Shown: positions 1-64,000, counted from the stretch's first letter. The stretch is 64,000 nucleotides of DNA from Deltaproteobacteria bacterium (GCA_029858205.1 JAOUFM010000003.1:210936-274935); one strand, 5' to 3'. Notes: generated by a model not told the origin, from the letters alone. A program made the numbers and translations.

Positions 1-470
1 CGCCTCATACCTTCAGAAAACTCCAAATCATTGCACCAAACATCACAGCCAAACTCTTCATGCACTATCGCCGGGAACGGCGAGCCGGCATTCGCTATAT
101 CCATAACGCGGCTCGTTTTATATAATTTCATAAAATCCGTGGAAATGTAATGTTCGAGGCTTTTTTCAACAAAACCATCCCCATATATGCCCCTGTACGA
201 GGCATAATTGCTTTCGTGCCGCGTTATAAACCTCGCAAAGGCATCGACATCAACGCTATAGTCCACCGGAGGCAAACCAAACTTGACAAACTGCTCATGC
301 ACAGATTCAATATCGCTGGCAAGATCCCCGTCTATGGCTTGCTTTCCGGATTCCATAAAAATTTTGTAATTTTTCCTGGCGGCGACATAGTTACGGGCCT
401 TTTTCAGAAAAAACACCAGGGCCCTTTTAAACTTTCCCCACAAACCGTTCTTATCAGCACGCGTGGTCAC
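1..470 (-). CDS. hypothetical protein, N-terminal part only (gene runs off the window start); possible SAM-dependent methyltransferase
   Basis: Absent from the ORF track because the window edge truncates it. My manual minus-strand translation is open from GTG at 470 (alternative ATG at 356) down to position 1: VTTRADKNGLWGKFKRALVFF...YKTSRVMDIANAGSPFPAIVHEEFGCDVWCNDLEF. The VMDIANAGSP stretch loosely resembles methyltransferase motif I. It is co-directional with the GT gene that ends at 570. Confidence 0.3.
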   Translation of the reverse strand, partial: MTTRADKNGLWGKFKRALVFFLKKARNYVAARKNYKIFMESGKQAIDGDLASDIESVHEQFVKFGLPPVDYSVDVDAFARFITRHESNYASYRGIYGDGFVEKSLEHYISTDFMKLYKTSRVMDIANAGSPFPAIVHEEFGCDVWCNDLEFSEGMR

Positions 471-569
471 GATATCATCCGCTCTCCAGAATCAAGAAAC
501 CCTTTTCGAAAACACCCTGTCACCGCAAACCTGACACAAATCATACGCATCACAAGCCCTTTTACAACC

Positions 570-1817
570 TTATTCAAACCCGAGCCTTTCCAGAACCATC
601 ATCGCTTCTTCCCTGGCCCTGCCGATAGCATAATTATCATTCACCAACTTGTAACACTCTGCGCCTATGGCTGCGGCCTTAGCTTTATCAGTCAATAGTT
701 CGATTGTAGCTGCCGCAAACTCCTCGGGCGTATCGGCAATCAGGATATCCTTGCCGTGCGTAACATTTAACCCTTCCGCCCCGAGCGTCGTTGAAACCAC
801 CGGCACCTTACAGGCCCCGGCCTCCAGAATCTTAAACCTTGTTCCGGATTCGAATTTCAGCGGCACAAGCGCGATATCGACGTTACACAAGTACGGCAGC
901 ACCGATTCTACACGTCCGGCAATCGTTATTCTTTCATCTTTAACATCAGCCAACGTCTCGCAAGAACCGTTGCCAAGAATATAAAAACGCACTTGCGGGA
1001 TATCTTTCCAAACCAGCGGCATAACTTTTTCTATAGTCCAACGCGCGGCCTCTTCCATCGGACTGTTTTTCCCAAAACTGCCCGCCAAGTATACAGACGG
1101 CCTTTGTATACCGGGATTTTCATGACGTCCCGTATAATTAGCCATGTCTATGACATTCGAAAAAAGCATTACTTTATCTTTTCGCTCGGTAAGACCCTGA
1201 TAATACTCTTTATCCACATCAGAGACCGCAGTTGTAATATCGGCCAGGTTGGTCCACTCCGCTTCTTCCTTCTCCTTCGCCCTGCCTGCAGTCTCGGTTT
1301 TTTCTCTCACGTCCTTATCCACATGATACGCCAGGCCCCTTAAAAGAAATCTGGACCACACGCTATCCGTATCCACAACGACCCTGTACGCCGAATTTTC
1401 CTTTATATACTTCATCAAAGGATACGATATGTTCCCAAACCCAAGCCAGATAACATCGGCCTGCACGGAATCGGCCGTACGCAGCAAATCGTCAAAATCC
1501 ATCTTGCTTTCGTAATGCTGCAAAATATTTTTTCCCAATGCCTTGCGCCCAACAATATTTATCCCTCCAACAACTGTTCTGTGCAATTTGTGCCTCTTGC
1601 ATGACGGAGCCATAAAAAACTTTTTACATAATTTTTCATAATATTCCACAGCCCTGTCCCCGCCCATGTTTTCAGGCGTGACCCTTGAATAAAGATACAG
1701 CTCCGAAATGGCATTAAGCGCCTTTACGGAGTTCTCTATCCTCAGATACGGCCCTCCGGTTGCTGGATACCTCAACTCCTGGGTCGTAAAAAGTATTGCC
1801 GGGTTTTTTTTATTCAT
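570..1817 (-). CDS. glycosyltransferase family 1 (GT4-type, GT-B fold)
   Basis: The C-terminal motif FESGTRFKILEAGACKVPVVSTTLGAEGL is typical of the GT1 EX7E region. The track ORF starts at GTG 1847. ATG at 1817 (MNKKNPAILF) has an AAGGGCAGG Shine-Dalgarno-like element upstream and is my preferred start. Confidence 0.8.
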   Translation of the reverse strand: MNKKNPAILFTTQELRYPATGGPYLRIENSVKALNAISELYLYSRVTPENMGGDRAVEYYEKLCKKFFMAPSCKRHKLHRTVVGGINIVGRKALGKNILQHYESKMDFDDLLRTADSVQADVIWLGFGNISYPLMKYIKENSAYRVVVDTDSVWSRFLLRGLAYHVDKDVREKTETAGRAKEKEEAEWTNLADITTAVSDVDKEYYQGLTERKDKVMLFSNVIDMANYTGRHENPGIQRPSVYLAGSFGKNSPMEEAARWTIEKVMPLVWKDIPQVRFYILGNGSCETLADVKDERITIAGRVESVLPYLCNVDIALVPLKFESGTRFKILEAGACKVPVVSTTLGAEGLNVTHGKDILIADTPEEFAAATIELLTDKAKAAAIGAECYKLVNDNYAIGRAREEAMMVLERLGFE

Positions 1818-1864
1818 TATACGCCTGCCCTTATCGCGACCATACACCGTATACTTCGGATCAT

Positions 1865-2764
1865 TTAATACGCAAACAGCAAATAGGGGCGCGGCGGCTC
1901 AAAATAAGCGTACATGCCCCTGAACTCAATATGATAATCGCTTCTGAAAGAGCGTATTATGCGCGCGCACTCCCTGGCGTTCATATAATCGTGGTATATC
2001 GCGACGGCAAGTTTCGGCTTTAGCGATTCGATGGTATTTCGCGCTCCACGCAAGGCTTCCATTTCGTATCCTTCGATATCTATCTTTACTATACCCGGGC
2101 CTTCGACACCGTATTCCCTGACAAGATTATCTATCGTTGTAAGTTCCACCTTCTGCCAGGCATCTTTCGGCGAAGCCTCGGCGACATATGAACTGCAGTT
2201 GCTAACGGCATCTTGATTTATATAACAATGGCCCATACGGCTGCCAAGCGCTTTGGCGACCACTTTATACTTGGATTCCCTTGCCGCTTTCCCGAGGGTC
2301 AATCCCAGGGCCTCTTCCATGGCGGGAAACGGTTCAACAGCTATAAGCATCCCCGCAAAGTTCTTTCTTAAGGCAAAAAGAGAGTAGAATCCTTCGAACG
2401 CGCCGGCATCCATGACCCAGCAAGCAGCAGTCAAATCAAACTGCGGATGGTCGTAAGACGAGGGGTTTTCCCTCCAATCATCAAAGACCTCGTGGTATAG
2501 CCAGGGCAGGTCTCCGGTAGGAATGTTTTTCGGCCAATAAAATTCGATATCGCCAACTCCCAGCAAAAAATGGTTGTCGTCAGCGCCTACGACATTGACC
2601 GGCGGCAGCAGTGCCGCACGCTCCGAAACATAGAGGGCGACATCCTCTCCTGTAAAATCATAGCGCTCGGGCCTGAAATCCTTATACCGGCGCAGGGCCA
2701 GTTCGGCTTCCCATCTGCCACGACAACGTCTATACAGCCTCTGGAGGCCGTTTTTAATCTGCAT
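1865..2764 (-). CDS. FkbM-family methyltransferase
   Basis: Motifs VMDAGAFEGFYSLF and VKIDIEGYEMEAL are FkbM hallmarks. The track ORF extends to 2821. ATG at 2764 (MQIKNG) overlaps the upstream stop as ATGCAGATTAA, which suggests translational coupling. Confidence 0.8.
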   Translation of the reverse strand: MQIKNGLQRLYRRCRGRWEAELALRRYKDFRPERYDFTGEDVALYVSERAALLPPVNVVGADDNHFLLGVGDIEFYWPKNIPTGDLPWLYHEVFDDWRENPSSYDHPQFDLTAACWVMDAGAFEGFYSLFALRKNFAGMLIAVEPFPAMEEALGLTLGKAARESKYKVVAKALGSRMGHCYINQDAVSNCSSYVAEASPKDAWQKVELTTIDNLVREYGVEGPGIVKIDIEGYEMEALRGARNTIESLKPKLAVAIYHDYMNARECARIIRSFRSDYHIEFRGMYAYFEPPRPYLLFAY

Positions 2765-4460
2765 ACTTTTCCCAATCAAGGACATAATCAACGCTGCGCT
2801 TGTTTTCGGCCCATCTGGCAAAGCTTTCTATTTCTGGAGGGTACTCCTCGGCGCCAAGCCGTATCGGCCCCTCCGGCATGCAACAGAGCGAACCGAAAAG
2901 CCGAACCTCCTTGAAACCGCGCCGTATTACCGGTTTAAGCATGCTCAACCTGATCGGTTTCAAGGCAAAAATGGCGTAATAATAATACAGCGCCAACCTG
3001 ATCTTTTCTTCAGTCATCGGCGGGATGTTATGCAGGTTCCTCAAAAGGTCTCTATACTCCTGTCTGCTTTGCGGATCGATTGTAAACCCCAGGCCCGCGT
3101 ACCGTCCGCTTGCCGCGGTTATGACATTATTGCCAAAACACGGCAGCTCCATGCCAATACTGCCCCTGACGGTAATGCCGAAGTCGGAATGTCTGATCCA
3201 CGAAAGCGGGTTAACGGGCGTGGAGGGATAAATCAGCTTCACGTGATCCGGCAGATCGCCAAACGCCTCCATCACTATCCGTGCCTCCTCATATTCGGCT
3301 TTGTCGCGGTATTCCCCGCGCCAGGCATTCGACGGGTGCAGCTTAAGCAGCCAGTTCACGTGCTTGTTCTCGATAGCCACGCCAACGGTATCTACCAGCC
3401 ACTCCGCATAATTCGTATAAAGCTCCTTCTCGAAGAAATACAGTGTGTCGTAGAGAATGTGGCTAAATATCGTCGCAATGCGTTTTTGCGGCGAAAGACC
3501 GTACTTTTCCACCAGATGTTGCCTGCTTGCAAGTTCCGTATTCCGAAAATTGCGCTTTGACAAGTGCCATTTATCGGAATATCTCTCGGCAAAATTAGTT
3601 TCGACAAACTCCCTGACCGCTTCTATTTTTATGTCTTTATCGTTTACGATTCTCTCGAACGTTTCGCTCGTGACGGTATTGTGATGCATGCCGTCGTTTG
3701 CCTTATTTCTTCTCTGTATAAGAACTCTGTCGTCGATGACCGACAAATTCGTCTTTAGCACGTCCACGCCCTTATTGAGCATATAATAATAAAAAATGCC
3801 ATGCTCGTCATGAAAGGCTTCGGAGGTTATGTACACATCGGGTATTTCCAGAAAATCTTGCGCATGATGGGCAAATTTCAGGTTTTGGCAAAGCAGCCTC
3901 CTTATGCCTTCTTTCTCAGCAGCGGAAGCGTAGTCGATATTTCCGCGCAGTTGATACCGTGAATACCCCGATAACGTTATCTTACCTACCGGAAGCCCTT
4001 TATAAGTGAATTCCAGCAACTCCTTCATGTCGCAAGAACCGAGAAGTTCATCCACCTTCTGCAACAATTCTGGCGGCAAATCCTTCTTGTCAAAAAAATC
4101 GTCGATAAACCAAAAATTCCTGCAGCCAAACAGCCTGTAATATTTATTTTGGATAACCGATGTTTTCCTCGTCAACACTATAGGACGGTAACCGTTCCTC
4201 AAAAGCGGTTGAATCAGAACGGACCACCTTGTTGCCCATATAATCTCGTGATCGTTTCCGTCGATCATTACCGTTTTTTGCGGCTCTTGGCAGGCCCCGG
4301 CATCCGCAGTACTCGTGCCGCGCACCAGTTTCGAAAACTCACGAAACTGTATCTCGTCGAATATCCGCTGCCTGCCTCTCCCAAATAGATGCAAAAGATG
4401 CGCTACGGCCATTGCTCCCTTACCTTTTCCCTTGGTCGTCATAAAAGCCGCACACGGCAT
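2754..4460 (-). CDS. capsule-polysaccharide-biosynthesis-like protein (KpsS/Capsule_synth-like; candidate glycosyl or sialyl transferase)
   Basis: 568 aa. The C-terminal pattern LKLHPSN...HSDFGITVRGSIGMELPCFGNNVITAASGRYAGLGF resembles the KxHP...S.G.E....G..V...G...Y pattern I associate with the Capsule_synth family. It sits directly upstream of neuA. The call is tentative. Confidence 0.35.
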   Translation of the reverse strand: MPCAAFMTTKGKGKGAMAVAHLLHLFGRGRQRIFDEIQFREFSKLVRGTSTADAGACQEPQKTVMIDGNDHEIIWATRWSVLIQPLLRNGYRPIVLTRKTSVIQNKYYRLFGCRNFWFIDDFFDKKDLPPELLQKVDELLGSCDMKELLEFTYKGLPVGKITLSGYSRYQLRGNIDYASAAEKEGIRRLLCQNLKFAHHAQDFLEIPDVYITSEAFHDEHGIFYYYMLNKGVDVLKTNLSVIDDRVLIQRRNKANDGMHHNTVTSETFERIVNDKDIKIEAVREFVETNFAERYSDKWHLSKRNFRNTELASRQHLVEKYGLSPQKRIATIFSHILYDTLYFFEKELYTNYAEWLVDTVGVAIENKHVNWLLKLHPSNAWRGEYRDKAEYEEARIVMEAFGDLPDHVKLIYPSTPVNPLSWIRHSDFGITVRGSIGMELPCFGNNVITAASGRYAGLGFTIDPQSRQEYRDLLRNLHNIPPMTEEKIRLALYYYYAIFALKPIRLSMLKPVIRRGFKEVRLFGSLCCMPEGPIRLGAEEYPPEIESFARWAENKRSVDYVLDWEKYAD

Positions 4461-4469
4461 CCGGTGGCG

Positions 4470-5189
4470 TCACGTAGCATATTCCTCTATCCTCACAATT
4501 CCTTTTGTCACAAGCGCTTCGATTAAATACAAATCCATCATGCCATCCAAGTTAACGCTTCTCTCCTTTGGCATGACAAAAGGAAGCGTATGCTCAGGCA
4601 TGAAAGTACGTTCCCTGAGAAGAACGCCTGTATGGGTAATATAAAAGGCCCCGTTCAGGGCGTAAACCTCGGGCAAAGACTGCCTCGCAACCAGGGATTC
4701 CTTTCCGAGATAAGACTTAAGATACCCGCCATCTATCTTCTGTATCTTGTCCGGATGCGGGGAGTCGTGCCTCACGACACTTGCAACGGCATCGGCTTTA
4801 CCGGTATTCTTTTCAAGAAGACCGCAGACCCCCTCCGCGTCGGCAAGGGTTCTAAGCGGGGACGTTGTCTGAAGAAGAAATATATACGCGTCATTTATAC
4901 TCATCTCTTCCATCACATGCAACACAACATCGACGGTTCTTGCCGTATCCGTAGCGAGATGCGCTGGCCTAGGCGCCGGCATATTAACCCCGTATTTCTT
5001 CGCCAACTCATGCATTTCTGCATCATCTGTCGACACAACCACACTGTCCACATACCTGCATGCCTTCGCAAGCTTTATTGTTCTTTCAAGTAACGTATCA
5101 TTTCCAAGGCGGTACAGGTTCTTTCGCGGGATCCCTTTGCTTCCCCCGCGAGCAGGAATAAGAGCATACACTGTTTTACCGTTTAACAT
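4470..5189 (-). CDS. neuA: acylneuraminate cytidylyltransferase (CMP-sialic acid synthetase type)
   Basis: The N-terminal motif ALIPARGGSKGIPRKNL is diagnostic of the CMP-NeuAc/CMP-Kdo-like cytidylyltransferase_3 family. At 239 aa it has no C-terminal esterase domain. Confidence 0.85.
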   Translation of the reverse strand: MLNGKTVYALIPARGGSKGIPRKNLYRLGNDTLLERTIKLAKACRYVDSVVVSTDDAEMHELAKKYGVNMPAPRPAHLATDTARTVDVVLHVMEEMSINDAYIFLLQTTSPLRTLADAEGVCGLLEKNTGKADAVASVVRHDSPHPDKIQKIDGGYLKSYLGKESLVARQSLPEVYALNGAFYITHTGVLLRERTFMPEHTLPFVMPKERSVNLDGMMDLYLIEALVTKGIVRIEEYAT

Positions 5190-6249
5190 TTTTAAATATC
5201 CCTATCATCCTGCTGCCGAGATTATGCCTGTATATATACTCCGGCGTTACAAAATCGAACAATCCGTCAGGGTCTCCATGGCCATGGTACGGGTACTCGC
5301 CTGACATATAGCTCTTTATGTTGTCTATTTCGGTAATTACCGTTTCAAACCGTACGCAATCAAATCCGTGGATTGCCATCAGATGTTTCAAGCTCTTCGG
5401 CGAAAAATGAGACAGATGCTTCCACGCAAACACGGGCGACATCTCCCGCATGAGCCTTGTTGCCAGCGATTCGACATTTGGAACAAGTATGAACAACAAC
5501 CCGCCGTCTTTCAAAAGCCCCTTAACCGCCCTGATTATATTGTGAACATCATAAAGATGTTCGAGCACACTCCACATGGCCACGCAATCATACCCCGAAC
5601 CGAGCCTCGAGGCGTCAAGGGCCTCGAATGTGGAATTTATGAACTGGACCCCTTTTGCATCGGCGTAGATATCGGCATACCTCTCGTTTACATCGACCCC
5701 CACGCAGCTCTTCCAGCCCCTTTCAAACGCAACCTCCAGAAACACTCCAGCGCCGCAACCTATGTCCATTATTTTTTCAATTGACGGAGGATCGAGCTGT
5801 TCTATAAGCTCAAGCCCGTAACTATATTTTATCCTGTCTATTTCCTTTTGAAGCGGTTGGGTATAGATGTCGGAGGCCGTTTTATCGTCGGCATATATCT
5901 TCATGGCCTCGTCAAACTTTACGCGCGGGTTCAAATACCTGTGCGTGCAATCGCAGCACCTATAGATATCGAGGGCAAAGCGCGTAAGAAATTTTTCCCT
6001 GTCCTTCGACGAACACGCCGGGCACGTATCCACATCTTCCCACACCCCACTGATACACTGATAGCGTTCGGCCCCGGTATCTACAACCACCTTCGCATGT
6101 TCTCTTATCAAATATCCGCTCGAAGGCCGCCCTTGCCCTGAACGGTTAGTCTCGGCATGGAACTTCTTAGCGCCAAACCGCAGATTACCATCGAACTCAT
6201 TCTTGGCCTTTACACATTCCTCGAAATTCTTAATATCGATTTTCTTCAT
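5176..6249 (-). CDS. class I SAM-dependent methyltransferase with N-terminal Cys-rich (zinc-ribbon-like) segment
   Basis: SAM motif I is MDIGCGAGVFLE, with downstream YDCVAMWSVLEHL and GGLLFILVPN. The N-terminus carries CPACS...CCDCTH cysteine pairs. Confidence 0.75.
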   Translation of the reverse strand: MKKIDIKNFEECVKAKNEFDGNLRFGAKKFHAETNRSGQGRPSSGYLIREHAKVVVDTGAERYQCISGVWEDVDTCPACSSKDREKFLTRFALDIYRCCDCTHRYLNPRVKFDEAMKIYADDKTASDIYTQPLQKEIDRIKYSYGLELIEQLDPPSIEKIMDIGCGAGVFLEVAFERGWKSCVGVDVNERYADIYADAKGVQFINSTFEALDASRLGSGYDCVAMWSVLEHLYDVHNIIRAVKGLLKDGGLLFILVPNVESLATRLMREMSPVFAWKHLSHFSPKSLKHLMAIHGFDCVRFETVITEIDNIKSYMSGEYPYHGHGDPDGLFDFVTPEYIYRHNLGSRMIGIFKNVKR

Positions 6250-6264
6250 ACCACCCTTTTGTTT

Positions 6265-7065
6265 TTAAATCGGCACGGCAAAAAGATGCACCCGCCTGTC
6301 TATCTCCGTCTTGCCATCATAGACTACCGGCTCCTCATTATCCGCCCATTGAATCCAAACCTTATATTCGGTTATATCGATAAAATCGAGAAGATCCTTT
6401 ATCTTTGCATTATAATTCTGTAAGGCATCGGTATGCACTTCTATTACAAGTTTTGGTTTCCGCTTTAGGATTTCACCGGCCCCGCGCAGCACCTCAACCT
6501 CATACCCCTCCACGTCCACCTTCAATACGGTAGGCTTACAATCCAGATAATCGTCCAGACGCACAGAATCGACCACCAAACCCGTCCCGAAAGCGCTTTT
6601 CATAACAAAAGAATTGGACGTATTCCCGATCCGAAGCCGTCCCGTGACCACACCAACCGCCTTCTCCTCGACAAGTACATTTTTCAGACGATTAATTTCC
6701 ATATTTTTGCGCAAAATACGCGCGTTATTCGGCAACGCTTCGAAGGTAACCACCTTGCCGCTCTCCCCGACCCAGTTCGACAACAATATAGTTGTGCATC
6801 CATGATGCCCACCACATTCAAGAACAACATCTCCCTTGCCAACGATATTATCCCGCACGAACCTCATTTCAATCCAGTCAGGATCGGTACAACCAACATC
6901 GTACCATTCTCGGCCGGACGTATCTCCTATCAGAAAATCAAAAGTAACGCCCTCGATAGTTTTTCTCTTGATGTATGGCCTGAAAAACAAAGCGCGCAAT
7001 TCGCCGATTTTAGATAACATGCCCCAACACAGGCTTCTGAACCAATACAGAAGACTTTTTTTCAT
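6265..7065 (-). CDS. FkbM-family methyltransferase
   Basis: Carries the motifs VVLECGGHHGCTT and VLKVDVEGYEVEVL. Confidence 0.8.
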   Translation of the reverse strand: MKKSLLYWFRSLCWGMLSKIGELRALFFRPYIKRKTIEGVTFDFLIGDTSGREWYDVGCTDPDWIEMRFVRDNIVGKGDVVLECGGHHGCTTILLSNWVGESGKVVTFEALPNNARILRKNMEINRLKNVLVEEKAVGVVTGRLRIGNTSNSFVMKSAFGTGLVVDSVRLDDYLDCKPTVLKVDVEGYEVEVLRGAGEILKRKPKLVIEVHTDALQNYNAKIKDLLDFIDITEYKVWIQWADNEEPVVYDGKTEIDRRVHLFAVPI

Positions 7066-7080
7066 CTATACAATTCTCCT

Positions 7081-7800
7081 TTACTTTATAGCAAGGAACC
7101 CCTCGAAACAAACATATTTAAAAACCGTAATTACATCCACAAATCCGGCGCGCTTTAGCAAGTCGGCATTTCCCTGCGACGAAAACGGCTCCAGAACACC
7201 CTTTAAACTGCGCGCCTTGGACACTATTTCTTCGGCCGTATATCCCTGTCTGAGTTTATATTCATTATACAATCCGGTCATGATATCCTGAAACCGAGCA
7301 TCATTGGCTCTGACCTTTTCAAACAGAATAAAGGCCCCTCCCCAATTGAGGTTTTCATATATGCGGTTAAATATGTCCTGCCTTACGCGCGGCTTTACAA
7401 ACTGCAGTGTGTAGTAGGCCGTAAAGACATCGGCCTTCTCATAGTTATACTGGAATATATCGGCGGCCTCGAACTCGACATTTACAGCACTTGATTGTTT
7501 CTTCTTTTCCAGAGCCATCTTTATCATATCCGGCTCGATATCTATGCCTACGAACCTGGCCTCGGGCTTTGTGCTGTTATGCCGAGCGAGCTTCAGCGTC
7601 AACTCACCTGTCGATGTCCCGAGTTCATAGCATAAAGAATTTTTCCCGACAAAAAAATCGCTCAAATTACAGATCAACTCGTGCCCTTCGTTATAAAAGG
7701 GAACCGACCGCGAAACATGCTCATCGAAATTCTTGGCCACATCTCCTTTGAAGTTCCAGTTCGCATTGGCAGCCGTAAGACCGTCTCCGACACCGGACAT
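7081..7800 (-). CDS. CmoA-family SAM-dependent methyltransferase (carboxy-SAM synthase-like)
   Basis: From ATG 7800 (MSGVGDG..., GGAGAG RBS upstream) the sequence aligns by eye along its length with E. coli CmoA as I recall it. Examples are FDEHVSRSVPFYNEG, YTLQFVKPRVRQDIFNRIYENLNWGGAFILFEKV and the C-terminal FEGFLAIK. The track ORF extends 87 codons further to 8061, but that extension is Arg/Cys-rich and overlaps the next gene. Confidence 0.7.
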   Translation of the reverse strand: MSGVGDGLTAANANWNFKGDVAKNFDEHVSRSVPFYNEGHELICNLSDFFVGKNSLCYELGTSTGELTLKLARHNSTKPEARFVGIDIEPDMIKMALEKKKQSSAVNVEFEAADIFQYNYEKADVFTAYYTLQFVKPRVRQDIFNRIYENLNWGGAFILFEKVRANDARFQDIMTGLYNEYKLRQGYTAEEIVSKARSLKGVLEPFSSQGNADLLKRAGFVDVITVFKYVCFEGFLAIK

Positions 7801-7906
7801 ATTATCTCTCCTCTCTGTCTTCTTTGATATTACACGCTCGCGCAACGGACCACAACAGCGCATTGTCTGCCGCCCTCGCGGTACAAAAACCCTTGCAACA
7901 TGTTTT

Positions 7907-8689
7907 TCACTTAAAGAAATCCGAGCCCAGAATATTATATTTGCCGAGCCTTTCCTCCTGCAATTCAAAGGTTGTAATATCGCCCTTTTTGTCCCAGATA
8001 ATTTCGTACTTTCTGGTAAAATTTCTCTCGAGAAACCGCGCGTTGTTCGTTCTGCCGTCAATTATTATAAAAGTGCCTGGCAGAAAAGTCGGCTCCATCA
8101 ACAGCAAGTCCGCAGACATGACAGTACGCTCATCGCACTGAAAACTCAATCCGTTTACCTGCCCCTGCACGTCCTTGGGCGTCGGTCCGTCTAGATAAAT
8201 AAAATCAGGCACTACATCGGGCAAATTTTTATAATAATGGCAAATTTGCCCGATGTGCGTTCCTATCACAACATCGCTTTGCTGCACATGAACCCTGTCG
8301 CGCAGGTCCTCCGGAATTTTGCCTTTCGTTTGCTCTATCCAATGCATGGACGCGTCGACCGAAAAGATTTTGAACATAAAACGATTTCGTACCTCGGGTT
8401 TGTCCGGCAAGGCATTCCATTCTATTTCGTTCTTCCTTAATGCATCGGCCATAACCATTGTCGAATATCCTATCCCGAACTCCAGCACAGTGAAACACTT
8501 GCGGCTCCTGACAAGTTTATGTAACCGGACCAGGTCCGCAACCTGTAGCGGGAAAGGAAGTATCCTCTTGCCGCTTACGGAATCATAGACATCTCTTTGC
8601 GCGTCGCCGCCCGCCTGGAAATCAATTAATCTATCCAGACCGTTTGCAACGATATATTCATTATCATCCATGTTTTTTCCCAAACTCAT
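7907..8689 (-). CDS. hypothetical protein, possible class I methyltransferase-fold enzyme
   Basis: CFTVLEFGIGYSTMVMA resembles SAM motif I, followed by IYLDGP and FIIIDGRTNNARFL. ATG at 8689 has a GAGAGG RBS. The call is tentative. Confidence 0.35.
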   Translation of the reverse strand: MSLGKNMDDNEYIVANGLDRLIDFQAGGDAQRDVYDSVSGKRILPFPLQVADLVRLHKLVRSRKCFTVLEFGIGYSTMVMADALRKNEIEWNALPDKPEVRNRFMFKIFSVDASMHWIEQTKGKIPEDLRDRVHVQQSDVVIGTHIGQICHYYKNLPDVVPDFIYLDGPTPKDVQGQVNGLSFQCDERTVMSADLLLMEPTFLPGTFIIIDGRTNNARFLERNFTRKYEIIWDKKGDITTFELQEERLGKYNILGSDFFK

Positions 8690-8744
8690 TATTTGCCTCT
8701 CGATTGCCGTATTTATCTAAGCCAACGGCGCACATCGGCTTGTA

Positions 8745-9893
8745 TCACAAATATGCCAATCTTTTTTGGATATAAAGCACCACCTGTGATAATGCCGCAG
8801 CAATTTTCCCGCTGGCAGTACCGTCACCATACAGACTGCTGGGGGTAAATCCGCCCTTACCAAGCTGCTTTTTCACGGCCTCGAATATCAATGTGCGTTC
8901 AGGAGCAACAGGTAACACATTCTCCGCCACTTCGCGCCCGCCCTGCCTGTCCCCCACCAGCACGACCGGAGTTCCAAGAAAGGACGAATCCCGCACAAAA
9001 CTGCTGCTATTACCGATGGCGCACGAAGCATTTGCAAGCACCTTAAGGTAATTTTCCGGAGTAAAATTTTTTATCAAACGAAGCCACTTTGCCTCGCGTT
9101 GCTCACGAAAAGCGCGAATAACCTTGCTCACATGATCGGAGCCGGCATCAATATTAGGCCACAACCATACCGTCGGCATCTTAATCTCGCCCAATGCCGT
9201 AATAAGTTGCAACGTTTCGTCCTTTTCCATCCCATACTCGGTGGTAACCGGATGGAAAACCACCAGCAGATATTTATCCGTAGCTGCTATTTCCCCGCCA
9301 ACACCGCGCGCAAAGATATCGAACGGCAGCTCTTTATTAAGCTTTAATGCTATATCGCCGCTTGGACATCCGACAAAAAACACGGTTTCTGGCCTTTCAC
9401 CCATACTTTTCAAATGCTCGGCAGCCTTGCGCGTGGACGGGAAATGAAAATGCGCGAGTTTCGTAATGGCATGCCTTGCGCTCTCGTCTATAGATCCGCT
9501 GACCTCTCCCCCCTGTATATGCGCAATGCAAATATTCATATATGACGCGGCCAGAGCGGCGGCTAACGCTTCATACCTGTCGCCGATAATGAGAACAATA
9601 TCCGGACGAAGCCTCTGGAATTCGCTCGCGAATTCTATTACGGCAAAACCGAGCGACTTGGCCATCGTCAACGGCGTAGACCCTTCCAGTTCTATATATA
9701 TTTCACTGCTTACATCAAAACCATCGGTTCTGACAATATTTACGGGAGCTCCAAACCGCTCCAAGACCATCGTTCCGGCACATACAACTTGCAGGGCCAG
9801 ATCATCGTTACGTTTCACGGCCTCCATGACAGGCTTGAGCCTTCCATAATTGGCCCTATCAACCAAGATAACGGCAATTTTACGTTTATTCAT
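8745..9893 (-). CDS. neuC: UDP-N-acetylglucosamine 2-epimerase (hydrolysing), NeuC type
   Basis: KIAVILVDRANYGRLKPV, DRYEALAAALAA and HIQGGEVSGSIDESARHAITKLAHFHF are typical of NeuC/hydrolysing epimerases. Confidence 0.85.
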   Translation of the reverse strand: MNKRKIAVILVDRANYGRLKPVMEAVKRNDDLALQVVCAGTMVLERFGAPVNIVRTDGFDVSSEIYIELEGSTPLTMAKSLGFAVIEFASEFQRLRPDIVLIIGDRYEALAAALAASYMNICIAHIQGGEVSGSIDESARHAITKLAHFHFPSTRKAAEHLKSMGERPETVFFVGCPSGDIALKLNKELPFDIFARGVGGEIAATDKYLLVVFHPVTTEYGMEKDETLQLITALGEIKMPTVWLWPNIDAGSDHVSKVIRAFREQREAKWLRLIKNFTPENYLKVLANASCAIGNSSSFVRDSSFLGTPVVLVGDRQGGREVAENVLPVAPERTLIFEAVKKQLGKGGFTPSSLYGDGTASGKIAAALSQVVLYIQKRLAYL

Positions 9894-9920
9894 ATAATAT
9901 CCGGCTCCACCTCGCTACAC

Positions 9921-10970
9921 TCATTTCAAGTCTTTAAGACTTATGAATTCGTCGGCACAAACGCAACGCTTAAGTTTTTTTCCATAAAGCTTTTTCAGCA
10001 TGCTTGCCGGTATGCCTATATTCGGCTTTTTAAGAATAAGATCTCCTTCTTCGAGAATTTTCCCTGCCGGAAGATCTGTTCTCGGCACGACACTTCTGCG
10101 AAATATTTCCCGTATCGTCTCAAGTTCTTTTGCCACAGAGTTTTTTTTAACTGGATTTAGCGCGGCTATTTCCAAAAATCTTACTCCCTTTGCCAATTGC
10201 GCCAACTCTTCCATGGTTACGGACGCTATCACGTCGGGGCCAAACATATGCCGCGACATCGTGACATGCACCTCGACAAACCTGGCGCCAAGCGCACAGG
10301 CGGCAAGCCCTGGGTAAATCGTCCCGGAATGGTCCGACAATCCGACCGGGCAACCAAACTGCCGGCTATACCCGGCAAGAACGTTAAGCCCGATTTTTTC
10401 CGGCGGAGTCGGGTACATCGTCGTCGCCTGGAATAAGGAAAAAACAGTTTTTTCCCTTTTTAAAAACGCGACAACTTTTTTTATTTCCCTGTCGGTGCTC
10501 ATGCCGGTAGAGATCAAAACCGGTTTTCGCGTGGCAACTATCCGTTCCAACATTGCCTCATTACCCAATTCTCCGGACCCTATTTTCCACGCGGCAATAC
10601 CTGCCTTTTGCAACAGATTTACGGCCTCTAACGAAAACGGCGAACTGAGAAAATGCAGTCCCTTGCTGCGCGCATACTTTGCCAAACCGCACCATTGCTC
10701 CGGCGTAAACTCCATCCTCTTCCAATAATCATATCTATTTCTGTCCTGCCTGCTAAACTTAACCCTAAACGGTTCATCCAACGTGCTTTCCGCATCGGCG
10801 ATATGGGTTTGGAACTTAATGGCATCCACGCCGGCCTCTGCCACGACATCTACGAATGCATACGCCTGACCGAGGCTCCCGTCGTGCGTTTGCGCGACCT
10901 CGGCAATCAAAAAACACGCCTTGCAGCCTCTTTCGAAATACTTCCCGATATTTTGCATTTTCCGCACCAC
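9921..10970 (-). CDS. neuB: N-acetylneuraminate synthase family (NeuB) with C-terminal SAF domain
   Basis: CFLIAEVAQTHDGSLGQAYAFVDVVAEAGVDAIKFQTH is the NeuB signature, followed by GLSDHSG. The track start is GTG 10970, adjacent to the wzt stop. ATG 10958 is an alternative start. Confidence 0.9.
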   Translation of the reverse strand: MVRKMQNIGKYFERGCKACFLIAEVAQTHDGSLGQAYAFVDVVAEAGVDAIKFQTHIADAESTLDEPFRVKFSRQDRNRYDYWKRMEFTPEQWCGLAKYARSKGLHFLSSPFSLEAVNLLQKAGIAAWKIGSGELGNEAMLERIVATRKPVLISTGMSTDREIKKVVAFLKREKTVFSLFQATTMYPTPPEKIGLNVLAGYSRQFGCPVGLSDHSGTIYPGLAACALGARFVEVHVTMSRHMFGPDVIASVTMEELAQLAKGVRFLEIAALNPVKKNSVAKELETIREIFRRSVVPRTDLPAGKILEEGDLILKKPNIGIPASMLKKLYGKKLKRCVCADEFISLKDLK

Positions 10971-12257
10971 CTATACCACCTTTTGAGGCTGAGTCCAGAC
11001 ATAGGGCAATTTTACGGCACCAAGGCTATGGTATGACCAATTAACATTGGAATACCCCTTTGACGATGGCTCTATAGCGAAATCTAGCGCCGGCCTTATG
11101 CCGTCCTGCAAAGACGGCGCGTACATACTGAGCCAGGTAAAATATCTGCCGGGGCGCAAATAGTTCGGGGATATATCGAGCCCAAACTTGTACATTCCAG
11201 GCGCCATGACAGCCTCCATCACATCTGACAGAACCGCAAACACCTTTGCGTCCATCGAATCAAGTACCCCGAAATGTATTTCCAAAAGATCCAACTGTTG
11301 CCTCACTTCAACATAGATATCTATATGTATCGATTCTTCCTCTTCATACTGTGACCGCGCTTTGCCAATCTTATCCGAGCAAATGGCTTTTACAAAAACC
11401 GCCTTGGCGGTTTTGGGATTTACTTTATGCAAAGGTCTTTCCAAAAGCCTTAAATCATATACGCCATCCTCCCTCGCAGACAGGCCGCAGCCGGAAGGAT
11501 CTTTAACATAATGTTCTATCACTTCATGCGTTACCCCGGACATAGTCACAACGCCTTTAGTAAGCTCTATGCATCTCGTCGTGAGAGATGCTACCGCGCT
11601 CATGTTATGGCTTACAAAAAGGACGGTCCGCCCCCCCTCTGCCACCTCACCCATCTTACCAAGACATTTCTTCTGAAATCCGGCATCACCGACGGCAAGA
11701 ACTTCATCAACTACCAGTATCTCCGGCTCAAGATGCGCAGCAACTGCAAAGGCCAAACGCACATACATGCCGCTCGAATACCGTTTAACAGGCGTATCGA
11801 GAAACTTCTCTATCTCCGAGAACGCCACTATCTCGTCAAACTTGCTTTTTATCTCAGCCCTCGTCATTCCAAGAAGAGCGCCGTTTAAAAGTATATTTTC
11901 CCTTCCGGTAAGTTCCGGATGAAAACCCGTGCCGACCTCGAGAAGGCTCGCAACGCGCCCCTTCATCGTAATACGGCCGGACGTGGGCTCAGTTATCCTC
12001 GAAAGTATTTTCAAGAGCGTACTTTTACCTGCGCCGTTACGGCCTATAATACCTACAACCTCTCCTTCCTTTACGTTGAAGGAAACGTCCTTCAACGCCC
12101 AAACGATATTATCTTCTTCCTTTTTAGGAGCGCCAAAATTCTTGAACGGCGCAGTCAACGTCTGTACTATTTCATCGCGAAGGCTACCGTAAGCCATCCT
12201 TTCGCCGATCCTGTATTGTTTAGATATATTTCTTACTTCTATTATATTCTTAGACAT
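10971..12257 (-). CDS. wzt: polysaccharide ABC exporter ATP-binding protein (Wzt/TagH type) with about 180-aa C-terminal extension
   Basis: Walker A is GRNGAGKSTLLKIL, the ABC signature is YSSGMYVRLAF, and Walker B is ILVVDEVLAVGD. Residues from about 250 to 428 lie beyond the ATPase core. Confidence 0.9.
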   Translation of the reverse strand: MSKNIIEVRNISKQYRIGERMAYGSLRDEIVQTLTAPFKNFGAPKKEEDNIVWALKDVSFNVKEGEVVGIIGRNGAGKSTLLKILSRITEPTSGRITMKGRVASLLEVGTGFHPELTGRENILLNGALLGMTRAEIKSKFDEIVAFSEIEKFLDTPVKRYSSGMYVRLAFAVAAHLEPEILVVDEVLAVGDAGFQKKCLGKMGEVAEGGRTVLFVSHNMSAVASLTTRCIELTKGVVTMSGVTHEVIEHYVKDPSGCGLSAREDGVYDLRLLERPLHKVNPKTAKAVFVKAICSDKIGKARSQYEEEESIHIDIYVEVRQQLDLLEIHFGVLDSMDAKVFAVLSDVMEAVMAPGMYKFGLDISPNYLRPGRYFTWLSMYAPSLQDGIRPALDFAIEPSSKGYSNVNWSYHSLGAVKLPYVWTQPQKVV

Positions 12258-12264
12258 ACTCGTA

Positions 12265-13089
12265 TCAGACCACGTCCGAGAAATAACGCTCTACGCGGCG
12301 GAAATAAAAAACACCGCTTACAAAAACCGCAAAACCGCATACGGCAGACACAGCCAGAGATGCCCAAGGAATATCCACATGACCCAGAACAGCAGCCCGG
12401 ATTGCCTCTATGACACCGGACATCGGGTTTAGCATCAATATCATCTTATACTTTTCCGATAAAAGACCTGCCGGATAAATAACCGGGGTCACGAACATCC
12501 ATATCTGCACGAAAAACGGTATTGCATACTGAATATCCCTGTACCTTACGTTTAGCGCCGAAAACCAAAGCCCGAACCCAACAGCATTCATCATGACGAA
12601 AGACATCAATATCGGCACAAGAAAAATTCCCAAACCAGGCTTTACGCCGTAATAAACCATTATCGCGCCAAACACGAGCGCCGAGATAAAGAAATCCAGA
12701 AACACGGACACGGCGGAACTCGCAGGCATGATGATTCGCGGAAAATATATTTTTGTTATAAGATTTTTTTCAGAAACGACACTGCTGGTAGATTGCGTAA
12801 GCACTGCAGCAAAGTACTGCCACGGTAAAAGACCGGCATACACGAAAACCGGGTACGGTACGCCCTCCGATGGCATCCCCGCGAACCTGCCGAAAATTAC
12901 CGAAAAAACGACCATGGTCAGCACCGGCTGCAGCACGGCCCACACTATGCCGATAACAGCCTGCTTATACTTTACCTTTACATCCCTCCACGCAAGAAAA
13001 TACAAAAGCTCCCTGTACTTCCATATCTCGCGAAGGTCGACCGGTATAAACCCTTTTCTGGGTTCTATGACAGTAACATTATCAGCCAT
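12265..13089 (-). CDS. wzm: polysaccharide ABC-2 type exporter permease (Wzm type)
   Basis: 274 aa and multi-pass hydrophobic. The N-terminal LREIWKYRELLYFLAWRDVKVKYKQAVIGIVWAVLQP is typical of ABC-2 Wzm/TagG. It lies adjacent to wzt. Confidence 0.85.
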   Translation of the reverse strand: MADNVTVIEPRKGFIPVDLREIWKYRELLYFLAWRDVKVKYKQAVIGIVWAVLQPVLTMVVFSVIFGRFAGMPSEGVPYPVFVYAGLLPWQYFAAVLTQSTSSVVSEKNLITKIYFPRIIMPASSAVSVFLDFFISALVFGAIMVYYGVKPGLGIFLVPILMSFVMMNAVGFGLWFSALNVRYRDIQYAIPFFVQIWMFVTPVIYPAGLLSEKYKMILMLNPMSGVIEAIRAAVLGHVDIPWASLAVSAVCGFAVFVSGVFYFRRVERYFSDVV

Positions 13090-13092
13090 AAA

Positions 13093-14034
<942 letters not shown>

Positions 14035-15171
14035 TTAACCTACCGTCAATTTACTATCTGTCCAGGCTATGCCTTTTTTGGCGAGTATCTTTCTGCCTTC
14101 ACCCTTTGAATCGACACCTGCGGCCTCAAGGTCATAATCCACCATTATCTTGACCAGATCCTTGAATGTTATCTCAGGGGTCCACCCGAGTTCCTTTTTG
14201 GCCTTTCTTATGTCAGCCTTAAGCACATCGACCTCTGTAGGCCTTAAATAACGGGGATCGAGCTCTATGATTGCGTATCCCGGCTTTAGACCGTCGGCAA
14301 TGCCTTTTTTAAGAGACTTTATTACTCCCTTTTCCTTAATGCCCTTGCCCTTCCATTCGATCTCTATTCCCGCATATTCGAATGCATGGTTCAAAAAGTC
14401 CCTTACCGACCTTGTATCGCCCGTGCCTATTACAAAATCCCCGGGCTTATCGTGCTGAAGGATGCGCCACTGGCATTCGACGTATTCGGGCGCAAACCCC
14501 CAGTCCCTTTTTGCGTCGAGGTTGCCAAGGTAAAGCTTTTTTTGCTTACCCGCGACTATCGCGGCAAGGGCGCGCGTGATTTTGCGCGTAACAAAAGTCT
14601 CGCCCCTTCTTGGAGATTCGTGGTTAAAAAGTATCCCGTTCGAGGCGAACATGCGGTAGCCTTCGCGGTAGTTTACGGTCATCCAGTACGAGTACACCTT
14701 TGCCGCGGCGTAAGGGCTCTGCGGCCGAAATACCGTTTTCTCGCTTTGCGGAGGAAGCGCGCTCCCAAACATTTCACTCGAAGACGCCTGATAAAAACGC
14801 GCAGGCACTCCGCTTCTCCTGACTGCCTCGAGAAGGCGTGTTGTGCCAAGTCCGGTGATGTCGCCTGTGTATTCGGGTATATCGAAACTCACGCGAACGT
14901 GGCTCTGGGCGCCGAGATGATAAATCTCGTTTGGCGCAATATTGTAAACCAGATTAACGAGCTGTCCCGAGTCCGAAAGGTCTCCGTAGTGAAGTAAAAG
15001 TTTTGTCCCCGGCAGGTGACGGTCCTTATATATATGATCTATCCTGTGGGTATTGAAGGTACTGGCGCGCCGTATTATGCCGTGCACCTCGTAGCCCTTG
15101 CTTAAGAGAAGTTCGGCAAGGTAGCTTCCGTCCTGCCCTGTTATTCCCGTTATAAGCGCGCGCTTTCCCAT
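14035..15171 (-). CDS. gmd: GDP-mannose 4,6-dehydratase
   Basis: [46 protein letters not shown] and [21 protein letters not shown] are highly characteristic of Gmd. Confidence 0.95.
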
Positions 15172-15172
15172 T

Positions 15173-15874
15173 CTATTCTCCCGGATTGTTTTTTATTATA
15201 GTAGGCCTCTCGGCCCAGCGTTTCTTATCGACAAAAACGGTGTTAACGAACGTATCGCCGCAGACGATATATCCATTACGCTCCATCACCTTGAATATTT
15301 CATCGTTCTTCCTGTTCTCGTTATAATAAACGGTCTCTATGCAAAACACCTCGGGTCTGTACTTCTTGAAATCGAAACTCTCGAGTATCTCGACCTCGAG
15401 GCCTTCGACGTCAATGGTTACAAGGTTCGGGCATTTATCGAAATATTTTTCGATTATCCCGTTTATGGGCACGACATTTATCTTCAACACCTTCGGCTCG
15501 CCGCTGCCAATACTCTTGTAACGCTCCATGGTTTCCCTGCTGCAGGTGCTAAGTGTTGTGCCGCCCGGTATAACGTAAAAATCAATGACCCCTGCCTTTG
15601 CCGCAACGCCGACATTAAGATTAACGTCCCTTCTTCTCTTAAAACCGAACTTGGCGAAAAGCTCCGGGTCTGGCTCCACGTTCACGCCCTTGCATCCGTT
15701 CTTGTAAAAATAGTACGTGTTACTGAACTTAACGGGGTCGTGCGCGCCGACATCAAGATAAGTGGGTTTACGTATCTTTAACGCCCTCAAGATGAAATCC
15801 GCAAGCACGTCCTCGCCTGCCTGGGCGTAAGATCTCTTATAATCTCTTTTGAATATATTCCTTATGAATTTCAT
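15173..15874 (-). CDS. FkbM-family methyltransferase
   Basis: Carries the motifs [19 protein letters not shown] and [14 protein letters not shown]. Confidence 0.75.
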
Positions 15875-15891
15875 CTCATTGAACTCCGGCC

Positions 15892-17217
15892 CTACGCCGG
15901 CACCACCTTTTTGCTTTTAAATTTCCTTGCCGCGCCTCTTGCATCCACCACTATCTTGCTGTTAACAGCTATCATCTTATAGTCGTAACACGTATGGTCC
16001 GTGGATATGACGACGCAATCGTATTTCTTTAACGCCGCGGGGGTAAGTTTCACGGACTTAAGTTCGATTGCATGGTGCCGCATCCTCGGCATCTTCGGCA
16101 CATAGGGGTCGTTATAATCCACCTTTGCGCCAAGCCCCTTTAGCATTTCTATGATATGCACGGAAGGAGACTCCCTCATGTCATCCACATCTTTTTTATA
16201 CGCCGCTCCGAGCACAAGGATACGCGAGCCTTTGACGGACTTGCCTTCCTTGTTTAGCGCTGTACCGACCTTCCCAATGACATAAGAAGGCATGGAGGTG
16301 TTTATCTCCCCGGCAAGCTCTATAAAGCGCGTTGCGAACTCGTACTCCTTCGCCTTCCACGTAAGGTAAAACGGGTCTATGGGAATGCAATGCCCGCCAA
16401 GGCCCGGGCCCGGATAAAAGGCCTGGAACCCGAAGGGCTTGGTCTTCGAGGCATCGATGACCTCCCATATGTCAATGCCCATCTTATCGGTAAGCATCTT
16501 AAGCTCGTTTACAAGCGCTATATTGACGCAGCGATATATATTCTCGAGAAGCTTTGTCATCTCTGCCGCGCGCGTGGTAGAGACCTCTACCACCTTATCT
16601 ATAATCTGCGAGTACAACAGACTGCCCGCTGCCAGACAATCCTTTGTAACACCGCCAACCACCTTGGGAATCGTCTTTGTCGAAAAATCCTTTCTCCCCG
16701 GATCTTCCCTTTCGGGCGAGAATACAAGGAAGTAATCTTTGCCGACACGAAGCCCTGTTTTTTCGAATTCCGTAAGAAGTATTTCGTCGGTTGTTCCGGG
16801 ATAAGTAGTGGACTCAAGAGAAACAAGCTGGCCTATTCTAAGGCGCTCCACTATCTCCTTTGTCGTACCGACAACATAGCTCATATCCGGCTCGCGCATC
16901 TTACCCAGCGGCGTAGGCACGCATATGATGACCGCATCCGGCTCCTTAAGCCTGTTCATGTCAGCGGTCGCGGCAAACTTCTTTCCCTTGACATGTTTTG
17001 CGATATCCCCTGCGGCTATGTGCTTTATGTAAGACCTTCCGGCATTGAGCGCCTTTACTTTGGACGAGTCAACATCGAACCCGAGCACCCTGAAGCCTTC
17101 GTCGCAGAACCTGAGTACCAGCGGCAACCCGACATAACCAAGCCCGATAACGCCTATGAGCGCGCTTCGTTTTTCTATTTTTTCAAGCAGTTTTTCTTTT
17201 ACGATATTTTTCGCCAT
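15892..17217 (-). CDS. nucleotide-sugar dehydrogenase (UDP-GlcNAc/UDP-ManNAc 6-dehydrogenase-like, WbpA/WecC/TviB group)
   Basis: N-terminal Rossmann [13 protein letters not shown], a catalytic region with [13 protein letters not shown], and a length of 441 aa. Confidence 0.85.
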
Positions 17218-17253
17218 AGCACCTCATTTAAAGCCGTTTCTCAGGATTTTTTC

Positions 17254-17868
17254 TCAAACCTGTCCTTTTTTGCTGATGTCTATGATCCGTGCCTGAACAA
17301 CCCCTGCCTCTATCAATGCCTTCGAAAGTTCCGCGCTTCTATAAAACGAAGTTATTACTATGGCCTCGGCTGCGCCGTCCCTGAGCTTTTCAATACCGAC
17401 AACCGGCATATCGAAAAACTTTTCGGTTCTTTCGATATCCGAAATGCAGACAAGCTCCAACCCGGCCTCCTTTAAAGACAGATACGCTATCTCGGCAACC
17501 TCATCTACGCCGCAGAAAGCGACTCTGCTTATGCCAAGCTCCTTCAACCTTGCAAACAGTTCAGCGAAATCCGTCCTCGCAACCCTGTAGAGGTTGGTAA
17601 AATTCCTCAGATGTTCGTAGGTGAGACGGGTCTTTTCAAGAAAACCATTTGGCGTAAGATAATATTTGTAGCGCTTTGCGGGAATACCGGAGACTGTTAT
17701 GTAACCTTTTGAAATGAGATTCTTTATGTAGGAATTTATGAGTCCCAGCGCAATACCGAGGTTTTTGCTTATTTCACGCTGGGTTAGGTCGCCGTTTCGC
17801 GATATCTCGTCAAGCACGAGAAGCGAACGGTACCCATCCATATGGCCGTTTTTATCCTCGCTGTTCAT
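17254..17868 (-). CDS. winged-helix (MarR-like) transcriptional regulator with C-terminal Rossmann-like domain; first gene of the glycan cluster
   Basis: LVLDEISRNGDLTQREISKNLGIALGLINSYIKNLISKGYITV is a wHTH segment. The start is uncertain: the track ORF begins at 17919, and I prefer ATG 17868 (MNSEDK). Confidence 0.55.
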   Translation of the reverse strand: MNSEDKNGHMDGYRSLLVLDEISRNGDLTQREISKNLGIALGLINSYIKNLISKGYITVSGIPAKRYKYYLTPNGFLEKTRLTYEHLRNFTNLYRVARTDFAELFARLKELGISRVAFCGVDEVAEIAYLSLKEAGLELVCISDIERTEKFFDMPVVGIEKLRDGAAEAIVITSFYRSAELSKALIEAGVVQARIIDISKKGQV

Positions 17869-18050
17869 ACTATGAACATACCATTTAATCAGGCATTTTG
17901 TCAAGTAAAACGCGTTCATGCAATGAACTGGCCGCGCGCAAAAAATTAGTAATTTACATTTGCCGGGGTTTTATTGTATGGTATATTACTTAAAATTCCC
18001 CGTGCTGTTTTATTAAAAAATATTCCAACTTCGCTATCTGAAAAGTAAAT

Positions 18051-18080
18051 TTGGCCATGCCAGTCTTTTTATGCTACAAT
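18051..18080 (+). promoter_or_regulatory. putative sigma-70 promoter for the five-gene cassette
   Basis: TTGGCC (18051-18056), an 18-nt spacer, then TACAAT (18075-18080), 22 nt upstream of ATG 18103. It lies inside a 183-nt AT-rich divergent intergenic region. Confidence 0.3.
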
Positions 18081-18102
18081 AAAAGATACGGGTATATCCA
18101 AC

Positions 18103-20238
18103 ATGAATGCCAGAGATTTTGAAAAAGAGATAAAAATCCACATCGAAGCGCGCTACCCCATTTTGTGGCTCGTATCGTTCGAAGAGCGCCGGGTCGAGCG
18201 CATCGTCGAAAACCTCTGCAATACCAACGGGTTCAAGTTCTGGACATGGTCCGTGTCAAAAGGGCTCTACGGTAGCGACAAAAAAAAGAAAGAGCCCGTT
18301 GGCAGGGAAAAAATCCTTACCTCCATTGAGGAAAAGATAGTAAAGAACGAGGAAATCAATAACTTCTTCCTTTTAAAGGACATTGCCGGGTATTTCCAAT
18401 CCCACGAGTTCCTAAGAAAGTTTCGCGACATCCCGGGCACCATCGAGGACTATCGCTCGCTTAACACCGTCTGCATCCTCTCGCCAACACTTAGCGAGAT
18501 TCCGCCGGAGCTCGAAGAAGACATCGTGGTAATCGAGCTTAGCCTGCCCGAGTACGACGAAATCGAGGAGATGGTAAACACGAACTTTTCCAAATACATC
18601 CCCGCGTCGTGGCATTCGTCTACGAGGTCGGTTCTCTACAAATCGCTACAGGGCCTTTCTCTAGATAACATCAAAAGGGTCGTAAGAAAGGCAATCAGCC
18701 TGAATAGAGGCGTGCTGAACGAAGAATGCATCAAGTACATACAGGACGAGAAGCAGCAAATCATAAAAAAGCAGCAGATACTCGATTACTACCCCTACAG
18801 GGAAACTATCGACCACATCGGCGGCCTCGATGAAATAAAAAAATGGTTCGTCGAGAGAGAGCATGTCTTCCGTTTAAGCAAGGGCAAAATCGAAACTCTC
18901 GGCCTTGACGTTCCAAAAGGCCTCATGCTAATTGGCGTTCCGGGCTCCGGGAAAAGCCTCTGCTGCAAGGCCCTTGCCGGCATCTGGAACCTTCCGCTTC
19001 TAAGAATGGACGTAGGCCGTCTCTTTGGCTCGACAGTCGGAGAGTCCGAGAAAAATATTCGTAAGGCCATACAGCTTGCAGAGGCGGTAAGCCCCTGCAT
19101 AATGTGGATCGACGAGATAGACAAGGCATTCGGCGGAATATCCGGTTTCCAGGGGGATTCGGGCACGCAGCTAAGGGTGTTTGGCACCTTCATCACATGG
19201 CTGCAGGAAAAGGACAAACCCGTCTTTGTCATAGCAACTGCCAACGACCCGAAAAACCTTCCTCCCGAGCTATGGAGAAAAGGCCGCTACGACGAAGTGT
19301 TCTTCGTCGATCTTCCAAGCGCCGAGGAAAGAGACGAAATATTCAAGATACACCTCGAAAGAAGAGGACAAAAACCGTCGAACTTCCGCTTAAAGGAACT
19401 CTCGCAGAACTCGCAGGGCTACACGGGCGCCGAGATAGAGCAGGCCATAAAGGACGCGGTCGTTGCCACATTCAACACTCTGCACGAGGGAAAAGAAGCA
19501 AAAGAGGCCGACGCAATAATAGACGGCACCTTAACCCTCTCACTCGACACGGCAACGCTTCTCGAAGCGATACGGCACATAACGCCGCTCTCGGTTCTGA
19601 AAAAAGAGGAGATCGAGGCGCTTCGCGAATGGAGCCAGCAAAGGGCGCGGCCCGCATCGAAGTCTCTCTTCATGCAGCGCGCAGAGATGCTCTCTGACGC
19701 GGAAAAGCGCACTATCGCCATACACGAGGCCGGACATATAATAATGATGTGGCATCACTTCAATGGCACGCCGGTCTTCGTGAGCATAGATAACTACAAG
19801 GACACCTCTGCATTCACCGGCAAGAGCGAAAGCCTCGTAAACACACTTACCAAGCGCGACCTGGAAAAGGAAATCGGCGTGATGCTTGGCGGCATGGTGG
19901 CCGAAGACGAGGTCGGCGGAGCGGACTCGAAAACTGTTGGCGCCTCGCACGACCTTAGCGACGCAACGGCCAAGGCAAGAAGAATGGTCGTGGAATACGG
20001 CTTTGGCGACATAATGAAGAACACGAGCCTTGTAGAGCTCCAGGAATACGCCATGATGTCCGGGAAAGACATTCTCGAGGACATACAGAAGATAATCCAC
20101 GGCGCAAAGGAAGAGACCGAGTCCGTCATTTCGAAGAACAAAGCGCTTCTCGAAAAGCTCGCGGACAAGCTCGTGGCGGAGATACTCGTAAACGGCGAGG
20201 GATTAAGGAATTTCCTTACGCAGCACAATCTGGAATAA
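18103..20238 (+). CDS. soluble AAA+ ATPase (Ycf46-like N-terminus) fused to C-terminal FtsH-type M41 zinc-metalloprotease domain
   Basis: Walker A GVPGSGKS (aa 278-285), Walker B CIMWIDEID, second region of homology ATANDPKNLPPELWRKGRYDEVFFVDLP, and Zn motif HEAGH (aa 541-545). FtsH-like LGGMVAEDEVGG and GASHDLSDATAKARRMVVEYGFG follow. The N-terminal 250 aa are hydrophilic (ARYPILWLVSFEERRVERIV) with no TM helix. Confidence 0.8.
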   Translation: MNARDFEKEIKIHIEARYPILWLVSFEERRVERIVENLCNTNGFKFWTWSVSKGLYGSDKKKKEPVGREKILTSIEEKIVKNEEINNFFLLKDIAGYFQSHEFLRKFRDIPGTIEDYRSLNTVCILSPTLSEIPPELEEDIVVIELSLPEYDEIEEMVNTNFSKYIPASWHSSTRSVLYKSLQGLSLDNIKRVVRKAISLNRGVLNEECIKYIQDEKQQIIKKQQILDYYPYRETIDHIGGLDEIKKWFVEREHVFRLSKGKIETLGLDVPKGLMLIGVPGSGKSLCCKALAGIWNLPLLRMDVGRLFGSTVGESEKNIRKAIQLAEAVSPCIMWIDEIDKAFGGISGFQGDSGTQLRVFGTFITWLQEKDKPVFVIATANDPKNLPPELWRKGRYDEVFFVDLPSAEERDEIFKIHLERRGQKPSNFRLKELSQNSQGYTGAEIEQAIKDAVVATFNTLHEGKEAKEADAIIDGTLTLSLDTATLLEAIRHITPLSVLKKEEIEALREWSQQRARPASKSLFMQRAEMLSDAEKRTIAIHEAGHIIMMWHHFNGTPVFVSIDNYKDTSAFTGKSESLVNTLTKRDLEKEIGVMLGGMVAEDEVGGADSKTVGASHDLSDATAKARRMVVEYGFGDIMKNTSLVELQEYAMMSGKDILEDIQKIIHGAKEETESVISKNKALLEKLADKLVAEILVNGEGLRNFLTQHNLE

Positions 20239-20248
20239 GGGCCCCGCT

Positions 20249-20587
20249 ATGTCGTTTTTCACAAAGCTCAACACCGAACTCAAAAACAAACAGTACGTGC
20301 TCGCTGCCATAGCCGCCCTTAAGCAGACAGGCGAGATAAAGAACTACGCCATAAACGAAAAGAAGGAAAGCGTCGAAATAAACCGCGCCGGCGACATTAT
20401 ACAGGTAGTAAAAACAAAGACCGGCGAGTACGAACTGCAGGGAGACGCAAGAGTGGTAAGCGCCTTCTCGAGCAGGCTAAAGCAGCTCTACGCGTACGAG
20501 GCAATCAAAGACAACATGCCGCTGGACTTCGAGATAGCCGAAGAGATAGAAACCGCCGGAGAGATCCGCATCGTGCTTAAAGGCTAA
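20249..20587 (+). CDS. DUF1257-like small protein (Ycf35-like)
   Basis: 112 aa. The N-terminus MSFFTKLNTELKNKQYVLAAIAALKQTG resembles the MSHF(S/T)xIKTxl...L..AL..LG opening I associate with DUF1257. It starts 10 nt after the AAA+ stop. Confidence 0.5.
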   Translation: MSFFTKLNTELKNKQYVLAAIAALKQTGEIKNYAINEKKESVEINRAGDIIQVVKTKTGEYELQGDARVVSAFSSRLKQLYAYEAIKDNMPLDFEIAEEIETAGEIRIVLKG

Positions 20588-20589
20588 AT

Positions 20590-20775
20590 ATGGGTAAAGA
20601 GATAAAAATAAAGATAACACCCGACGGCAAGGTCGAGATAGATTCGACCGTGTTCAAGGACTGTAAAGAGGTGGCCGAACACCTATCGAAGGTCATAGGA
20701 AAGGTCGAGGTCTTCACCATAAAAGAAGAACACGAGCGCGAAGAAAAACTTCGCATAAAAAAAGGCGACAAATAA
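20590..20775 (+). CDS. DUF2997-like small protein
   Basis: 61 aa. IKIKITPDGKVEIDSTVFKDCKEVAEHLSKVIG resembles the I.I..DG.V......G..C......L...LG pattern of DUF2997 as I recall it. It has a Lys/Glu-rich tail and a 2-nt gap from the previous gene. Confidence 0.45.
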   Translation: MGKEIKIKITPDGKVEIDSTVFKDCKEVAEHLSKVIGKVEVFTIKEEHEREEKLRIKKGDK

Positions 20776-20779
20776 GCAC

Positions 20780-21364
20780 ATGGCATCGTCGATATTCATA
20801 GACACGCACGCGATAATCGAGAGGTCGCGTGTAAACGGCCCAGGACAGAGGCTGGTGGTCTTTTTCCAGGGCTGTCACAGGAACTGTCCTGGCTGCTTCA
20901 ATCCGGCAACGCACTCAATCGGCACTGGCGTCAAATACGGCATACGGGAGATATTCGCGCGTTTCCTCTCTAAAAACGTAAGCGGCTTAACTGTTAGCGG
21001 AGGTGAGCCGTTTCTGCAAAGCGCGGCGCTCTGTGAACTGCTTAAAACCGCAAAACGCGAACACGGCCTTACGACCGCCGTGTACACGGGATTCACGATA
21101 GAGGAAATACGTTCATCAACGGAGCTTAGCCCTGCGCTCGAGCACATAGACGTGCTCATAGACGGGGCGTTCGACGAAAACAACACAGAAAGGACAACTC
21201 TTGCAAGAGGTTCCACAAACCAGCGCCTTCACTTTCTCTCCGGCGTTTATTCGATAGATGATTTTATTTTGCCAGGCAAAGCGGAGATAATAATCAACAA
21301 GGACGGTTCGGTGGTAGAGACCGGATTTTCGAAGCCGGCGGGAATAAACTCCATCCTCTTGTAA
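20780..21364 (+). CDS. NrdG/PflA-like radical-SAM activating enzyme (4Fe-4S single-cluster domain)
   Basis: SRVNGPGQRLVVFFQGCHRNCPGCFNPATH carries the CX3CX2C cluster motif (C32, C36, C39) in the NrdG-type context, and VSGGEPF is the SAM-binding GGE motif. 194 aa. Confidence 0.75.
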   Translation: MASSIFIDTHAIIERSRVNGPGQRLVVFFQGCHRNCPGCFNPATHSIGTGVKYGIREIFARFLSKNVSGLTVSGGEPFLQSAALCELLKTAKREHGLTTAVYTGFTIEEIRSSTELSPALEHIDVLIDGAFDENNTERTTLARGSTNQRLHFLSGVYSIDDFILPGKAEIIINKDGSVVETGFSKPAGINSILL

Positions 21365-21377
21365 AACGACCCACACC

Positions 21378-24161
21378 ATGACGATAGAGAACTTCTTCAG
21401 GGACAATTCCGGCATAGCGCGCACAAGCGCAGTTGAGCAGCGCGACGCGGCGCTAAAATACCTGCGCTCGCTGCCAGAGTCTAGCGACAGGGCCGAGGAC
21501 TTCAAATCGGCGTACGCGTACATACGAAACATCAGCGACGCCGAAGAAATGCGAAACGCACTCATCGAGCTTGCCATCACGATGCCAAAGCACGGCCCGT
21601 GCATGGACCTGTTTAAAGAAGTGTTCCCCGGCGCCATCAACTCCACAGACGCCATACCCGAGCCCATACACCGCAAATCAACGCTTACGCGCCTTGTAGA
21701 CTGCGTGCCCGACAAACCGGAGTACGCCGAGGCATACGCGCGCGTCGTGGAAAAATACATCGAGGCCGCAGACAAGATAGACGACCGCTTTGCGCGGCGC
21801 TACGCGCTTGCGGAAATTGCATCGAGACTCAAACACAGGGACGAATACGAAGCCCTCATGCTCCATGCCATGAAGGTGAGCCTCGGGTTTGCCGGCCTTC
21901 CGGGCTTTAGGCAATACTCGCTTCCCGAGATAGCAAGGGAACTTCCGAAAAGCTGCGACGTGGAGGTCTACAGAAACCACACATTCCTCGGGCTTGCGTT
22001 CTCGCTGCCGCACAGGGGCGAGTTCCTCGAACTCTTCAAAAAGGCCCTGACCACGGCCATCGAGTCAACGGAGCACATCGTTGAGCCGTATTACAAGAAA
22101 TACGCCCTTCTCTTCATGGCCAACAGGCTGCCCGAGACAGCAGAGTTTTTACCGCTAAGAAAGAGCGCTTTCAGGGCCGCCCTTGCCTCGGTCGACACGC
22201 TCGCCGACAGCTTCGCCAGGCAGTACGGATATAACGAATTCCTAAAGGACGTGCCAAAGACGCGCGAATTCTCCGACATACTGCTCGATACGGTCGAGAA
22301 GAGCCTTCCGTTCTTTTCTCTAAGAAGCCAGATGTCGGACTACGAGCCCATAGAGATACTCGACCGGATACTGATCGTCGCGGACAAAAAAATATCGGAT
22401 TCGAAGAAAAAACATTACACCCGCTTCCATTACGCCGATTTTTTCCTGAAACAGCTGAACCTGATAGCCGATAACTTAAACGATGTGCGCCTTCTGGAAA
22501 TTCTAAGGCCCTACACGCACGTATGGGTAAGGCCAAAAACTTTCAGGGACTCGATACGCAAGGTGTTCGACAAGGTCTCGTCCTTAAAAGGCAGATACCA
22601 CGGCGCCGAAGTAGAGCGTCCACTTTATGTCAGCGAGGCATGCCTCGGCATAGACAAACGAAGCCGCACGGCATCCGTTATGGCGGATACGCGCGAAGGC
22701 TACGCGCTCTCGATAGACCTTGGCGCCACCAATACCGTTGTAATGCTTAAAAAACCCGGGGCATTCCCGGAATTCGTCAACATAGAAGGATTATCCGAAA
22801 CCATCGGAAGCGTTGCCTTCATAAGCACGGCAGTAGACAAGAACAACGACTTGATAGGCGCTGCGGCGCCGGCCCAGTCGCGCTCGAACAACATAAAAAA
22901 ACTGTTCATGGAAGGCGACGAAGAGGGGCGCGAGCTCATCGAGAAGTTTTTCCGCATCCTGTACTCCAGAATAAAGGAATCTGTCGAGGTGCCCGGGTTT
23001 TTCAAGAAACTTTCCGGCAGGATTTTCGATACCGTTTCCGTGACAGTGCCGGTCGGGTATACGGATTACAGCGGCGAACTTACCAGAATCATCGAAAAAT
23101 ACGCGGGCAGCGCGCGCATAAAGCTCGTGGAAGAGCCGCTTGCTGCGGCGATAGGCTATAACGTGGCGGAGAAAAAGGAAAAATTCGTCCTTGTTCTCGA
23201 CTTTGGCGGCTGCACGCTCGACCCGATGCTTTTAAGGCTCTCTACCGACATGACACACGTCATAGCAAAGCCCGACAGATCCAAGATGCTTGGCGGGCGC
23301 GACATAGACCGCTGGGTGGCCGAGTACGTGAACGAAAAGCATAACCTTAGGACCAACCCTTCGGGGCACGAGGCCCTGACTGCGGCAGAGGCGCTGAAAA
23401 TAGAACTTAGCGCCAAAAACTCGGCGAAGTTCGTGTTTGGCGGCCGCGATATCGCGGAACTTACGCGCATAGAGTTCGAGGAGCTTCTCTCGCGCAGAGG
23501 GTTCTACAGCGACATAGACAGGGAACTTTCGAACGTGCTAAAAAAGGCTTCGAAGCTCGGCGTTTATAAATCCATGATAGAGGCCGTCATCATAACCGGG
23601 GGCTCTTCGCAGATACCGTCGTTCAAGGAAAAGATATCTCACTACTTCCACAACCTGGCCGTGCAAAACGCGATATACGACCACAGCCCGCTGTCGTCGG
23701 TCGCAAGGGGCGCGGCCCTCTACGGCACGGCCTCGGTGCTGGACCGCCACCTGGCCATGGCGTACGCAATAAAGCACATTGCAAGGGAAGAGGAAAAACA
23801 GTTTGCCTACGAAATCGTACTCGAAAAGGGCGAATCGCTTCCGTTCAAAAAGACCTTGCGCTTTACTCCTGCCATGACGCTCGGTGGACAGAAGGAAATA
23901 TTTCTCGAACTCTTCGAGGTGCCCGATTCCCTTATCGTACGGCGCTGGATATCCGAGGGCGGCATGGAGTTCATAAAGCAAATACTTAAGCACACGCCCG
24001 ACGAACTCGATCTGAGGGCTTTCAAGACCGTCACGCTTTCATTCGACGCTCCTATAGAAGGAAGCACAGACATCACATTTATAGTGGAAGAGAACGGACG
24101 ATTGAAGGTGCGCTACGAAAAAGACGGCCGCGAACTTGCAACCGACATACACCTTCAGTAA
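21378..24161 (+). CDS. 927-aa protein: N-terminal alpha-helical repeat region (about 440 aa) plus C-terminal Hsp70/DnaK-like actin-fold ATPase with beta-rich tail
   Basis: Hsp70 motifs are SIDLGATNTVV (phosphate-1, from about aa 445), EEPLAAAIGYN, VLVLDFGGCTLD (phosphate-2) and VIITGGSSQIPSF (adenosine). The N-terminus has recurring segments such as FARRYALAEIASRL, YYKKYALLFMANRLPETAEF, FARQYGYNEFLKDVPKTREF and YSLPEIARELPKS. Confidence 0.75.
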   Translation: MTIENFFRDNSGIARTSAVEQRDAALKYLRSLPESSDRAEDFKSAYAYIRNISDAEEMRNALIELAITMPKHGPCMDLFKEVFPGAINSTDAIPEPIHRKSTLTRLVDCVPDKPEYAEAYARVVEKYIEAADKIDDRFARRYALAEIASRLKHRDEYEALMLHAMKVSLGFAGLPGFRQYSLPEIARELPKSCDVEVYRNHTFLGLAFSLPHRGEFLELFKKALTTAIESTEHIVEPYYKKYALLFMANRLPETAEFLPLRKSAFRAALASVDTLADSFARQYGYNEFLKDVPKTREFSDILLDTVEKSLPFFSLRSQMSDYEPIEILDRILIVADKKISDSKKKHYTRFHYADFFLKQLNLIADNLNDVRLLEILRPYTHVWVRPKTFRDSIRKVFDKVSSLKGRYHGAEVERPLYVSEACLGIDKRSRTASVMADTREGYALSIDLGATNTVVMLKKPGAFPEFVNIEGLSETIGSVAFISTAVDKNNDLIGAAAPAQSRSNNIKKLFMEGDEEGRELIEKFFRILYSRIKESVEVPGFFKKLSGRIFDTVSVTVPVGYTDYSGELTRIIEKYAGSARIKLVEEPLAAAIGYNVAEKKEKFVLVLDFGGCTLDPMLLRLSTDMTHVIAKPDRSKMLGGRDIDRWVAEYVNEKHNLRTNPSGHEALTAAEALKIELSAKNSAKFVFGGRDIAELTRIEFEELLSRRGFYSDIDRELSNVLKKASKLGVYKSMIEAVIITGGSSQIPSFKEKISHYFHNLAVQNAIYDHSPLSSVARGAALYGTASVLDRHLAMAYAIKHIAREEEKQFAYEIVLEKGESLPFKKTLRFTPAMTLGGQKEIFLELFEVPDSLIVRRWISEGGMEFIKQILKHTPDELDLRAFKTVTLSFDAPIEGSTDITFIVEENGRLKVRYEKDGRELATDIHLQ

Positions 24162-24168
24162 AACGCGC

Positions 24169-24654
24169 CTATGCGTGGGATTTAAGGATTTTCTCTACGA
24201 TGTTCGTGGTGGAGAGCCCTTTTACGAGCCGTATCCTGGCAACGCGCCCGCCGTTTGCCATAACAACGTCCTCGCCGACTATCTGCCCTTTTTTCCAATC
24301 AGCGCCCTTTACAAGGATATCCGGCTTTACCGCGGTTATGAGCTTAATGGGTGTTGAATCGCCAAAGAGCACGACATAATCGACAAATCCGAGCGCCGAG
24401 AGCACCTCTGCGCGCTCTTTCTCCGGAACTATGGGGCGTTTGTGGCCTTTGATGCCCCTTACGGAAGAATCGCTGTTTAGACCGATAACGAGCACATCGC
24501 CAAGCGATGCCGCCTTTTTAAGATACCTCACATGCCCGGCATGCAGGATATCGAAACAGCCGTTCGTGAAAACAACCTTTTTCCTCTTCGCCTTTTGCCT
24601 TTTCAGGCATGTAAGCAGTTTTTTAAGCCCTACGATCTCTCCCACGCCTCGCAC
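24169..24654 (-). CDS. hldC: D-glycero-beta-D-manno-heptose 1-phosphate adenylyltransferase (RfaE domain II type, stand-alone)
   Basis: VVFTNGCFDILHAGHVRYLKKAASLGDVLVIGLNSDSSV is the cytidylyltransferase-fold HxGH motif in the RfaE-II context. 161 aa. Confidence 0.85.
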   Translation of the reverse strand: MRGVGEIVGLKKLLTCLKRQKAKRKKVVFTNGCFDILHAGHVRYLKKAASLGDVLVIGLNSDSSVRGIKGHKRPIVPEKERAEVLSALGFVDYVVLFGDSTPIKLITAVKPDILVKGADWKKGQIVGEDVVMANGGRVARIRLVKGLSTTNIVEKILKSHA

Positions 24655-24684
24655 CGCGCAATGTTCGACATTCGTATAACGATA

Positions 24685-25431
24685 TCACAGTTTGACTGCC
24701 ATGGCAAACGTGGCAACATAGACCGCTGCCCCGGCCCTGGCAAGCACCTTTGAGCACTCGGCTATGGTCGCTCCGGTGGTACACACGTCGTCGATGAGAA
24801 GAACGCGCCTGTTCTTTACCGCGCCCTTGTCCCTGAGCGCAAAGGCGTCTTTCACGTTCGCACTCCGCTCGTTGTGCTCGAGCTCGACCTGCGGCCTGGT
24901 GTGCCTGATCCTTTCGAGATTGTCGTAAGAAAGGCGTGCGCCAAGCCTTTTCGAAACCTCGCGCGCTATAAGAAGCGACTGGTTAAAACCGCGCTCCCTT
25001 AGCCGTTTTAAATGAAGCGGCACGGGCATGACCGTATCGAAGCCGCCTTCGCCAAGACCTTTCGCAGCCAGAGACACCCACTTGGCCATCGGCCGCGCAA
25101 GCTCGGTCTTTTTATTGTACTTTAAATCGCGCACCGCCTCCGCAACATTGCCATCGTAGAAAAACGCACTGCGCATCGCCTCGAACCAGCGCTTTTCCGT
25201 AAGACATTCGCCGCAGCTACCCGGCGTTTCTATCGCTCCGGCAAAAGGCCTGCCGCATTTTACGCAGTGCGCAGCATCGGATATCTTCCTGATACTATCG
25301 AGACAGGCATTGCAAAGCCAGCTGTCCGAAGCTGTCTTGCCGCAAAAGCGGCAGAGGTTCGGGAAAAACACGTCCAGAAAAGGCAGCGCAAAAGTTTTCG
25401 CCCTTTTTCCAAGCTCCGTTGCCGTTATCAT
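24685..25431 (-). CDS. comF: ComF family protein (phosphoribosyltransferase domain with N-terminal Cys-rich zinc finger)
   Basis: N-terminal CRFCG...CNAC...CVKCGRP...CGEC cysteines, and the PRTase motif VLLIDDVCTTGATI. Confidence 0.8.
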   Translation of the reverse strand: MITATELGKRAKTFALPFLDVFFPNLCRFCGKTASDSWLCNACLDSIRKISDAAHCVKCGRPFAGAIETPGSCGECLTEKRWFEAMRSAFFYDGNVAEAVRDLKYNKKTELARPMAKWVSLAAKGLGEGGFDTVMPVPLHLKRLRERGFNQSLLIAREVSKRLGARLSYDNLERIRHTRPQVELEHNERSANVKDAFALRDKGAVKNRRVLLIDDVCTTGATIAECSKVLARAGAAVYVATFAMAVKL

Positions 25432-27026
25432 GCCAGGCCCCCTTTGGGCGCTGCAGGCAGCTTGACCGTGAACACCGAACCCTTGCCAGGCTTGCTATCT
25501 ACGAAGATATTGCCGCCGTGCTCCCTGACTATGCCCCTGCTAACGCTAAGGCCAAGGCCGGTGCCTACCCCAGGCTCTTTTGTCGTAAAGAACGGCTCGA
25601 AAAGCCTTGCCACCGTTCTCTCATCCATTCCCGTGCCCGTATCGCTGACACTTAATATGACATGACGTGAGTCAGGGCCGTCCTCGCACTCCGTTGCAAG
25701 CACAATCTCTCCGCCGCCAGGCATGGCGTCCCGCGCGTTGGCAACGAGATTTACGATTACCTGCTCGAGCCTGGTAGAATCGCCGATAACAGGCGGCAGC
25801 GTTCCTTTTTCAAACCTGACCTCTACACCGCTTTTCTTTAGTATCTCGCCAACGACTATGAACGCATCGTCGATAACGGCATTTAAGTCCACCTGTTTGT
25901 ACACGGGATTATCCTGACGCATGAACACGCGAAGATGCCCGACTACATTTTCCATCTTTCTTGCCGCAGAGTCTATTACTTTTAATTTTTCGAACACATC
26001 GGCGTCCATGCCTTCCTTTTTAAGAAGGTGCTGGGTAAGCCCGCTTACCACCGTAAGCGGCTGCCTTAGCTCGTGCGCGAGCACGGCAGACATCTCGCCA
26101 AGGGCCCTAAGCTTCGAGACCTGCGTCAGATGGTCCTGTGCCTGCTTGAGTTCGTTGTACGCGGCCTTCAAGTCCTTTTCTCCGTCATCGAGGATCTTTA
26201 CCATGCCAACAAGGCTGTCGACCACTTCCTCGTGCCTGCGCTCTCTTTGCTCAAGCTCCCTTTTTACCGCGCGCACCTCGCTACGTAACTCTTCGACCTT
26301 GCCCGTCTCCGTAAACACAATGACAAAACCGTCCCTTATGGTATCGAGTTTCATGGCAGCGGCCCGGATGCGTTTTTTTACTCCGCCGATTCTGGCTTCA
26401 ACGGTCATCGGGGAAGAACCAAGCACATCCATATCAACATCGCCCAAGACCTGCGCTATGTTTGGCCCCTTGGCCCCGGCATAAACGAGACCAAATGTAT
26501 CCAGAAACGTCTTGCCTGCATACAGAATGTTCCCCTTCGAATCAACGGCACAGACAAAAAAATCGCTCACAGACAAGGCCTTGCTTACTATCTCCACCTC
26601 TGCCTCCACGAGACCAACGGCCCTGCCAAGCATCGATACAAGCCCATCGTCTTTTCCGTGCTTTTTTGCCACTCCCGACATTTCAAGCCTGCTCCACTTC
26701 AATTCCAGCAAACTGCTTCTTTTAACGACCGCCGCTGCCCCGACAAACAACGTATCCAATATAGCCACTATCTTCTTCCAGAAAATAACGGAAAATACGA
26801 TACCGACCGCCAGGCCTACCAGGACAGAAAACCCAAAACTGACATATTGCGCCTGCTCCAGTATCTTTTCAGGCTCGACGGCGCCAAGTATATTCGAACT
26901 ATCCACATCCTCGACATAAAAAAGAAAAACAACCCTGGCGCCAAGGGCAATCAGCACAACGCCAAGCATTGCCGCCAGAATCGAAAGCGAAAGTTTTTTT
27001 CTTACATCCAAGAATTCTTTATGCAT
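25428..27026 (-). CDS. membrane sensor histidine kinase (2 TM, PAS-like, HisKA, HATPase_c)
   Basis: The H-box is LGEMSAVLAHELRQPLT. The N/G boxes are NLVANARDAM, DTGTGMD and GTGLGLSVSRGIV. It overlaps comF by 4 nt (ATGA). Confidence 0.85.
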   Translation of the reverse strand: MHKEFLDVRKKLSLSILAAMLGVVLIALGARVVFLFYVEDVDSSNILGAVEPEKILEQAQYVSFGFSVLVGLAVGIVFSVIFWKKIVAILDTLFVGAAAVVKRSSLLELKWSRLEMSGVAKKHGKDDGLVSMLGRAVGLVEAEVEIVSKALSVSDFFVCAVDSKGNILYAGKTFLDTFGLVYAGAKGPNIAQVLGDVDMDVLGSSPMTVEARIGGVKKRIRAAAMKLDTIRDGFVIVFTETGKVEELRSEVRAVKRELEQRERRHEEVVDSLVGMVKILDDGEKDLKAAYNELKQAQDHLTQVSKLRALGEMSAVLAHELRQPLTVVSGLTQHLLKKEGMDADVFEKLKVIDSAARKMENVVGHLRVFMRQDNPVYKQVDLNAVIDDAFIVVGEILKKSGVEVRFEKGTLPPVIGDSTRLEQVIVNLVANARDAMPGGGEIVLATECEDGPDSRHVILSVSDTGTGMDERTVARLFEPFFTTKEPGVGTGLGLSVSRGIVREHGGNIFVDSKPGKGSVFTVKLPAAPKGGLA

Positions 27027-27032
27027 TTATAT

Positions 27033-28298
27033 TTACGTCTCTTCCCGAAAATCGTCCTTAACGCCCCGCTCTCGAAGCGTTTGGCTGCCGAATGTTCCGG
27101 CCTCCTGTTTATGCATTTCCCTTTTTACGGCAAGTATGGCCAGGTCCTCGAGATTCTTTATTGCCGCCTTCAGTTTTTGCTCGCTTTCCTCGGCCCTGAC
27201 CCTTGCCTCTACGGCCTCGTCCATAAGACGCTTTTTTTCGCTCACATCTCTGGCAACAAGCAGCGCAGACTCGATTTTTCCGCCCGATGCAAGCGGCACT
27301 GCGGTTATATCCCATATACCGTCTTTGCTGCCGCCAAACTCCCTTGGTTCCTGCGGCCTTCCGTCGAACACAGCGGCCAGGAACGCTTTATAATCCAAGT
27401 CCGCTGACTTATCCATGAAATCGCCAAAGCGCGCGCCAAGGAGCCCGCTGCCGCTTTTCTTTAAAAGCCTCATCGCCCCGTGGTTCGCGTACTTTATCCT
27501 GCCGGCCCGGTCAAGTTCTACAACGCAGTCGGGCAATGACTCGAGTATCTCAATATAATGCGCTATGGAGTCCTTCAGCATAGCAACTGCCGCGTTATAA
27601 TATGCCGCGATATCGGCCAACTCGACAGTTCCTTTTTCGTCAAGTTGATAATTATAATTACCTTTGGCAAGGCACTCCATGCCAAGAACCGTGTTTTCAA
27701 GCGGCTCGACAACGATTCTACGATTAATAAGATACATTATCAAAAAACACACAACGAAGAATACGGCAAAGGCCGCTGTCATGGTCTTCATTCGCATGAC
27801 ATTTGCCGCATAATGCGCGGACATAAGCCGCACATTATCGTCTATCTGGTTTATCAGGCCCGGAATCAATACATCGAGGATCTCCGTCCGCTTACTTCTG
27901 CTGACTTTCTTATCTTTAAACTCCTTTAATGCGGTCTTTACGTTCCCCCAGCCCGCCTCAGTTGCATTAAGGCTTTTTATTATTTCCTCATTCTCGGCAA
28001 AACCCGATGTTCCATACCTGGCATCTCCGTGCTTGAGGCCATAGAGAACGCTGTCTACCTGCCCGATGTTTTCATCCAGCGCATGGGAAATTCTATCAAA
28101 TTCAGCCTCCGAAGCATTCACAGACCTTAAAACAAGATTCTGTATAGACACTACGAAAAACCTCTGACGCCCCACAAGGTTTATTTCCCCATGGCTGCCG
28201 TGGAGCGTATTAACCGTATTGACCATTAACGCAAAAAATATAATGGCAATAAGCAACAACACTCCTATGAATGATTTTGCCAGATTGGCGGATTTCAT
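27033..28298 (-). CDS. membrane sensor protein (PilJ-type N-terminal sensor helix bundle, HAMP, PAS, coiled coil) without output domain
   Basis: The LVGRQRFF motif is typical of PilJ/NarX-like periplasmic sensor domains. It also has a TM segment, a HAMP-like INRRIVVEPL...AYYNAAVAMLKD, a PAS-like ILESLPDCVVELDRAGRIKYANHGAMRLL, and a C-terminal charged coiled coil. It ends 6 nt before the kinase gene. Confidence 0.6.
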   Translation of the reverse strand: MKSANLAKSFIGVLLLIAIIFFALMVNTVNTLHGSHGEINLVGRQRFFVVSIQNLVLRSVNASEAEFDRISHALDENIGQVDSVLYGLKHGDARYGTSGFAENEEIIKSLNATEAGWGNVKTALKEFKDKKVSRSKRTEILDVLIPGLINQIDDNVRLMSAHYAANVMRMKTMTAAFAVFFVVCFLIMYLINRRIVVEPLENTVLGMECLAKGNYNYQLDEKGTVELADIAAYYNAAVAMLKDSIAHYIEILESLPDCVVELDRAGRIKYANHGAMRLLKKSGSGLLGARFGDFMDKSADLDYKAFLAAVFDGRPQEPREFGGSKDGIWDITAVPLASGGKIESALLVARDVSEKKRLMDEAVEARVRAEESEQKLKAAIKNLEDLAILAVKREMHKQEAGTFGSQTLRERGVKDDFREET

Positions 28299-28538
28299 AG
28301 GCCCTATAAAATCAATTTTTATGTATAAATCGGTTTGGTTTTTAAGGAAACGTTTAGCTGCGCTACTTACTGTATAATTATACCAAATATTATTATTATA
28401 TCAAGCCGTAATTCCGGCTCAGGTATATCAATTAACGTTCCTGCGTAAGCTCATAAAAAACTTTCATTTAAATTGCCGCTATGTTATCCTTTTATTCTTA
28501 AAGTATAGCGTAAAACTTACGCGCCAAATCGGACAACC

Positions 28539-29426
28539 ATGGTTTTCGACAGCATAAAAGCAGGACTCTTAAAAACCCGTAACGCGATAGTCGGCGGAAT
28601 ATCCTCGGCCCTTGGCATGGCGCCGACAGCAGAGACACTTGAGAAGCTCGAGGAATCGCTTCTTACCGCAGACATAGGGGTCGAAACTTCCACGGAAATA
28701 ATCGAAGCAATCAAGACGGGCAGCGGCAAAGAGCCGGACGCCCTTGCCGGAGTAATCCGCTCGAAGATTTTCGACATAATGAGGACGGTTGAGGCGCCGC
28801 TCTCCGTGGCCCCCCAGACTCCTTTTGTAATAATGGTGCTCGGCGTAAACGGGGTTGGCAAGACAACCACCATCGGAAAGCTTGCAACGTATTTTTCCGC
28901 CAAAGGTAAAAACGTGCTCATTGGCGCTGGCGACACCTTTCGCGCAGCGGCCATAGAACAACTAGACGTCTGGTGCAAACGTGCGAACTGCCAGGTCGTA
29001 AAGCACTCGCACGGCGCAGACCCTGCGGCGGTTGCCTACGACACCATACGCTCGGCAATATCCAAAAAGGCCGATGTCGTAATCCTCGACACAGCCGGAA
29101 GGCTGCATACGAAAACCAACCTCATGGAAGAACTAAAAAAAATAAAGCGCGTCATGGAAAAGGAACTCCCCGGCGCGCCACACGAAAGGCTTCTCGTGCT
29201 CGACGCCTCGACCGGCCAGAACGCCCTTAACCAGGCGCGCCTCTTTAACGAGGCCGTCGGGGTGACCGGCATAATAGTGACAAAACTCGACGGCACGGCA
29301 AAGGGCGGCATAATCGTGCCAATGGCCAGGGAGCTGAAAATTCCCATCCGTTTCATCGGGGTTGGAGAGAGCGCCGAAGACTTAAAGGAATTCAACGCAA
29401 AGGATTTCGCTGACGCCATAGTGTAG
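28539..29426 (+). CDS. ftsY: signal recognition particle receptor FtsY (NG domain only)
   Basis: Carries VLGVNGVGKTTTIGKLA, GDTFRAAAIEQL, LDTAGRLH and TKLDGTAKGG. At 295 aa it has no acidic A domain. Confidence 0.9.
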   Translation: MVFDSIKAGLLKTRNAIVGGISSALGMAPTAETLEKLEESLLTADIGVETSTEIIEAIKTGSGKEPDALAGVIRSKIFDIMRTVEAPLSVAPQTPFVIMVLGVNGVGKTTTIGKLATYFSAKGKNVLIGAGDTFRAAAIEQLDVWCKRANCQVVKHSHGADPAAVAYDTIRSAISKKADVVILDTAGRLHTKTNLMEELKKIKRVMEKELPGAPHERLLVLDASTGQNALNQARLFNEAVGVTGIIVTKLDGTAKGGIIVPMARELKIPIRFIGVGESAEDLKEFNAKDFADAIV

Positions 29427-29466
29427 CGGGCACATTACAGCAAACCGCCTAACCAAGAGAGAGCTC

Positions 29467-30003
29467 ATGGATAAGAACACCGAAATATTCTACGCAATCT
29501 CCAAAAAACGCAAAAGCATCCGCGCGTTCAAACCCGACAGCATAAGCGACGAAATAACCTCGCGCCTTCTTGAAGAACTTAGAAACTCGGAAAGCGCGGC
29601 AAACCGGCAGCCCTGGCACTTTATCGTGCTAAAAGGCGAGGACAAGAAACGCTTTGACCACGTGTTTACAAAAGACGGCTTTAAGACAGCGCCGCTTTGC
29701 ATCGTTGGCTGCGCAGAGCCAAAGCAGGCCTGGGTAAGGAAATCCGACAACGCCAACTACGCGGAAATCGACGTGACCATAGCACTTACGAGAATGATAA
29801 GCGCCGCAACTGCAGAAGGCATCGGAAGCTGCTGGATAGCGGCATTCGACCCGATTGAAGTAAGAAAAACCCTTTCTTTACCCGACGCCGTAGTACCCGT
29901 CGGCATCATAGCCCTTGGATACCCCGAGACCGAACTCAAAGTGGAAGAAAAACCGCGCAAACCTCTAAAGGAGATACTCCACCATGGGAAATGGCAAGGA
30001 TAA
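29467..30003 (+). CDS. nitroreductase family protein
   Basis: KRKSIRAF, SAANRQPWHFIVL and GSCWI are nitroreductase-fold hallmarks. Confidence 0.8.
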   Translation: MDKNTEIFYAISKKRKSIRAFKPDSISDEITSRLLEELRNSESAANRQPWHFIVLKGEDKKRFDHVFTKDGFKTAPLCIVGCAEPKQAWVRKSDNANYAEIDVTIALTRMISAATAEGIGSCWIAAFDPIEVRKTLSLPDAVVPVGIIALGYPETELKVEEKPRKPLKEILHHGKWQG

Positions 30004-30367
30004 CAAGAACGGCGACTACGTACTGCTAAGGCCCGACCGAAGGCGCGACACGCGTAAGCCGATACTCGTGCTTCGCGTAACAGAGGCACGCTCTAACGTC
30101 TTCTTTGGTTACGCAAAAAACATCAGCAGAGGCGGGCTCTTTATTTCGACCGTAAACCCAAGAAAGGTCGGTGAAGAATTCAAGATAGCCTTCGATTCCC
30201 CTGTGGACGGCAAGCAAATAATCTGCAACAGTGCGGTCGCATGGATAAGGAACTATTCACCGGAGACAAAGCTCGAGGCAGGCATGGGCATGAGGTTCCT
30301 TGATCTAAACGAAGAGGAAAGAAAAACAATCGATGAATGGGTAAAGCTCAAGCCGAAAAAAAGATAA
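29984..30367 (+). CDS. PilZ domain protein (putative c-di-GMP receptor)
   Basis: An RxxxR-type motif (DRRRDTRKP) and a D/NxSxxG motif (NISRGGLFI). It overlaps the nitroreductase gene by 20 nt. Confidence 0.75.
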   Translation: MGNGKDNKNGDYVLLRPDRRRDTRKPILVLRVTEARSNVFFGYAKNISRGGLFISTVNPRKVGEEFKIAFDSPVDGKQIICNSAVAWIRNYSPETKLEAGMGMRFLDLNEEERKTIDEWVKLKPKKR

Positions 30368-30370
30368 GCC

Positions 30371-31774
30371 CTAGTTTTTGACTGTCCATACAGTGCCCGA
30401 GGCTGTATCCTCGAGCATAATGCCCTTTTCCTTCAACTCGGCGCGTATCGCGTCTGCCCGCTTAAAGTCCTTGTTCTTTTTCGCCTCAAGCCTTTCGTTT
30501 ATAAGACGCTCTATCTCTTCCTTTGGAAGAGCTGCCATGGCCTTTAACTCGCCAAAGTAAGCAGCCGGGGTTTTGTCGAAGGTGCCAAGTATCTTCCCTG
30601 CCTCCTTTATTATGCCGAGCGAAGCGGCAATTGCCATTACGTCTTTTTTACCGGAATCAAGCGCTCTATTTATATCAGCGATTTCCTTAAACACCTCGCC
30701 CACAACTGCAGCGGTGTTAAAATCGTCGTCCATGGCCCCGGTTATCGCGCTTATATTCTTTTTGTCCGGGATATTCTTCACTGCCTCCGGGCACTCTGTC
30801 TCGACGCGCTCGAGCGTTTTATAGAACCTCGAGGCCTTTGCCTCGGCCTCAACAAGCGAATCTGCCGAGTACTCTATCGGAGAGCGGTAGTGGCTGGAGA
30901 GAAGAAAGAGCCTGACACTTTCAGCGGTATTTCTCTTTAGCACTTCCTTTATGGTAAGAATATTACCAAGCGACTTGCTCATCTTCTCTGACTCGATATT
31001 CACAAACCCATTATGCATCCAGTATCTGGCAAATGTCTTGCCGATTGCGGCCTCGCTCTGCGCGACCTCGTTTTCGTGGTGCGGGAACACAAGGTCCTTA
31101 CCGCCGCCGTGGATGTCTATTGTTTCGCCAAGGTGCTCAAGGCACATGGCAGAGCACTCTATGTGCCACCCCGGACGGCCTTCGCCCCACGGGCTCTTCC
31201 ACTTCGGTTCATTTGGCTTCGATGCCTTCCAGAGCGCAAAATCGAGCGGGTCGTTCTTGCGCTCGTTAACGTCTACTCTCGCGCCTGCCTCGAGGTCCTC
31301 GATGTTCTTACCCGAAAGTTTTCCGTACTCCTTGAACTTTCTTACCGAATAATAAACATCGCCGTCCATCACGTAGGCAAAGCCCTTTTCAACAAGCCGC
31401 TCTATGACCTCGATGATTTTCTCTATTGTCTCGGTTGCCTTGGGCCTGATGCTTGGAAGCTCCACGCCAAGAGATGCCATGTCCTCGTCGTAGGCCTTTA
31501 TGAACTCGGCGGCGACATCCTCGGATGTCCTGCCCTCTTTATTGGCACGGTTTATTATCTTGTCGTCGATGTCAGTATAATTCTTTGCGAACTTTACTTC
31601 ATAGCCGGCATACTTTAGATACCTGTACACGGCATCGAAGCTCACAGCGCTTCTTGCGTGTCCAATGTGGCTTAGGTCGTATACGGTAGGGCCGCAGACA
31701 TACATGAGCACGCGGTTGCCCGAGACCTTGAACTCTTCTTTTGCGCCTGTCTTTGTGTTGAAAATTTTAAGCAT
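30371..31774 (-). CDS. cysS: cysteine--tRNA ligase
   Basis: HIGH motif (LSHIGHARS), KMSKS motif, and WPGWHIECSAM. 467 aa. Confidence 0.95.
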   Translation of the reverse strand: MLKIFNTKTGAKEEFKVSGNRVLMYVCGPTVYDLSHIGHARSAVSFDAVYRYLKYAGYEVKFAKNYTDIDDKIINRANKEGRTSEDVAAEFIKAYDEDMASLGVELPSIRPKATETIEKIIEVIERLVEKGFAYVMDGDVYYSVRKFKEYGKLSGKNIEDLEAGARVDVNERKNDPLDFALWKASKPNEPKWKSPWGEGRPGWHIECSAMCLEHLGETIDIHGGGKDLVFPHHENEVAQSEAAIGKTFARYWMHNGFVNIESEKMSKSLGNILTIKEVLKRNTAESVRLFLLSSHYRSPIEYSADSLVEAEAKASRFYKTLERVETECPEAVKNIPDKKNISAITGAMDDDFNTAAVVGEVFKEIADINRALDSGKKDVMAIAASLGIIKEAGKILGTFDKTPAAYFGELKAMAALPKEEIERLINERLEAKKNKDFKRADAIRAELKEKGIMLEDTASGTVWTVKN

Positions 31775-31794
31775 CTATCTGCCGCTATCCCTTC

Positions 31795-32271
31795 TTAAGC
31801 ATTATCAACGAGCAAAACAACTGCATAGGCCTTTATGCCAAGCTTCGAGCCCGTAAACCCGAGGCCTTCCTCTGTCTTGCCCTTTACGTTCACCATCTCC
31901 GCGCTGCAGCCAACCGCCTTTGCAATTGTCTCGCGTATCCTGTCAATGTAAGGCAAAAGCTTCGGCTCCTCGCATACGACGGTGGAATCGATATTATGTA
32001 CCTTAAGCTTCTTTTTCTTTATCTCGGCTATGGTCTTTTCAAGAAGCACGAGGCTGGATATGTCTTTATACGTGTTGTCGGTTGGAGGAAAATGGCGGCC
32101 TATGTCGCCAAGCCCGGCAGCCCCGAGTATCGCGTCGATTACCGCATGAAGAAGAACATCGGCATCGGAATGCCCGTCAGGGCCATAGGCGCACTCTATC
32201 CTCACGCCTCCGAGCACAAACGGCCTGCCTTCCTTATATCTATGTACGTCGTAACCGAATCCTATGCGCAT
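31795..32271 (-). CDS. ispF: 2-C-methyl-D-erythritol 2,4-cyclodiphosphate synthase
   Basis: MRIGFGYDVHR, GHSDADVLLHAVIDAILGA and GDIGRHFP are IspF signatures. Confidence 0.95.
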   Translation of the reverse strand: MRIGFGYDVHRYKEGRPFVLGGVRIECAYGPDGHSDADVLLHAVIDAILGAAGLGDIGRHFPPTDNTYKDISSLVLLEKTIAEIKKKKLKVHNIDSTVVCEEPKLLPYIDRIRETIAKAVGCSAEMVNVKGKTEEGLGFTGSKLGIKAYAVVLLVDNA

Positions 32272-32314
32272 AGATTCTCCAAGGTCTTAAAGATACAGTA
32301 TCAGGGCGCGCTCT

Positions 32315-33127
32315 TCAAGGGTTTTCTCTTAGCTTTTCCCTGCCCTTCAAAAGCTCTTTGGCAACGAATTTTTTGGCCTCCATGAGCTCTTCGACAACGG
32401 TTATGTCAACGGGTGTTGTGCCATTCAAAAGCCCTTCGGCAACGGCTATGTCGACTGGCGTTGTGACCTTGATGTTCTCCGGCAGCCCCTCGACAACCGT
32501 TACGGCAATGCTTAGCCGCTCGACAAGCGAGCTTTCGTCCGTGCCGATGTAATTGTCTTTTAGGGCCGCGTCAAATGCCTTTTTTAAAACATCTACGGCA
32601 AAGCCCTGCGGCGTTTGCACGGAAATGAGCTTATCTCTATCTATGGTAGCCTTCACCCGGCCATCTGATACTTCCTTTATCGTGTCCTTCGGTTTTATGC
32701 CCGGAATGGCTGCCTTGTGTTTTATCACCGCTGCTATCACCTCGTCTATAAGCTTTACAGTAACAAGCGGCCTTGCAGCGTCGTGCACAAGGACAATATC
32801 AAAGGAATCCTTTATAACCTCGAAGCCATTTCTTACCGAATCTTGCCGCTCCTTGCCGCCCTCGACCACCTTCAAAACTTTTTTAAAGCCAAACTTCGTA
32901 ATGACTTCTTCCACGCACATCTCAACGTCTCCGGGAGGAACAACGACCACGACTGCGTCGACAAACGACGAGTCCTCGAATGGTCTAAGCGTGTGCGCGA
33001 GCATTGGACGCCCGTTAAGCTCAAGAAACGCCTTTTTCCTGGAACCGAGCCGTTTACCAAACCCTGCAGACGGAATTACGGCAGCGGCCCTTGGCCTTTG
33101 TGAGTTCATTTTCCCAATCATATCCAT
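32315..33127 (-). CDS. ispD: 2-C-methyl-D-erythritol 4-phosphate cytidylyltransferase, with duplicated C-terminal segment
   Basis: Carries AAVIPSAGFGKRLG, VLVHDAARP and VQTPQGF. The track ORF starts at TTG 33145, right after a terminator T-tract. ATG candidates are 33127, 33121 and 33109, so the start is uncertain. Confidence 0.9.
   Translation of the reverse strand: MDMIGKMNSQRPRAAAVIPSAGFGKRLGSRKKAFLELNGRPMLAHTLRPFEDSSFVDAVVVVVPPGDVEMCVEEVITKFGFKKVLKVVEGGKERQDSVRNGFEVIKDSFDIVLVHDAARPLVTVKLIDEVIAAVIKHKAAIPGIKPKDTIKEVSDGRVKATIDRDKLISVQTPQGFAVDVLKKAFDAALKDNYIGTDESSLVERLSIAVTVVEGLPENIKVTTPVDIAVAEGLLNGTTPVDITVVEELMEAKKFVAKELLKGREKLRENP
32391..32480. repeat. imperfect 45-nt tandem duplication inside the ispD 3' end
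   Basis: Unit 1 (32391-32435) begins tcgacaacggttatgtcaacgggtgttgtgcc. Unit 2 (32436-32480) begins tcggcaacggctatgtcgactggcgttgtgac. On the minus strand they encode TTPVDIAVAEGLLNG followed by TTPVDITVVEELMEA. Confidence 0.7.
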
Positions 33128-33150
33128 ATAAGATTTATACGGCAAAACCT

Positions 33151-33193
33151 GACAAAAAACAAGCTGCCCGGCATCTTACGCCGCCGGGCAGCT
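33151..33193 (-). terminator. rho-independent terminator downstream of carD
   Basis: An 11-bp perfect stem, agctgcccggc (33162-33172) with gccgggcagct (33183-33193), and a 10-nt loop. On the minus strand it is followed by TGTTTTTTGTC (plus-strand A6 at 33154-33159). Confidence 0.65.
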
Positions 33194-33224
33194 TTCCATT
33201 CCCAGAAACTTTTATAAAACCCTC

Positions 33225-33740
33225 TCAGGCCCTTTTGACCTTGAATATGATATCGAGCTCCTTCTCAACGTTCTCTTCCTTCTTCTTCTTTGCAACCGAT
33301 ATTTCCTTTACAAGAAGGTTTCTCGCGGTATCGAGCATCTTTCTCTCGCCAAAGGAAAGCTCCTTGCCGTTCTTAAGATTGCTTAAATCCCTTAGAACGC
33401 TCGCCACTTCCATAGCGCATCCGGTCTTTAGCTTCTCGGTATAATCTCTATACCTTCTGTTCCACGTCTGGCCGTCTTGAGAAGCCGACTTCTTCTGCTT
33501 AAGCACAGAGTAGACCTTCGGGACCATACTCTTCTTCATTACTTTTCTAAGTCCCACGTTATCGGCATTGGTGGTCGGCACCATGATGGTCGCATCAGAG
33601 CCGAGAACCTTAAGCACATAGAACGACGAGTCCTTACCGAGTATCTTTCGTTTCTCTATCCCCTCAACAACAGCCACCCCGTGCGCCGGATATACCATTA
33701 ATTCTCCGGCCTTAAACGTATCGATACTCACTTTCGCCAT
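33225..33740 (-). CDS. carD: CarD/CdnL family transcriptional regulator (RNA polymerase-binding)
   Basis: The N-terminal FKAGELMVYPAHGVAVVEGIE is typical of the CarD_CdnL_TRCF domain. 171 aa. The carD-ispD-ispF-cysS order is a common synteny. Confidence 0.85.
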   Translation of the reverse strand: MAKVSIDTFKAGELMVYPAHGVAVVEGIEKRKILGKDSSFYVLKVLGSDATIMVPTTNADNVGLRKVMKKSMVPKVYSVLKQKKSASQDGQTWNRRYRDYTEKLKTGCAMEVASVLRDLSNLKNGKELSFGERKMLDTARNLLVKEISVAKKKKEENVEKELDIIFKVKRA

Positions 33741-33869
33741 AATTTTAGGACCTCTCTTGGTATTTAGGTATTTATAGGCAAACGACGAGCTAATAGACTA
33801 TATCATGAATATTGCTGTTGGTCAAGGATTTTTAATGTACACTTAATCTAAGTGATACTTTTAAAGCAC

Positions 33870-33900
33870 AAAACCCCGGCAGAAATTCTGCCGGGGTTTT
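33870..33900 (-). terminator. rho-independent (potentially bidirectional) terminator downstream of glnA
   Basis: A 9-bp GC-rich stem, ccccggcag (33874-33882) with ctgccgggg (33888-33896), and a 5-nt loop. It is flanked by AAAA on the left and TTTT on the right, 28 nt after the glnA stop. Confidence 0.65.
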
Positions 33901-33927
33901 GCAAAATATACCTTTATTATCGGTATG

Positions 33928-35340
33928 TTAGCAGTCGAAATACAGGAGGAACTCGTGCGGTGTAGGCCTTAATCTGACCTCTTTAAGCTCCTTTTCGGTC
34001 TTGTACTCTATCCAGGTATCTATGACGTCCTGGGTAAAGACATCACCCTTCAAAAGGAACTCATGGTCATCCTTCAGGGCATTTAGCGCCTCGTCAAGGG
34101 AGCCTGCTGCCGACGGTATCTTCTTAAGCTCCTCAGGGGAGAGCCCGTAGATGTTCTTATCGAGCGCCTCACCCGGATCTATCTTGTTCTTAATGCCGTC
34201 AAGACCAGCCATGAGCATGGCGCTCATCGCAAGGTATCCGTTGCAGGCCGGGTCAGGGAACCTTACTTCGATCCTCTTTGCCTTTGGAGAAGGCGAATAC
34301 ATCGGTATCCTTATGGAGGCCGAACGGTTGCGGCTCGAGTACGCGAGGTTTATCGGCGCCTCGTAGCCTGGAACGAGCCTCTTATAGGAATTGGTCGTCG
34401 GGTTGCAGATGGCATTAAGGGCCTTAGCGTGCTTAAGGATACCGCCGATATAATACATGGCGAGCTCGCTCATGCCGCCGTACTTATTGCCGGCGAAAAG
34501 GGGCTTACCGCCCTTCCATATGGACTGGTGAACGTGCATGCCGCTGCCATTGTCACCGTAAAGGGGCTTTGGCATGAAGGTAACGGTCTTGTTCCACCTT
34601 CTTGCGACGTTCTTTATTATGTACTTGAACCACTGAAGCTTATCGCCCATGTTAAGGAGCGAATCGAAACGCATATCAATCTCCGCCTGCCCTGCTGTTG
34701 CGACCTCGTGATGCTGCCTCTCGACCTTTATCCCGACCTGCTCCATGATAAGGCACATCTCGTTACGAAGATCGTTTTGCGTGTCAGTCGGCGCAACCGG
34801 GAAGTACCCTTCCTTATGACGGGTCTTATAGCCGAGGTTCGGGCACTCTTCTCTTCCGGTGTTCCACACAGCCTCTTCCGAATCTATATAGAAGAAACCC
34901 TGGTGCGGGGTGCTGCTATAGCGGATATCGTCGAATATGAAGAACTCGGGCTCAGGGCCGAAGTACGCGACATCGCCTATGCCCGTGCTCTTGAGATATG
35001 CCTCTGCCTTGATCGCGATGTTCCTCGGGTCCCTTGAATACGCCTCCTTGGTTATCGGGTCAACGACATTGCATATGAGACTAAGTGTCGGCACCTCGGA
35101 GAAAGGCTCCATGACCGCTGTCCTTGCGTCCGGGATTACGAGCATGTCGCTTGCATGAATAGGCTGCCAGCCTCTTATGCTGGAGCCGTCAAAACCGAGC
35201 CCCTCTTCAAACACGTCTTCGGTCAACTCGTCTATCGGGCATACGAAGTGCTGCCATATGCCGATAAAGTCGAGGAATTTAAAATCCACCATCCGTGCCT
35301 TGTTGTCCTGCGCAAATTTTAGTGCGTCTTTCGGTTTCAT
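33928..35340 (-). CDS. glnA: glutamine synthetase type I
   Basis: Carries [27 protein letters not shown] and [13 protein letters not shown]. The adenylylation-region NLY motif is present. 470 aa. Confidence 0.95.
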
Positions 35341-35394
35341 CTTCTTATTGCTCCTTCTCTTGTTTTTTGAAAATCCCTGCTGTTTTATAAAAAC

Positions 35395-35769
<375 letters not shown>

Positions 35770-35774
35770 TTATA

Positions 35775-35791
35775 TTGCAAGCACCGTGCCT
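35775..35791 (-). promoter_or_regulatory. sigma-54 (-24/-12) promoter upstream of glnB-glnA
   Basis: The minus-strand sequence aGGCACGGTGCTTGCAa matches the TGGCAC-N5-TTGCA consensus at all but the first base. The -12 element lies about 44 nt upstream of the glnB ATG (35733). Confidence 0.6.
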
Positions 35792-35843
35792 AAATCTAAC
35801 AGCTTGATTTTATTGGATTTTATCCCGACAAGCCCGCAGCGCC

Positions 35844-35860
35844 TGCCTAAAAAATAGGCA
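35844..35860. promoter_or_regulatory. 17-bp palindrome, candidate enhancer-binding-protein (NtrC-type) site
   Basis: TGCCTA-AAAAA-TAGGCA is a perfect inverted repeat, about 60 nt upstream of the sigma-54 promoter relative to glnB. Confidence 0.35.
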
Positions 35861-35933
35861 TTATTCGGGATATCTGTGTCAAATTTAATCAGGGTTGTTG
35901 ATTAATGGTGCATACTTCTGCTAATCTTTTTAT

Positions 35934-36440
35934 ATGTCCATGCGCATTATGATAGACGGATACAACCTTATAGCGACGATGTTCCCGGACGCTCTCTCCG
36001 GCGACCTCGAGGCAAAGAGAGAACAGCTCTCAGCCTCGCTCTCTGCCTACAAAAAGCTTCGCGGCGTAAAGATAACCATCGTGTTCGACGCCCAGGGAAG
36101 CGGCAGGCTTACGGAAGGAAGCTTTAACATAAAAGGCGTGTCGACCGTATTTACCGCCAAAGAAACGGCAGACGACTATCTTAAAAAAGCCAGCGTGGAA
36201 TTCGGAGGCGGCCTGACGATAATAACATCGGACAACGACGTTGCCGGCTTTGCGGAAAAAAATGGAGCTGTGGCAATATCTTCGGAAGAGTTCGCACGGA
36301 TACTGGAAAACGCCCTTTACTACGAAATAAAGGGCGTAACCGAAGAGGATGAGGAAGATAGTTGCGGAAATAAAAAAGGCCCGTCAAAGAGGCCTTCCAA
36401 AAAAGACCGGGCGCATAGCGCCCGCCTGAAAAAACTCTGA
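35934..36440 (+). CDS. NYN-domain protein, YacP/Rae1-like putative ribonuclease
   Basis: RIMIDGYNLI, ITIVFDAQGSG, IITSDNDV, and a basic C-terminal tail. About 168 aa, like YacP. Confidence 0.7.
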   Translation: MSMRIMIDGYNLIATMFPDALSGDLEAKREQLSASLSAYKKLRGVKITIVFDAQGSGRLTEGSFNIKGVSTVFTAKETADDYLKKASVEFGGGLTIITSDNDVAGFAEKNGAVAISSEEFARILENALYYEIKGVTEEDEEDSCGNKKGPSKRPSKKDRAHSARLKKL

Positions 36441-36452
36441 CAAAAGACTATC

Positions 36453-38174
36453 TTACTTATCGGGCCCTATAGTCTGAAGTTTCAACGGTGCTGCTGCTTT
36501 TTCTATCTCGGCTGCCGGCAAACGCTCGCCCTTTTGTACTCTATCTCCGAGCGTACTATAATACTTCACCTTTTCCGGCAACTCTTTTATCACATACAAC
36601 AATGCAAGACATCTATACGCCCAGGGGTCTTTCGTATCATTTAACAATACCGCTGTTTTAAAATCGATTTCCGCCTTTTCCATATCCCCTTTTTTATTTC
36701 TTCTTTGAAAAGCATTGCCTCGCATAACATAGTGATTCCATGCTTTAGGGTTCGCCTTTATGCCTTCATTGTAGTCTATGATTGCTTCATCAAGCCTGTT
36801 TATACGGAAAAAATAATACCCCCGCTTAATACGGCTAAGGACTATCGCATCGGCATTTCCTTTGCCGACGTAGGAAAGCTCATGTGTCCAAAATGAGTAA
36901 TCGTCTCTCCAAATATTTATCTGGGACGAAGTCTTCATGGTAAGCAAAATCACGATAGCAGCCGCAATGGCTATCGCCCCGGCCTTTACAACGCGCATTT
37001 CTCTGTAACCGTAAAACGCCGCGAGCGCCGCGCCCACAAGCAGAAATAACGACAAGGATGGCAGATACATATACCTATCGGCCGCCACCTGCCCGCCGAC
37101 CTGAACAATACCGATAACAGGCAACAGCGTTATAACGTAAAAAGCCCACGCGGCGAGAAAATATGGCCGCTTTTTACAATACATAACACCAATCGCAGTT
37201 ATAAACCCAAAAAAGGATATTGCCAACAAGGTTTTTCCTGACCACAGAGATATATCTACGCTGTGCGGATAAAACGGCATAAGAACGTTCGGAAAAACGG
37301 TTTTTTCAAGGTAAAACACATAGGTCTGAAACATATGCGCCGCCCTGACAGACATCGGTTTGACCTCTAACGGCGCTATTGCACTCTTTTGGGCCATTAT
37401 GGTCGTAAGCGACACGGCAAGACTTAGCATTATAAACGGCACTTTGTTTACCGCTTCACTTATAAGATTCTTGAAACTATTTAGCCTCCCTAACGGATAG
37501 AAATCCAGTATAAGCAAAGTCACCGGTATGGAAACCGCCATCGGCTTGCTCATCATAGACAACACACAAAAAAACAGAGAATACGCATAAGCCCCGCCCC
37601 TGCTTGCCGATTCACCCGTTTTATAGCGAATATAAAACAACAGACAAAGAACATAAAACACCGCACAAAGCACATCCTTGCGCTCCGATACCCAGGCAAC
37701 ACTTTCCACATGCAACGGGTGTATGCCAAACAACATCGCGCAAACAAATGCGGCAAAAAATAGCCTGAACCTATCTGTCTCTTTGTTCAACACAACGGAT
37801 AACAGCTTATACCCGAACCAGAACACAAGCCCTGTGGCAATGGCATGCAAAGCTATATTCGTAAGATGATAGCCCATGGGATCCAAACCCCAGATCATAT
37901 AATCGAACTTATATGACAAATTAGTAAGCGGGTGCCAATTACCGGGATGCATAGAGGTAAATGCGGCGAAAATAAAATCCCACCCGTTTTGGGAAAGTAG
38001 TGGATTGTTTAAGACATAATCATTGTCGTCCCAGTCTACAAAACCAAAGGTGATGGCTTTCAAATATACAACAAAGGTAAACAATCCGATTGCCAGCGAT
38101 ATTGCCGGAACAAACCATTTTTTAGCAGCACTGTCGGAATTACCTGATTTTTCAAATATACTATTATTTTTCAT
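36453..38174 (-). CDS. GT-C-like multi-pass membrane protein with C-terminal TPR repeats (TMTC/PMT_2/DUF1736-type putative protein O-glycosyltransferase), paralog 1
   Basis: Carries YLKAITFGFVDWDDNDYV, NWHPLTNLSYKFDYMIWGLDPMGYHLTNI, FGIHPLHVESVAWVSERKD and ADRYMYLPS, with a TPR-like C-terminus. Confidence 0.6.
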   Translation of the reverse strand: MKNNSIFEKSGNSDSAAKKWFVPAISLAIGLFTFVVYLKAITFGFVDWDDNDYVLNNPLLSQNGWDFIFAAFTSMHPGNWHPLTNLSYKFDYMIWGLDPMGYHLTNIALHAIATGLVFWFGYKLLSVVLNKETDRFRLFFAAFVCAMLFGIHPLHVESVAWVSERKDVLCAVFYVLCLLFYIRYKTGESASRGGAYAYSLFFCVLSMMSKPMAVSIPVTLLILDFYPLGRLNSFKNLISEAVNKVPFIMLSLAVSLTTIMAQKSAIAPLEVKPMSVRAAHMFQTYVFYLEKTVFPNVLMPFYPHSVDISLWSGKTLLAISFFGFITAIGVMYCKKRPYFLAAWAFYVITLLPVIGIVQVGGQVAADRYMYLPSLSLFLLVGAALAAFYGYREMRVVKAGAIAIAAAIVILLTMKTSSQINIWRDDYSFWTHELSYVGKGNADAIVLSRIKRGYYFFRINRLDEAIIDYNEGIKANPKAWNHYVMRGNAFQRRNKKGDMEKAEIDFKTAVLLNDTKDPWAYRCLALLYVIKELPEKVKYYSTLGDRVQKGERLPAAEIEKAAAPLKLQTIGPDK

Positions 38175-38217
38175 TTTTCAAACTGCTCCAACACAACGAT
38201 TTTTTTAACTTGCCGGT

Positions 38218-39909
38218 TTACTTACTACTTCTTGCGACCTTAACCGGATATGCCGCTTTTTCGATATCTTCAAAAGCAAGTTTCTCACCCTTCCTGATTT
38301 TTTCCCCAAGAGATCTATAATAATCCGCTTTTTTCAGCATCCCCGAAGCCGTATATAACTTCCCGAGCTTAAAAAAAGCATCAAAATGCACGCCCCTGTC
38401 AAGCGCCAGCATCGTCTTGTAATCTACAGCAGCCTTTTCGAAATCACCTTTGGCCACATAAGCATCGCCTCTCAACATATAATCTCCCGGAATTAATGCC
38501 GTCGGGCTCAAACCTGCATCGTAGGCCGCAATTGCCGCTTCATATTGCCCTCGCAAATAAAAATAACCTCCGATTTTTATAAGCGCAAGCTGCTTCATGT
38601 CCGCCGCTACAGCGAATTTATACTGGTGCATCCACATTGCACCGTCATCGCGCCATACCTCTATCTGCGCCGACGCCTGCACGCTCAAAAGAACCGTAAT
38701 AAAAACAGCACCGACTACGGCAGATATTTTGACTATCATTTTGCGCCCGCCGCCAAGCAATACTCCAAGCACGCCTCCGGCAAGCAAAAACAAACCAATC
38801 GACGGAATATACATGTACCTGTCCGCTGCTATCTGCCCCCCGACCTGCACCAATCCTATCACCGGCAAAAGCGTCAAAACATAGTACGCCCACGCGGCAC
38901 CGATATACGGTCTTTTTTTCATCCACAAAACACACGCTGCGGTTACGGCCAGGAGCACAAGAAAAGACACTACCGTTTCCGACGAAAAGTACTTGAACTC
39001 CGCAGTTTGCTGATAAAACGGAAGGAGCGGCTCGGGATAAAACAACTTCTTGAGATAAAAAACCCAGCTTTGTATCGCATTGGCAATGCGCGTCTCGCCG
39101 GTCTTGTATTCAAGCGGCACAATGGCGGTACTTTGCGCCAAAACGGTTATAACCGACATAATCGCGCTAAGCGCGAGAAATGGGGCCTTTCTCACGGTTT
39201 CTCTGACCAGGCTCTTAAACGTATCGATTGTTCTGAGCGGATAAAAATCCAAAATCAACAAAACCACCGGCAGCGTCACGGCCATGGCCTTGCTCATAAG
39301 AGCCAGCGTAAATGCGCTCAATGACAAGGCATAAAACCACGCGGCGCGGTTCCCCTGCGCTCCTTTGTGCTCAAGATAGAATATAACGCTTAAAACAAAG
39401 AATATCGCCGAAAGTTGATCCTTTCGTTCGGATATCCAAGCAACGCTCTCTACATGCTGAGGATGAACGCCAAACAGCACTGCGCAAAAAACCGCTCCAA
39501 CAAGCCTTCTACCGTCGTTCTCGGCACCTGAAAATACTATGCCCAAAACCTTATACCCGCAAATCAACACCAGCATGGTTGCCAGTGAGTGCAGCATAAT
39601 ATTCGTTAGGTGATACCCCATGGGGTCCAGGCCCCATATTGCATAATCGAACTTATAAGACAGCATCGTAAGCGGATGCCAGTTATCCATATAAAACCGC
39701 GTAAACACGGTTTGCGTGAATTCCCACCAATCTTTTTTCAGCAAAGAATTACGGACAACATAGAAATTGTCGTCCCAATTCACAAAATCGAAGGTAATTG
39801 CCTTTAGATACAGCATGAACGTAAAAAGCCCTACGGCAAATGCCGCACCCGACACAACGTACTTTCTCGTGTCGTACCCGTTTTTATTGTTTTCATAAAT
39901 TCCAAACAT
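38218..39909 (-). CDS. GT-C-like membrane protein with C-terminal TPR repeats, paralog 2
   Basis: Carries YLKAITFDFVNWDDNFYV, NWHPLTMLSYKFDYAIWGLDPMGYHLTNI, FGVHPQHVESVAWISERKD and ADRYMYIPS. Confidence 0.6.
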   Translation of the reverse strand: MFGIYENNKNGYDTRKYVVSGAAFAVGLFTFMLYLKAITFDFVNWDDNFYVVRNSLLKKDWWEFTQTVFTRFYMDNWHPLTMLSYKFDYAIWGLDPMGYHLTNIMLHSLATMLVLICGYKVLGIVFSGAENDGRRLVGAVFCAVLFGVHPQHVESVAWISERKDQLSAIFFVLSVIFYLEHKGAQGNRAAWFYALSLSAFTLALMSKAMAVTLPVVLLILDFYPLRTIDTFKSLVRETVRKAPFLALSAIMSVITVLAQSTAIVPLEYKTGETRIANAIQSWVFYLKKLFYPEPLLPFYQQTAEFKYFSSETVVSFLVLLAVTAACVLWMKKRPYIGAAWAYYVLTLLPVIGLVQVGGQIAADRYMYIPSIGLFLLAGGVLGVLLGGGRKMIVKISAVVGAVFITVLLSVQASAQIEVWRDDGAMWMHQYKFAVAADMKQLALIKIGGYFYLRGQYEAAIAAYDAGLSPTALIPGDYMLRGDAYVAKGDFEKAAVDYKTMLALDRGVHFDAFFKLGKLYTASGMLKKADYYRSLGEKIRKGEKLAFEDIEKAAYPVKVARSSK

Positions 39910-40276
39910 TGGCTTATCTATCTTTTTAATTTTTTAGCCACACACTTCCATAAACATCAGCGCCGCCACTGCAACTGCGCCAGGTTTGTACCTCTTCGTA
40001 CTCCAATCTCCACGCGTGCTACACGCTTAATCAAACCGCCATACGACCGGCCGTTACTTCGTTCGTTTAGCCTATCATGGGAAAATCATACGCTCGGGGG
40101 AACAGCCGCCGGATCACCAGACGCTTTTTTGTAAATAACAGCGGCCTTTTTATCGTTAAGCTTCGAACCAACAACGCTTAAATTGCAATACGGTTCCTTG
40201 TACTTCGTGACGAGCTATGGTGCCTTCTTAAAACCACCGCGCACATCGACATGACATACGATTTATACCCAAAAAC

Positions 40277-42043
40277 TCACAGCCCCTCGCCTTTGGACGC
40301 TGCCTTCACTTCTATCTGCACCGGACTTACCGACACCCAGAACTCCTTATCAGAAAGAACCTCGCCTCGTGAAAGACGCATATTAAGACTCTCGTAATAT
40401 CGCGCCTTTTTGTCATTACCTGCGCCTCGAAATAACAATGCAAGATATTCATACCCGAATGCAGCCCAGGCCTTGTTAAGCGCTACGGCTACCTTATAAT
40501 CCAAAATAGCCTTGTCAATTTCACCCTTTTTTTCGTATACAGGGGCTCTGACAGCATATAATATCCAGTTCTCCGGATTGGCATTTATCGCCATCGTCAG
40601 ATCGGCAATCGCTTCATCGACCCTTCCTATGGAAAACAAATGCATGGCACGTTTCGCAAGCGGCAAAGGGAACACTTTGCCATCGAAATGCTCTATCTGG
40701 TGTGTCCAAAGCGTATAAGAATCCTTCCATATCGATATCTGAAAAGATGTTTTAATCGTCATAAGAACCAATAGAGCCGCTACTGTGACCGCGATACCGG
40801 CTTTCACCGGTTTTGCATGAGGCAATAAGAACAATAGCGCTGCCATACCGGCGCCTGCAATCAAAAACAGACCTATGGATGGTATGTACATATACCTGTC
40901 GGCAGCGGCCTGCCCTCCGACCTGCAATATGCCTATTACAGGAAGAAGCGTCAAAACATAACTTGCCCAGACGGCAGCTACGTACGGTCGGCGGCGCAAC
41001 CAGACGATACTGATGGCCGTTATGCCCAGAGCGACTACAGCCGAAACAATAACAGATACGGAAAAAAACGAAATATTTGGCGTGGGAGCATAATACGGCA
41101 ACAAGACATCCGGAATAAGAGCTTTCCTGAGATAAAAAACATAGGCAGACAACGCATGCGCCAAACGCATGGACAACGGCTTGGATTCCAGGGTCAGCAT
41201 CCCGTGTTTTTGTATCAATATGGTAACAACAGAAACTGCCGCACTAAAAACAAAGAACGGGATCTTATTTATGATTTCGGCGACCAATGTTTTTAACGAC
41301 GAAATTCTCATCAATGGATAAAAATCAAGGATAAGAAGAACAACGGGTAGCGTTACGGCCATTGGCTTACTTAACAACGCAAGAACAAAAGCGAAAAGGG
41401 AAAGCACATAAAAAGTCTTTTTTCTCACCTCATCGACATGACGATACCTAAGATATAAAACCATGCTCGCCACAAAAAATAATGCCGAGAGAATATCCTT
41501 ACGCTCGGATACCCACGCCACACTTTCAACATGTAGCGGATGTACTCCAAAAAGAATGGCCGCTATCGATGCGGCCGCTATCACGGCCCTCCGTCTATTA
41601 TCTCCTTTGAAAACAACAAGAAAAATCCTGTAACCGAAGACAAACACCAAGCCCGTGGCAACCGTATGCAGTATCACATTGGTCAAATGATACCCCATGG
41701 GATCGTCACCCCAAAAAATGTAATCGATCTTATACGACATCATCGTCAACGGATGCCAGTTACTGGCAAAGGTATAAATAAAAACATCGTTTAGGAAATT
41801 CCATCCGGTTTTCTCAAACAGGACATTCCCGAGAATATACTGATTATCGTCCCAGTTGACAAAACCAAAGGTAATGGCCTTGAGGTAAACAATGAAGGTA
41901 ACAAACGCGCAAAGCAGGCAAGCTACATACGCCGCCGACCTCGCATCGAGCATTCTTCCTACGATTCCTGTGCGCGCCGTGTCGACGCTTTTTCCCATTA
42001 AATTATCATTTTGCATTTTCATCCAAGCAGCAAGAAGTTCCAT
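40277..42043 (-). CDS. GT-C-like membrane protein with C-terminal TPR repeats, paralog 3
   Basis: Carries YLKAITFGFVNWDDNQYI, NWHPLTMMSYKIDYIFWGDDPMGYHLTNV, FGVHPLHVESVAWVSERKD and ADRYMYIPS. Confidence 0.6.
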   Translation of the reverse strand: MELLAAWMKMQNDNLMGKSVDTARTGIVGRMLDARSAAYVACLLCAFVTFIVYLKAITFGFVNWDDNQYILGNVLFEKTGWNFLNDVFIYTFASNWHPLTMMSYKIDYIFWGDDPMGYHLTNVILHTVATGLVFVFGYRIFLVVFKGDNRRRAVIAAASIAAILFGVHPLHVESVAWVSERKDILSALFFVASMVLYLRYRHVDEVRKKTFYVLSLFAFVLALLSKPMAVTLPVVLLILDFYPLMRISSLKTLVAEIINKIPFFVFSAAVSVVTILIQKHGMLTLESKPLSMRLAHALSAYVFYLRKALIPDVLLPYYAPTPNISFFSVSVIVSAVVALGITAISIVWLRRRPYVAAVWASYVLTLLPVIGILQVGGQAAADRYMYIPSIGLFLIAGAGMAALLFLLPHAKPVKAGIAVTVAALLVLMTIKTSFQISIWKDSYTLWTHQIEHFDGKVFPLPLAKRAMHLFSIGRVDEAIADLTMAINANPENWILYAVRAPVYEKKGEIDKAILDYKVAVALNKAWAAFGYEYLALLFRGAGNDKKARYYESLNMRLSRGEVLSDKEFWVSVSPVQIEVKAASKGEGL

Positions 42044-42104
42044 CGTTTGACTAAACCATGTTATTATGACATAATTCGAAGACTAAATACATGCTAAAAC
42101 TCCA

Positions 42105-42869
42105 ATGCTCCGTGAACAAAAAATAGCCGTTGTGCTTCCGGCATACAAGGCCGAAAAAACCCTCGAGGCAACGTACAGGGAAATCCCTCTCGACATCGTC
42201 GACGAGGTAATCCTCGTCGATGACGGCAGCGCGGACAAAACCGTGGCTGTCGCAAAAACTCTCGGCATAAGGCACGTCATTGTCCATGAAAAAAACATGG
42301 GCTACGGCGCAAACCAGAAAACCTGCTACAAGGCCGCCCTTTCCCTCGGCGCCGACATAGTGGTCATGGTGCACCCGGACTACCAGTACACGCCAAAACT
42401 CATCACCGCAATGGCCGCCATGATAGTGTCCGGACACTACGACGTGGTGCTGGGATCTAGGATTCTCGGCAAAAGCGCCATCAAAGGCGGCATGCCGGTC
42501 TACAAGTACATCGCCAACCGGTTTCTTACGTTTACAGAGAACCTGCTGCTTGGACTGAAACTGTCGGAATACCACACCGGGTACAGGGCTTTTTCAAAGG
42601 ACGTACTCCTTAAACTCCCGCTCACCGAGAATTCGAACGATTTCGTCTTCGACAACGAAATGCTGGCGCAGGCGGCCTTTTTCAACTTTCGCATCGGCGA
42701 GATAAGCTGCCCCACAAAATACTTCGACGAGGCATCGTCCATAAGTTTTTCAAGAAGCGTTATCTACGGCCTCGGCGTACTTTCGACATCCTTCAAGTTC
42801 TTTTTAAACCGCATCGGCGTAAAGCAATTCCCTATCTTTTCCGAAAACGGCCGCAGACTTTTATCTTAG
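42105..42869 (+). CDS. glycosyltransferase family 2 (Dpm1/polyprenyl-phosphate sugar synthase-like)
   Basis: IAVVLPAYKAEKTLEATYREIP, VILVDDGSADKT, and the DxD-like HPDYQY. 254 aa. It is divergent from the GT-C paralogs with a 61-nt gap. Confidence 0.75.
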   Translation: MLREQKIAVVLPAYKAEKTLEATYREIPLDIVDEVILVDDGSADKTVAVAKTLGIRHVIVHEKNMGYGANQKTCYKAALSLGADIVVMVHPDYQYTPKLITAMAAMIVSGHYDVVLGSRILGKSAIKGGMPVYKYIANRFLTFTENLLLGLKLSEYHTGYRAFSKDVLLKLPLTENSNDFVFDNEMLAQAAFFNFRIGEISCPTKYFDEASSISFSRSVIYGLGVLSTSFKFFLNRIGVKQFPIFSENGRRLLS

Positions 42870-42920
42870 CCGCCGGTGTTTTAGTTTGCCGCCTTGCCCG
42901 GCCTCTGCTACAATCGTTAA

Positions 42921-44354
42921 ATGACGCCGCTCCTTCTCTCTAAAATAATCGAAGAACTATGGCCACAACTCGACGGCTCACTTGTAAGTTCCGTGCACCA
43001 GCCCGACGACAAGACCGTGCTGCTAAGGCTCATGACGCGGCGCGGCCAGAGGACGCTACTTGTATCCACGCATCCTCTTTTTTCGCGCCTTAATCTATTT
43101 ACGGAAAAGCGCGAGAACCCGGCAACCCCGCCGCGCTTTTGCGCGCTTCTTAGGAGCAGGATAGAAGGACTAAGAATCACGGAAATACGCCAAAAACCAG
43201 ACGAACGCATAGCCAAAATCGCTCTCGGCGACAATGCCTTCACGCTCGTAATGGAGCTTACCGGGAAATCCTCGAACATCATTTTACTCGACAATAAAGG
43301 GGTTATTGTCGATGCGCTAAGAATCTTCGCGCCGGAGACGTCGGTGCGAGCTGTAATGCCAGGAATAACTCTTGCCGCTCTTCCCAAACAAGAGATATTA
43401 AAAGAGTCCGCACCGAAAATCGAACCAGCGGACAACGAAACATGGAACGAAGCAGTTGAAAAATATTTTTCCGCAGCCGAGGAAAAGGAGAGATTTTTAA
43501 CGCTCAAAAAAAAGCTTCTTGGCGCGATATCGGGCGCGGCAAAGCACGCAAAGCGAAAGCTCGAAAACAGGCTTAACGACAAAACTGCCGCCAACAAAGA
43601 CCTGCTATCCTCCAAAACAGGCGACATAATATCGGCCAACCTTCATAAACTCAAAAAAGGCATGCACGAGGCTTTGCTTGCCGATATATATTCGGATACT
43701 AATAACGAAGTCTTGGTAAAGCTCGACCCGACGCTCTCTGCCTCGGAAAACGCGGCCAAATACTATAAACGCGCCAAAAAAGCCGCAACCGCGCTAAAAC
43801 TTCTTGAAAGGAGCATCCCGGAGGTCGAGGCTGAGATTCTAAAACTTGAAAATCTTACCAAAGAATGCGCGGCAATAAACACCGAAAAAGACGCTCTGAC
43901 GCTGGAGAAAAAGCTCATCGCCGCCGGATACATGAAAAAGGAAGAAACTCCTGGCGTAAGGAAGAAAGAGGCCTCGCTGCCCATACGCCAGGAAAAGACC
44001 TCGGACGGTTTTACACTTCTTATAGGAAAGAGCTCGAAAGGAAACGACCTGCTTATAAAGGAATACGCATCTGACGAAGACCTATGGTTTCACGCAAAAG
44101 GGATTGCCGGAGCGCACGTTGTTCTGAAATCAAAGGGGCGCGCAAAGCCTCCGAGTGAAAAAGCCATCCACGAAGCAGCCGTAACCGCGGCCTCCTCCTC
44201 TAAGGCATCTGCGTCGACAAAGCTCGAGGTAATATGCGCAAGCGTAAGGCACGTAAAGAAGCCCAAGGGCGCAAAGCCCGGAATGGTTACTGTAACCGAA
44301 TACAAAACCCTTATAGTAAAACCGGACAGGGCTCAGATAAAATCGAAGAAATAA
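42921..44354 (+). CDS. rqcH: NFACT-family protein (RqcH / FbpA-like ribosome quality control factor; NFACT-N, coiled coil, NFACT-R/DUF814)
   Basis: The N-terminal region reads LVSTHPLFSRLNL and LTGKSSNIILLD, followed by a central Lys/Glu/Ala coiled coil. The C-terminal DLWFHAKGIAGAHVVLK is the DUF814 signature. At 477 aa it is shorter than the roughly 570-aa Bacillus form as I recall it. Confidence 0.65.
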   Translation: MTPLLLSKIIEELWPQLDGSLVSSVHQPDDKTVLLRLMTRRGQRTLLVSTHPLFSRLNLFTEKRENPATPPRFCALLRSRIEGLRITEIRQKPDERIAKIALGDNAFTLVMELTGKSSNIILLDNKGVIVDALRIFAPETSVRAVMPGITLAALPKQEILKESAPKIEPADNETWNEAVEKYFSAAEEKERFLTLKKKLLGAISGAAKHAKRKLENRLNDKTAANKDLLSSKTGDIISANLHKLKKGMHEALLADIYSDTNNEVLVKLDPTLSASENAAKYYKRAKKAATALKLLERSIPEVEAEILKLENLTKECAAINTEKDALTLEKKLIAAGYMKKEETPGVRKKEASLPIRQEKTSDGFTLLIGKSSKGNDLLIKEYASDEDLWFHAKGIAGAHVVLKSKGRAKPPSEKAIHEAAVTAASSSKASASTKLEVICASVRHVKKPKGAKPGMVTVTEYKTLIVKPDRAQIKSKK

Positions 44355-46264
44355 CGCCAGGTAAGCGCGGCATCGGTTGAGTAGATGCCGAAGGTGCGCT
44401 CCCTTTTTACTTCCAGCATAAGAGAATTGTTTTGCGAAAGCTTGACGCTTTGCAAGAGCGCGGCCTCGTAGGTCTTATGCGTATCGCCAAAGGCAAAGCT
44501 CGTTGCCCGCACATATAGATGCGCCGAGTACCTGCCCGCCGGGCTTAAAAGAAACCCGAGGGTCGCTCCGCCGCCAAGGGCATAACTATCTTCGAGCCTG
44601 CCGCTGATATCGAACATGCCGTCAACTGTAACATACGGCCTAAGGGCGCCGAAACCGGCCACATACCCTGCCCCGGCAGAGGTCCTGTACACCAGGTGGT
44701 CGTCCTTGTCCGGGAATATCCGTTGAACAAACCCGGTCCTAACCTTCCAGGAAAGCGGCTTAAAGAATATGTCGCGCGGGGTTAACGAAAGAATATTTAA
44801 AAAGTCGAAGTACTCGAGCTCCCCGTTATTTCTCTCCGGATAATGCCTGGCGCCGAGGCTGAAAAACTCTATCTGTGAGCCGTCTATGAAGCCTTCCTTT
44901 GGGTCAAGGAGGTTATGGTACGCTGGACGAAGCCTTATCTCCTCGTAAAAACGGCCGGAATCAGTGCCAATGCCAAGCGAGAAACTTTTTGAACGGTGCC
45001 CTGCCTCGGGCCCGGCAGGCGTTGGCACCGAATACACGTTCTCGCTTTTTTCGGCAATCGTTCCGCGCGCCTTGAGGATAGCGAGAAAACGCCTCTGAAA
45101 CTCGCCCTTTTCCATCTTTTCCTTTGTATAACGGTACTGCGAATATTCCGCCGCAAGGTCGAGTATTTCTATCTTCTCGGTTGCCGGGATGCCAGACGAC
45201 AGCACGCTTTCCGGCTCTATCTCTTTTTTCGCCACGGCAATGGCCGTTTTGGAACCGCTGCGGCCAACAAGCGAAGCGACATGACGTATTTTGGAGGATC
45301 TCGACGGACGGTACTCGACCTCCTTTATTATGCCGGAATCGCGTATTTTTCTTAGCGTATCAACCGGAATAACGGAGAATCCGAAACCGTCTGTAAGCCT
45401 AAGCTCCGGCCTCGCGGCCTCCATAGCGAACATAATGGTGTATGAACAGTTCTCGTCGAAGAAATAATAATATGTATACAGGTCCTTCATCTCCCAGAGA
45501 TGATACACCATCATCCTCACCTCGGCCTCCGTGAGATCGAGTTTATATTCCCACATGTCGCGCTGGTCCATGTCGTTATACTCCTGCACCTTCGTATAAT
45601 ACGGCAGGATGGAATAAAAGCCCTGATAATAACCGAAGACGCCTTTAAAGGCGTAGATAAGGCCGTTTGTGTCGGTCGGGAGCGCGGCATAATTGGCCGC
45701 AAAGGACACGAGCTTACTTTCCTTATCCGAATCTATTCTCAAAAATGTATGGCCAAACATCGAAGCCGGCGCGTTTATATGAGCGGCCGAAAACACCAGG
45801 GCCGCGCTCTTGGGATTTATATTGCGCATGGCCTCGTTGAACATGGCGCAGTTTATCGCAGGCAGTTTCGATACATCGATGGAAAGTTCTTTTATAAGCC
45901 ACTCGTGTCTGGCAACGAATCGACACCTCGGGTTTGTTTTCTCATCGGTCGAGGCGTCGAAAAGCGCGTCTATGGTTGCGTTAAGCTCTACCTCCGGGTT
46001 TCTCTTGCCTCCGAGGGCAAGAAAAAAGAACGGGTCGTCAACAAGGCTCTCCACGCCGCCGCGCACGGGCTTATAGTGCAAAAGGACTTCCCATGTCCTG
46101 CTCTGGGCAAGCTTTTTCTCCGAAGCCGCCTTTTTAAGCTCTGCTGCGTATGGATTTTCGTCTGAAAAACAAACGGAAGGAAATATCAAAACAGCCAGAA
46201 TAAGGCAAAAAAAGAGGGATACGCGCCGTGAAAATATCGCGTATCCCCTGAGAAGATGCTTCAA
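44333..46264 (-). CDS. DUF4105 domain protein (Lnb N-terminal periplasmic domain-like) with long C-terminal extension
   Basis: N-terminal signal/TM LFFCLILAVLIFPSVCF. PASMFGHTFLRIDS matches the GHTxLR motif I associate with DUF4105. 643 aa. It overlaps the convergent rqcH-like 3' end by 22 nt. Confidence 0.55.
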   Translation of the reverse strand: MKHLLRGYAIFSRRVSLFFCLILAVLIFPSVCFSDENPYAAELKKAASEKKLAQSRTWEVLLHYKPVRGGVESLVDDPFFFLALGGKRNPEVELNATIDALFDASTDEKTNPRCRFVARHEWLIKELSIDVSKLPAINCAMFNEAMRNINPKSAALVFSAAHINAPASMFGHTFLRIDSDKESKLVSFAANYAALPTDTNGLIYAFKGVFGYYQGFYSILPYYTKVQEYNDMDQRDMWEYKLDLTEAEVRMMVYHLWEMKDLYTYYYFFDENCSYTIMFAMEAARPELRLTDGFGFSVIPVDTLRKIRDSGIIKEVEYRPSRSSKIRHVASLVGRSGSKTAIAVAKKEIEPESVLSSGIPATEKIEILDLAAEYSQYRYTKEKMEKGEFQRRFLAILKARGTIAEKSENVYSVPTPAGPEAGHRSKSFSLGIGTDSGRFYEEIRLRPAYHNLLDPKEGFIDGSQIEFFSLGARHYPERNNGELEYFDFLNILSLTPRDIFFKPLSWKVRTGFVQRIFPDKDDHLVYRTSAGAGYVAGFGALRPYVTVDGMFDISGRLEDSYALGGGATLGFLLSPAGRYSAHLYVRATSFAFGDTHKTYEAALLQSVKLSQNNSLMLEVKRERTFGIYSTDAALTWRYFFDFI

Positions 46265-46286
46265 TGGTATCTGTTCCGTGCCTTAA

Positions 46287-46763
46287 TTAGCCCTTGGTAA
46301 CCGCAACGATGTTGTCGATTACGTCGGCAGCTTCAACGTTCTCGGAGGTGTAGATGTTCGAGAAGTTGGACTGAAGTGTTGCGAAGAACTCGCCTCTCTC
46401 TGCGGTCGGTACGTTCATAAGCTCCGCGAGTGTGGAAAGGCTCTCGCCCGAACCCATTGCGATGTCGGAAGCGAGGTTGTCCATGTTCGAGGCAACGAAG
46501 GTGTTGACCTCATTGGAGGCTATCTTGTCAGCCTTTTTGCAGTTCGAGGTGCCGGAGGTGATGCCAAAGGTGCCGTTGCCGCAGGTGCCGTTAAGAAGCG
46601 TCATCGCGAGCTGGGCAAGGAGTGAATCGTTATTCTGGATAAGGACCGCTCCGAGACCGCAACCCGTGTTGGACTGCGCTGCTGCATTTGCTGCCTTTGC
46701 GTCACTTGCCGACATACCGAATACAACTGCTGCTGCCGCTGCTGCTACCAAATACTTTTTCAT
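46287..46763 (-). CDS. DUF3015-like secreted protein
   Basis: From ATG 46763 (MKKYLVAAAAAAVVFGMSASDAKA signal peptide, AAGGAG RBS). NTGCGLGAVL and GTFGITSGTSNC resemble DUF3015. The track ORF begins 12 codons earlier. Confidence 0.55.
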   Translation of the reverse strand: MKKYLVAAAAAAVVFGMSASDAKAANAAAQSNTGCGLGAVLIQNNDSLLAQLAMTLLNGTCGNGTFGITSGTSNCKKADKIASNEVNTFVASNMDNLASDIAMGSGESLSTLAELMNVPTAERGEFFATLQSNFSNIYTSENVEAADVIDNIVAVTKG

Positions 46764-46958
46764 GTGCCAAACCTCCTTAGATAGATTGTTTTGTGACATG
46801 AAACCAACTGGTTAATTATAACTCTATGGGTTTTATTGTCAAGACGATAAATGAAAATTCTCGATTTCTTTTATATTACGGAACGTTAGGAACGGGTACA
46901 CGGCCTTTGGCCGTGGAAAATACCGCCCCTTGATGCTATACTATAATGACCGACCATA

Positions 46959-47822
46959 ATGACAACCATCAAAAAATACCCGGATTCCTCGGAACTGACC
47001 GTTCAAATGAAGGATACGTTGAAAAGCCGCCTGGCAAGCCTAAGGGACGGCGTGTCCGAGCACTCGTTTGCGAACCTATACCTTTTCAGAAAGATCCATA
47101 ACTATAAAATAAGCGCCCTTGAAGGCGACAACCTCATAATAACAGGCTCTGACCTCGGCAAAAAGTTCTTCATGCTGCCCTTCGAGCTGCCGGATAAAGG
47201 CACACTCGATAAGCTCTTCGAGAAGCACTTATCCATGAAATGCGTTTCAGAGGAAAAGGCAACGCGCCTAAGCCTGCTCGGCTACGCTATAAAAGAAGAC
47301 CGCGACAATTTCGACTACCTTTATAAGAGGGACGAGATGGCCTCGCTTGCCGGCAAGAAATACTATAAGAAGAAAAACCGGGTAAAAAAGTTCCTTTCCG
47401 AGCACTCGCCCGAGTGCCTGCCGCTAACCAATGACCGCATAAAGGACGCCCTCTCGGTGCTTGAGCTCTGGAAGGGCGAAAAGGACACTCTCGGGGACTA
47501 CGAGGCGGCAAAAGAAGGTCTCCTTCTTATGGAGGAACTATCCCTTTGCGGCGCGGTCTATTATATAAACAACAAGGCAGCAGCCTATACGCTTGGCGAA
47601 GAACTTCACGCTGGCGACACATTCGTCGTACACTTTGAAAAAGCAGCGCACAAGTACACGGGGATTTTTCAGTACGTTGCCCGGAGCTTTGCTTCACTTC
47701 TTCCGGAAAAATACGTCTACATAAACAGGGAGCAGGACCTGGGGCTTGAGGGGCTAAGACAGGCAAAGGAGAGCCTGAAGCCGGCTGCGTTCATAAAAAA
47801 ATACCGGGTATTTGCCAAATGA
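46959..47822 (+). CDS. DUF2156-like protein (lysyl-phosphatidylglycerol synthase C-terminal-like acyltransferase fold)
   Basis: SFANLYLFRKIHNY, NFDYLY, and GKKYYKKKNRVKKF are patterns I associate with DUF2156. The call is tentative. Confidence 0.45.
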   Translation: MTTIKKYPDSSELTVQMKDTLKSRLASLRDGVSEHSFANLYLFRKIHNYKISALEGDNLIITGSDLGKKFFMLPFELPDKGTLDKLFEKHLSMKCVSEEKATRLSLLGYAIKEDRDNFDYLYKRDEMASLAGKKYYKKKNRVKKFLSEHSPECLPLTNDRIKDALSVLELWKGEKDTLGDYEAAKEGLLLMEELSLCGAVYYINNKAAAYTLGEELHAGDTFVVHFEKAAHKYTGIFQYVARSFASLLPEKYVYINREQDLGLEGLRQAKESLKPAAFIKKYRVFAK

Positions 47823-48730
47823 AAAGTACCGAGCGGTATTACTCGCTGTCGTCGTATCTGAAAGAGACCTACGGCGCGGCACTAAGAAAGGTCTCCATAG
47901 ACGCGGGTTTTACCTGCCCAACGCGCGACGGAACGATTACTACGGGCGGCTGCGCGTACTGCAATGCCGACACGCTAAGGTTCGAGGATAACTCGCAAAA
48001 ACTCGCCATAACCGAACAAATCAATAACGGAATAGCAAGGCTTGGGGAAAAAACAGCGCCCGGGGTCATTGCCTACTTTCAGGTAAACACCAATACATAC
48101 AAAGACGCCGACACACTTAAAAAACTTTACCTCGAAGCTGCAACACATCCAAAGGTGCGCATCGTGGCTGTATCCACCAGGCCCGATTGTCTTGAAGACA
48201 GCGCTCTCGATATATTGGAAGACATCCGCAAAACAAAGCCCGTATGGCTGGAGATGGGGCTCCAGAGCTCAAACGACGCAACCCTCAAGGCCATAAACCG
48301 CGGCCATACGCAAAAAGATTTCGATGACGCGCTAAAAAAGGCCGTAAAAAGGAACCTCGATGTCTGCGGCCATGTAATATTGGGCCTTCCTGGCGAGGAC
48401 AAAGAGACCATGCTCAAATCAGTAAGGTTTCTTGCTCGTCGCGGCATCTGGGGCATAAAGTTGCATCAATTGGACATTGTAAAAGATACGCTGTTTGCAG
48501 CGAAGTACGAGTGCGGCAGAATCAAAACTCTTTCCCTTGATGAATACGCCGAAATAGTGGTAGAATCCCTTGAACTGCTCCCTGCGTCAACGGTAATACA
48601 CAGGCTTTCCGGGGACACTAAAAAAGAGCTCCTCGTTTCGCCGCTATGGGGGCTTGAAAAACTAAAGGTCAAAAATAAAATCGAAAAGCTGCTTACGGAA
48701 AAAAACACGCGGCAAGGGGCGAAATACTAG
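47819..48730 (+). CDS. TIGR01212-family radical SAM protein
   Basis: YYSLSSYLKETYGAALRKVSIDAGFTCPTRDG...GGCAYCN, and later EMGLQS. It overlaps the upstream gene by 4 nt. Confidence 0.8.
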   Translation: MKSTERYYSLSSYLKETYGAALRKVSIDAGFTCPTRDGTITTGGCAYCNADTLRFEDNSQKLAITEQINNGIARLGEKTAPGVIAYFQVNTNTYKDADTLKKLYLEAATHPKVRIVAVSTRPDCLEDSALDILEDIRKTKPVWLEMGLQSSNDATLKAINRGHTQKDFDDALKKAVKRNLDVCGHVILGLPGEDKETMLKSVRFLARRGIWGIKLHQLDIVKDTLFAAKYECGRIKTLSLDEYAEIVVESLELLPASTVIHRLSGDTKKELLVSPLWGLEKLKVKNKIEKLLTEKNTRQGAKY

Positions 48731-48767
48731 CCCTGATATAAAACGAATACAGAGGAGACCACACAAA

Positions 48768-49838
48768 ATGACCGACCCAAAGATAAAAAAGCTCGCATCC
48801 ATACTCGTTAACCACTCGGTTACAGCGAAAAAAGGCGATGTCGTGCAGATAAACGCCGGAACAGAGCTTGCAAAGCCGCTTGCGCTCGAGGTATATAAAG
48901 AAGCGCTCAAAGCCGGCGCGCATCCTTTTATAAATGTCGGGTTCGAAGAAGCAAACAAAATATTCTACGACATGGCCACAAAAGACCAGCTCCAAAACTT
49001 CCCAAAAATAAAGATGTTCGAGGCAGAGAACATAGATTGCGTCATAAGCATCGCTGCGCCGTACAACAAAAAGTCCATGTCAACGGTCAACCCGGCAAAG
49101 GTGGGAGAGAGAAGTAAGATTATCAGAAAAATCCGCGACACCATTATAAATAAAAAGCGCTGGGTCATAACGAACTTCCCCACACACGCCCTTGCGCAGG
49201 AAGCGGACATGACGCTGCCTGATTACGAGGAATTCCTTTATAAGGCCACCAACATCGACTGGAACAAAGCAAAGGTCATGGGCAATAAAATCAAGCGCGT
49301 GCTCGACAAAGGCAACACCGTGCGAATAGTCGGCAAGGATACGGACCTTACGCTAAACATCAAGGGCAGGCGGAGCATCCCCTGCTTTGGCGAGAGGAAC
49401 ATGCCGGACGGCGAGACCTTCATGTCGCCAATCGAGGACTCGGCAGAGGGTAAAATCTACTACGAGATGCCTGCCATATACCAGGGCAGAGAGGTCACCG
49501 GCATACGCCTTACCTTCAGGAAAGGCAAGGTCGTGGAGGCCAGAGCCGATAAGAACGAGGCATTCCTAAACGCCATGCTCGACACAGACAAGGGCGGCAG
49601 ATATCTTGGCGAGCTCGGCATAGGCTTTAACTACGGCATACAGAAGTTCACGAAAGACATCCTTTTCGACGAAAAGATCGGCGGCACCGTGCACCTTGCG
49701 GTCGGCAAATCCTACGAAGAGGTCGGCGGCAAGAACGTCTCTGCCATACACTGGGACATGATAAAGGATTTACGCCAGGGCGGGGCCATATACATAGACG
49801 GCAAGGCCATACAGAAAAACGGCAAGTTCCTCATATAA
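48768..49838 (+). CDS. aminopeptidase, M29 (AmpS/PepS) family
   Basis: KLASILVNHSVTAKKGDVV, NMPDGETF and GGTVHLAVGKSY. 356 aa. Confidence 0.8.
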   Translation: MTDPKIKKLASILVNHSVTAKKGDVVQINAGTELAKPLALEVYKEALKAGAHPFINVGFEEANKIFYDMATKDQLQNFPKIKMFEAENIDCVISIAAPYNKKSMSTVNPAKVGERSKIIRKIRDTIINKKRWVITNFPTHALAQEADMTLPDYEEFLYKATNIDWNKAKVMGNKIKRVLDKGNTVRIVGKDTDLTLNIKGRRSIPCFGERNMPDGETFMSPIEDSAEGKIYYEMPAIYQGREVTGIRLTFRKGKVVEARADKNEAFLNAMLDTDKGGRYLGELGIGFNYGIQKFTKDILFDEKIGGTVHLAVGKSYEEVGGKNVSAIHWDMIKDLRQGGAIYIDGKAIQKNGKFLI

Positions 49839-49850
49839 GCCACACCCTTC

Positions 49851-50930
49851 ATGTCCGTTCGCGCCGCAATATCACGCAAAATAAACATTATATATGACGC
49901 GCTCCCTGCCCCTGTAAAAATGGGTTGGGCGCGCGCGCGTGTACATATAACGCTTAAGCGCGTTATTATAATCACCGCGATACTCGTGGTTGCAGGCGGC
50001 ATTTCATTTGCCCTCTGGACGCGAAAGGCGCCGGACGTTAGTAAACTCAAAAAACAAAGCCCCGGCATAACGCTAAAGCTCAAGACAGCAGATGGCAAGG
50101 AGCGGCTCTTCGACGTCGGGACAAAGAACCCGTCGTGGACACCAATAGACAACGTGCCGCAAAACCTCATAACCGCCATAATTCAGAGCGAGGACATTTC
50201 GTTTTACTCGCACCACGGCTTCGATTTTTCCGAGATATGGGACGCGATAAAGACCGATATAGAGGAAATGAGTTATGTAAGGGGCGCATCGACCATTTCC
50301 ATGCAACTCGTGAAAAACCTCTATCTTACGAGAGAAAAATCAATGGGAAGAAAGATAAAAGAGGCCTACCTCGTCGTAAAGATGGAAAAGGCTATTTCCA
50401 AAAAGCGCATCATGGAGCTTTACTTGAACATCGTCGAATGGGGCCCCGGGGTTTACGGCGTAAAGGAGGCTTCGGCCTACTACTTCGGCAAAACACCCTC
50501 GGAACTGACGCTCGACGAAGCAGCGGTGCTCGCCGTGATACTGCCAAACCCGGTCTACTATAACCCGTACAAGCGGCCCAAGTATGCAGAGAAAAAGAAA
50601 GTACAAATACTGGAGCGCATGCTAAAACGCGGTCACATAACCGAAGAGGCATTCAAAACAGCGCTCGAGGCCCCGCTTGCCTTAAAGAACGTCGCAAAGG
50701 GCGCGGCAGAGGCCGAGGCATGGGAAAAGGGATTTCCGGATGAAGAAGACACCGAAGAAACACCCGGCACGCCGGCAAAGACTGGTGACGCTACCGCGCC
50801 TTCGAAAGAGGAATCTTTAGAAAACCCGGCAGACGCAGGAACAGCCGAAGACCAGAAACCGCAAACAGACAACGACACAGGCAAGGCAACCGAAGGTACA
50901 GCTCCGGCACAGGCTCCGGCCGCAAATTAA
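49851..50930 (+). CDS. mtgA: monofunctional peptidoglycan glycosyltransferase (GT51) with acidic/Pro/Thr-rich C-terminal tail
   Basis: IQSEDISFYSHHGFD, RGASTISMQLVKNL and KKRIMELYLNIVEWG. It has an N-terminal TM anchor. The last roughly 80 aa are low complexity (EEDTEETPGTPAKTGDATAP...). Confidence 0.85.
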   Translation: MSVRAAISRKINIIYDALPAPVKMGWARARVHITLKRVIIITAILVVAGGISFALWTRKAPDVSKLKKQSPGITLKLKTADGKERLFDVGTKNPSWTPIDNVPQNLITAIIQSEDISFYSHHGFDFSEIWDAIKTDIEEMSYVRGASTISMQLVKNLYLTREKSMGRKIKEAYLVVKMEKAISKKRIMELYLNIVEWGPGVYGVKEASAYYFGKTPSELTLDEAAVLAVILPNPVYYNPYKRPKYAEKKKVQILERMLKRGHITEEAFKTALEAPLALKNVAKGAAEAEAWEKGFPDEEDTEETPGTPAKTGDATAPSKEESLENPADAGTAEDQKPQTDNDTGKATEGTAPAQAPAAN

Positions 50931-50978
50931 GACACCTTGCCGCCTGGAATTCCCTGTCTTTTTTAAACAGTTATCCCC

Positions 50979-51008
50979 TTGACATAAAACGCGCTAAAAG
51001 GCTATCAT
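50979..51008 (+). promoter_or_regulatory. putative sigma-70 promoter upstream of gmhA
   Basis: TTGACA (50979-50984), an 18-nt spacer, then TATCAT (51003-51008), with ATG at 51024. The implied leader is very short and no clear SD is visible. Confidence 0.3.
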
Positions 51009-51023
51009 CTCATATACTATATT

Positions 51024-51604
51024 ATGGAAGAACTGACACTTAAAATATTCAGGGAAAGCATTAAGGCAAAAGAAAAATTCCTTATCAAGGCGAACGTTGC
51101 GCGACTGGTAAAGTGCGCCGAGCTCATTGCCGCGGCATTCACCTCCGGAGGTAAGCTCATCGTCGCGGGAAACGGCGGAAGCGCAGCGGATGCACAGCAC
51201 ATAGCAGCCGAGTTCGTGAACCGCTTCCTGATAGAAAGGCCGCCTCTGCCTGCGCTGGCATTAACGACAGACTCGTCGATACTTACGTCAATTGGCAATG
51301 ACTACGACTTCTCGCTTGTATTTGCCAAACAGGTCAAGGCCCTTGGCAAAGAAGGCGACGTCTGCTTGCCATATCAACAAGCGGCAATTCCCAAAACGTC
51401 ATAAAGGCCATGGACGAGGCAAAAAAGATAGGCATAACGACCATCGCGCTGACAGGCAAGGACGGCGGCAAGATGGCCAAGAAAGCGGACATAGTATTAA
51501 ACGTGCCGACTGACTCGACACCAAGGGTGCAGGAAACACACCTTGTTATACTGCACACGCTCTGCGAGCTCGTGGACACTATACTGTTCAACAAGAAAAA
51601 CTGA
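51024..51604 (+). pseudogene. gmhA: D-sedoheptulose 7-phosphate isomerase (SIS domain) interrupted by a 1-nt frameshift at about 51360-51362
   Basis: Frame A reads ...[26 protein letters not shown]...[10 protein letters not shown] and then runs into nonsense and a stop at 51402-51404. The frame shifted by one base, from 51362, reads [36 protein letters not shown]...RVQETHLVILH. Inserting one base after GAC GT restores a canonical roughly 193-aa GmhA. Confidence 0.8.
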
Positions 51605-51607
51605 GCC

Positions 51608-52558
51608 ATGAAATTCAAGCCGCTGGACCTTAAAAAAATACGCACCTATTCGGTGAAAAAGAGACGCAGCAAAGTCTCTTTATCGAAAAAGGCGGCGATA
51701 TATAAAGGAGGCTGTTCTTTTAAAGAGTTTCTCTGCACGCTGCCAGGAATACTCGCTGCAAGCGATTTAAAGGCAGTTGTCGCTGCAATGGCCAGGGCGC
51801 ACAGGGATAAACGCACCATCGCCCTTGGCATGGGCGCGCACGTGATAAAGACCGGGCTTAGCCCGCTTATAATCGAGCTCATGGAGCGCGGCATAGTAAA
51901 TGCCGTTGCAACAAATGGCGCGTGCATAATACACGACTTCGAGCTTGCGTACCTCGGCCAAACTTCGGAAGATGTGGACAAAGAACTACGAAGCGGCATG
52001 TTCGGCATGGCCAGGGAAACAGGCGAGCTTTTAAACAACGCCATAGGCAGGGGCGTAAAAAAAGGCTACGGCCTCGGTAAAGCGGTTGGCGAGTTCATTT
52101 TGAACTCGAAGTTCCCGAATAAGGATGTTAGCATATTCGCCGCTGCCGAACGGCTGAATGTGCCTATAACCGTGCACGTTGCGCTCGGCACAGACATCAT
52201 ACACGCGCACCCGAGCATGAACGGCAGCCTTACCGGAGAAGGCTCGATGCGCGACTTTAAGATATTTTCATCGGTCGTGCAGGCATTGTCAAAAGGAGTA
52301 TTTCTAAATATCGGCTCTGCCGTGCTTATACCGGAGGTTTTTTTAAAGGCACTCACGCTTTCGAGAAACATCGGGGGCGGAGAAAAGGCAGTGAAGGATT
52401 TTACGACCGTTGACATGGACTTTGTCAGGCACTACAGGCCCATGATGAACGTTGTGAAACGCCCTACCGCCGGAAGCGGCAAGGGGTACGCTCTCATCGG
52501 GCATCATGAAATAATGTTGCCGCTTTTATTCGCGGCTCTCATCGAAGAACTGGCATAG
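51608..52558 (+). CDS. hypothetical protein, possibly deoxyhypusine synthase-like (DHS-like NAD-binding fold)
   Basis: GMGAHVIKTGLSPLIIELMERGIVNAVATNGACIIHDFE loosely resembles the DHS-family core pattern. 316 aa. It starts 3 nt after the gmhA stop. The call is tentative. Confidence 0.3.
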   Translation: MKFKPLDLKKIRTYSVKKRRSKVSLSKKAAIYKGGCSFKEFLCTLPGILAASDLKAVVAAMARAHRDKRTIALGMGAHVIKTGLSPLIIELMERGIVNAVATNGACIIHDFELAYLGQTSEDVDKELRSGMFGMARETGELLNNAIGRGVKKGYGLGKAVGEFILNSKFPNKDVSIFAAAERLNVPITVHVALGTDIIHAHPSMNGSLTGEGSMRDFKIFSSVVQALSKGVFLNIGSAVLIPEVFLKALTLSRNIGGGEKAVKDFTTVDMDFVRHYRPMMNVVKRPTAGSGKGYALIGHHEIMLPLLFAALIEELA

Positions 52559-52577
52559 ACAAAAAGGTTTTCTAAAG

Positions 52578-53969
52578 ATGGCTACGAAAAATAAAAAACT
52601 CTGGGCAGGACGCTTCAAGGCCGCGACCGATAAGATTGCGGAAGAGCTGAACGCGTCCATCGCCTTCGACAAGCGCCTCTTTCGTCAAGACATACGCGGC
52701 TCGATTGCGCACGCCATGACGCTAAAAAAGGCCCGCGTGCTTACGGCAAAGGAGGCCTCGCGCATAATCACGGGGCTAAAGGCCGTTGAGGCTGAAATCG
52801 CATCGGGTAAATTCAAACCTGGCGCGGAATACGAAGACATACACATGGCAGTTGAGGCGCGGCTTACGCAGAAAATAGGCCCGCTTGGCGGAAAGCTCCA
52901 TACCGGGCGTTCGAGAAACGACCAGGTAGCACTCGATATACGCATGTATCTCAAGGACGAGATAGCAGAGATACAGAAACTTCTTACTTCGCTAAAGCAG
53001 GCGACATACGAGGTTGCGCTAAAGAACGCGGACACGGTCATGCCCGGGTACACGCACCTTCAAAGAGCGCAGCCCGTGCTTCTTGCTCACCACATGCTCG
53101 CGTACTATGAAATGTTTACCCGCGACTCGGAGCGTCTCCTGGACGTATTCAAACGCGCCGACTCGATGCCGCTTGGCTCCGGAGCGCTTGCCGGAAGCCC
53201 GTACAAGCTCGACCGCTTCTACACAGCGCGGCTTCTTAAGTTCTCGCGCGTAACGGAAAACAGCATGGACGCTGTCGGGGACCGCGACTTCATAATAGAG
53301 TTCCTTGCAGCCGCTTCTATTATAATGATGCACCTTTCGCGCCTCTCCGAGGAGCTTATCATCTGGGCCTCGAATGAGTTCAGCTTTATCGAGCTATCGG
53401 ATGAGTACTCTACCGGCTCATCCATCATGCCGCAAAAGAAGAACCCGGACATGGCAGAGCTCGCGCGCGGAAAGACAGGGCGCGTATACGGCTCGCTTAT
53501 CTCGGTGCTTACGACGATGAAGGCGCTTCCGCTTGCATATAATAAAGACATGCAGGAGGATAAAGAACCTCTATTCGACGCAATCGACACGCTAAAGGCC
53601 GTGCTCGCGGTCTTTACTCCTATGATAAAGAAGATGCGCGTAAACAAAGCGGCCATGCGTAAGGCTACTGCTGCGGGGTTTTTGACCGCAACTGACGCGG
53701 CAGACTATCTTGTCAAACGGGGGCTGCCCTTTAGAAACGCGCATGAGGTAGCAGGAAAGATAGTCGCGTACTGCATAGAAAAAGACAAAACTCTCGAAGA
53801 CCTTACAATGGATGAGTGGAAAAAGTTTTCTCCCCTCTTCTCTGCGTCTATAAAAGACGCGGTAAAGGCCGAGAGCTCGCTTACTTCGCGCGTTATTTAT
53901 GGCGGGACAGGCTACAATGCGGTTAAAAAACGCCTTACGGAAGTAAAAAAGAAGCTGAAGAAGGGCTGA
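52578..53969 (+). CDS. argH: argininosuccinate lyase
   Basis: KLWAGRF, and the fumarate-lyase signature GSSIMPQKKNPD. 463 aa. Confidence 0.95.
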   Translation: MATKNKKLWAGRFKAATDKIAEELNASIAFDKRLFRQDIRGSIAHAMTLKKARVLTAKEASRIITGLKAVEAEIASGKFKPGAEYEDIHMAVEARLTQKIGPLGGKLHTGRSRNDQVALDIRMYLKDEIAEIQKLLTSLKQATYEVALKNADTVMPGYTHLQRAQPVLLAHHMLAYYEMFTRDSERLLDVFKRADSMPLGSGALAGSPYKLDRFYTARLLKFSRVTENSMDAVGDRDFIIEFLAAASIIMMHLSRLSEELIIWASNEFSFIELSDEYSTGSSIMPQKKNPDMAELARGKTGRVYGSLISVLTTMKALPLAYNKDMQEDKEPLFDAIDTLKAVLAVFTPMIKKMRVNKAAMRKATAAGFLTATDAADYLVKRGLPFRNAHEVAGKIVAYCIEKDKTLEDLTMDEWKKFSPLFSASIKDAVKAESSLTSRVIYGGTGYNAVKKRLTEVKKKLKKG

Positions 53970-53980
53970 GACCGCGGTTT

Positions 53981-54151
53981 ATGAAAAAGGCCGTAAAGGG
54001 ATTTTTATTTTCTTTTGTCTGCGCCGTGGCGACAGCGGCTTTTTTCCTAACCGCATCCGGGTGCGGCAAGAAGACCGCGCCAAAACCGCCAATTGAAAAT
54101 AACGCTGCAGAAACACCGGCAACTACCACCAACGATAACGGAGGAAAATAA
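53981..54151 (+). CDS. small lipoprotein (56 aa; LptM/YifL-like by position), not in ORF track
   Basis: Manual translation gives MKKAVKGFLFSFVCAVATAAFFLTASGCGKKTAPKPPIENNAAETPATTTNDNGGK. It has a signal peptide plus lipobox (LTASG-C) and a Pro/Thr-rich tail. It fits exactly between the argH stop and the lysA ATG (54155). Confidence 0.6.
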   Translation: MKKAVKGFLFSFVCAVATAAFFLTASGCGKKTAPKPPIENNAAETPATTTNDNGGK

Positions 54152-54154
54152 CAG

Positions 54155-55444
54155 ATGCACCACTTCGAATACAAAGGACAAAAACTTCATGCCGAAGGCG
54201 TTGCGCTAGATAAAATTGCAACAAAGACAGGCACGCCCGTGTTCGTCTACAGCCTTAAAACGCTAAGGCGCCACATAAACGCATTTTCCGAGGCCTTCAG
54301 CTCCGCGCCCCACATTATATGCTACTCGGTCAAGGCAAACTCCAATATCGCTATCCTCAAGACCTTTGCAAGAGAAGGAAGCGGCTTTGACATCGTATCC
54401 GCGGGAGAGCTCTACAGGGTCGTAAAGGCCGGAGGAGATTCGAAGAAGGTCGTGTTTTCGGGTGTAGGCAAAAAGGTTGATGAGATAGAATTCGCAATCA
54501 AGAAAAATATTCTCATGTTCAACGCCGAGAGCCCCGAAGAGCTCGCTGCCATAAACGCCGTTGCAAAGCGCCTTAAAAAAAAGGTTGCCGTGGCGATAAG
54601 GATAAATCCGGACGTGAACCCGAAAACGCACCCCTACATTTCAACCGGTCTAAAGAAAAACAAGTTCGGCATAGAGACCGAGGAGGCGATAAAGCAGTAC
54701 GCCTACGCAAAGAGCAATTACAAGAACCTCGACATGGCGGGTGTTGACTGCCATATAGGCTCGCAGATAACGGAGCTTACGCCCTTTGGCGACGCGCTCG
54801 AAAAAGTAAAGGACGTCATCAACCGCCTTAGAAAGACGGGCACGAACATACGCTACCTGGACATGGGCGGCGGGCTCGGCATAACCTATAAGGATGAGGC
54901 AGCCCCTCACCCGTCGAACTACGGCACGGAAATACTTAAACGTACCGCAGGCCTTGGCGTTACTCTTATATTCGAGCCCGGAAGAAATATCGTCGGCAAC
55001 GCCGGAGTGCTTGTAACGCGCGTCGTGTACACAAAACAGGGCTCCCTTAAGAAATTCGTCATCTCCGACGCCGCGATGAACGACCTGCCGCGCCCGAGCC
55101 TCTACGGCTCGTACCACGCGATAAAGCCCGTTGACTTAAGAAAGAGCGCTCCTGACGAGGTCGTAGACGTCGTAGGCCCAATCTGCGAGAGCGGCGACTT
55201 CTTTGCCCACGACAGAGAAATATCAAAGGTAACAAGTGGCGAGCTCCTTGCCCTTATGAGCGCCGGGGCGTACTGTTTCTCGATGTCTAGTAACTATAAC
55301 TCGCGCCCGAGGGCAGCGGAAGTAATCGTGGATGGCAAAGACTTTCACGTGATAAGAAAACGCGAAACCCTCGAAGACATTGTGCGAAACGAAGTAATAC
55401 CTGCAAAGCTATTCAAGGGCGCAAAGGCAAGGAAAGGAAAATAA
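54155..55444 (+). CDS. lysA: diaminopimelate decarboxylase
   Basis: YSVKANSN (PLP lysine), GGGLGI, EPGRNIVGNAG, and CESGD. 429 aa. Confidence 0.95.
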   Translation: MHHFEYKGQKLHAEGVALDKIATKTGTPVFVYSLKTLRRHINAFSEAFSSAPHIICYSVKANSNIAILKTFAREGSGFDIVSAGELYRVVKAGGDSKKVVFSGVGKKVDEIEFAIKKNILMFNAESPEELAAINAVAKRLKKKVAVAIRINPDVNPKTHPYISTGLKKNKFGIETEEAIKQYAYAKSNYKNLDMAGVDCHIGSQITELTPFGDALEKVKDVINRLRKTGTNIRYLDMGGGLGITYKDEAAPHPSNYGTEILKRTAGLGVTLIFEPGRNIVGNAGVLVTRVVYTKQGSLKKFVISDAAMNDLPRPSLYGSYHAIKPVDLRKSAPDEVVDVVGPICESGDFFAHDREISKVTSGELLALMSAGAYCFSMSSNYNSRPRAAEVIVDGKDFHVIRKRETLEDIVRNEVIPAKLFKGAKARKGK

Positions 55445-55450
55445 CGCATC

Positions 55451-56272
55451 ATGACGCTAAGATTCACAAAGATGCACGGCCTGGGTAACGACTTCATCGT
55501 GCTGGACTTGAGAAAAAAAGATTTAAAGAGCCTGCCCGCTCTCATGAAAAAGCTCGGGCACAGGAACTTCGGCATTGGCTTTGACCAGGCGCTCGTGCTT
55601 AAAAACTCGAAAAAAGCCGACTTTAGGATGGACATCTATAACAGCGACGGCAGCCGTGTTGAGATGTGCGGAAATGGCATCAGGTGCCTCGCAAACTACA
55701 TATGGGAAACAGGGCTTAGCAAAAAGCCGGTTCTCGAAATAGAAACCCTTGCCGGCATTATCAGGCCAAGGAAGGCAGGAAAGCTCGTTACCGTTGACAT
55801 GGGAGAGCCAATACTCGAAGGCAAACTCATACCGACAACCGCCTCCGGCCATATAAAGAAAAGGCCGCTTAAGGCGCTGGACAGGACATTTTCAATTACA
55901 TGCGTATCAATGGGCAACCCGCACTGCGTAATACCGGTAAAGGACGTCGACTCATATCCGGTTACAAAGTACGGCCCGTTCCTCGAAACAAACAAGTTCT
56001 TCCCAAAACGTACGAATGTAGAATTTATAGAAATAACAAACCCCGCTCGCATAAAGATGCGCGTATGGGAAAGGGGCGCTGGCGAGACCATGGCCTGCGG
56101 CACAGGGGCGTGCGGCGCGGCAGTTGCGGCGAACCTCCTGGGGCTCGCAAAGCGGCGTGTCACAATGGAGCTAAAGGGCGGAAATCTGAACATACACTGG
56201 AACGAAAAAGACAACCGCGTGTACATGACAGGGCCTGCCGTAAAGGTGTTCGACGGCACGCTGGAACTTTAA
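55451..56272 (+). CDS. dapF: diaminopimelate epimerase
   Basis: FTKMHGLGNDFIVLD, the catalytic Cys contexts EMCGNGIRC and ACGTGACG. 273 aa. Confidence 0.95.
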   Translation: MTLRFTKMHGLGNDFIVLDLRKKDLKSLPALMKKLGHRNFGIGFDQALVLKNSKKADFRMDIYNSDGSRVEMCGNGIRCLANYIWETGLSKKPVLEIETLAGIIRPRKAGKLVTVDMGEPILEGKLIPTTASGHIKKRPLKALDRTFSITCVSMGNPHCVIPVKDVDSYPVTKYGPFLETNKFFPKRTNVEFIEITNPARIKMRVWERGAGETMACGTGACGAAVAANLLGLAKRRVTMELKGGNLNIHWNEKDNRVYMTGPAVKVFDGTLEL

Positions 56273-56317
56273 CGGATTTAAAGGTATAATTACCGGATAC
56301 AAAAGGAGTGGCCTGAA

Positions 56318-57205
56318 ATGTTCAAAGGATGCTTCACGGCAATAGTAACGCCGTTTAAAAACAACCGCGTTGACACCGACGCGCTCACTAACTTCATTCG
56401 CTTTCAGATAAAAAGCGGCATAGCAGGCATCGTTCCATGCGGCTCAACGGGCGAGGCTGCGACACTAACCTATGAAGAACACTACCGCGTCATCAACATC
56501 TCGCTCGAGGCTGCGAACGCAAAGATCCCGGTAATCGCCGGCACAGGCTCGAACTCGACAGCCGAGACCATAACACTTACAAAATACGCAGAAAGGGCCG
56601 GAGCGGACGCAGCGCTTCTCTCTACCCCCTACTATAACAAGCCAACGCAGCGCGGTCTCTATGAACACTACAAGGCGGTAGCAGAAGCGGTCACCATACC
56701 GCTTATCCTTTATAACGTGCCCGGAAGGACCGGGGTAAACATGCTTCCGGAGACGGTTGCGAGGCTTTCGGAACTTAAAAACATCGTCGGCATAAAAGAG
56801 GCCACCGGAAACCTCGAGCAGATAAGCAACGTAATCGAGTTCTCGAAAAAGGACTTTATCGTGCTCTCCGGCGACGACGCAACGACTCTGCCGCTTCTCT
56901 CAATTGGCGGGCACGGCACGATATCGGTCACATCGAATGTCGCGCCAGGGGACATGGTCGCGCTTTGTAGCCTGTTTTGCAGGGGCAAGATGGCGGAGGC
57001 AAGAAAGCTGCACTATAAGCTTCAGCAGCTAAACCGCGTGATGTTCATCGAAACAAACCCCGTGCCCGTAAAAACAGCGCTTGCGCTTATGGGCTTGATG
57101 GGCCCGGAACTAAGGCTTCCGCTCGTGGGGCTCGAAGACGGGAATCTTAAGAAACTAAAGGCCGCTCTAAAGGCCTACGGGCTTTTGAAAGGCCGCGCGA
57201 GGTAA
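56318..57205 (+). CDS. dapA: 4-hydroxy-tetrahydrodipicolinate synthase
   Basis: AIVTPF, GIVPCGSTGEA, YNKPTQ, YNVPGRTG, and IVGIKEATG (Schiff-base Lys). Confidence 0.95.
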   Translation: MFKGCFTAIVTPFKNNRVDTDALTNFIRFQIKSGIAGIVPCGSTGEAATLTYEEHYRVINISLEAANAKIPVIAGTGSNSTAETITLTKYAERAGADAALLSTPYYNKPTQRGLYEHYKAVAEAVTIPLILYNVPGRTGVNMLPETVARLSELKNIVGIKEATGNLEQISNVIEFSKKDFIVLSGDDATTLPLLSIGGHGTISVTSNVAPGDMVALCSLFCRGKMAEARKLHYKLQQLNRVMFIETNPVPVKTALALMGLMGPELRLPLVGLEDGNLKKLKAALKAYGLLKGRAR

Positions 57206-57212
57206 TATAGAA

Positions 57213-58016
57213 ATGGTAAAAATAGCGATAACCGGCGCTGCCGGAAGAATGGGCAAGGCCCTTGTAGCCGCAGTAACGCAAAACAACAGCGCAAAACTCG
57301 CGGGCGCGCTCGAAAAAGAAGGGCACGCTGCCGTTGGTAAAGACAGCGGCGAAGCAGCCGGAATAGAGGCAACGGGCGTAAAGATAACCGATTCGCCGGA
57401 AAAGGCGTTCAAGGACGCTGACATTATAATAGACTTTAGCGCTCCTGAGCCGACGCTACGCCACCTGGAAATTGTATCGAGCCTCAAAAAAGGCATCGTA
57501 ATCGGCACTACCGGGTTTTCACGCCATCACAAGGAGAAAATAGGCGAGGCTGCTGCTGCTACGCGCATCGTGCTCTCCCCGAACATGAGTATCGGCGTAA
57601 ACGTGCTCTTTAAGCTCGTTGCCGATTCCGCGCGCGTGCTCGGGCTTGACTACGACATCGAGATAGTCGAGAGCCACCACCGCCACAAGGTGGACGCGCC
57701 CTCGGGCACGGCGATGCGTCTTGCCGAGGTCGCTGCCGAAGCGCTAAAGAGAAACCTGGAAGAAGTTGCGGTCTACGGAAGAAAAGGCATCATAGGAGAA
57801 AGGAAACCCGAAGAGATAGGGATTCAAACGGTTCGCGGCGGCGACATAGTCGGAGACCATACGGTCATGTTCGCCGGAACCGGAGAGAGAATAGAACTAA
57901 TCCACAGGGCGCACACAAGGTCAACGTTCGCCTCCGGAGCCGTACGCGCTGCCATCTGGCTAAACAACAAGGCAAACGGACTCTACGACATGCAGGATGT
58001 GCTGGGACTCAAGTAA
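57213..58016 (+). CDS. dapB: 4-hydroxy-tetrahydrodipicolinate reductase
   Basis: VKIAITGAAGRMGKAL, IEIVESHHRHKVDAPSGTA and VRGGDIVGDHTVMF. Confidence 0.95.
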   Translation: MVKIAITGAAGRMGKALVAAVTQNNSAKLAGALEKEGHAAVGKDSGEAAGIEATGVKITDSPEKAFKDADIIIDFSAPEPTLRHLEIVSSLKKGIVIGTTGFSRHHKEKIGEAAAATRIVLSPNMSIGVNVLFKLVADSARVLGLDYDIEIVESHHRHKVDAPSGTAMRLAEVAAEALKRNLEEVAVYGRKGIIGERKPEEIGIQTVRGGDIVGDHTVMFAGTGERIELIHRAHTRSTFASGAVRAAIWLNNKANGLYDMQDVLGLK

Positions 58017-58062
58017 AGAAACCTGTCTTAAAAATCGCTAACACCATAAGGAGGTTATTACC

Positions 58063-58878
58063 GTGCTTAAAAGAATTCTTTTTGCGTTTACCCTGACCCT
58101 GATGCTCACAGCTTATTCTTCCCTGGCCCACGCCCTGACAACCGGCGCTCCGGATGTCGCCGAATGCGGCGCGTGCCACAAACTCAACATCGACGAGGCG
58201 GCAAGCCTCCTGGCCGTAGAAAAATTCAACGCCAAGGTCGTATCGGTAAAACCGGCGCAGATACTCGGGCTCTGGGAAGTAACCCTTGAACAGACCAATC
58301 CCCAGGACGCCTCGGTGCGCACAGTCACCGCGTATATGGACTTCGGCAAGAAGATGTTAGTGGAAGCGAGAATGACGCCGCTTTCCTCGCTCGGCGGCAA
58401 CGTCAAGATAGATATATCGAAGATTCCCTCAAAGGACGCCCTTATACTCGGCAACCCAAAGGCCAAGCACAAGGTCTTTATATTTACGGACCCGGACTGC
58501 CCGTATTGCAGAAAATTCCACGCCGAGGCCGTAAAAATAGCAAAGGATTTCAAGGACATAGCCTTTTACATAGTTCTCTTCCCGCTTGACATACACCCGG
58601 GGGCGTACGACAAGGCCCTGGCCATAAACTGCGAGAAATCGGTAAAGCTCCTCGAAGACGCTTTTGAGGGCAAGACGCTCGAGGCGGCAAAATGCGATTC
58701 GAAAAAGACGATAGACGCGAATTTGGCGGCCGGCAAGAACCTCGGCATCAGCGGCACTCCTGCCATCGTGTTCCCGGACGGCACGCTTAATTCCGGAACG
58801 CTGCCTTACGACGCGTTCATAAAGATGTTCGACCGGTTGATGAAGACGAAGTATTCGGAAAAACTCGAAAAGAAGTAG
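58063..58878 (+). CDS. periplasmic thiol:disulfide interchange protein, DsbC-like (thioredoxin fold)
   Basis: GTG start with an AGGAGG RBS, a signal peptide, thioredoxin motif DPDCPYCRKFH, and GISGTPAIVFPDG (cis-Pro loop). It also has an N-terminal CGACH motif. Confidence 0.75.
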   Translation: MLKRILFAFTLTLMLTAYSSLAHALTTGAPDVAECGACHKLNIDEAASLLAVEKFNAKVVSVKPAQILGLWEVTLEQTNPQDASVRTVTAYMDFGKKMLVEARMTPLSSLGGNVKIDISKIPSKDALILGNPKAKHKVFIFTDPDCPYCRKFHAEAVKIAKDFKDIAFYIVLFPLDIHPGAYDKALAINCEKSVKLLEDAFEGKTLEAAKCDSKKTIDANLAAGKNLGISGTPAIVFPDGTLNSGTLPYDAFIKMFDRLMKTKYSEKLEKK

Positions 58879-58902
58879 GCCCGATAGACGGTTTCCCGTA
58901 AA

Positions 58903-58977
58903 TGGAGCCGGCGGGGAGAATCGAACTCCCGACCTACTGATTACGAATCAGTTGCTCTGCCCCTGAGCTACGCCGGC
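58903..58977 (-). tRNA. tRNA-Thr (anticodon CGU)
   Basis: The minus-strand sequence is GCCGGCGTAGCTCAGGGGCAGAGCAACTGATTCGTAATCAGTAGGTCGGGAGTTCGATTCTCCCCGCCGGCTCCA. It has a 7-bp acceptor stem, an anticodon stem ACTGA/TCAGT with loop TTCGTAA, a T-arm GGGAG-TTCGATT-CTCCC, and an encoded CCA. Confidence 0.9.
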
Positions 58978-59046
58978 GATGCACGACAATGTAATATAGT
59001 AAAGTAAGGCCGTCCTTTTGTCAAGACCGGGGACGCCTTTTATACC

Positions 59047-60477
59047 ATGGAAACCTCGAGAGAACGAAAAGTCCTCATTGTCGACGACGACCCTCTGATA
59101 GTGGAAATGTCGGCGGCCCTGCTTGCTTCGGAGGGGCACTCGACGCGTCAGGCAAGGACCGGCCTCGAGGCATGCGAAACTGTGCGCTCCTGGCACCCGG
59201 ACGTCATTCTCCTCGACATCTCTCTTCCGATAATGAACGGCATAGAGGCATGCATGCGCATACGCGAGATGCAGCTCCCGCACAGACCTTCCATCATAAT
59301 GATATCGTCCATTTCCGACAAAGCCATCATCGCGGACACGCTTTTAAAAGGCGCCGACGACTTTATAACCAAGCCGTTCATAAAGATCGAGCTCTCTGCC
59401 AGGGTGGCTGCGCAGATCCGCCTCGTTGACATGTACAAGAGTCTCGATGCCGACAGAAGAAACCTCAAGGCCGTACTCGAGGTAACGAACTCGATTGGCA
59501 GTTCGCTAAACACCGCGTCGGTTTTAAGCACGATAGTCGGCAGGGTTGCGGAAATAACAAGCGCGATACGCTGCTCCATCGTGCTTATCTCGACTAACAA
59601 CGACGGTTACGTGCTTGCCTCTCACGAAAACCCGGAATTGAGGGACTTAAAGATAGACCTTTCGAAGTATCCCGAGATACAGCAGGTCATGAAGACTAAA
59701 AAGCCTCTTGCGCTAAACGACATCGCGCTGGATCCGATAATGTCGGGGGTCCAACCGCTTGTTTCCGACCTAAAGGGAATGAGCGTTCTCGTGCTTCCCA
59801 TAATAACCAACGAGGAAGTGCTCGGCACGCTGTTTTTGAGGGCCAGGCGTCTTACCGAAGGATTCTCGTCCGAAGAGATAAGCATCTGCCAGATAATCGC
59901 AAACGCCTCGTACAACGCCATAAGGAACGCCAGGCTCTTCGAGACCGTCGTAACGGAGCGGGAAATACTCAGGGAAATCTCAATTACAGACCAGCTGACA
60001 GGTCTATACAACCACAATTTTTTCTTCGGCAGGCTCGAAGAAGAATTCGACCGCGCCGTGCGCTACGAGAATAACCTTTCGCTTTTAATGATAGACATCG
60101 ACAACTTTAAGGGCATAAACGACCGCTACGGCCACCTTGTCGGCGATAAAGTGCTCTCCGGAATGTCGGAATTGATAAAAAAATGCGTGAGAAAAAGCGA
60201 CCTCGTTGCCAGGTACGGTGGCGAAGAGTTCTCGGTAATACTGCCGCAAACTCCGCTCGACGGCGCATTGACAGAGGCCGATAAGATACGCGCCTCCATT
60301 GCAGAACACAGCTACGGCGGCGTGATAAACGAAAAAGTAACGGTAAGCATCGGTGTGGCAGCCTTGCCGCACAAGACAATCGTTGAACCCGTTGACCTCG
60401 TTAACATCGCGGACAGGGCCCTATACAGGGCAAAAGGTTCGGGAAAGAACCGCGTACTGACCGAACAGACGAACTAA
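59047..60477 (+). CDS. response regulator receiver - GAF - GGDEF diguanylate cyclase
   Basis: The REC domain reads KVLIVDDDP...DVILLDISLP. A central GAF-like region follows. The GGDEF domain reads DQLTGLYNHNFF, IDIDNFKGINDRYGH and active-site RYGGEEF. Confidence 0.85.
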   Translation: METSRERKVLIVDDDPLIVEMSAALLASEGHSTRQARTGLEACETVRSWHPDVILLDISLPIMNGIEACMRIREMQLPHRPSIIMISSISDKAIIADTLLKGADDFITKPFIKIELSARVAAQIRLVDMYKSLDADRRNLKAVLEVTNSIGSSLNTASVLSTIVGRVAEITSAIRCSIVLISTNNDGYVLASHENPELRDLKIDLSKYPEIQQVMKTKKPLALNDIALDPIMSGVQPLVSDLKGMSVLVLPIITNEEVLGTLFLRARRLTEGFSSEEISICQIIANASYNAIRNARLFETVVTEREILREISITDQLTGLYNHNFFFGRLEEEFDRAVRYENNLSLLMIDIDNFKGINDRYGHLVGDKVLSGMSELIKKCVRKSDLVARYGGEEFSVILPQTPLDGALTEADKIRASIAEHSYGGVINEKVTVSIGVAALPHKTIVEPVDLVNIADRALYRAKGSGKNRVLTEQTN

Positions 60478-61757
60478 CGCTTTACCGGACCGTTTATCTT
60501 TATGGCGCAGAGGCTGCCGCACATAGAACAGACCTCCGTATCCGCAGGTGCGGCATTCGACCGCACGTAACGCGCTCTTTCGGGGTCCACGGAAAGCCTT
60601 ATCTGTGTTTCCCAATCGAGCGCCTTTCTTGCCTTGCTAAGCGCAATATCCTTTTCTATCGCTCCCCTGACGCCCTTTGCAACGTCCCCGGCATGCGCTG
60701 CTATTCTCGAAGCTATCACGCCCTGTCTTACGTCCTCGACACCCGGGAGCCCGAGGTGTTCGCTCGGAGTAACATAGCAGAGGAAATCGACTCCTTTACT
60801 CGCCGCTATGGCGCCGCCTATGGCGCTCGTTATATGGTCGTAACCGGGCGCGATGTCAGTAACAAGCGGCCCAAGCACGTAAAACGGCGCTCCGTTACAA
60901 AGCTTCTTTTGCAAGAGCACGTTGGCCTCTATCTGATCTATGGGCATGTGCCCCGGACCTTCTATCATCACCTGCACGCCGGAATCAAAGGCCTCTTTTG
61001 CGAGTTCGCCAAGGGTCATCAGTTCCTCGATTTGCGCCCTATCGGTTGCGTCAACAAGGGCCCCTGGCCTAAGACCGTCGCCAAGGCTTAAAACCATTTC
61101 GTACTTACGCGCGATTTTTACAAGACGCGGAAAATCTTCGTAAAGCGGGTTCTCTTTCTTATTGTAACGCATCCACTCTGCCGTGAGCGCGCCGCCCCTT
61201 GACACTATGCCCATCACGCGCCCCTGCTTATTAAGTCTCTCCACAGAGCGCATCGTAAGCCCCGAGTGCACGGTTATAAAATCAACACCATCCTCGGCAT
61301 GCTTTTCTATTCCATCGAAGAATTCCTCTTTCTCTATCTCTACAAACGATTTTCCTTTTTTAGCCGAATCCATGGCAGCCTGGTATACAGGAACGGTGCC
61401 AACCGGTATCGTGGAGGCAGCCATCACGGCCTTTCTTATGGCGTCGATATCTCCGCCTGTAGATAAATCCATCACAGCGTCGGCACCGGCGTCTATCGCT
61501 GCCTTTAGCTTTTCAAGCTCCATGGCAACGTCCATCCTGTCCTGCGAAGTGCCGATGTTGGCGTTTATCTTTGTCCTCAATCCTTTTCCAATGGCAAGCG
61601 GCTCGATTGCCTTACGCCTTTTCGAGTTGAGCGTGATTACCGCGGTGCCGTCTGCTATGCGGGCCCGCAATGTTTCCGCATCAACTCCTTCTTTTTTAGC
61701 GGTTATCTTTATTTCTTCGGTAATATTACCGCTTTTTGCAGCCTCGATGAGCGTCAT
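60474..61757 (-). CDS. thiC: phosphomethylpyrimidine synthase (short ThiC form)
   Basis: NANIGTS, MDLSTGG, VPVYQA, GPGHMP, DHITSAIGGA, CYVTPSEHLGLP, and the C-terminal CSMCGSLCA cluster motif. Confidence 0.95.
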   Translation of the reverse strand: MTLIEAAKSGNITEEIKITAKKEGVDAETLRARIADGTAVITLNSKRRKAIEPLAIGKGLRTKINANIGTSQDRMDVAMELEKLKAAIDAGADAVMDLSTGGDIDAIRKAVMAASTIPVGTVPVYQAAMDSAKKGKSFVEIEKEEFFDGIEKHAEDGVDFITVHSGLTMRSVERLNKQGRVMGIVSRGGALTAEWMRYNKKENPLYEDFPRLVKIARKYEMVLSLGDGLRPGALVDATDRAQIEELMTLGELAKEAFDSGVQVMIEGPGHMPIDQIEANVLLQKKLCNGAPFYVLGPLVTDIAPGYDHITSAIGGAIAASKGVDFLCYVTPSEHLGLPGVEDVRQGVIASRIAAHAGDVAKGVRGAIEKDIALSKARKALDWETQIRLSVDPERARYVRSNAAPADTEVCSMCGSLCAIKINGPVKR

Positions 61758-61771
61758 CTCTTCTTCTCCTG

Positions 61772-62395
61772 TTAAGCGTTTAAGGCACCAAGCAATTGCT
61801 TAGCGCTTTTTTCCGGGTCTTTGCTCGATGCTATGGCGGATATCACCGCAACTCCGCTTGCCCCGGCGTTTATTACTTCACCTATGTTATTTTCCTTTAT
61901 CCCGCCTATAGCAATAAGCGGTATCCTGATAACAGCCGCAGTTTTTTTCACTGGCTCAAGCCCTATGGGGCTTCCGTACGCGGCCTTACTCTCCGTAAAA
62001 TACACCGGCCCAAGCGTTACGAAATCCGCTCCGTCCGCCTCCGCCTTTAAAGCACCTTCGACACTGTGCGCGGACGCGCCTATCAAAAAACCCTTCGGAC
62101 AAATCCTTCTTGCGTCCGTAACAGGCATGCCTGCCTCGCCAAGGTGCGCTCCCTTCGCGCCAGAAGCAAGTGCAACGTCGATTCTATCGTTTACAAAAAC
62201 CTTTGCCCCATACTTGGCGGCAATCGCTTTTACTTTAACGGCAAGCTCGAATAACCTTGCCCCGTCAAGCCCCTTTTCCCTTATCTGCACGGCCCGGACG
62301 CCGGCTAACACTGCTTTTTCAACAACTCCGAGCGTATCAAAGCCTTTATCAGCCATTCCGTTGGTTATGAAATAAAGCTTTCGCTCAGGCCGCAT
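61772..62395 (-). CDS. thiE: thiamine-phosphate synthase
   Basis: LYFITN, VQIREK, VNDRIDVALA, GAHLG, IGASAHS, ADFVTLGPVY and IAIGGI. Confidence 0.9.
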   Translation of the reverse strand: MRPERKLYFITNGMADKGFDTLGVVEKAVLAGVRAVQIREKGLDGARLFELAVKVKAIAAKYGAKVFVNDRIDVALASGAKGAHLGEAGMPVTDARRICPKGFLIGASAHSVEGALKAEADGADFVTLGPVYFTESKAAYGSPIGLEPVKKTAAVIRIPLIAIGGIKENNIGEVINAGASGVAVISAIASSKDPEKSAKQLLGALNA

Positions 62396-63167
62396 CCCGT
62401 TTCCAGAGCCGCTTCCAGAATATTACCGCCACTACCGCCAGTATCAGCGCAATGCTAACTATCTGCGCTGCCTTCAAAGGCCCGAGCATCAGGCTGTCGG
62501 CCCTGAATGTTTCGACAAAAAGACGTCCTGCCGAATAAAGCGCGATGTAGAGCGCGAATACGAAGCCGTCTTTTCTTAAATTGTTCTGCTTTCTTATCTT
62601 CAGCCACAAAAACAGAAATATCGAAAAATTTATAAGAAGCTCATAAAGCATCACCGGATGAAGCGGTATGCCCGGATACTCGTCTCCCGCGATACTGCCG
62701 GCGGGGAACACCACGCCCCATGGAAGCGTTGTCGGCATGCCGTGCGCATCCCCGTTCATGAAGTTCCCGAACCGTCCGAACGCCTGCCCGAGTATTCCTG
62801 CCGGAGCAACGCAGTCGGCCATGGACCAGAACTTAACCTGTTTCCTCTTTAAAAAAAGATACCCGCCAAGAAGCCCGCCAATTATGCCGCCGTGTATCGC
62901 AAGCCCGCCGTGCCACACGGCAGGGATTTCCTTCAGATACTTCGAATAGAACTCCCAGTTGAACGCGACATAATATATGCGCGCAACAATTACACCTCCG
63001 GCCACCATCCAGACAACGAAGTTCATCACGTCATCGGGCGTTAGCTTTATCTCCTTACGCTTGACCTCGGACAATATGAGCCTGCTTCCGACCAGTATGG
63101 CTATGACATACATCAGGCCGTAGAAGCGTATCTCTATGGAGCCAAGACTTACAAGTACCGGATGCAC
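62385..63167 (-). CDS. lgt: prolipoprotein diacylglyceryl transferase
   Basis: IRFYGLMYVIAI, WHGGLAIHGGIIGG, FGRFGNFMNGDAHG and LPWGVVFP. 260 aa. Confidence 0.9.
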   Translation of the reverse strand: MHPVLVSLGSIEIRFYGLMYVIAILVGSRLILSEVKRKEIKLTPDDVMNFVVWMVAGGVIVARIYYVAFNWEFYSKYLKEIPAVWHGGLAIHGGIIGGLLGGYLFLKRKQVKFWSMADCVAPAGILGQAFGRFGNFMNGDAHGMPTTLPWGVVFPAGSIAGDEYPGIPLHPVMLYELLINFSIFLFLWLKIRKQNNLRKDGFVFALYIALYSAGRLFVETFRADSLMLGPLKAAQIVSIALILAVVAVIFWKRLWKRDAA

Positions 63168-63177
63168 TGCGTTTCTC

Positions 63178-63951
63178 CTATTCTATAAGCCCGCCAAGCG
63201 GGCTCGATGCCGTTGCGTAAAGCTTTCTCGGTATCCTGCCCGCTTTATATGCCAGCCTTCCTGCCTCAACGGCAAAACGCATGGCTTTAGCCATGGCTAC
63301 CGGGTCCTTTGCTCCGGCTATGCCCGTGTTCATCAAAACGCCGTCACACCCGAGCTCCAACGCTATGGCAGCGTCGGAAGCAGTGCCAACACCTGCATCC
63401 ACGATAACCGGCACCTTAATGGTCTCGAGTATTATTCTTATATTATACGGGTTCCGTATGCCAAGACCGCTGCCAATGGGCGCGGCAAGCGGCATCACTG
63501 CGGCGCAGCCGATATCTTCCAACTTCTTCGCCATGATAGGATCGTCGTTGGTATAGGGCAGCACGGTAAAACCTTCCTTAACGAGCTTTCTTGCGGCAAC
63601 GAGCAGTTCCTCATTATCAGGGAAAAGCGTTTTCTCGCTTCCTATGACCTCTAACTTCACGAGCTCTGTTTCAAGCGCCTCTCTGGCGAGCATGGAGGTG
63701 CGAATGGCGTCGTCTGCGGTGTAGCAGGCGGCGGTATTCGGGAGTATCGTATATTTCTTTCTGTCTATGTGCGTAAGAAAGGATTCCTCCTTACCGGTGA
63801 TATCAACGCGGCGCACGGCAACGGTCACGACCTCTGCGCCGGATTCTTCGAGCGCCTTTTTCATTATCTCGTTTGTCGGGTACTTGCCGCTGCCGACCAT
63901 CAGGCGCGACGTAAATTCGTATTTTCCTACTTTAAAAGTATCTTTCATCAT
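63178..63951 (-). CDS. thiG: thiazole synthase
   Basis: [46 protein letters not shown] and [17 protein letters not shown]. Confidence 0.95.
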
Positions 63952-63968
63952 ATCCTCCGCTCTGCTTT

Positions 63969-64000
63969 TTATCCTCCGCCTACCATCTTCACTATCTCGA
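63969..64000 (-). CDS. thiS: sulfur-carrier protein ThiS, C-terminal fragment (gene continues beyond the window end)
   Basis: Manual minus-strand translation ends ...EIVKMVGGG-stop (stop at 63969-63971). The C-terminal Gly-Gly immediately upstream of thiG is the ThiS hallmark. Confidence 0.6.

What the first reader, a model, noticed from the sequence alone, without database searches (positions are those of the whole stretch)
21378..24161. 927-aa protein joining about 440 aa of helical repeats to an Hsp70-like ATPase
The C-terminal half carries all the actin-fold/Hsp70 nucleotide-binding motifs: IDLGATNT from about aa 445, EPLAAAIGYN, DFGGCTLD and GGSSQIP. A beta-rich tail follows. The N-terminal half is unrelated to Hsp70. 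It shows a recurring segment of about 40-50 aa: FARRYALAEIASRLKHRDEYE, YSLPEIARELPKSCDVE, YYKKYALLFMANRLPETAEF and FARQYGYNEFLKDVPKTREF. This suggests HEAT/ARM-like solenoid repeats, that is, a scaffold or recognition surface. No J-domain or GrpE-like co-chaperone is encoded nearby, which argues against a standard DnaK cycle.
Basis: partly seen in the sequence, partly recalled or inferred. Interest (0 to 1): 0.65.

Follow-up and report, generated by a model that had tools for sequence, protein, structure and literature searches.

The report
Repeat-armed lidless Hsp70 in protease operon
This is a real 927-residue protein that joins a TPR-like helical repeat arm to an active Hsp70 chaperone lacking its lid, and it is always encoded with a soluble FtsH-like protease, a radical-SAM activase and two small unknown proteins, which marks an uncharacterised five-protein machine in uncultured anaerobes.

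Summary
ORF 21378-24161 (+) is one uninterrupted 927-aa gene, and full-length relatives occur in about 90 species genomes, so it is not two genes joined by an error.

- **Repeats (aa ~18-313):** seven to eight two-helix repeats of about 41 aa. They form a TPR-like alpha-solenoid rather than HEAT/ARM. Their closest sequence relatives are the repeat arrays of STAND NTPases.
- **Connector (aa 314-440):** a helical segment found only in this family.
- **Hsp70 part (aa 441-927):** all catalytic residues are invariant. The beta substrate-binding domain is present. The helical lid is absent.

This is the last gene of a strictly conserved five-gene operon:
- a soluble AAA+/M41 FtsH-like protease
- a weakly DUF1257 (Ycf35)-like protein
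- a DUF2997-like protein
- an NrdG-like radical-SAM activase, whose gene abuts or overlaps the Hsp70 gene in most loci
- the Hsp70 fusion

No J-domain, GrpE or NrdD gene was found in the window.

My best reading is a client-dedicated Hsp70 subunit of an undescribed chaperone, protease and radical-SAM machine. The architecture is secure. The mechanism is inferred. A defence role is the main rival. I found no description of this operon in the literature searched.

The parts
21378..24161 (+). Whole ORF: 927-aa fusion of a TPR-like solenoid, a connector and a lidless Hsp70. The stop codon is at 24159-24161.
   Evidence: Searches show the ORF. One search finds 53 full-length homologues at 37-48% identity. 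One search finds relatives in 91 matching stretches of the species-genome collection, of which 79 distinct loci were kept.
21429..22316 (+). aa ~18-313: seven to eight two-helix repeats of about 41 aa forming a TPR-like alpha-solenoid. The recurring motif is xxRxxALxxIAxELPxTxEFxxLYxxAxxxA. One unit, aa ~170-213, is irregular.
22317..22697 (+). aa 314-440: family-specific helical connector. It carries most of the invariant residues of the N-terminal half (D329, D369, P378, W383, P386, R390, H408, G409, E411, P415). It includes the segment YHGxE[IV]ERPxF[VI] at aa 407-422.
   Evidence: Invariant columns are listed. There is no internal repeat here. Among the best 150 of 453 hits, this part of the profile matched only the family and its fragments. 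Residues 411-420 form a strand at pLDDT about 86 in the full-length model, but are disordered (pLDDT about 38) when the N-half is modelled alone.
22698..23732 (+). aa 441-785: Hsp70 nucleotide-binding domain with intact catalytic residues. It has about 340 residues. The N-terminal lobe falls outside the Pfam HSP70 match, so it is more divergent.
   Evidence: Pfam HSP70 E = 4.7e-27. The best solved relatives are BiP and DnaK nucleotide-binding domains at about 1e-19 to 1e-21. D447, K507, E586, D608, T613 and the GGSSQIP motif are invariant or nearly so in 53 sequences.
23733..24158 (+). aa 786-927: interdomain linker (VLDRHLAMAYA) and an Hsp70-type substrate-binding beta domain. There is no helical lid. 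A family-specific hairpin carries invariant R855, W857, E864 and Q868. The extreme C-terminus is nearly invariant (L926, Q927).
   Evidence: The top Foldseek hit is Mycoplasma DnaK lacking SBD-alpha (5obu): 541 aligned columns against a 518-residue target, E = 2e-19. A weak sequence match falls on the last SBD-beta strands of a DnaK (hhalign E = 0.004).
18103..20238 (+). Operon gene 1: soluble FtsH-like AAA+ zinc protease, 711 aa. It has a conserved N-domain with no family match (aa 1-230), an AAA module and an M41 peptidase with HEAGH.
   Evidence: Pfam AAA and Peptidase_M41 match. Walker A, Walker B, the pore loop, the arginine fingers and H-E-x-G-H are invariant in 52 orthologues, and the N-domain is 73% identical. 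No hydrophobic segment is present; the maximum Kyte-Doolittle value over 19 residues is 1.17. Orthologues are 68-77% identical.
20249..20587 (+). Operon gene 2: 112-aa protein, weakly DUF1257 (Ycf35)-like.
   Evidence: Pfam DUF1257 E = 0.016 over nearly the whole profile. Only 4 of 19 orthologues match, best E = 0.0021. It is conserved at 46-62% identity in every complete cassette. No solved relative exists.
20590..20775 (+). Operon gene 3: 61-aa DUF2997-like protein with invariant D24 and C25.
   Evidence: Pfam DUF2997 E = 5.7e-4. 17 of 18 orthologues match, best E = 1.2e-5, all below the gathering score.
20780..21364 (+). Operon gene 4: NrdG-like radical-SAM activase, 194 aa, with CHRNCPGC, SGGEP and RGSTNQ motifs and a C-terminal extension of about 40 aa.
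   Evidence: Fer4_12 E = 6.6e-34. NCBIfam NrdG TIGR02491 scores 117.3 bits against a cut-off of 126.1. Conserved motifs are shown. The gap to the Hsp70 gene is 13 nt here. Across loci the median is 4 nt, with overlap in 30 of 71.
18051..18080 (+). Candidate sigma-70-type promoter of the operon: TTGGCC, 18 nt, TG-TACAAT, ending 23 nt before the AAA start codon.
   Evidence: Consensus scan. Similar TTGACA/TATAAT pairs lie close to the AAA start in many related loci. This is a pattern match only.

Best explanation
The ORF encodes the chaperone and recognition subunit of an uncharacterised, fully soluble five-protein machine. All five proteins are made from one operon.

Shown:
- The protein has three parts: a TPR-like solenoid, a family-specific connector, and an Hsp70 with an intact ATPase and beta substrate-binding domain but no lid.
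- Wherever enough upstream DNA is available, with one exception, it follows the same four genes: a soluble FtsH-like AAA+ zinc protease, a weakly DUF1257-like protein, a DUF2997-like protein and an NrdG-like radical-SAM activase.
- Its gene is most tightly spaced with the activase gene.

Inferred:
- It works as a client-dedicated Hsp70, in the way HscA serves IscU, rather than as a general DnaK.
- The solenoid holds one specific partner in its groove. The most likely partner is the co-produced activase, one of the small proteins, or a protein the activase acts on.
- The ATP-driven, lidless beta domain transiently clamps a segment of that client.
- The invariant YHGxE[IV]ERPxF segment of the connector contacts the Hsp70 module in cis and stands in for the missing J-domain or exchange-factor control.
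- The soluble FtsH-like hexamer then unfolds and degrades, or processes, what the Hsp70 presents. This resembles the way TPR co-chaperones link eukaryotic Hsp70 to degradation.
- The activase supplies a radical-based protein modification that the machine installs, controls or cleans up in these anaerobes.
For: The gene and its architecture are supported.

The cassette is strictly conserved. Gene order AAA-M41 / 112 aa / 61 aa / rSAM / Hsp70 fusion is the same in L001, L003 and L004. It is also the same in every related locus with enough upstream DNA, about 60 of 83, apart from L033.

All enzymes look active. The Hsp70 catalytic residues are invariant. The AAA Walker motifs, pore loop, arginine fingers and HEXGH are invariant. 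The rSAM CX3CX2C and GGE motifs are conserved.

None of the five proteins has a membrane segment.

The rSAM and Hsp70 genes abut or overlap. The median gap is 4 nt, 46 of 71 gaps are 20 nt or less, and 30 overlap.

The connector segment 411-420 is confidently ordered only when the Hsp70 half is present.

The tail carries family-specific invariant charged and aromatic residues, which points to a specific ligand rather than a promiscuous one.

The solenoid's nearest relatives are ligand-binding repeat arrays of STAND NTPases and peptide-binding LGN-type TPRs.

The setting is chromosomal and housekeeping-like. The window neighbours are CysS, GlnA, ArgH, RfaE, ComF and UDP-glucose dehydrogenase. 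Flanks are partly conserved across loci. There are no matches in the plasmid or phage collections. The protease is very strongly conserved, at 68-77% identity.

No J-domain, GrpE or HscB-like gene lies in the operon or window.
Against: No interaction, client or activity has been shown. Every mechanistic step after the architecture is inference from domain content and gene order.

The activase falls just below the NrdG cut-off (117.3 against 126.1 bits). No glycyl-radical motif (RVxG[YF]) was recognised by eye in the Hsp70 fusion or the two small proteins, and there was no systematic scan of all five proteins.

The repeat arm is the fastest-evolving part, and repeat number varies among homologues. 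This fits a variable target as well as a fixed partner.

The housekeeping DnaJ and GrpE of the cell could still serve this Hsp70 in trans. In L001 and L003 they lie about 7 kb downstream.

Every genome carrying the system is an uncultured metagenome-assembled genome, so no phenotype exists.
Confidence: 0.45

Rival explanations
1. It is an anti-phage or other conflict system. The TPR-like arm is a sensor for a foreign protein. The Hsp70 ATPase is the switch. The FtsH-like protease, the radical-SAM enzyme, or both are the effector.
For: The repeat arm is related to the C-terminal sensor arrays of STAND NTPases. It is the least conserved region.

The AAA module resembles IetA/IteA anti-phage ATPases: PADLOC E = 4.5e-32 and NCBIfam IteA 102 bits. 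The radical-SAM protein gives weak prokaryotic-viperin hits.

Occurrence is rare and patchy: 91 matching stretches among 185,579 species genomes. Records labelled Nitrospirae carry a protease about as similar to the window's as Deltaproteobacteria records do.

Restriction-modification-like genes are inserted inside the cassette in L058 and L060.

A published precedent exists: CoCoNuT CnuD joins an Hsp70 NBD/SBD to HEAT-like repeats in a defence system (PMC11090510).
Against: No PADLOC model fits beyond generic AAA, rSAM and Hsp70 similarity, and the IteA score is far below its cut-off of 510.

The neighbours in the window and in L001 and L003 are housekeeping genes, not defence islands or mobile elements. 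Flanks are partly conserved across many loci. There are no plasmid or phage copies.

The protease is 68-77% identical across all loci, with a 73% identical N-domain. From general knowledge, that is unusually constrained for a defence component. No nuclease, TIR, pore-forming or other classic effector domain is present.
Confidence: 0.2
2. It is a redox- or iron-sulfur-linked regulatory switch, the anaerobe counterpart of the cyanobacterial and plastid DUF2997-Ycf35-Fed7 module that is wired to the Hsp70 system. The [4Fe-4S] protein reports redox or oxygen state, and the Hsp70 and AAA+ protease execute the response.
For: In cyanobacteria duf2997, ycf35 (DUF1257) and the [4Fe-4S] ferredoxin gene fed7 form a conserved cluster. 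Fed7 binds a DnaJ-like protein, and photosynthetic eukaryotes carry DnaJ-Fed7 fusion proteins (PMC4284462).

Here the same pair of small-protein families sits beside a [4Fe-4S] radical-SAM protein and an Hsp70. Among NCBIfam models, HscA, the Fe-S cluster chaperone, scores highest for the ATPase domain: 100 bits against 83 for DnaK. The AAA protein is labelled SpoVK/Ycf46/Vps4 family by one source. Cyanobacterial Ycf46 is a stress-induced AAA ATPase (bioRxiv 10.1101/2025.07.21.665879).
Against: The DUF1257 assignment is weak: E = 0.016, and only 4 of 19 orthologues match. The DUF2997 scores stay below the gathering cut-off.

The Fe-S protein here is an NrdG-type enzyme with full SAM-binding motifs, not a ferredoxin. 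The Ycf46 label is a generic COG name, and orthology was not tested. The HscA preference is small and far below the family cut-off. The parallel is an analogy between gene neighbourhoods, not a test.
Confidence: 0.15
3. It is a peptide-maturation (RiPP-like) operon. One small protein is a precursor modified by the radical-SAM enzyme, then trimmed by the protease. The Hsp70 fusion holds the peptide.
For: Two small ORFs immediately precede a radical-SAM gene. The 61-aa protein has an invariant Asp-Cys pair. A peptidase is encoded in the same operon.
Against: Both small proteins are conserved along their whole length (mean column identity 70-71%) and show no leader/core pattern.

The radical-SAM enzyme is a minimal NrdG-type activase. 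No SPASM/twitch or peptide-recognition domain appeared in the Pfam results.

No transporter or immunity gene is in the operon. From general knowledge, a processive AAA+ M41 protease is not a typical leader peptidase.
Confidence: 0.07
4. It is an ordinary DnaK paralogue with a decorative N-terminal extension, and its neighbours are coincidental.
For: It passes the Pfam HSP70 threshold and keeps all catalytic residues. NCBI names it 'Hsp70 family protein'.
Against: It lacks the lid. It scores 83-100 bits against DnaK and HscA cut-offs of 620-1019.

The same four genes precede it in about 60 independent loci, at 37-52% identity of the fusion itself. Its gene abuts or overlaps the activase gene in most loci.
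Confidence: 0.03

Closest known systems
DnaK and HscA (canonical bacterial Hsp70s)
   Same: The actin-fold nucleotide-binding domain has all catalytic residues. A hydrophobic interdomain linker and the beta substrate-binding domain are present. In my model it serves one dedicated client, as HscA does.
   Different: There is no helical lid. A 440-aa N-terminal solenoid and connector are added. No J-protein or exchange factor is encoded in the operon or window. Scores fall far below the DnaK and HscA family cut-offs. The N-terminal lobe of the ATPase domain lies outside the Pfam match.
CoCoNuT type III CnuD/CnuCD (Hsp70-like NBD/SBD plus HEAT-like repeats; PMC11090510)
   Same: Of the published architectures found in these searches, this is the only one that also joins an Hsp70 NBD/SBD unit to a helical repeat domain in prokaryotes.
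   Different: CnuD sits in McrBC-type restriction operons with HEPN RNases and has degenerate ATPase motifs. Here the motifs are invariant. The partners are a protease, an activase and two small proteins, and no McrB/McrC-like or nuclease domain appeared in the neighbouring genes examined. Direct sequence relatedness to CnuD was not tested.
Cyanobacterial and plastid DUF2997-Ycf35(DUF1257)-Fed7 cluster and the Fed7-DnaJ link (PMC4284462)
   Same: Two small-protein families, one assigned only weakly here, are encoded side by side next to a [4Fe-4S] protein that is functionally tied to the Hsp70 system.
   Different: There the Fe-S protein is a ferredoxin and the Hsp70 link is a separate DnaJ-like protein. 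Here it is an NrdG-like radical-SAM enzyme and the Hsp70 itself is in the operon. The DUF1257 similarity is weak.
FtsH (AAA+ / M41 zinc protease)
   Same: Gene 1 of the operon has an AAA module of the classic clade, an M41 domain and the HEXXH zinc site.
   Different: It has no transmembrane anchors. It carries a 230-aa N-domain with no Pfam match. It scores 173 bits against the FtsH cut-off of 600.
NrdG (anaerobic ribonucleotide reductase activase)
   Same: Small size, the CX3CX2C cluster motif, GGE, and the VNGPG and RGS(S/T)NQ motifs. The motif comparison with E. coli NrdG rests on my own knowledge.
   Different: It scores just below the NrdG cut-off. It has an extra C-terminal extension of about 40 aa. 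None of the ten large window ORFs scanned with Pfam is an NrdD or other glycyl-radical enzyme. It is fixed in this operon.
TPR arrays of STAND NTPases and LGN/Pins-type 40-residue TPR superhelices; eukaryotic TPR co-chaperones (Hop, CHIP)
   Same: The repeats are two-helix units of about 41 aa. Profile matches fall on STAND C-terminal arrays and on TPR_10/12/30 proteins. Foldseek matches LGN TPR. As with CHIP, a TPR element would couple an Hsp70 to degradation. That last point is an analogy from general knowledge.
   Different: No Pfam TPR model hits this protein itself. The array is fused in cis to the Hsp70 instead of binding its C-terminus in trans. The structure matches are generic for alpha-solenoids.

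Membership tests
Hsp70 superfamily (PF00012) | Actin-fold ATPase domain with phosphate-1, phosphate-2 and adenosine motifs, and the catalytic Asp/Lys/Glu/Asp/Thr set | tested here: met
   The motifs are at aa 446-453, 608-615 and 741-747. D447, K507, E586, D608 and T613 are invariant in 53 homologues. Pfam scores 94.9 bits against a cut-off of 20.6.
Hsp70 superfamily (PF00012) | Beta-sandwich substrate-binding domain after a hydrophobic linker | tested here: met
   The Foldseek alignment spans NBD plus SBD-beta of lid-deleted DnaK: 5obu, 541 columns, E = 2e-19. A weak sequence match falls on the last strands.
Hsp70 superfamily (PF00012) | C-terminal helical lid (SBD-alpha) | tested here: not met
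   The protein ends at aa 927 directly after the beta domain, and the model has no helices after aa 782. The best structural match is a lid-deletion mutant.
DnaK / HscA equivalogs (NCBIfam) | Score above the curated family cut-off | tested here: not met
   HscA gives 100.1 bits against a cut-off of 620. DnaK gives 83.2 against 648 and 82.7 against 822.55.
DnaK / HscA equivalogs (NCBIfam) | Dedicated co-chaperones (DnaJ and GrpE, or HscB) encoded with it | tested here: not met
   None is among the neighbouring genes. tblastn with GrpE, DnaJ and HrcA finds no hit in the whole 64-kb window.
HEAT / ARM repeats | Match to HEAT or Arm sequence models | tested here: not met
   Pfam finds no family for aa 1-441, even at E <= 10.
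HEAT / ARM repeats | Stacked two-helix (HEAT) or three-helix (ARM) repeats forming a solenoid | tested here: inconclusive
   A two-helix solenoid is confirmed. The structural neighbours mix HEAT-like proteins (Vps35, coatomer) with TPR-like proteins (alpha-SNAP, Get4, LGN, OGT) and designed repeats.
TPR (40-42-residue type: TPR_10 / TPR_12, LGN / KLC-like) | Helix-turn-helix repeats with a period of about 40-42 residues, related to known TPR arrays | tested here: inconclusive
   The period is about 41 aa. The profile finds arrays in proteins that also carry TPR_10/12/30 or AAA_16/NACHT domains, at E = 1e-28 to 1e-9. No Pfam TPR model hits this protein directly.
CoCoNuT CnuD | Hsp70-like NBD/SBD with helical repeats, encoded with McrB/McrC (DUF2357) homologues, and with degenerate ATPase motifs | tested here: not met
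   The architecture is similar. No McrB, McrC or HEPN domain is in the surrounding genes, and the ATPase motifs are invariant. The family definition is taken from PMC11090510.
FtsH ternary systems (vWA-MoxR; PMC7159879) | MoxR AAA+ and vWA proteins together with FtsH | tested here: not met
   No vWA or MoxR domain is among the operon or flanking genes.
FtsH (operon gene 1) | AAA module plus M41 peptidase with HEXXH | tested here: met
FtsH (operon gene 1) | N-terminal transmembrane anchors; score above the FtsH cut-off | tested here: not met
   The maximum 19-residue hydropathy is 1.17. TIGR01241 gives 173 bits against a cut-off of 600.
NrdG (operon gene 4) | Small radical-SAM protein with CX3CX2C; score above the cut-off; NrdD partner | tested here: inconclusive
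   The motifs are present. It scores 117.3 against a cut-off of 126.1. None of the ten large window ORFs scanned with Pfam is an NrdD or glycyl-radical enzyme. The rest of the genome could not be examined.
DUF1257 (Ycf35) and DUF2997 (operon genes 2 and 3) | Match to the Pfam models above the gathering score | tested here: inconclusive
   For DUF2997, 17 of 18 orthologues match, best E = 1.2e-5, all below the 24.1-bit cut-off. For DUF1257, 4 of 19 match, best E = 0.0021. Adjacency of the two families is known from cyanobacteria.

The most novel reading that the evidence does not exclude
The five-gene cassette is a previously undescribed radical-SAM-coupled chaperone and protease machine. An NrdG-type activase would place a glycyl or other radical on a protein held by the TPR-armed, lidless Hsp70. 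The soluble FtsH-like protease would remove or process the product, for example after oxygen damage. Because the cassette appears to contain DUF2997 and, more weakly, Ycf35/DUF1257 relatives next to an Fe-S protein and an Hsp70, it would also supply the first mechanistic handle on Ycf35 and DUF2997. I found no assigned function for either, and their only reported functional connection is through Fed7 and its DnaJ-like partner.
Probability: 0.15. Interest if true: 0.85.

Novelty: new variant of a known kind. Interest (0 to 1): 0.6.

Why it matters
Hsp70s are among the best-studied proteins. A conserved bacterial lineage that drops the lid, fuses a TPR-like client arm in cis, and has no J-protein or exchange factor encoded in its operon would be a natural experiment in how the Hsp70 cycle can be rewired.

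Its fixed partnership with a soluble FtsH-like protease would give a compact prokaryotic example of direct chaperone-to-protease coupling. In my reading this resembles eukaryotic TPR co-chaperone triage.

The obligatory NrdG-like activase suggests a protein-radical step with no known substrate.

The two small proteins may connect the system to Ycf35 and DUF2997, plastid and cyanobacterial open reading frames for which I found no assigned function.

If the system is instead a defence system, it would be a new type with an Hsp70 switch.

Tried and rejected
- **Two genes joined by error: rejected.** The frame is uninterrupted here and in nearly all related loci. Only L072, L075 and L077 are split.
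- **HEAT/ARM assignment by sequence:** no Pfam hit at all on aa 1-441.
- **Known defence systems:** PADLOC gives only generic similarity to IetA, pVip and PDC-M61B.
- **Solved relatives of the two small proteins:** none.
- **More distant relatives of the 112-aa protein and of the protease.** The searches returned only cassette orthologues in the listed top 120, so other genomic contexts of these families could not be explored.
- **Regulatory motifs upstream of the operon in 53 loci.** CIRCE, sigma-54, FNR and NrdR boxes are absent, and sigma-32-like and Fur-like matches are sporadic. Only sigma-70-like hexamers recur.
- **Small downstream TPR gene.** It is present in 39 loci and absent from this window.
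- **Plasmid and phage collections:** no match for the N-terminal half or, in plasmids, for the small proteins.
- **AlphaFold database fold search:** the library was unavailable.
- **Glycyl-radical motif.** By eye, no RVxG[YF]-type site was recognised in the Hsp70 fusion or the two small proteins. This was not a rigorous test.
- **Literature.** Searches for DUF2997/DUF1257, for Hsp70 with radical SAM and AAA, and for Hsp70-like with TPR and anti-phage found no description of this operon.

Full report
**The observation**

ORF 21378-24161 on the + strand is the only long frame at that place and encodes 927 aa. In an alignment of 53 full-length homologues (A1), D447, K507, E586, D608 and T613 are invariant, and GGSSQIP is nearly so. 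I equate these with DnaK D8, K70, E171, D194 and T199 by motif alignment and my own knowledge. Pfam HSP70 is passed at 94.9 bits against a cut-off of 20.6, although only profile positions 134-372 are matched. The best solved relatives by sequence are BiP and DnaK nucleotide-binding domains, at E about 1e-19 to 1e-21.

**Architecture**

An AlphaFold model built on the 53-sequence alignment has mean pLDDT 83.8. It shows:
- helix pairs from aa 18 to 313
- further helices to aa 406
- a short strand at aa 416-422
- the nucleotide-binding domain at aa 443-782
- an all-beta domain at aa 795-925

Foldseek against the PDB puts a Mycoplasma DnaK deletion mutant lacking SBD-alpha first: 5obu, 541 aligned columns against a 518-residue target, E = 2e-19. 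The 'beta-rich tail' is therefore the Hsp70 substrate-binding beta domain, and the helical lid is missing. A weak sequence match falls on the last SBD-beta strands of a DnaK and agrees with this (hhalign E = 0.004).

**The repeats**

Profile-profile self-comparison of the N-terminal alignment finds mutually matching units at about 48-92, 90-133, 130-174, 194-240, 230-280 and 271-310. Probabilities are 92-98% and E-values reach 1e-13. Nothing repeats beyond aa 310. With the first helix pair and an irregular unit at aa 170-213, this gives seven to eight repeats of about 41 aa.

No Pfam family, HEAT, ARM or TPR, matches aa 1-441 even at E <= 10. A profile of aa 1-438 (A2) searched against 1.84 billion representative proteins found 453 hits. 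After the family itself, the hits are large proteins matched only in the repeat part, in 3-10 stretches each, at E = 1e-28 to 1e-9. I scanned eight of these. Three are AAA_16/NACHT STAND NTPases whose matched stretches lie C-terminal to the NTPase domain. Three carry TPR_10, TPR_12 or TPR_30.

**The connector**

Residues 314-440 are not repeated and are more conserved than the repeats: 39% against 33% mean identity to the window protein. They carry most of the invariant residues of the N-terminal half, including PYTHVW and YHGxE[IV]ERP. Among the listed hits, this part of the profile matched only the family and its fragments.

Residues 411-420 form a strand with pLDDT about 86 in the full-length model. 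They are disordered, at pLDDT about 38, when the N-half is modelled alone. This predicts an intramolecular contact with the Hsp70 module. I could not see which surface is involved.

The gene is the last of five tightly spaced + strand genes. Gaps in the window are 10, 2, 4 and 13 nt.
- **18103-20238:** a 711-aa AAA+ / Peptidase_M41 protein with Walker A and B motifs and HEAGH, but no hydrophobic segment.
- **20249-20587:** a 112-aa protein weakly similar to DUF1257/Ycf35 (E = 0.016; 4 of 19 orthologues match).
- **20590-20775:** a 61-aa DUF2997-like protein (17 of 18 orthologues match, best E = 1.2e-5, below the gathering score).
- **20780-21364:** a 194-aa radical-SAM protein. Its best family is the NrdG activase, at 117.3 bits against a cut-off of 126.1, and it has CX3CX2C, GGE and RGSTNQ motifs.
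- **21378-24161:** the Hsp70 fusion.

The same order is found on contigs carrying homologues at only about 40% identity (L001, L003, L004).

A scan of one genome per species (185,579 species) found 91 matching stretches. All but a few records are explicitly labelled metagenome-assembled genomes, and none is a named cultured isolate. Most are labelled Deltaproteobacteria, Thermodesulfobacteriota or Nitrospirae. In every locus with enough upstream DNA, about 60, all four partner genes precede the fusion. L033 is the one exception.

Identity to the window proteins is:

| Protein | Identity to window protein |
|---|---|
| AAA-M41 protease | 68-76% |
| Radical-SAM activase | 47-64% |
| 112-aa protein | 46-62% |
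| 61-aa protein | 49-80% |
| Hsp70 fusion | 37-52% |

In 52 protease orthologues the ATPase motifs, pore loop, arginine fingers and H-E-x-G-H are invariant, and the unassigned N-domain is 73% identical.

The radical-SAM and Hsp70 genes are the most tightly spaced pair. The median gap is 4 nt, and 30 of 71 pairs overlap under a simple start-codon rule.

**Setting**

The window neighbours are ordinary chromosomal genes. They include a MarR/EPS-type regulator and a UDP-glucose dehydrogenase upstream, and RfaE domain II, ComF and sensor kinases downstream. CysS, GlnA and ArgH lie further away. No J-domain, GrpE or HrcA homologue was detected in the 64 kb by tblastn, and none of the large ORFs scanned is an NrdD.

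Across loci the flanks are partly conserved. A small TPR protein follows the fusion in 39 loci, an LPG_synthase_C gene follows in 25, and a VTT gene precedes the cassette in 18. The small TPR gene is absent from this window.

Neither the N-terminal half nor the small proteins have relatives in the plasmid collection, and the N-terminal half has none in the phage collection. A sigma-70-like promoter match lies just upstream of the first gene. No heat-shock, NrdR, FNR or sigma-54 element recurs.

**Interpretation**

Secure:
- This is a single gene for a TPR-like solenoid, a connector and a lidless, catalytically intact Hsp70.
- It belongs to a conserved operon of five soluble proteins.

Inferred:
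- The protein acts as a client-dedicated Hsp70. The solenoid docks a specific partner.
- The lidless beta domain, which carries family-specific invariant residues R855, W857, E864 and Q868, clamps a defined segment.
- The connector segment supplies in cis the control normally given by J-proteins or exchange factors.
- The soluble FtsH-like protease receives the client.
- The NrdG-like enzyme contributes a radical-based step on a protein.
- The close spacing of the activase and Hsp70 genes makes the activase, or its substrate, the most likely client.

I put about 0.45 on this general model. Any single step deserves much less.

**Rivals**

*Defence or conflict system, about 0.2.* In favour: the STAND-like sensor repeats, the faster evolution of the arm, generic similarity to IetA and viperin, patchy occurrence, restriction-modification-like insertions inside the cassette in L058 and L060, and the CoCoNuT CnuD precedent of Hsp70 NBD/SBD plus HEAT-like repeats. 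Against: the housekeeping neighbourhood, partly conserved flanks, a very constrained protease, no classic effector domain, and no PADLOC system match.

*Redox or Fe-S switch, about 0.15.* This would parallel the cyanobacterial DUF2997-Ycf35-Fed7 cluster, in which the [4Fe-4S] ferredoxin Fed7 binds a DnaJ-like protein. It is an attractive lead, because the same two small-protein families may again sit next to an Fe-S protein and an Hsp70. The DUF1257 assignment is weak, and the Fe-S protein here is an enzyme, not a ferredoxin.

*RiPP-like maturation, about 0.07.* I consider this unlikely, for the reasons given with that explanation.

*Plain DnaK paralogue with coincidental neighbours, about 0.03.* This is contradicted by the conserved gene order.

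**Comparison with known families**

The protein is a member of the Hsp70 superfamily. It is not a DnaK, HscA or HscC orthologue: the family cut-offs are missed by a factor of six or more, it has no lid, and no co-chaperones are encoded with it. It resembles CnuD in architecture only. The protease is FtsH-like but soluble and far below the FtsH cut-off. The activase is NrdG-like but just below the cut-off, with no NrdD nearby. Literature searches found no description of this operon. Databases call the proteins 'Hsp70 family protein', 'AAA family ATPase' and 'hypothetical protein'.

**Verdict**

This is a genuine and well-conserved new variant of Hsp70, embedded in an uncharacterised five-gene system. 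The function is still inferred. Interest is moderately high.

Noticed in passing
L060:5595-8146 and L058:6628-8261: In two related genomes, restriction-modification-like genes are inserted on the same strand between the DUF2997-like and radical-SAM genes of the cassette. One insertion has a C5-methyltransferase with an FCGPGG motif plus two further ORFs. The other has a Dam-like methyltransferase plus one ORF. These assignments were made by eye from the sequences.
   Followed up: partly
L001:10864-11295, and the equivalent position in 39 loci: A small TPR protein of about 144 aa lies about 215 nt downstream of the Hsp70 fusion in 39 loci, on the same strand in 36 of them. It may be a sixth component. 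It is absent from this window, where a convergent rfaE-like gene follows (24169-24654, minus strand).
   Followed up: partly
L033:1-5075: This is the only locus where the fusion gene has more than 2 kb of upstream DNA but no radical-SAM gene. It is preceded instead by a nucleotidyltransferase/HEPN-like pair and an outer-membrane-like protein. These identifications were made by eye only.
   Followed up: no
L072:8959-11554, L075:4391-7230, L077:2188-4481: In three metagenome-derived contigs the fusion is split into two ORFs within or near the connector. The cause could be a frameshift, a pseudogene or an assembly error. This was not resolved.
   Followed up: no
window 570-17919, minus strand: An almost uninterrupted array of about 18 minus-strand ORFs runs up to a MarR-type, EPS-associated regulator (17254-17919) and a UDP-glucose/GDP-mannose dehydrogenase (15892-17217). 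It is probably a polysaccharide biosynthesis cluster transcribed divergently from the operon.
   Followed up: no
window 25428-28298, minus strand: A HAMP-PAS protein without a kinase domain (27033-28298) is immediately followed by a HisKA-HATPase protein (25428-27026). This could be a split sensor kinase or two cooperating sensors.
   Followed up: no
window 2754-4460, 36453-38174 and 40277-42043, all minus strand: Three large ORFs of 568, 573 and 588 aa have no Pfam match at E <= 1e-5.
   Followed up: no
window 24144-24158 (aa 923-927 of the fusion): The extreme C-terminus of the fusion is invariant or nearly so across 53 homologues (T922, L926, Q927; consensus TGLRLQ). It could simply be the last beta strand, or it could be a recognition tag for a TPR groove or a protease.
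   Followed up: no
window 18040-18102, and upstream regions of 53 loci: Sigma-70-like -35 and -10 hexamers sit only about 20-40 nt before the AAA start codon, and no Shine-Dalgarno-like sequence is evident in many loci.
   Followed up: partly
window 18103-18792 (aa 1-230 of the AAA-M41 protein): The N-domain of the protease has no family match yet is 73% identical across 52 orthologues, with long invariant stretches (RYPILWLVSFEERRVE, WSVSRGL, HEFLRxFRD). This suggests a strongly constrained docking surface.
   Followed up: partly
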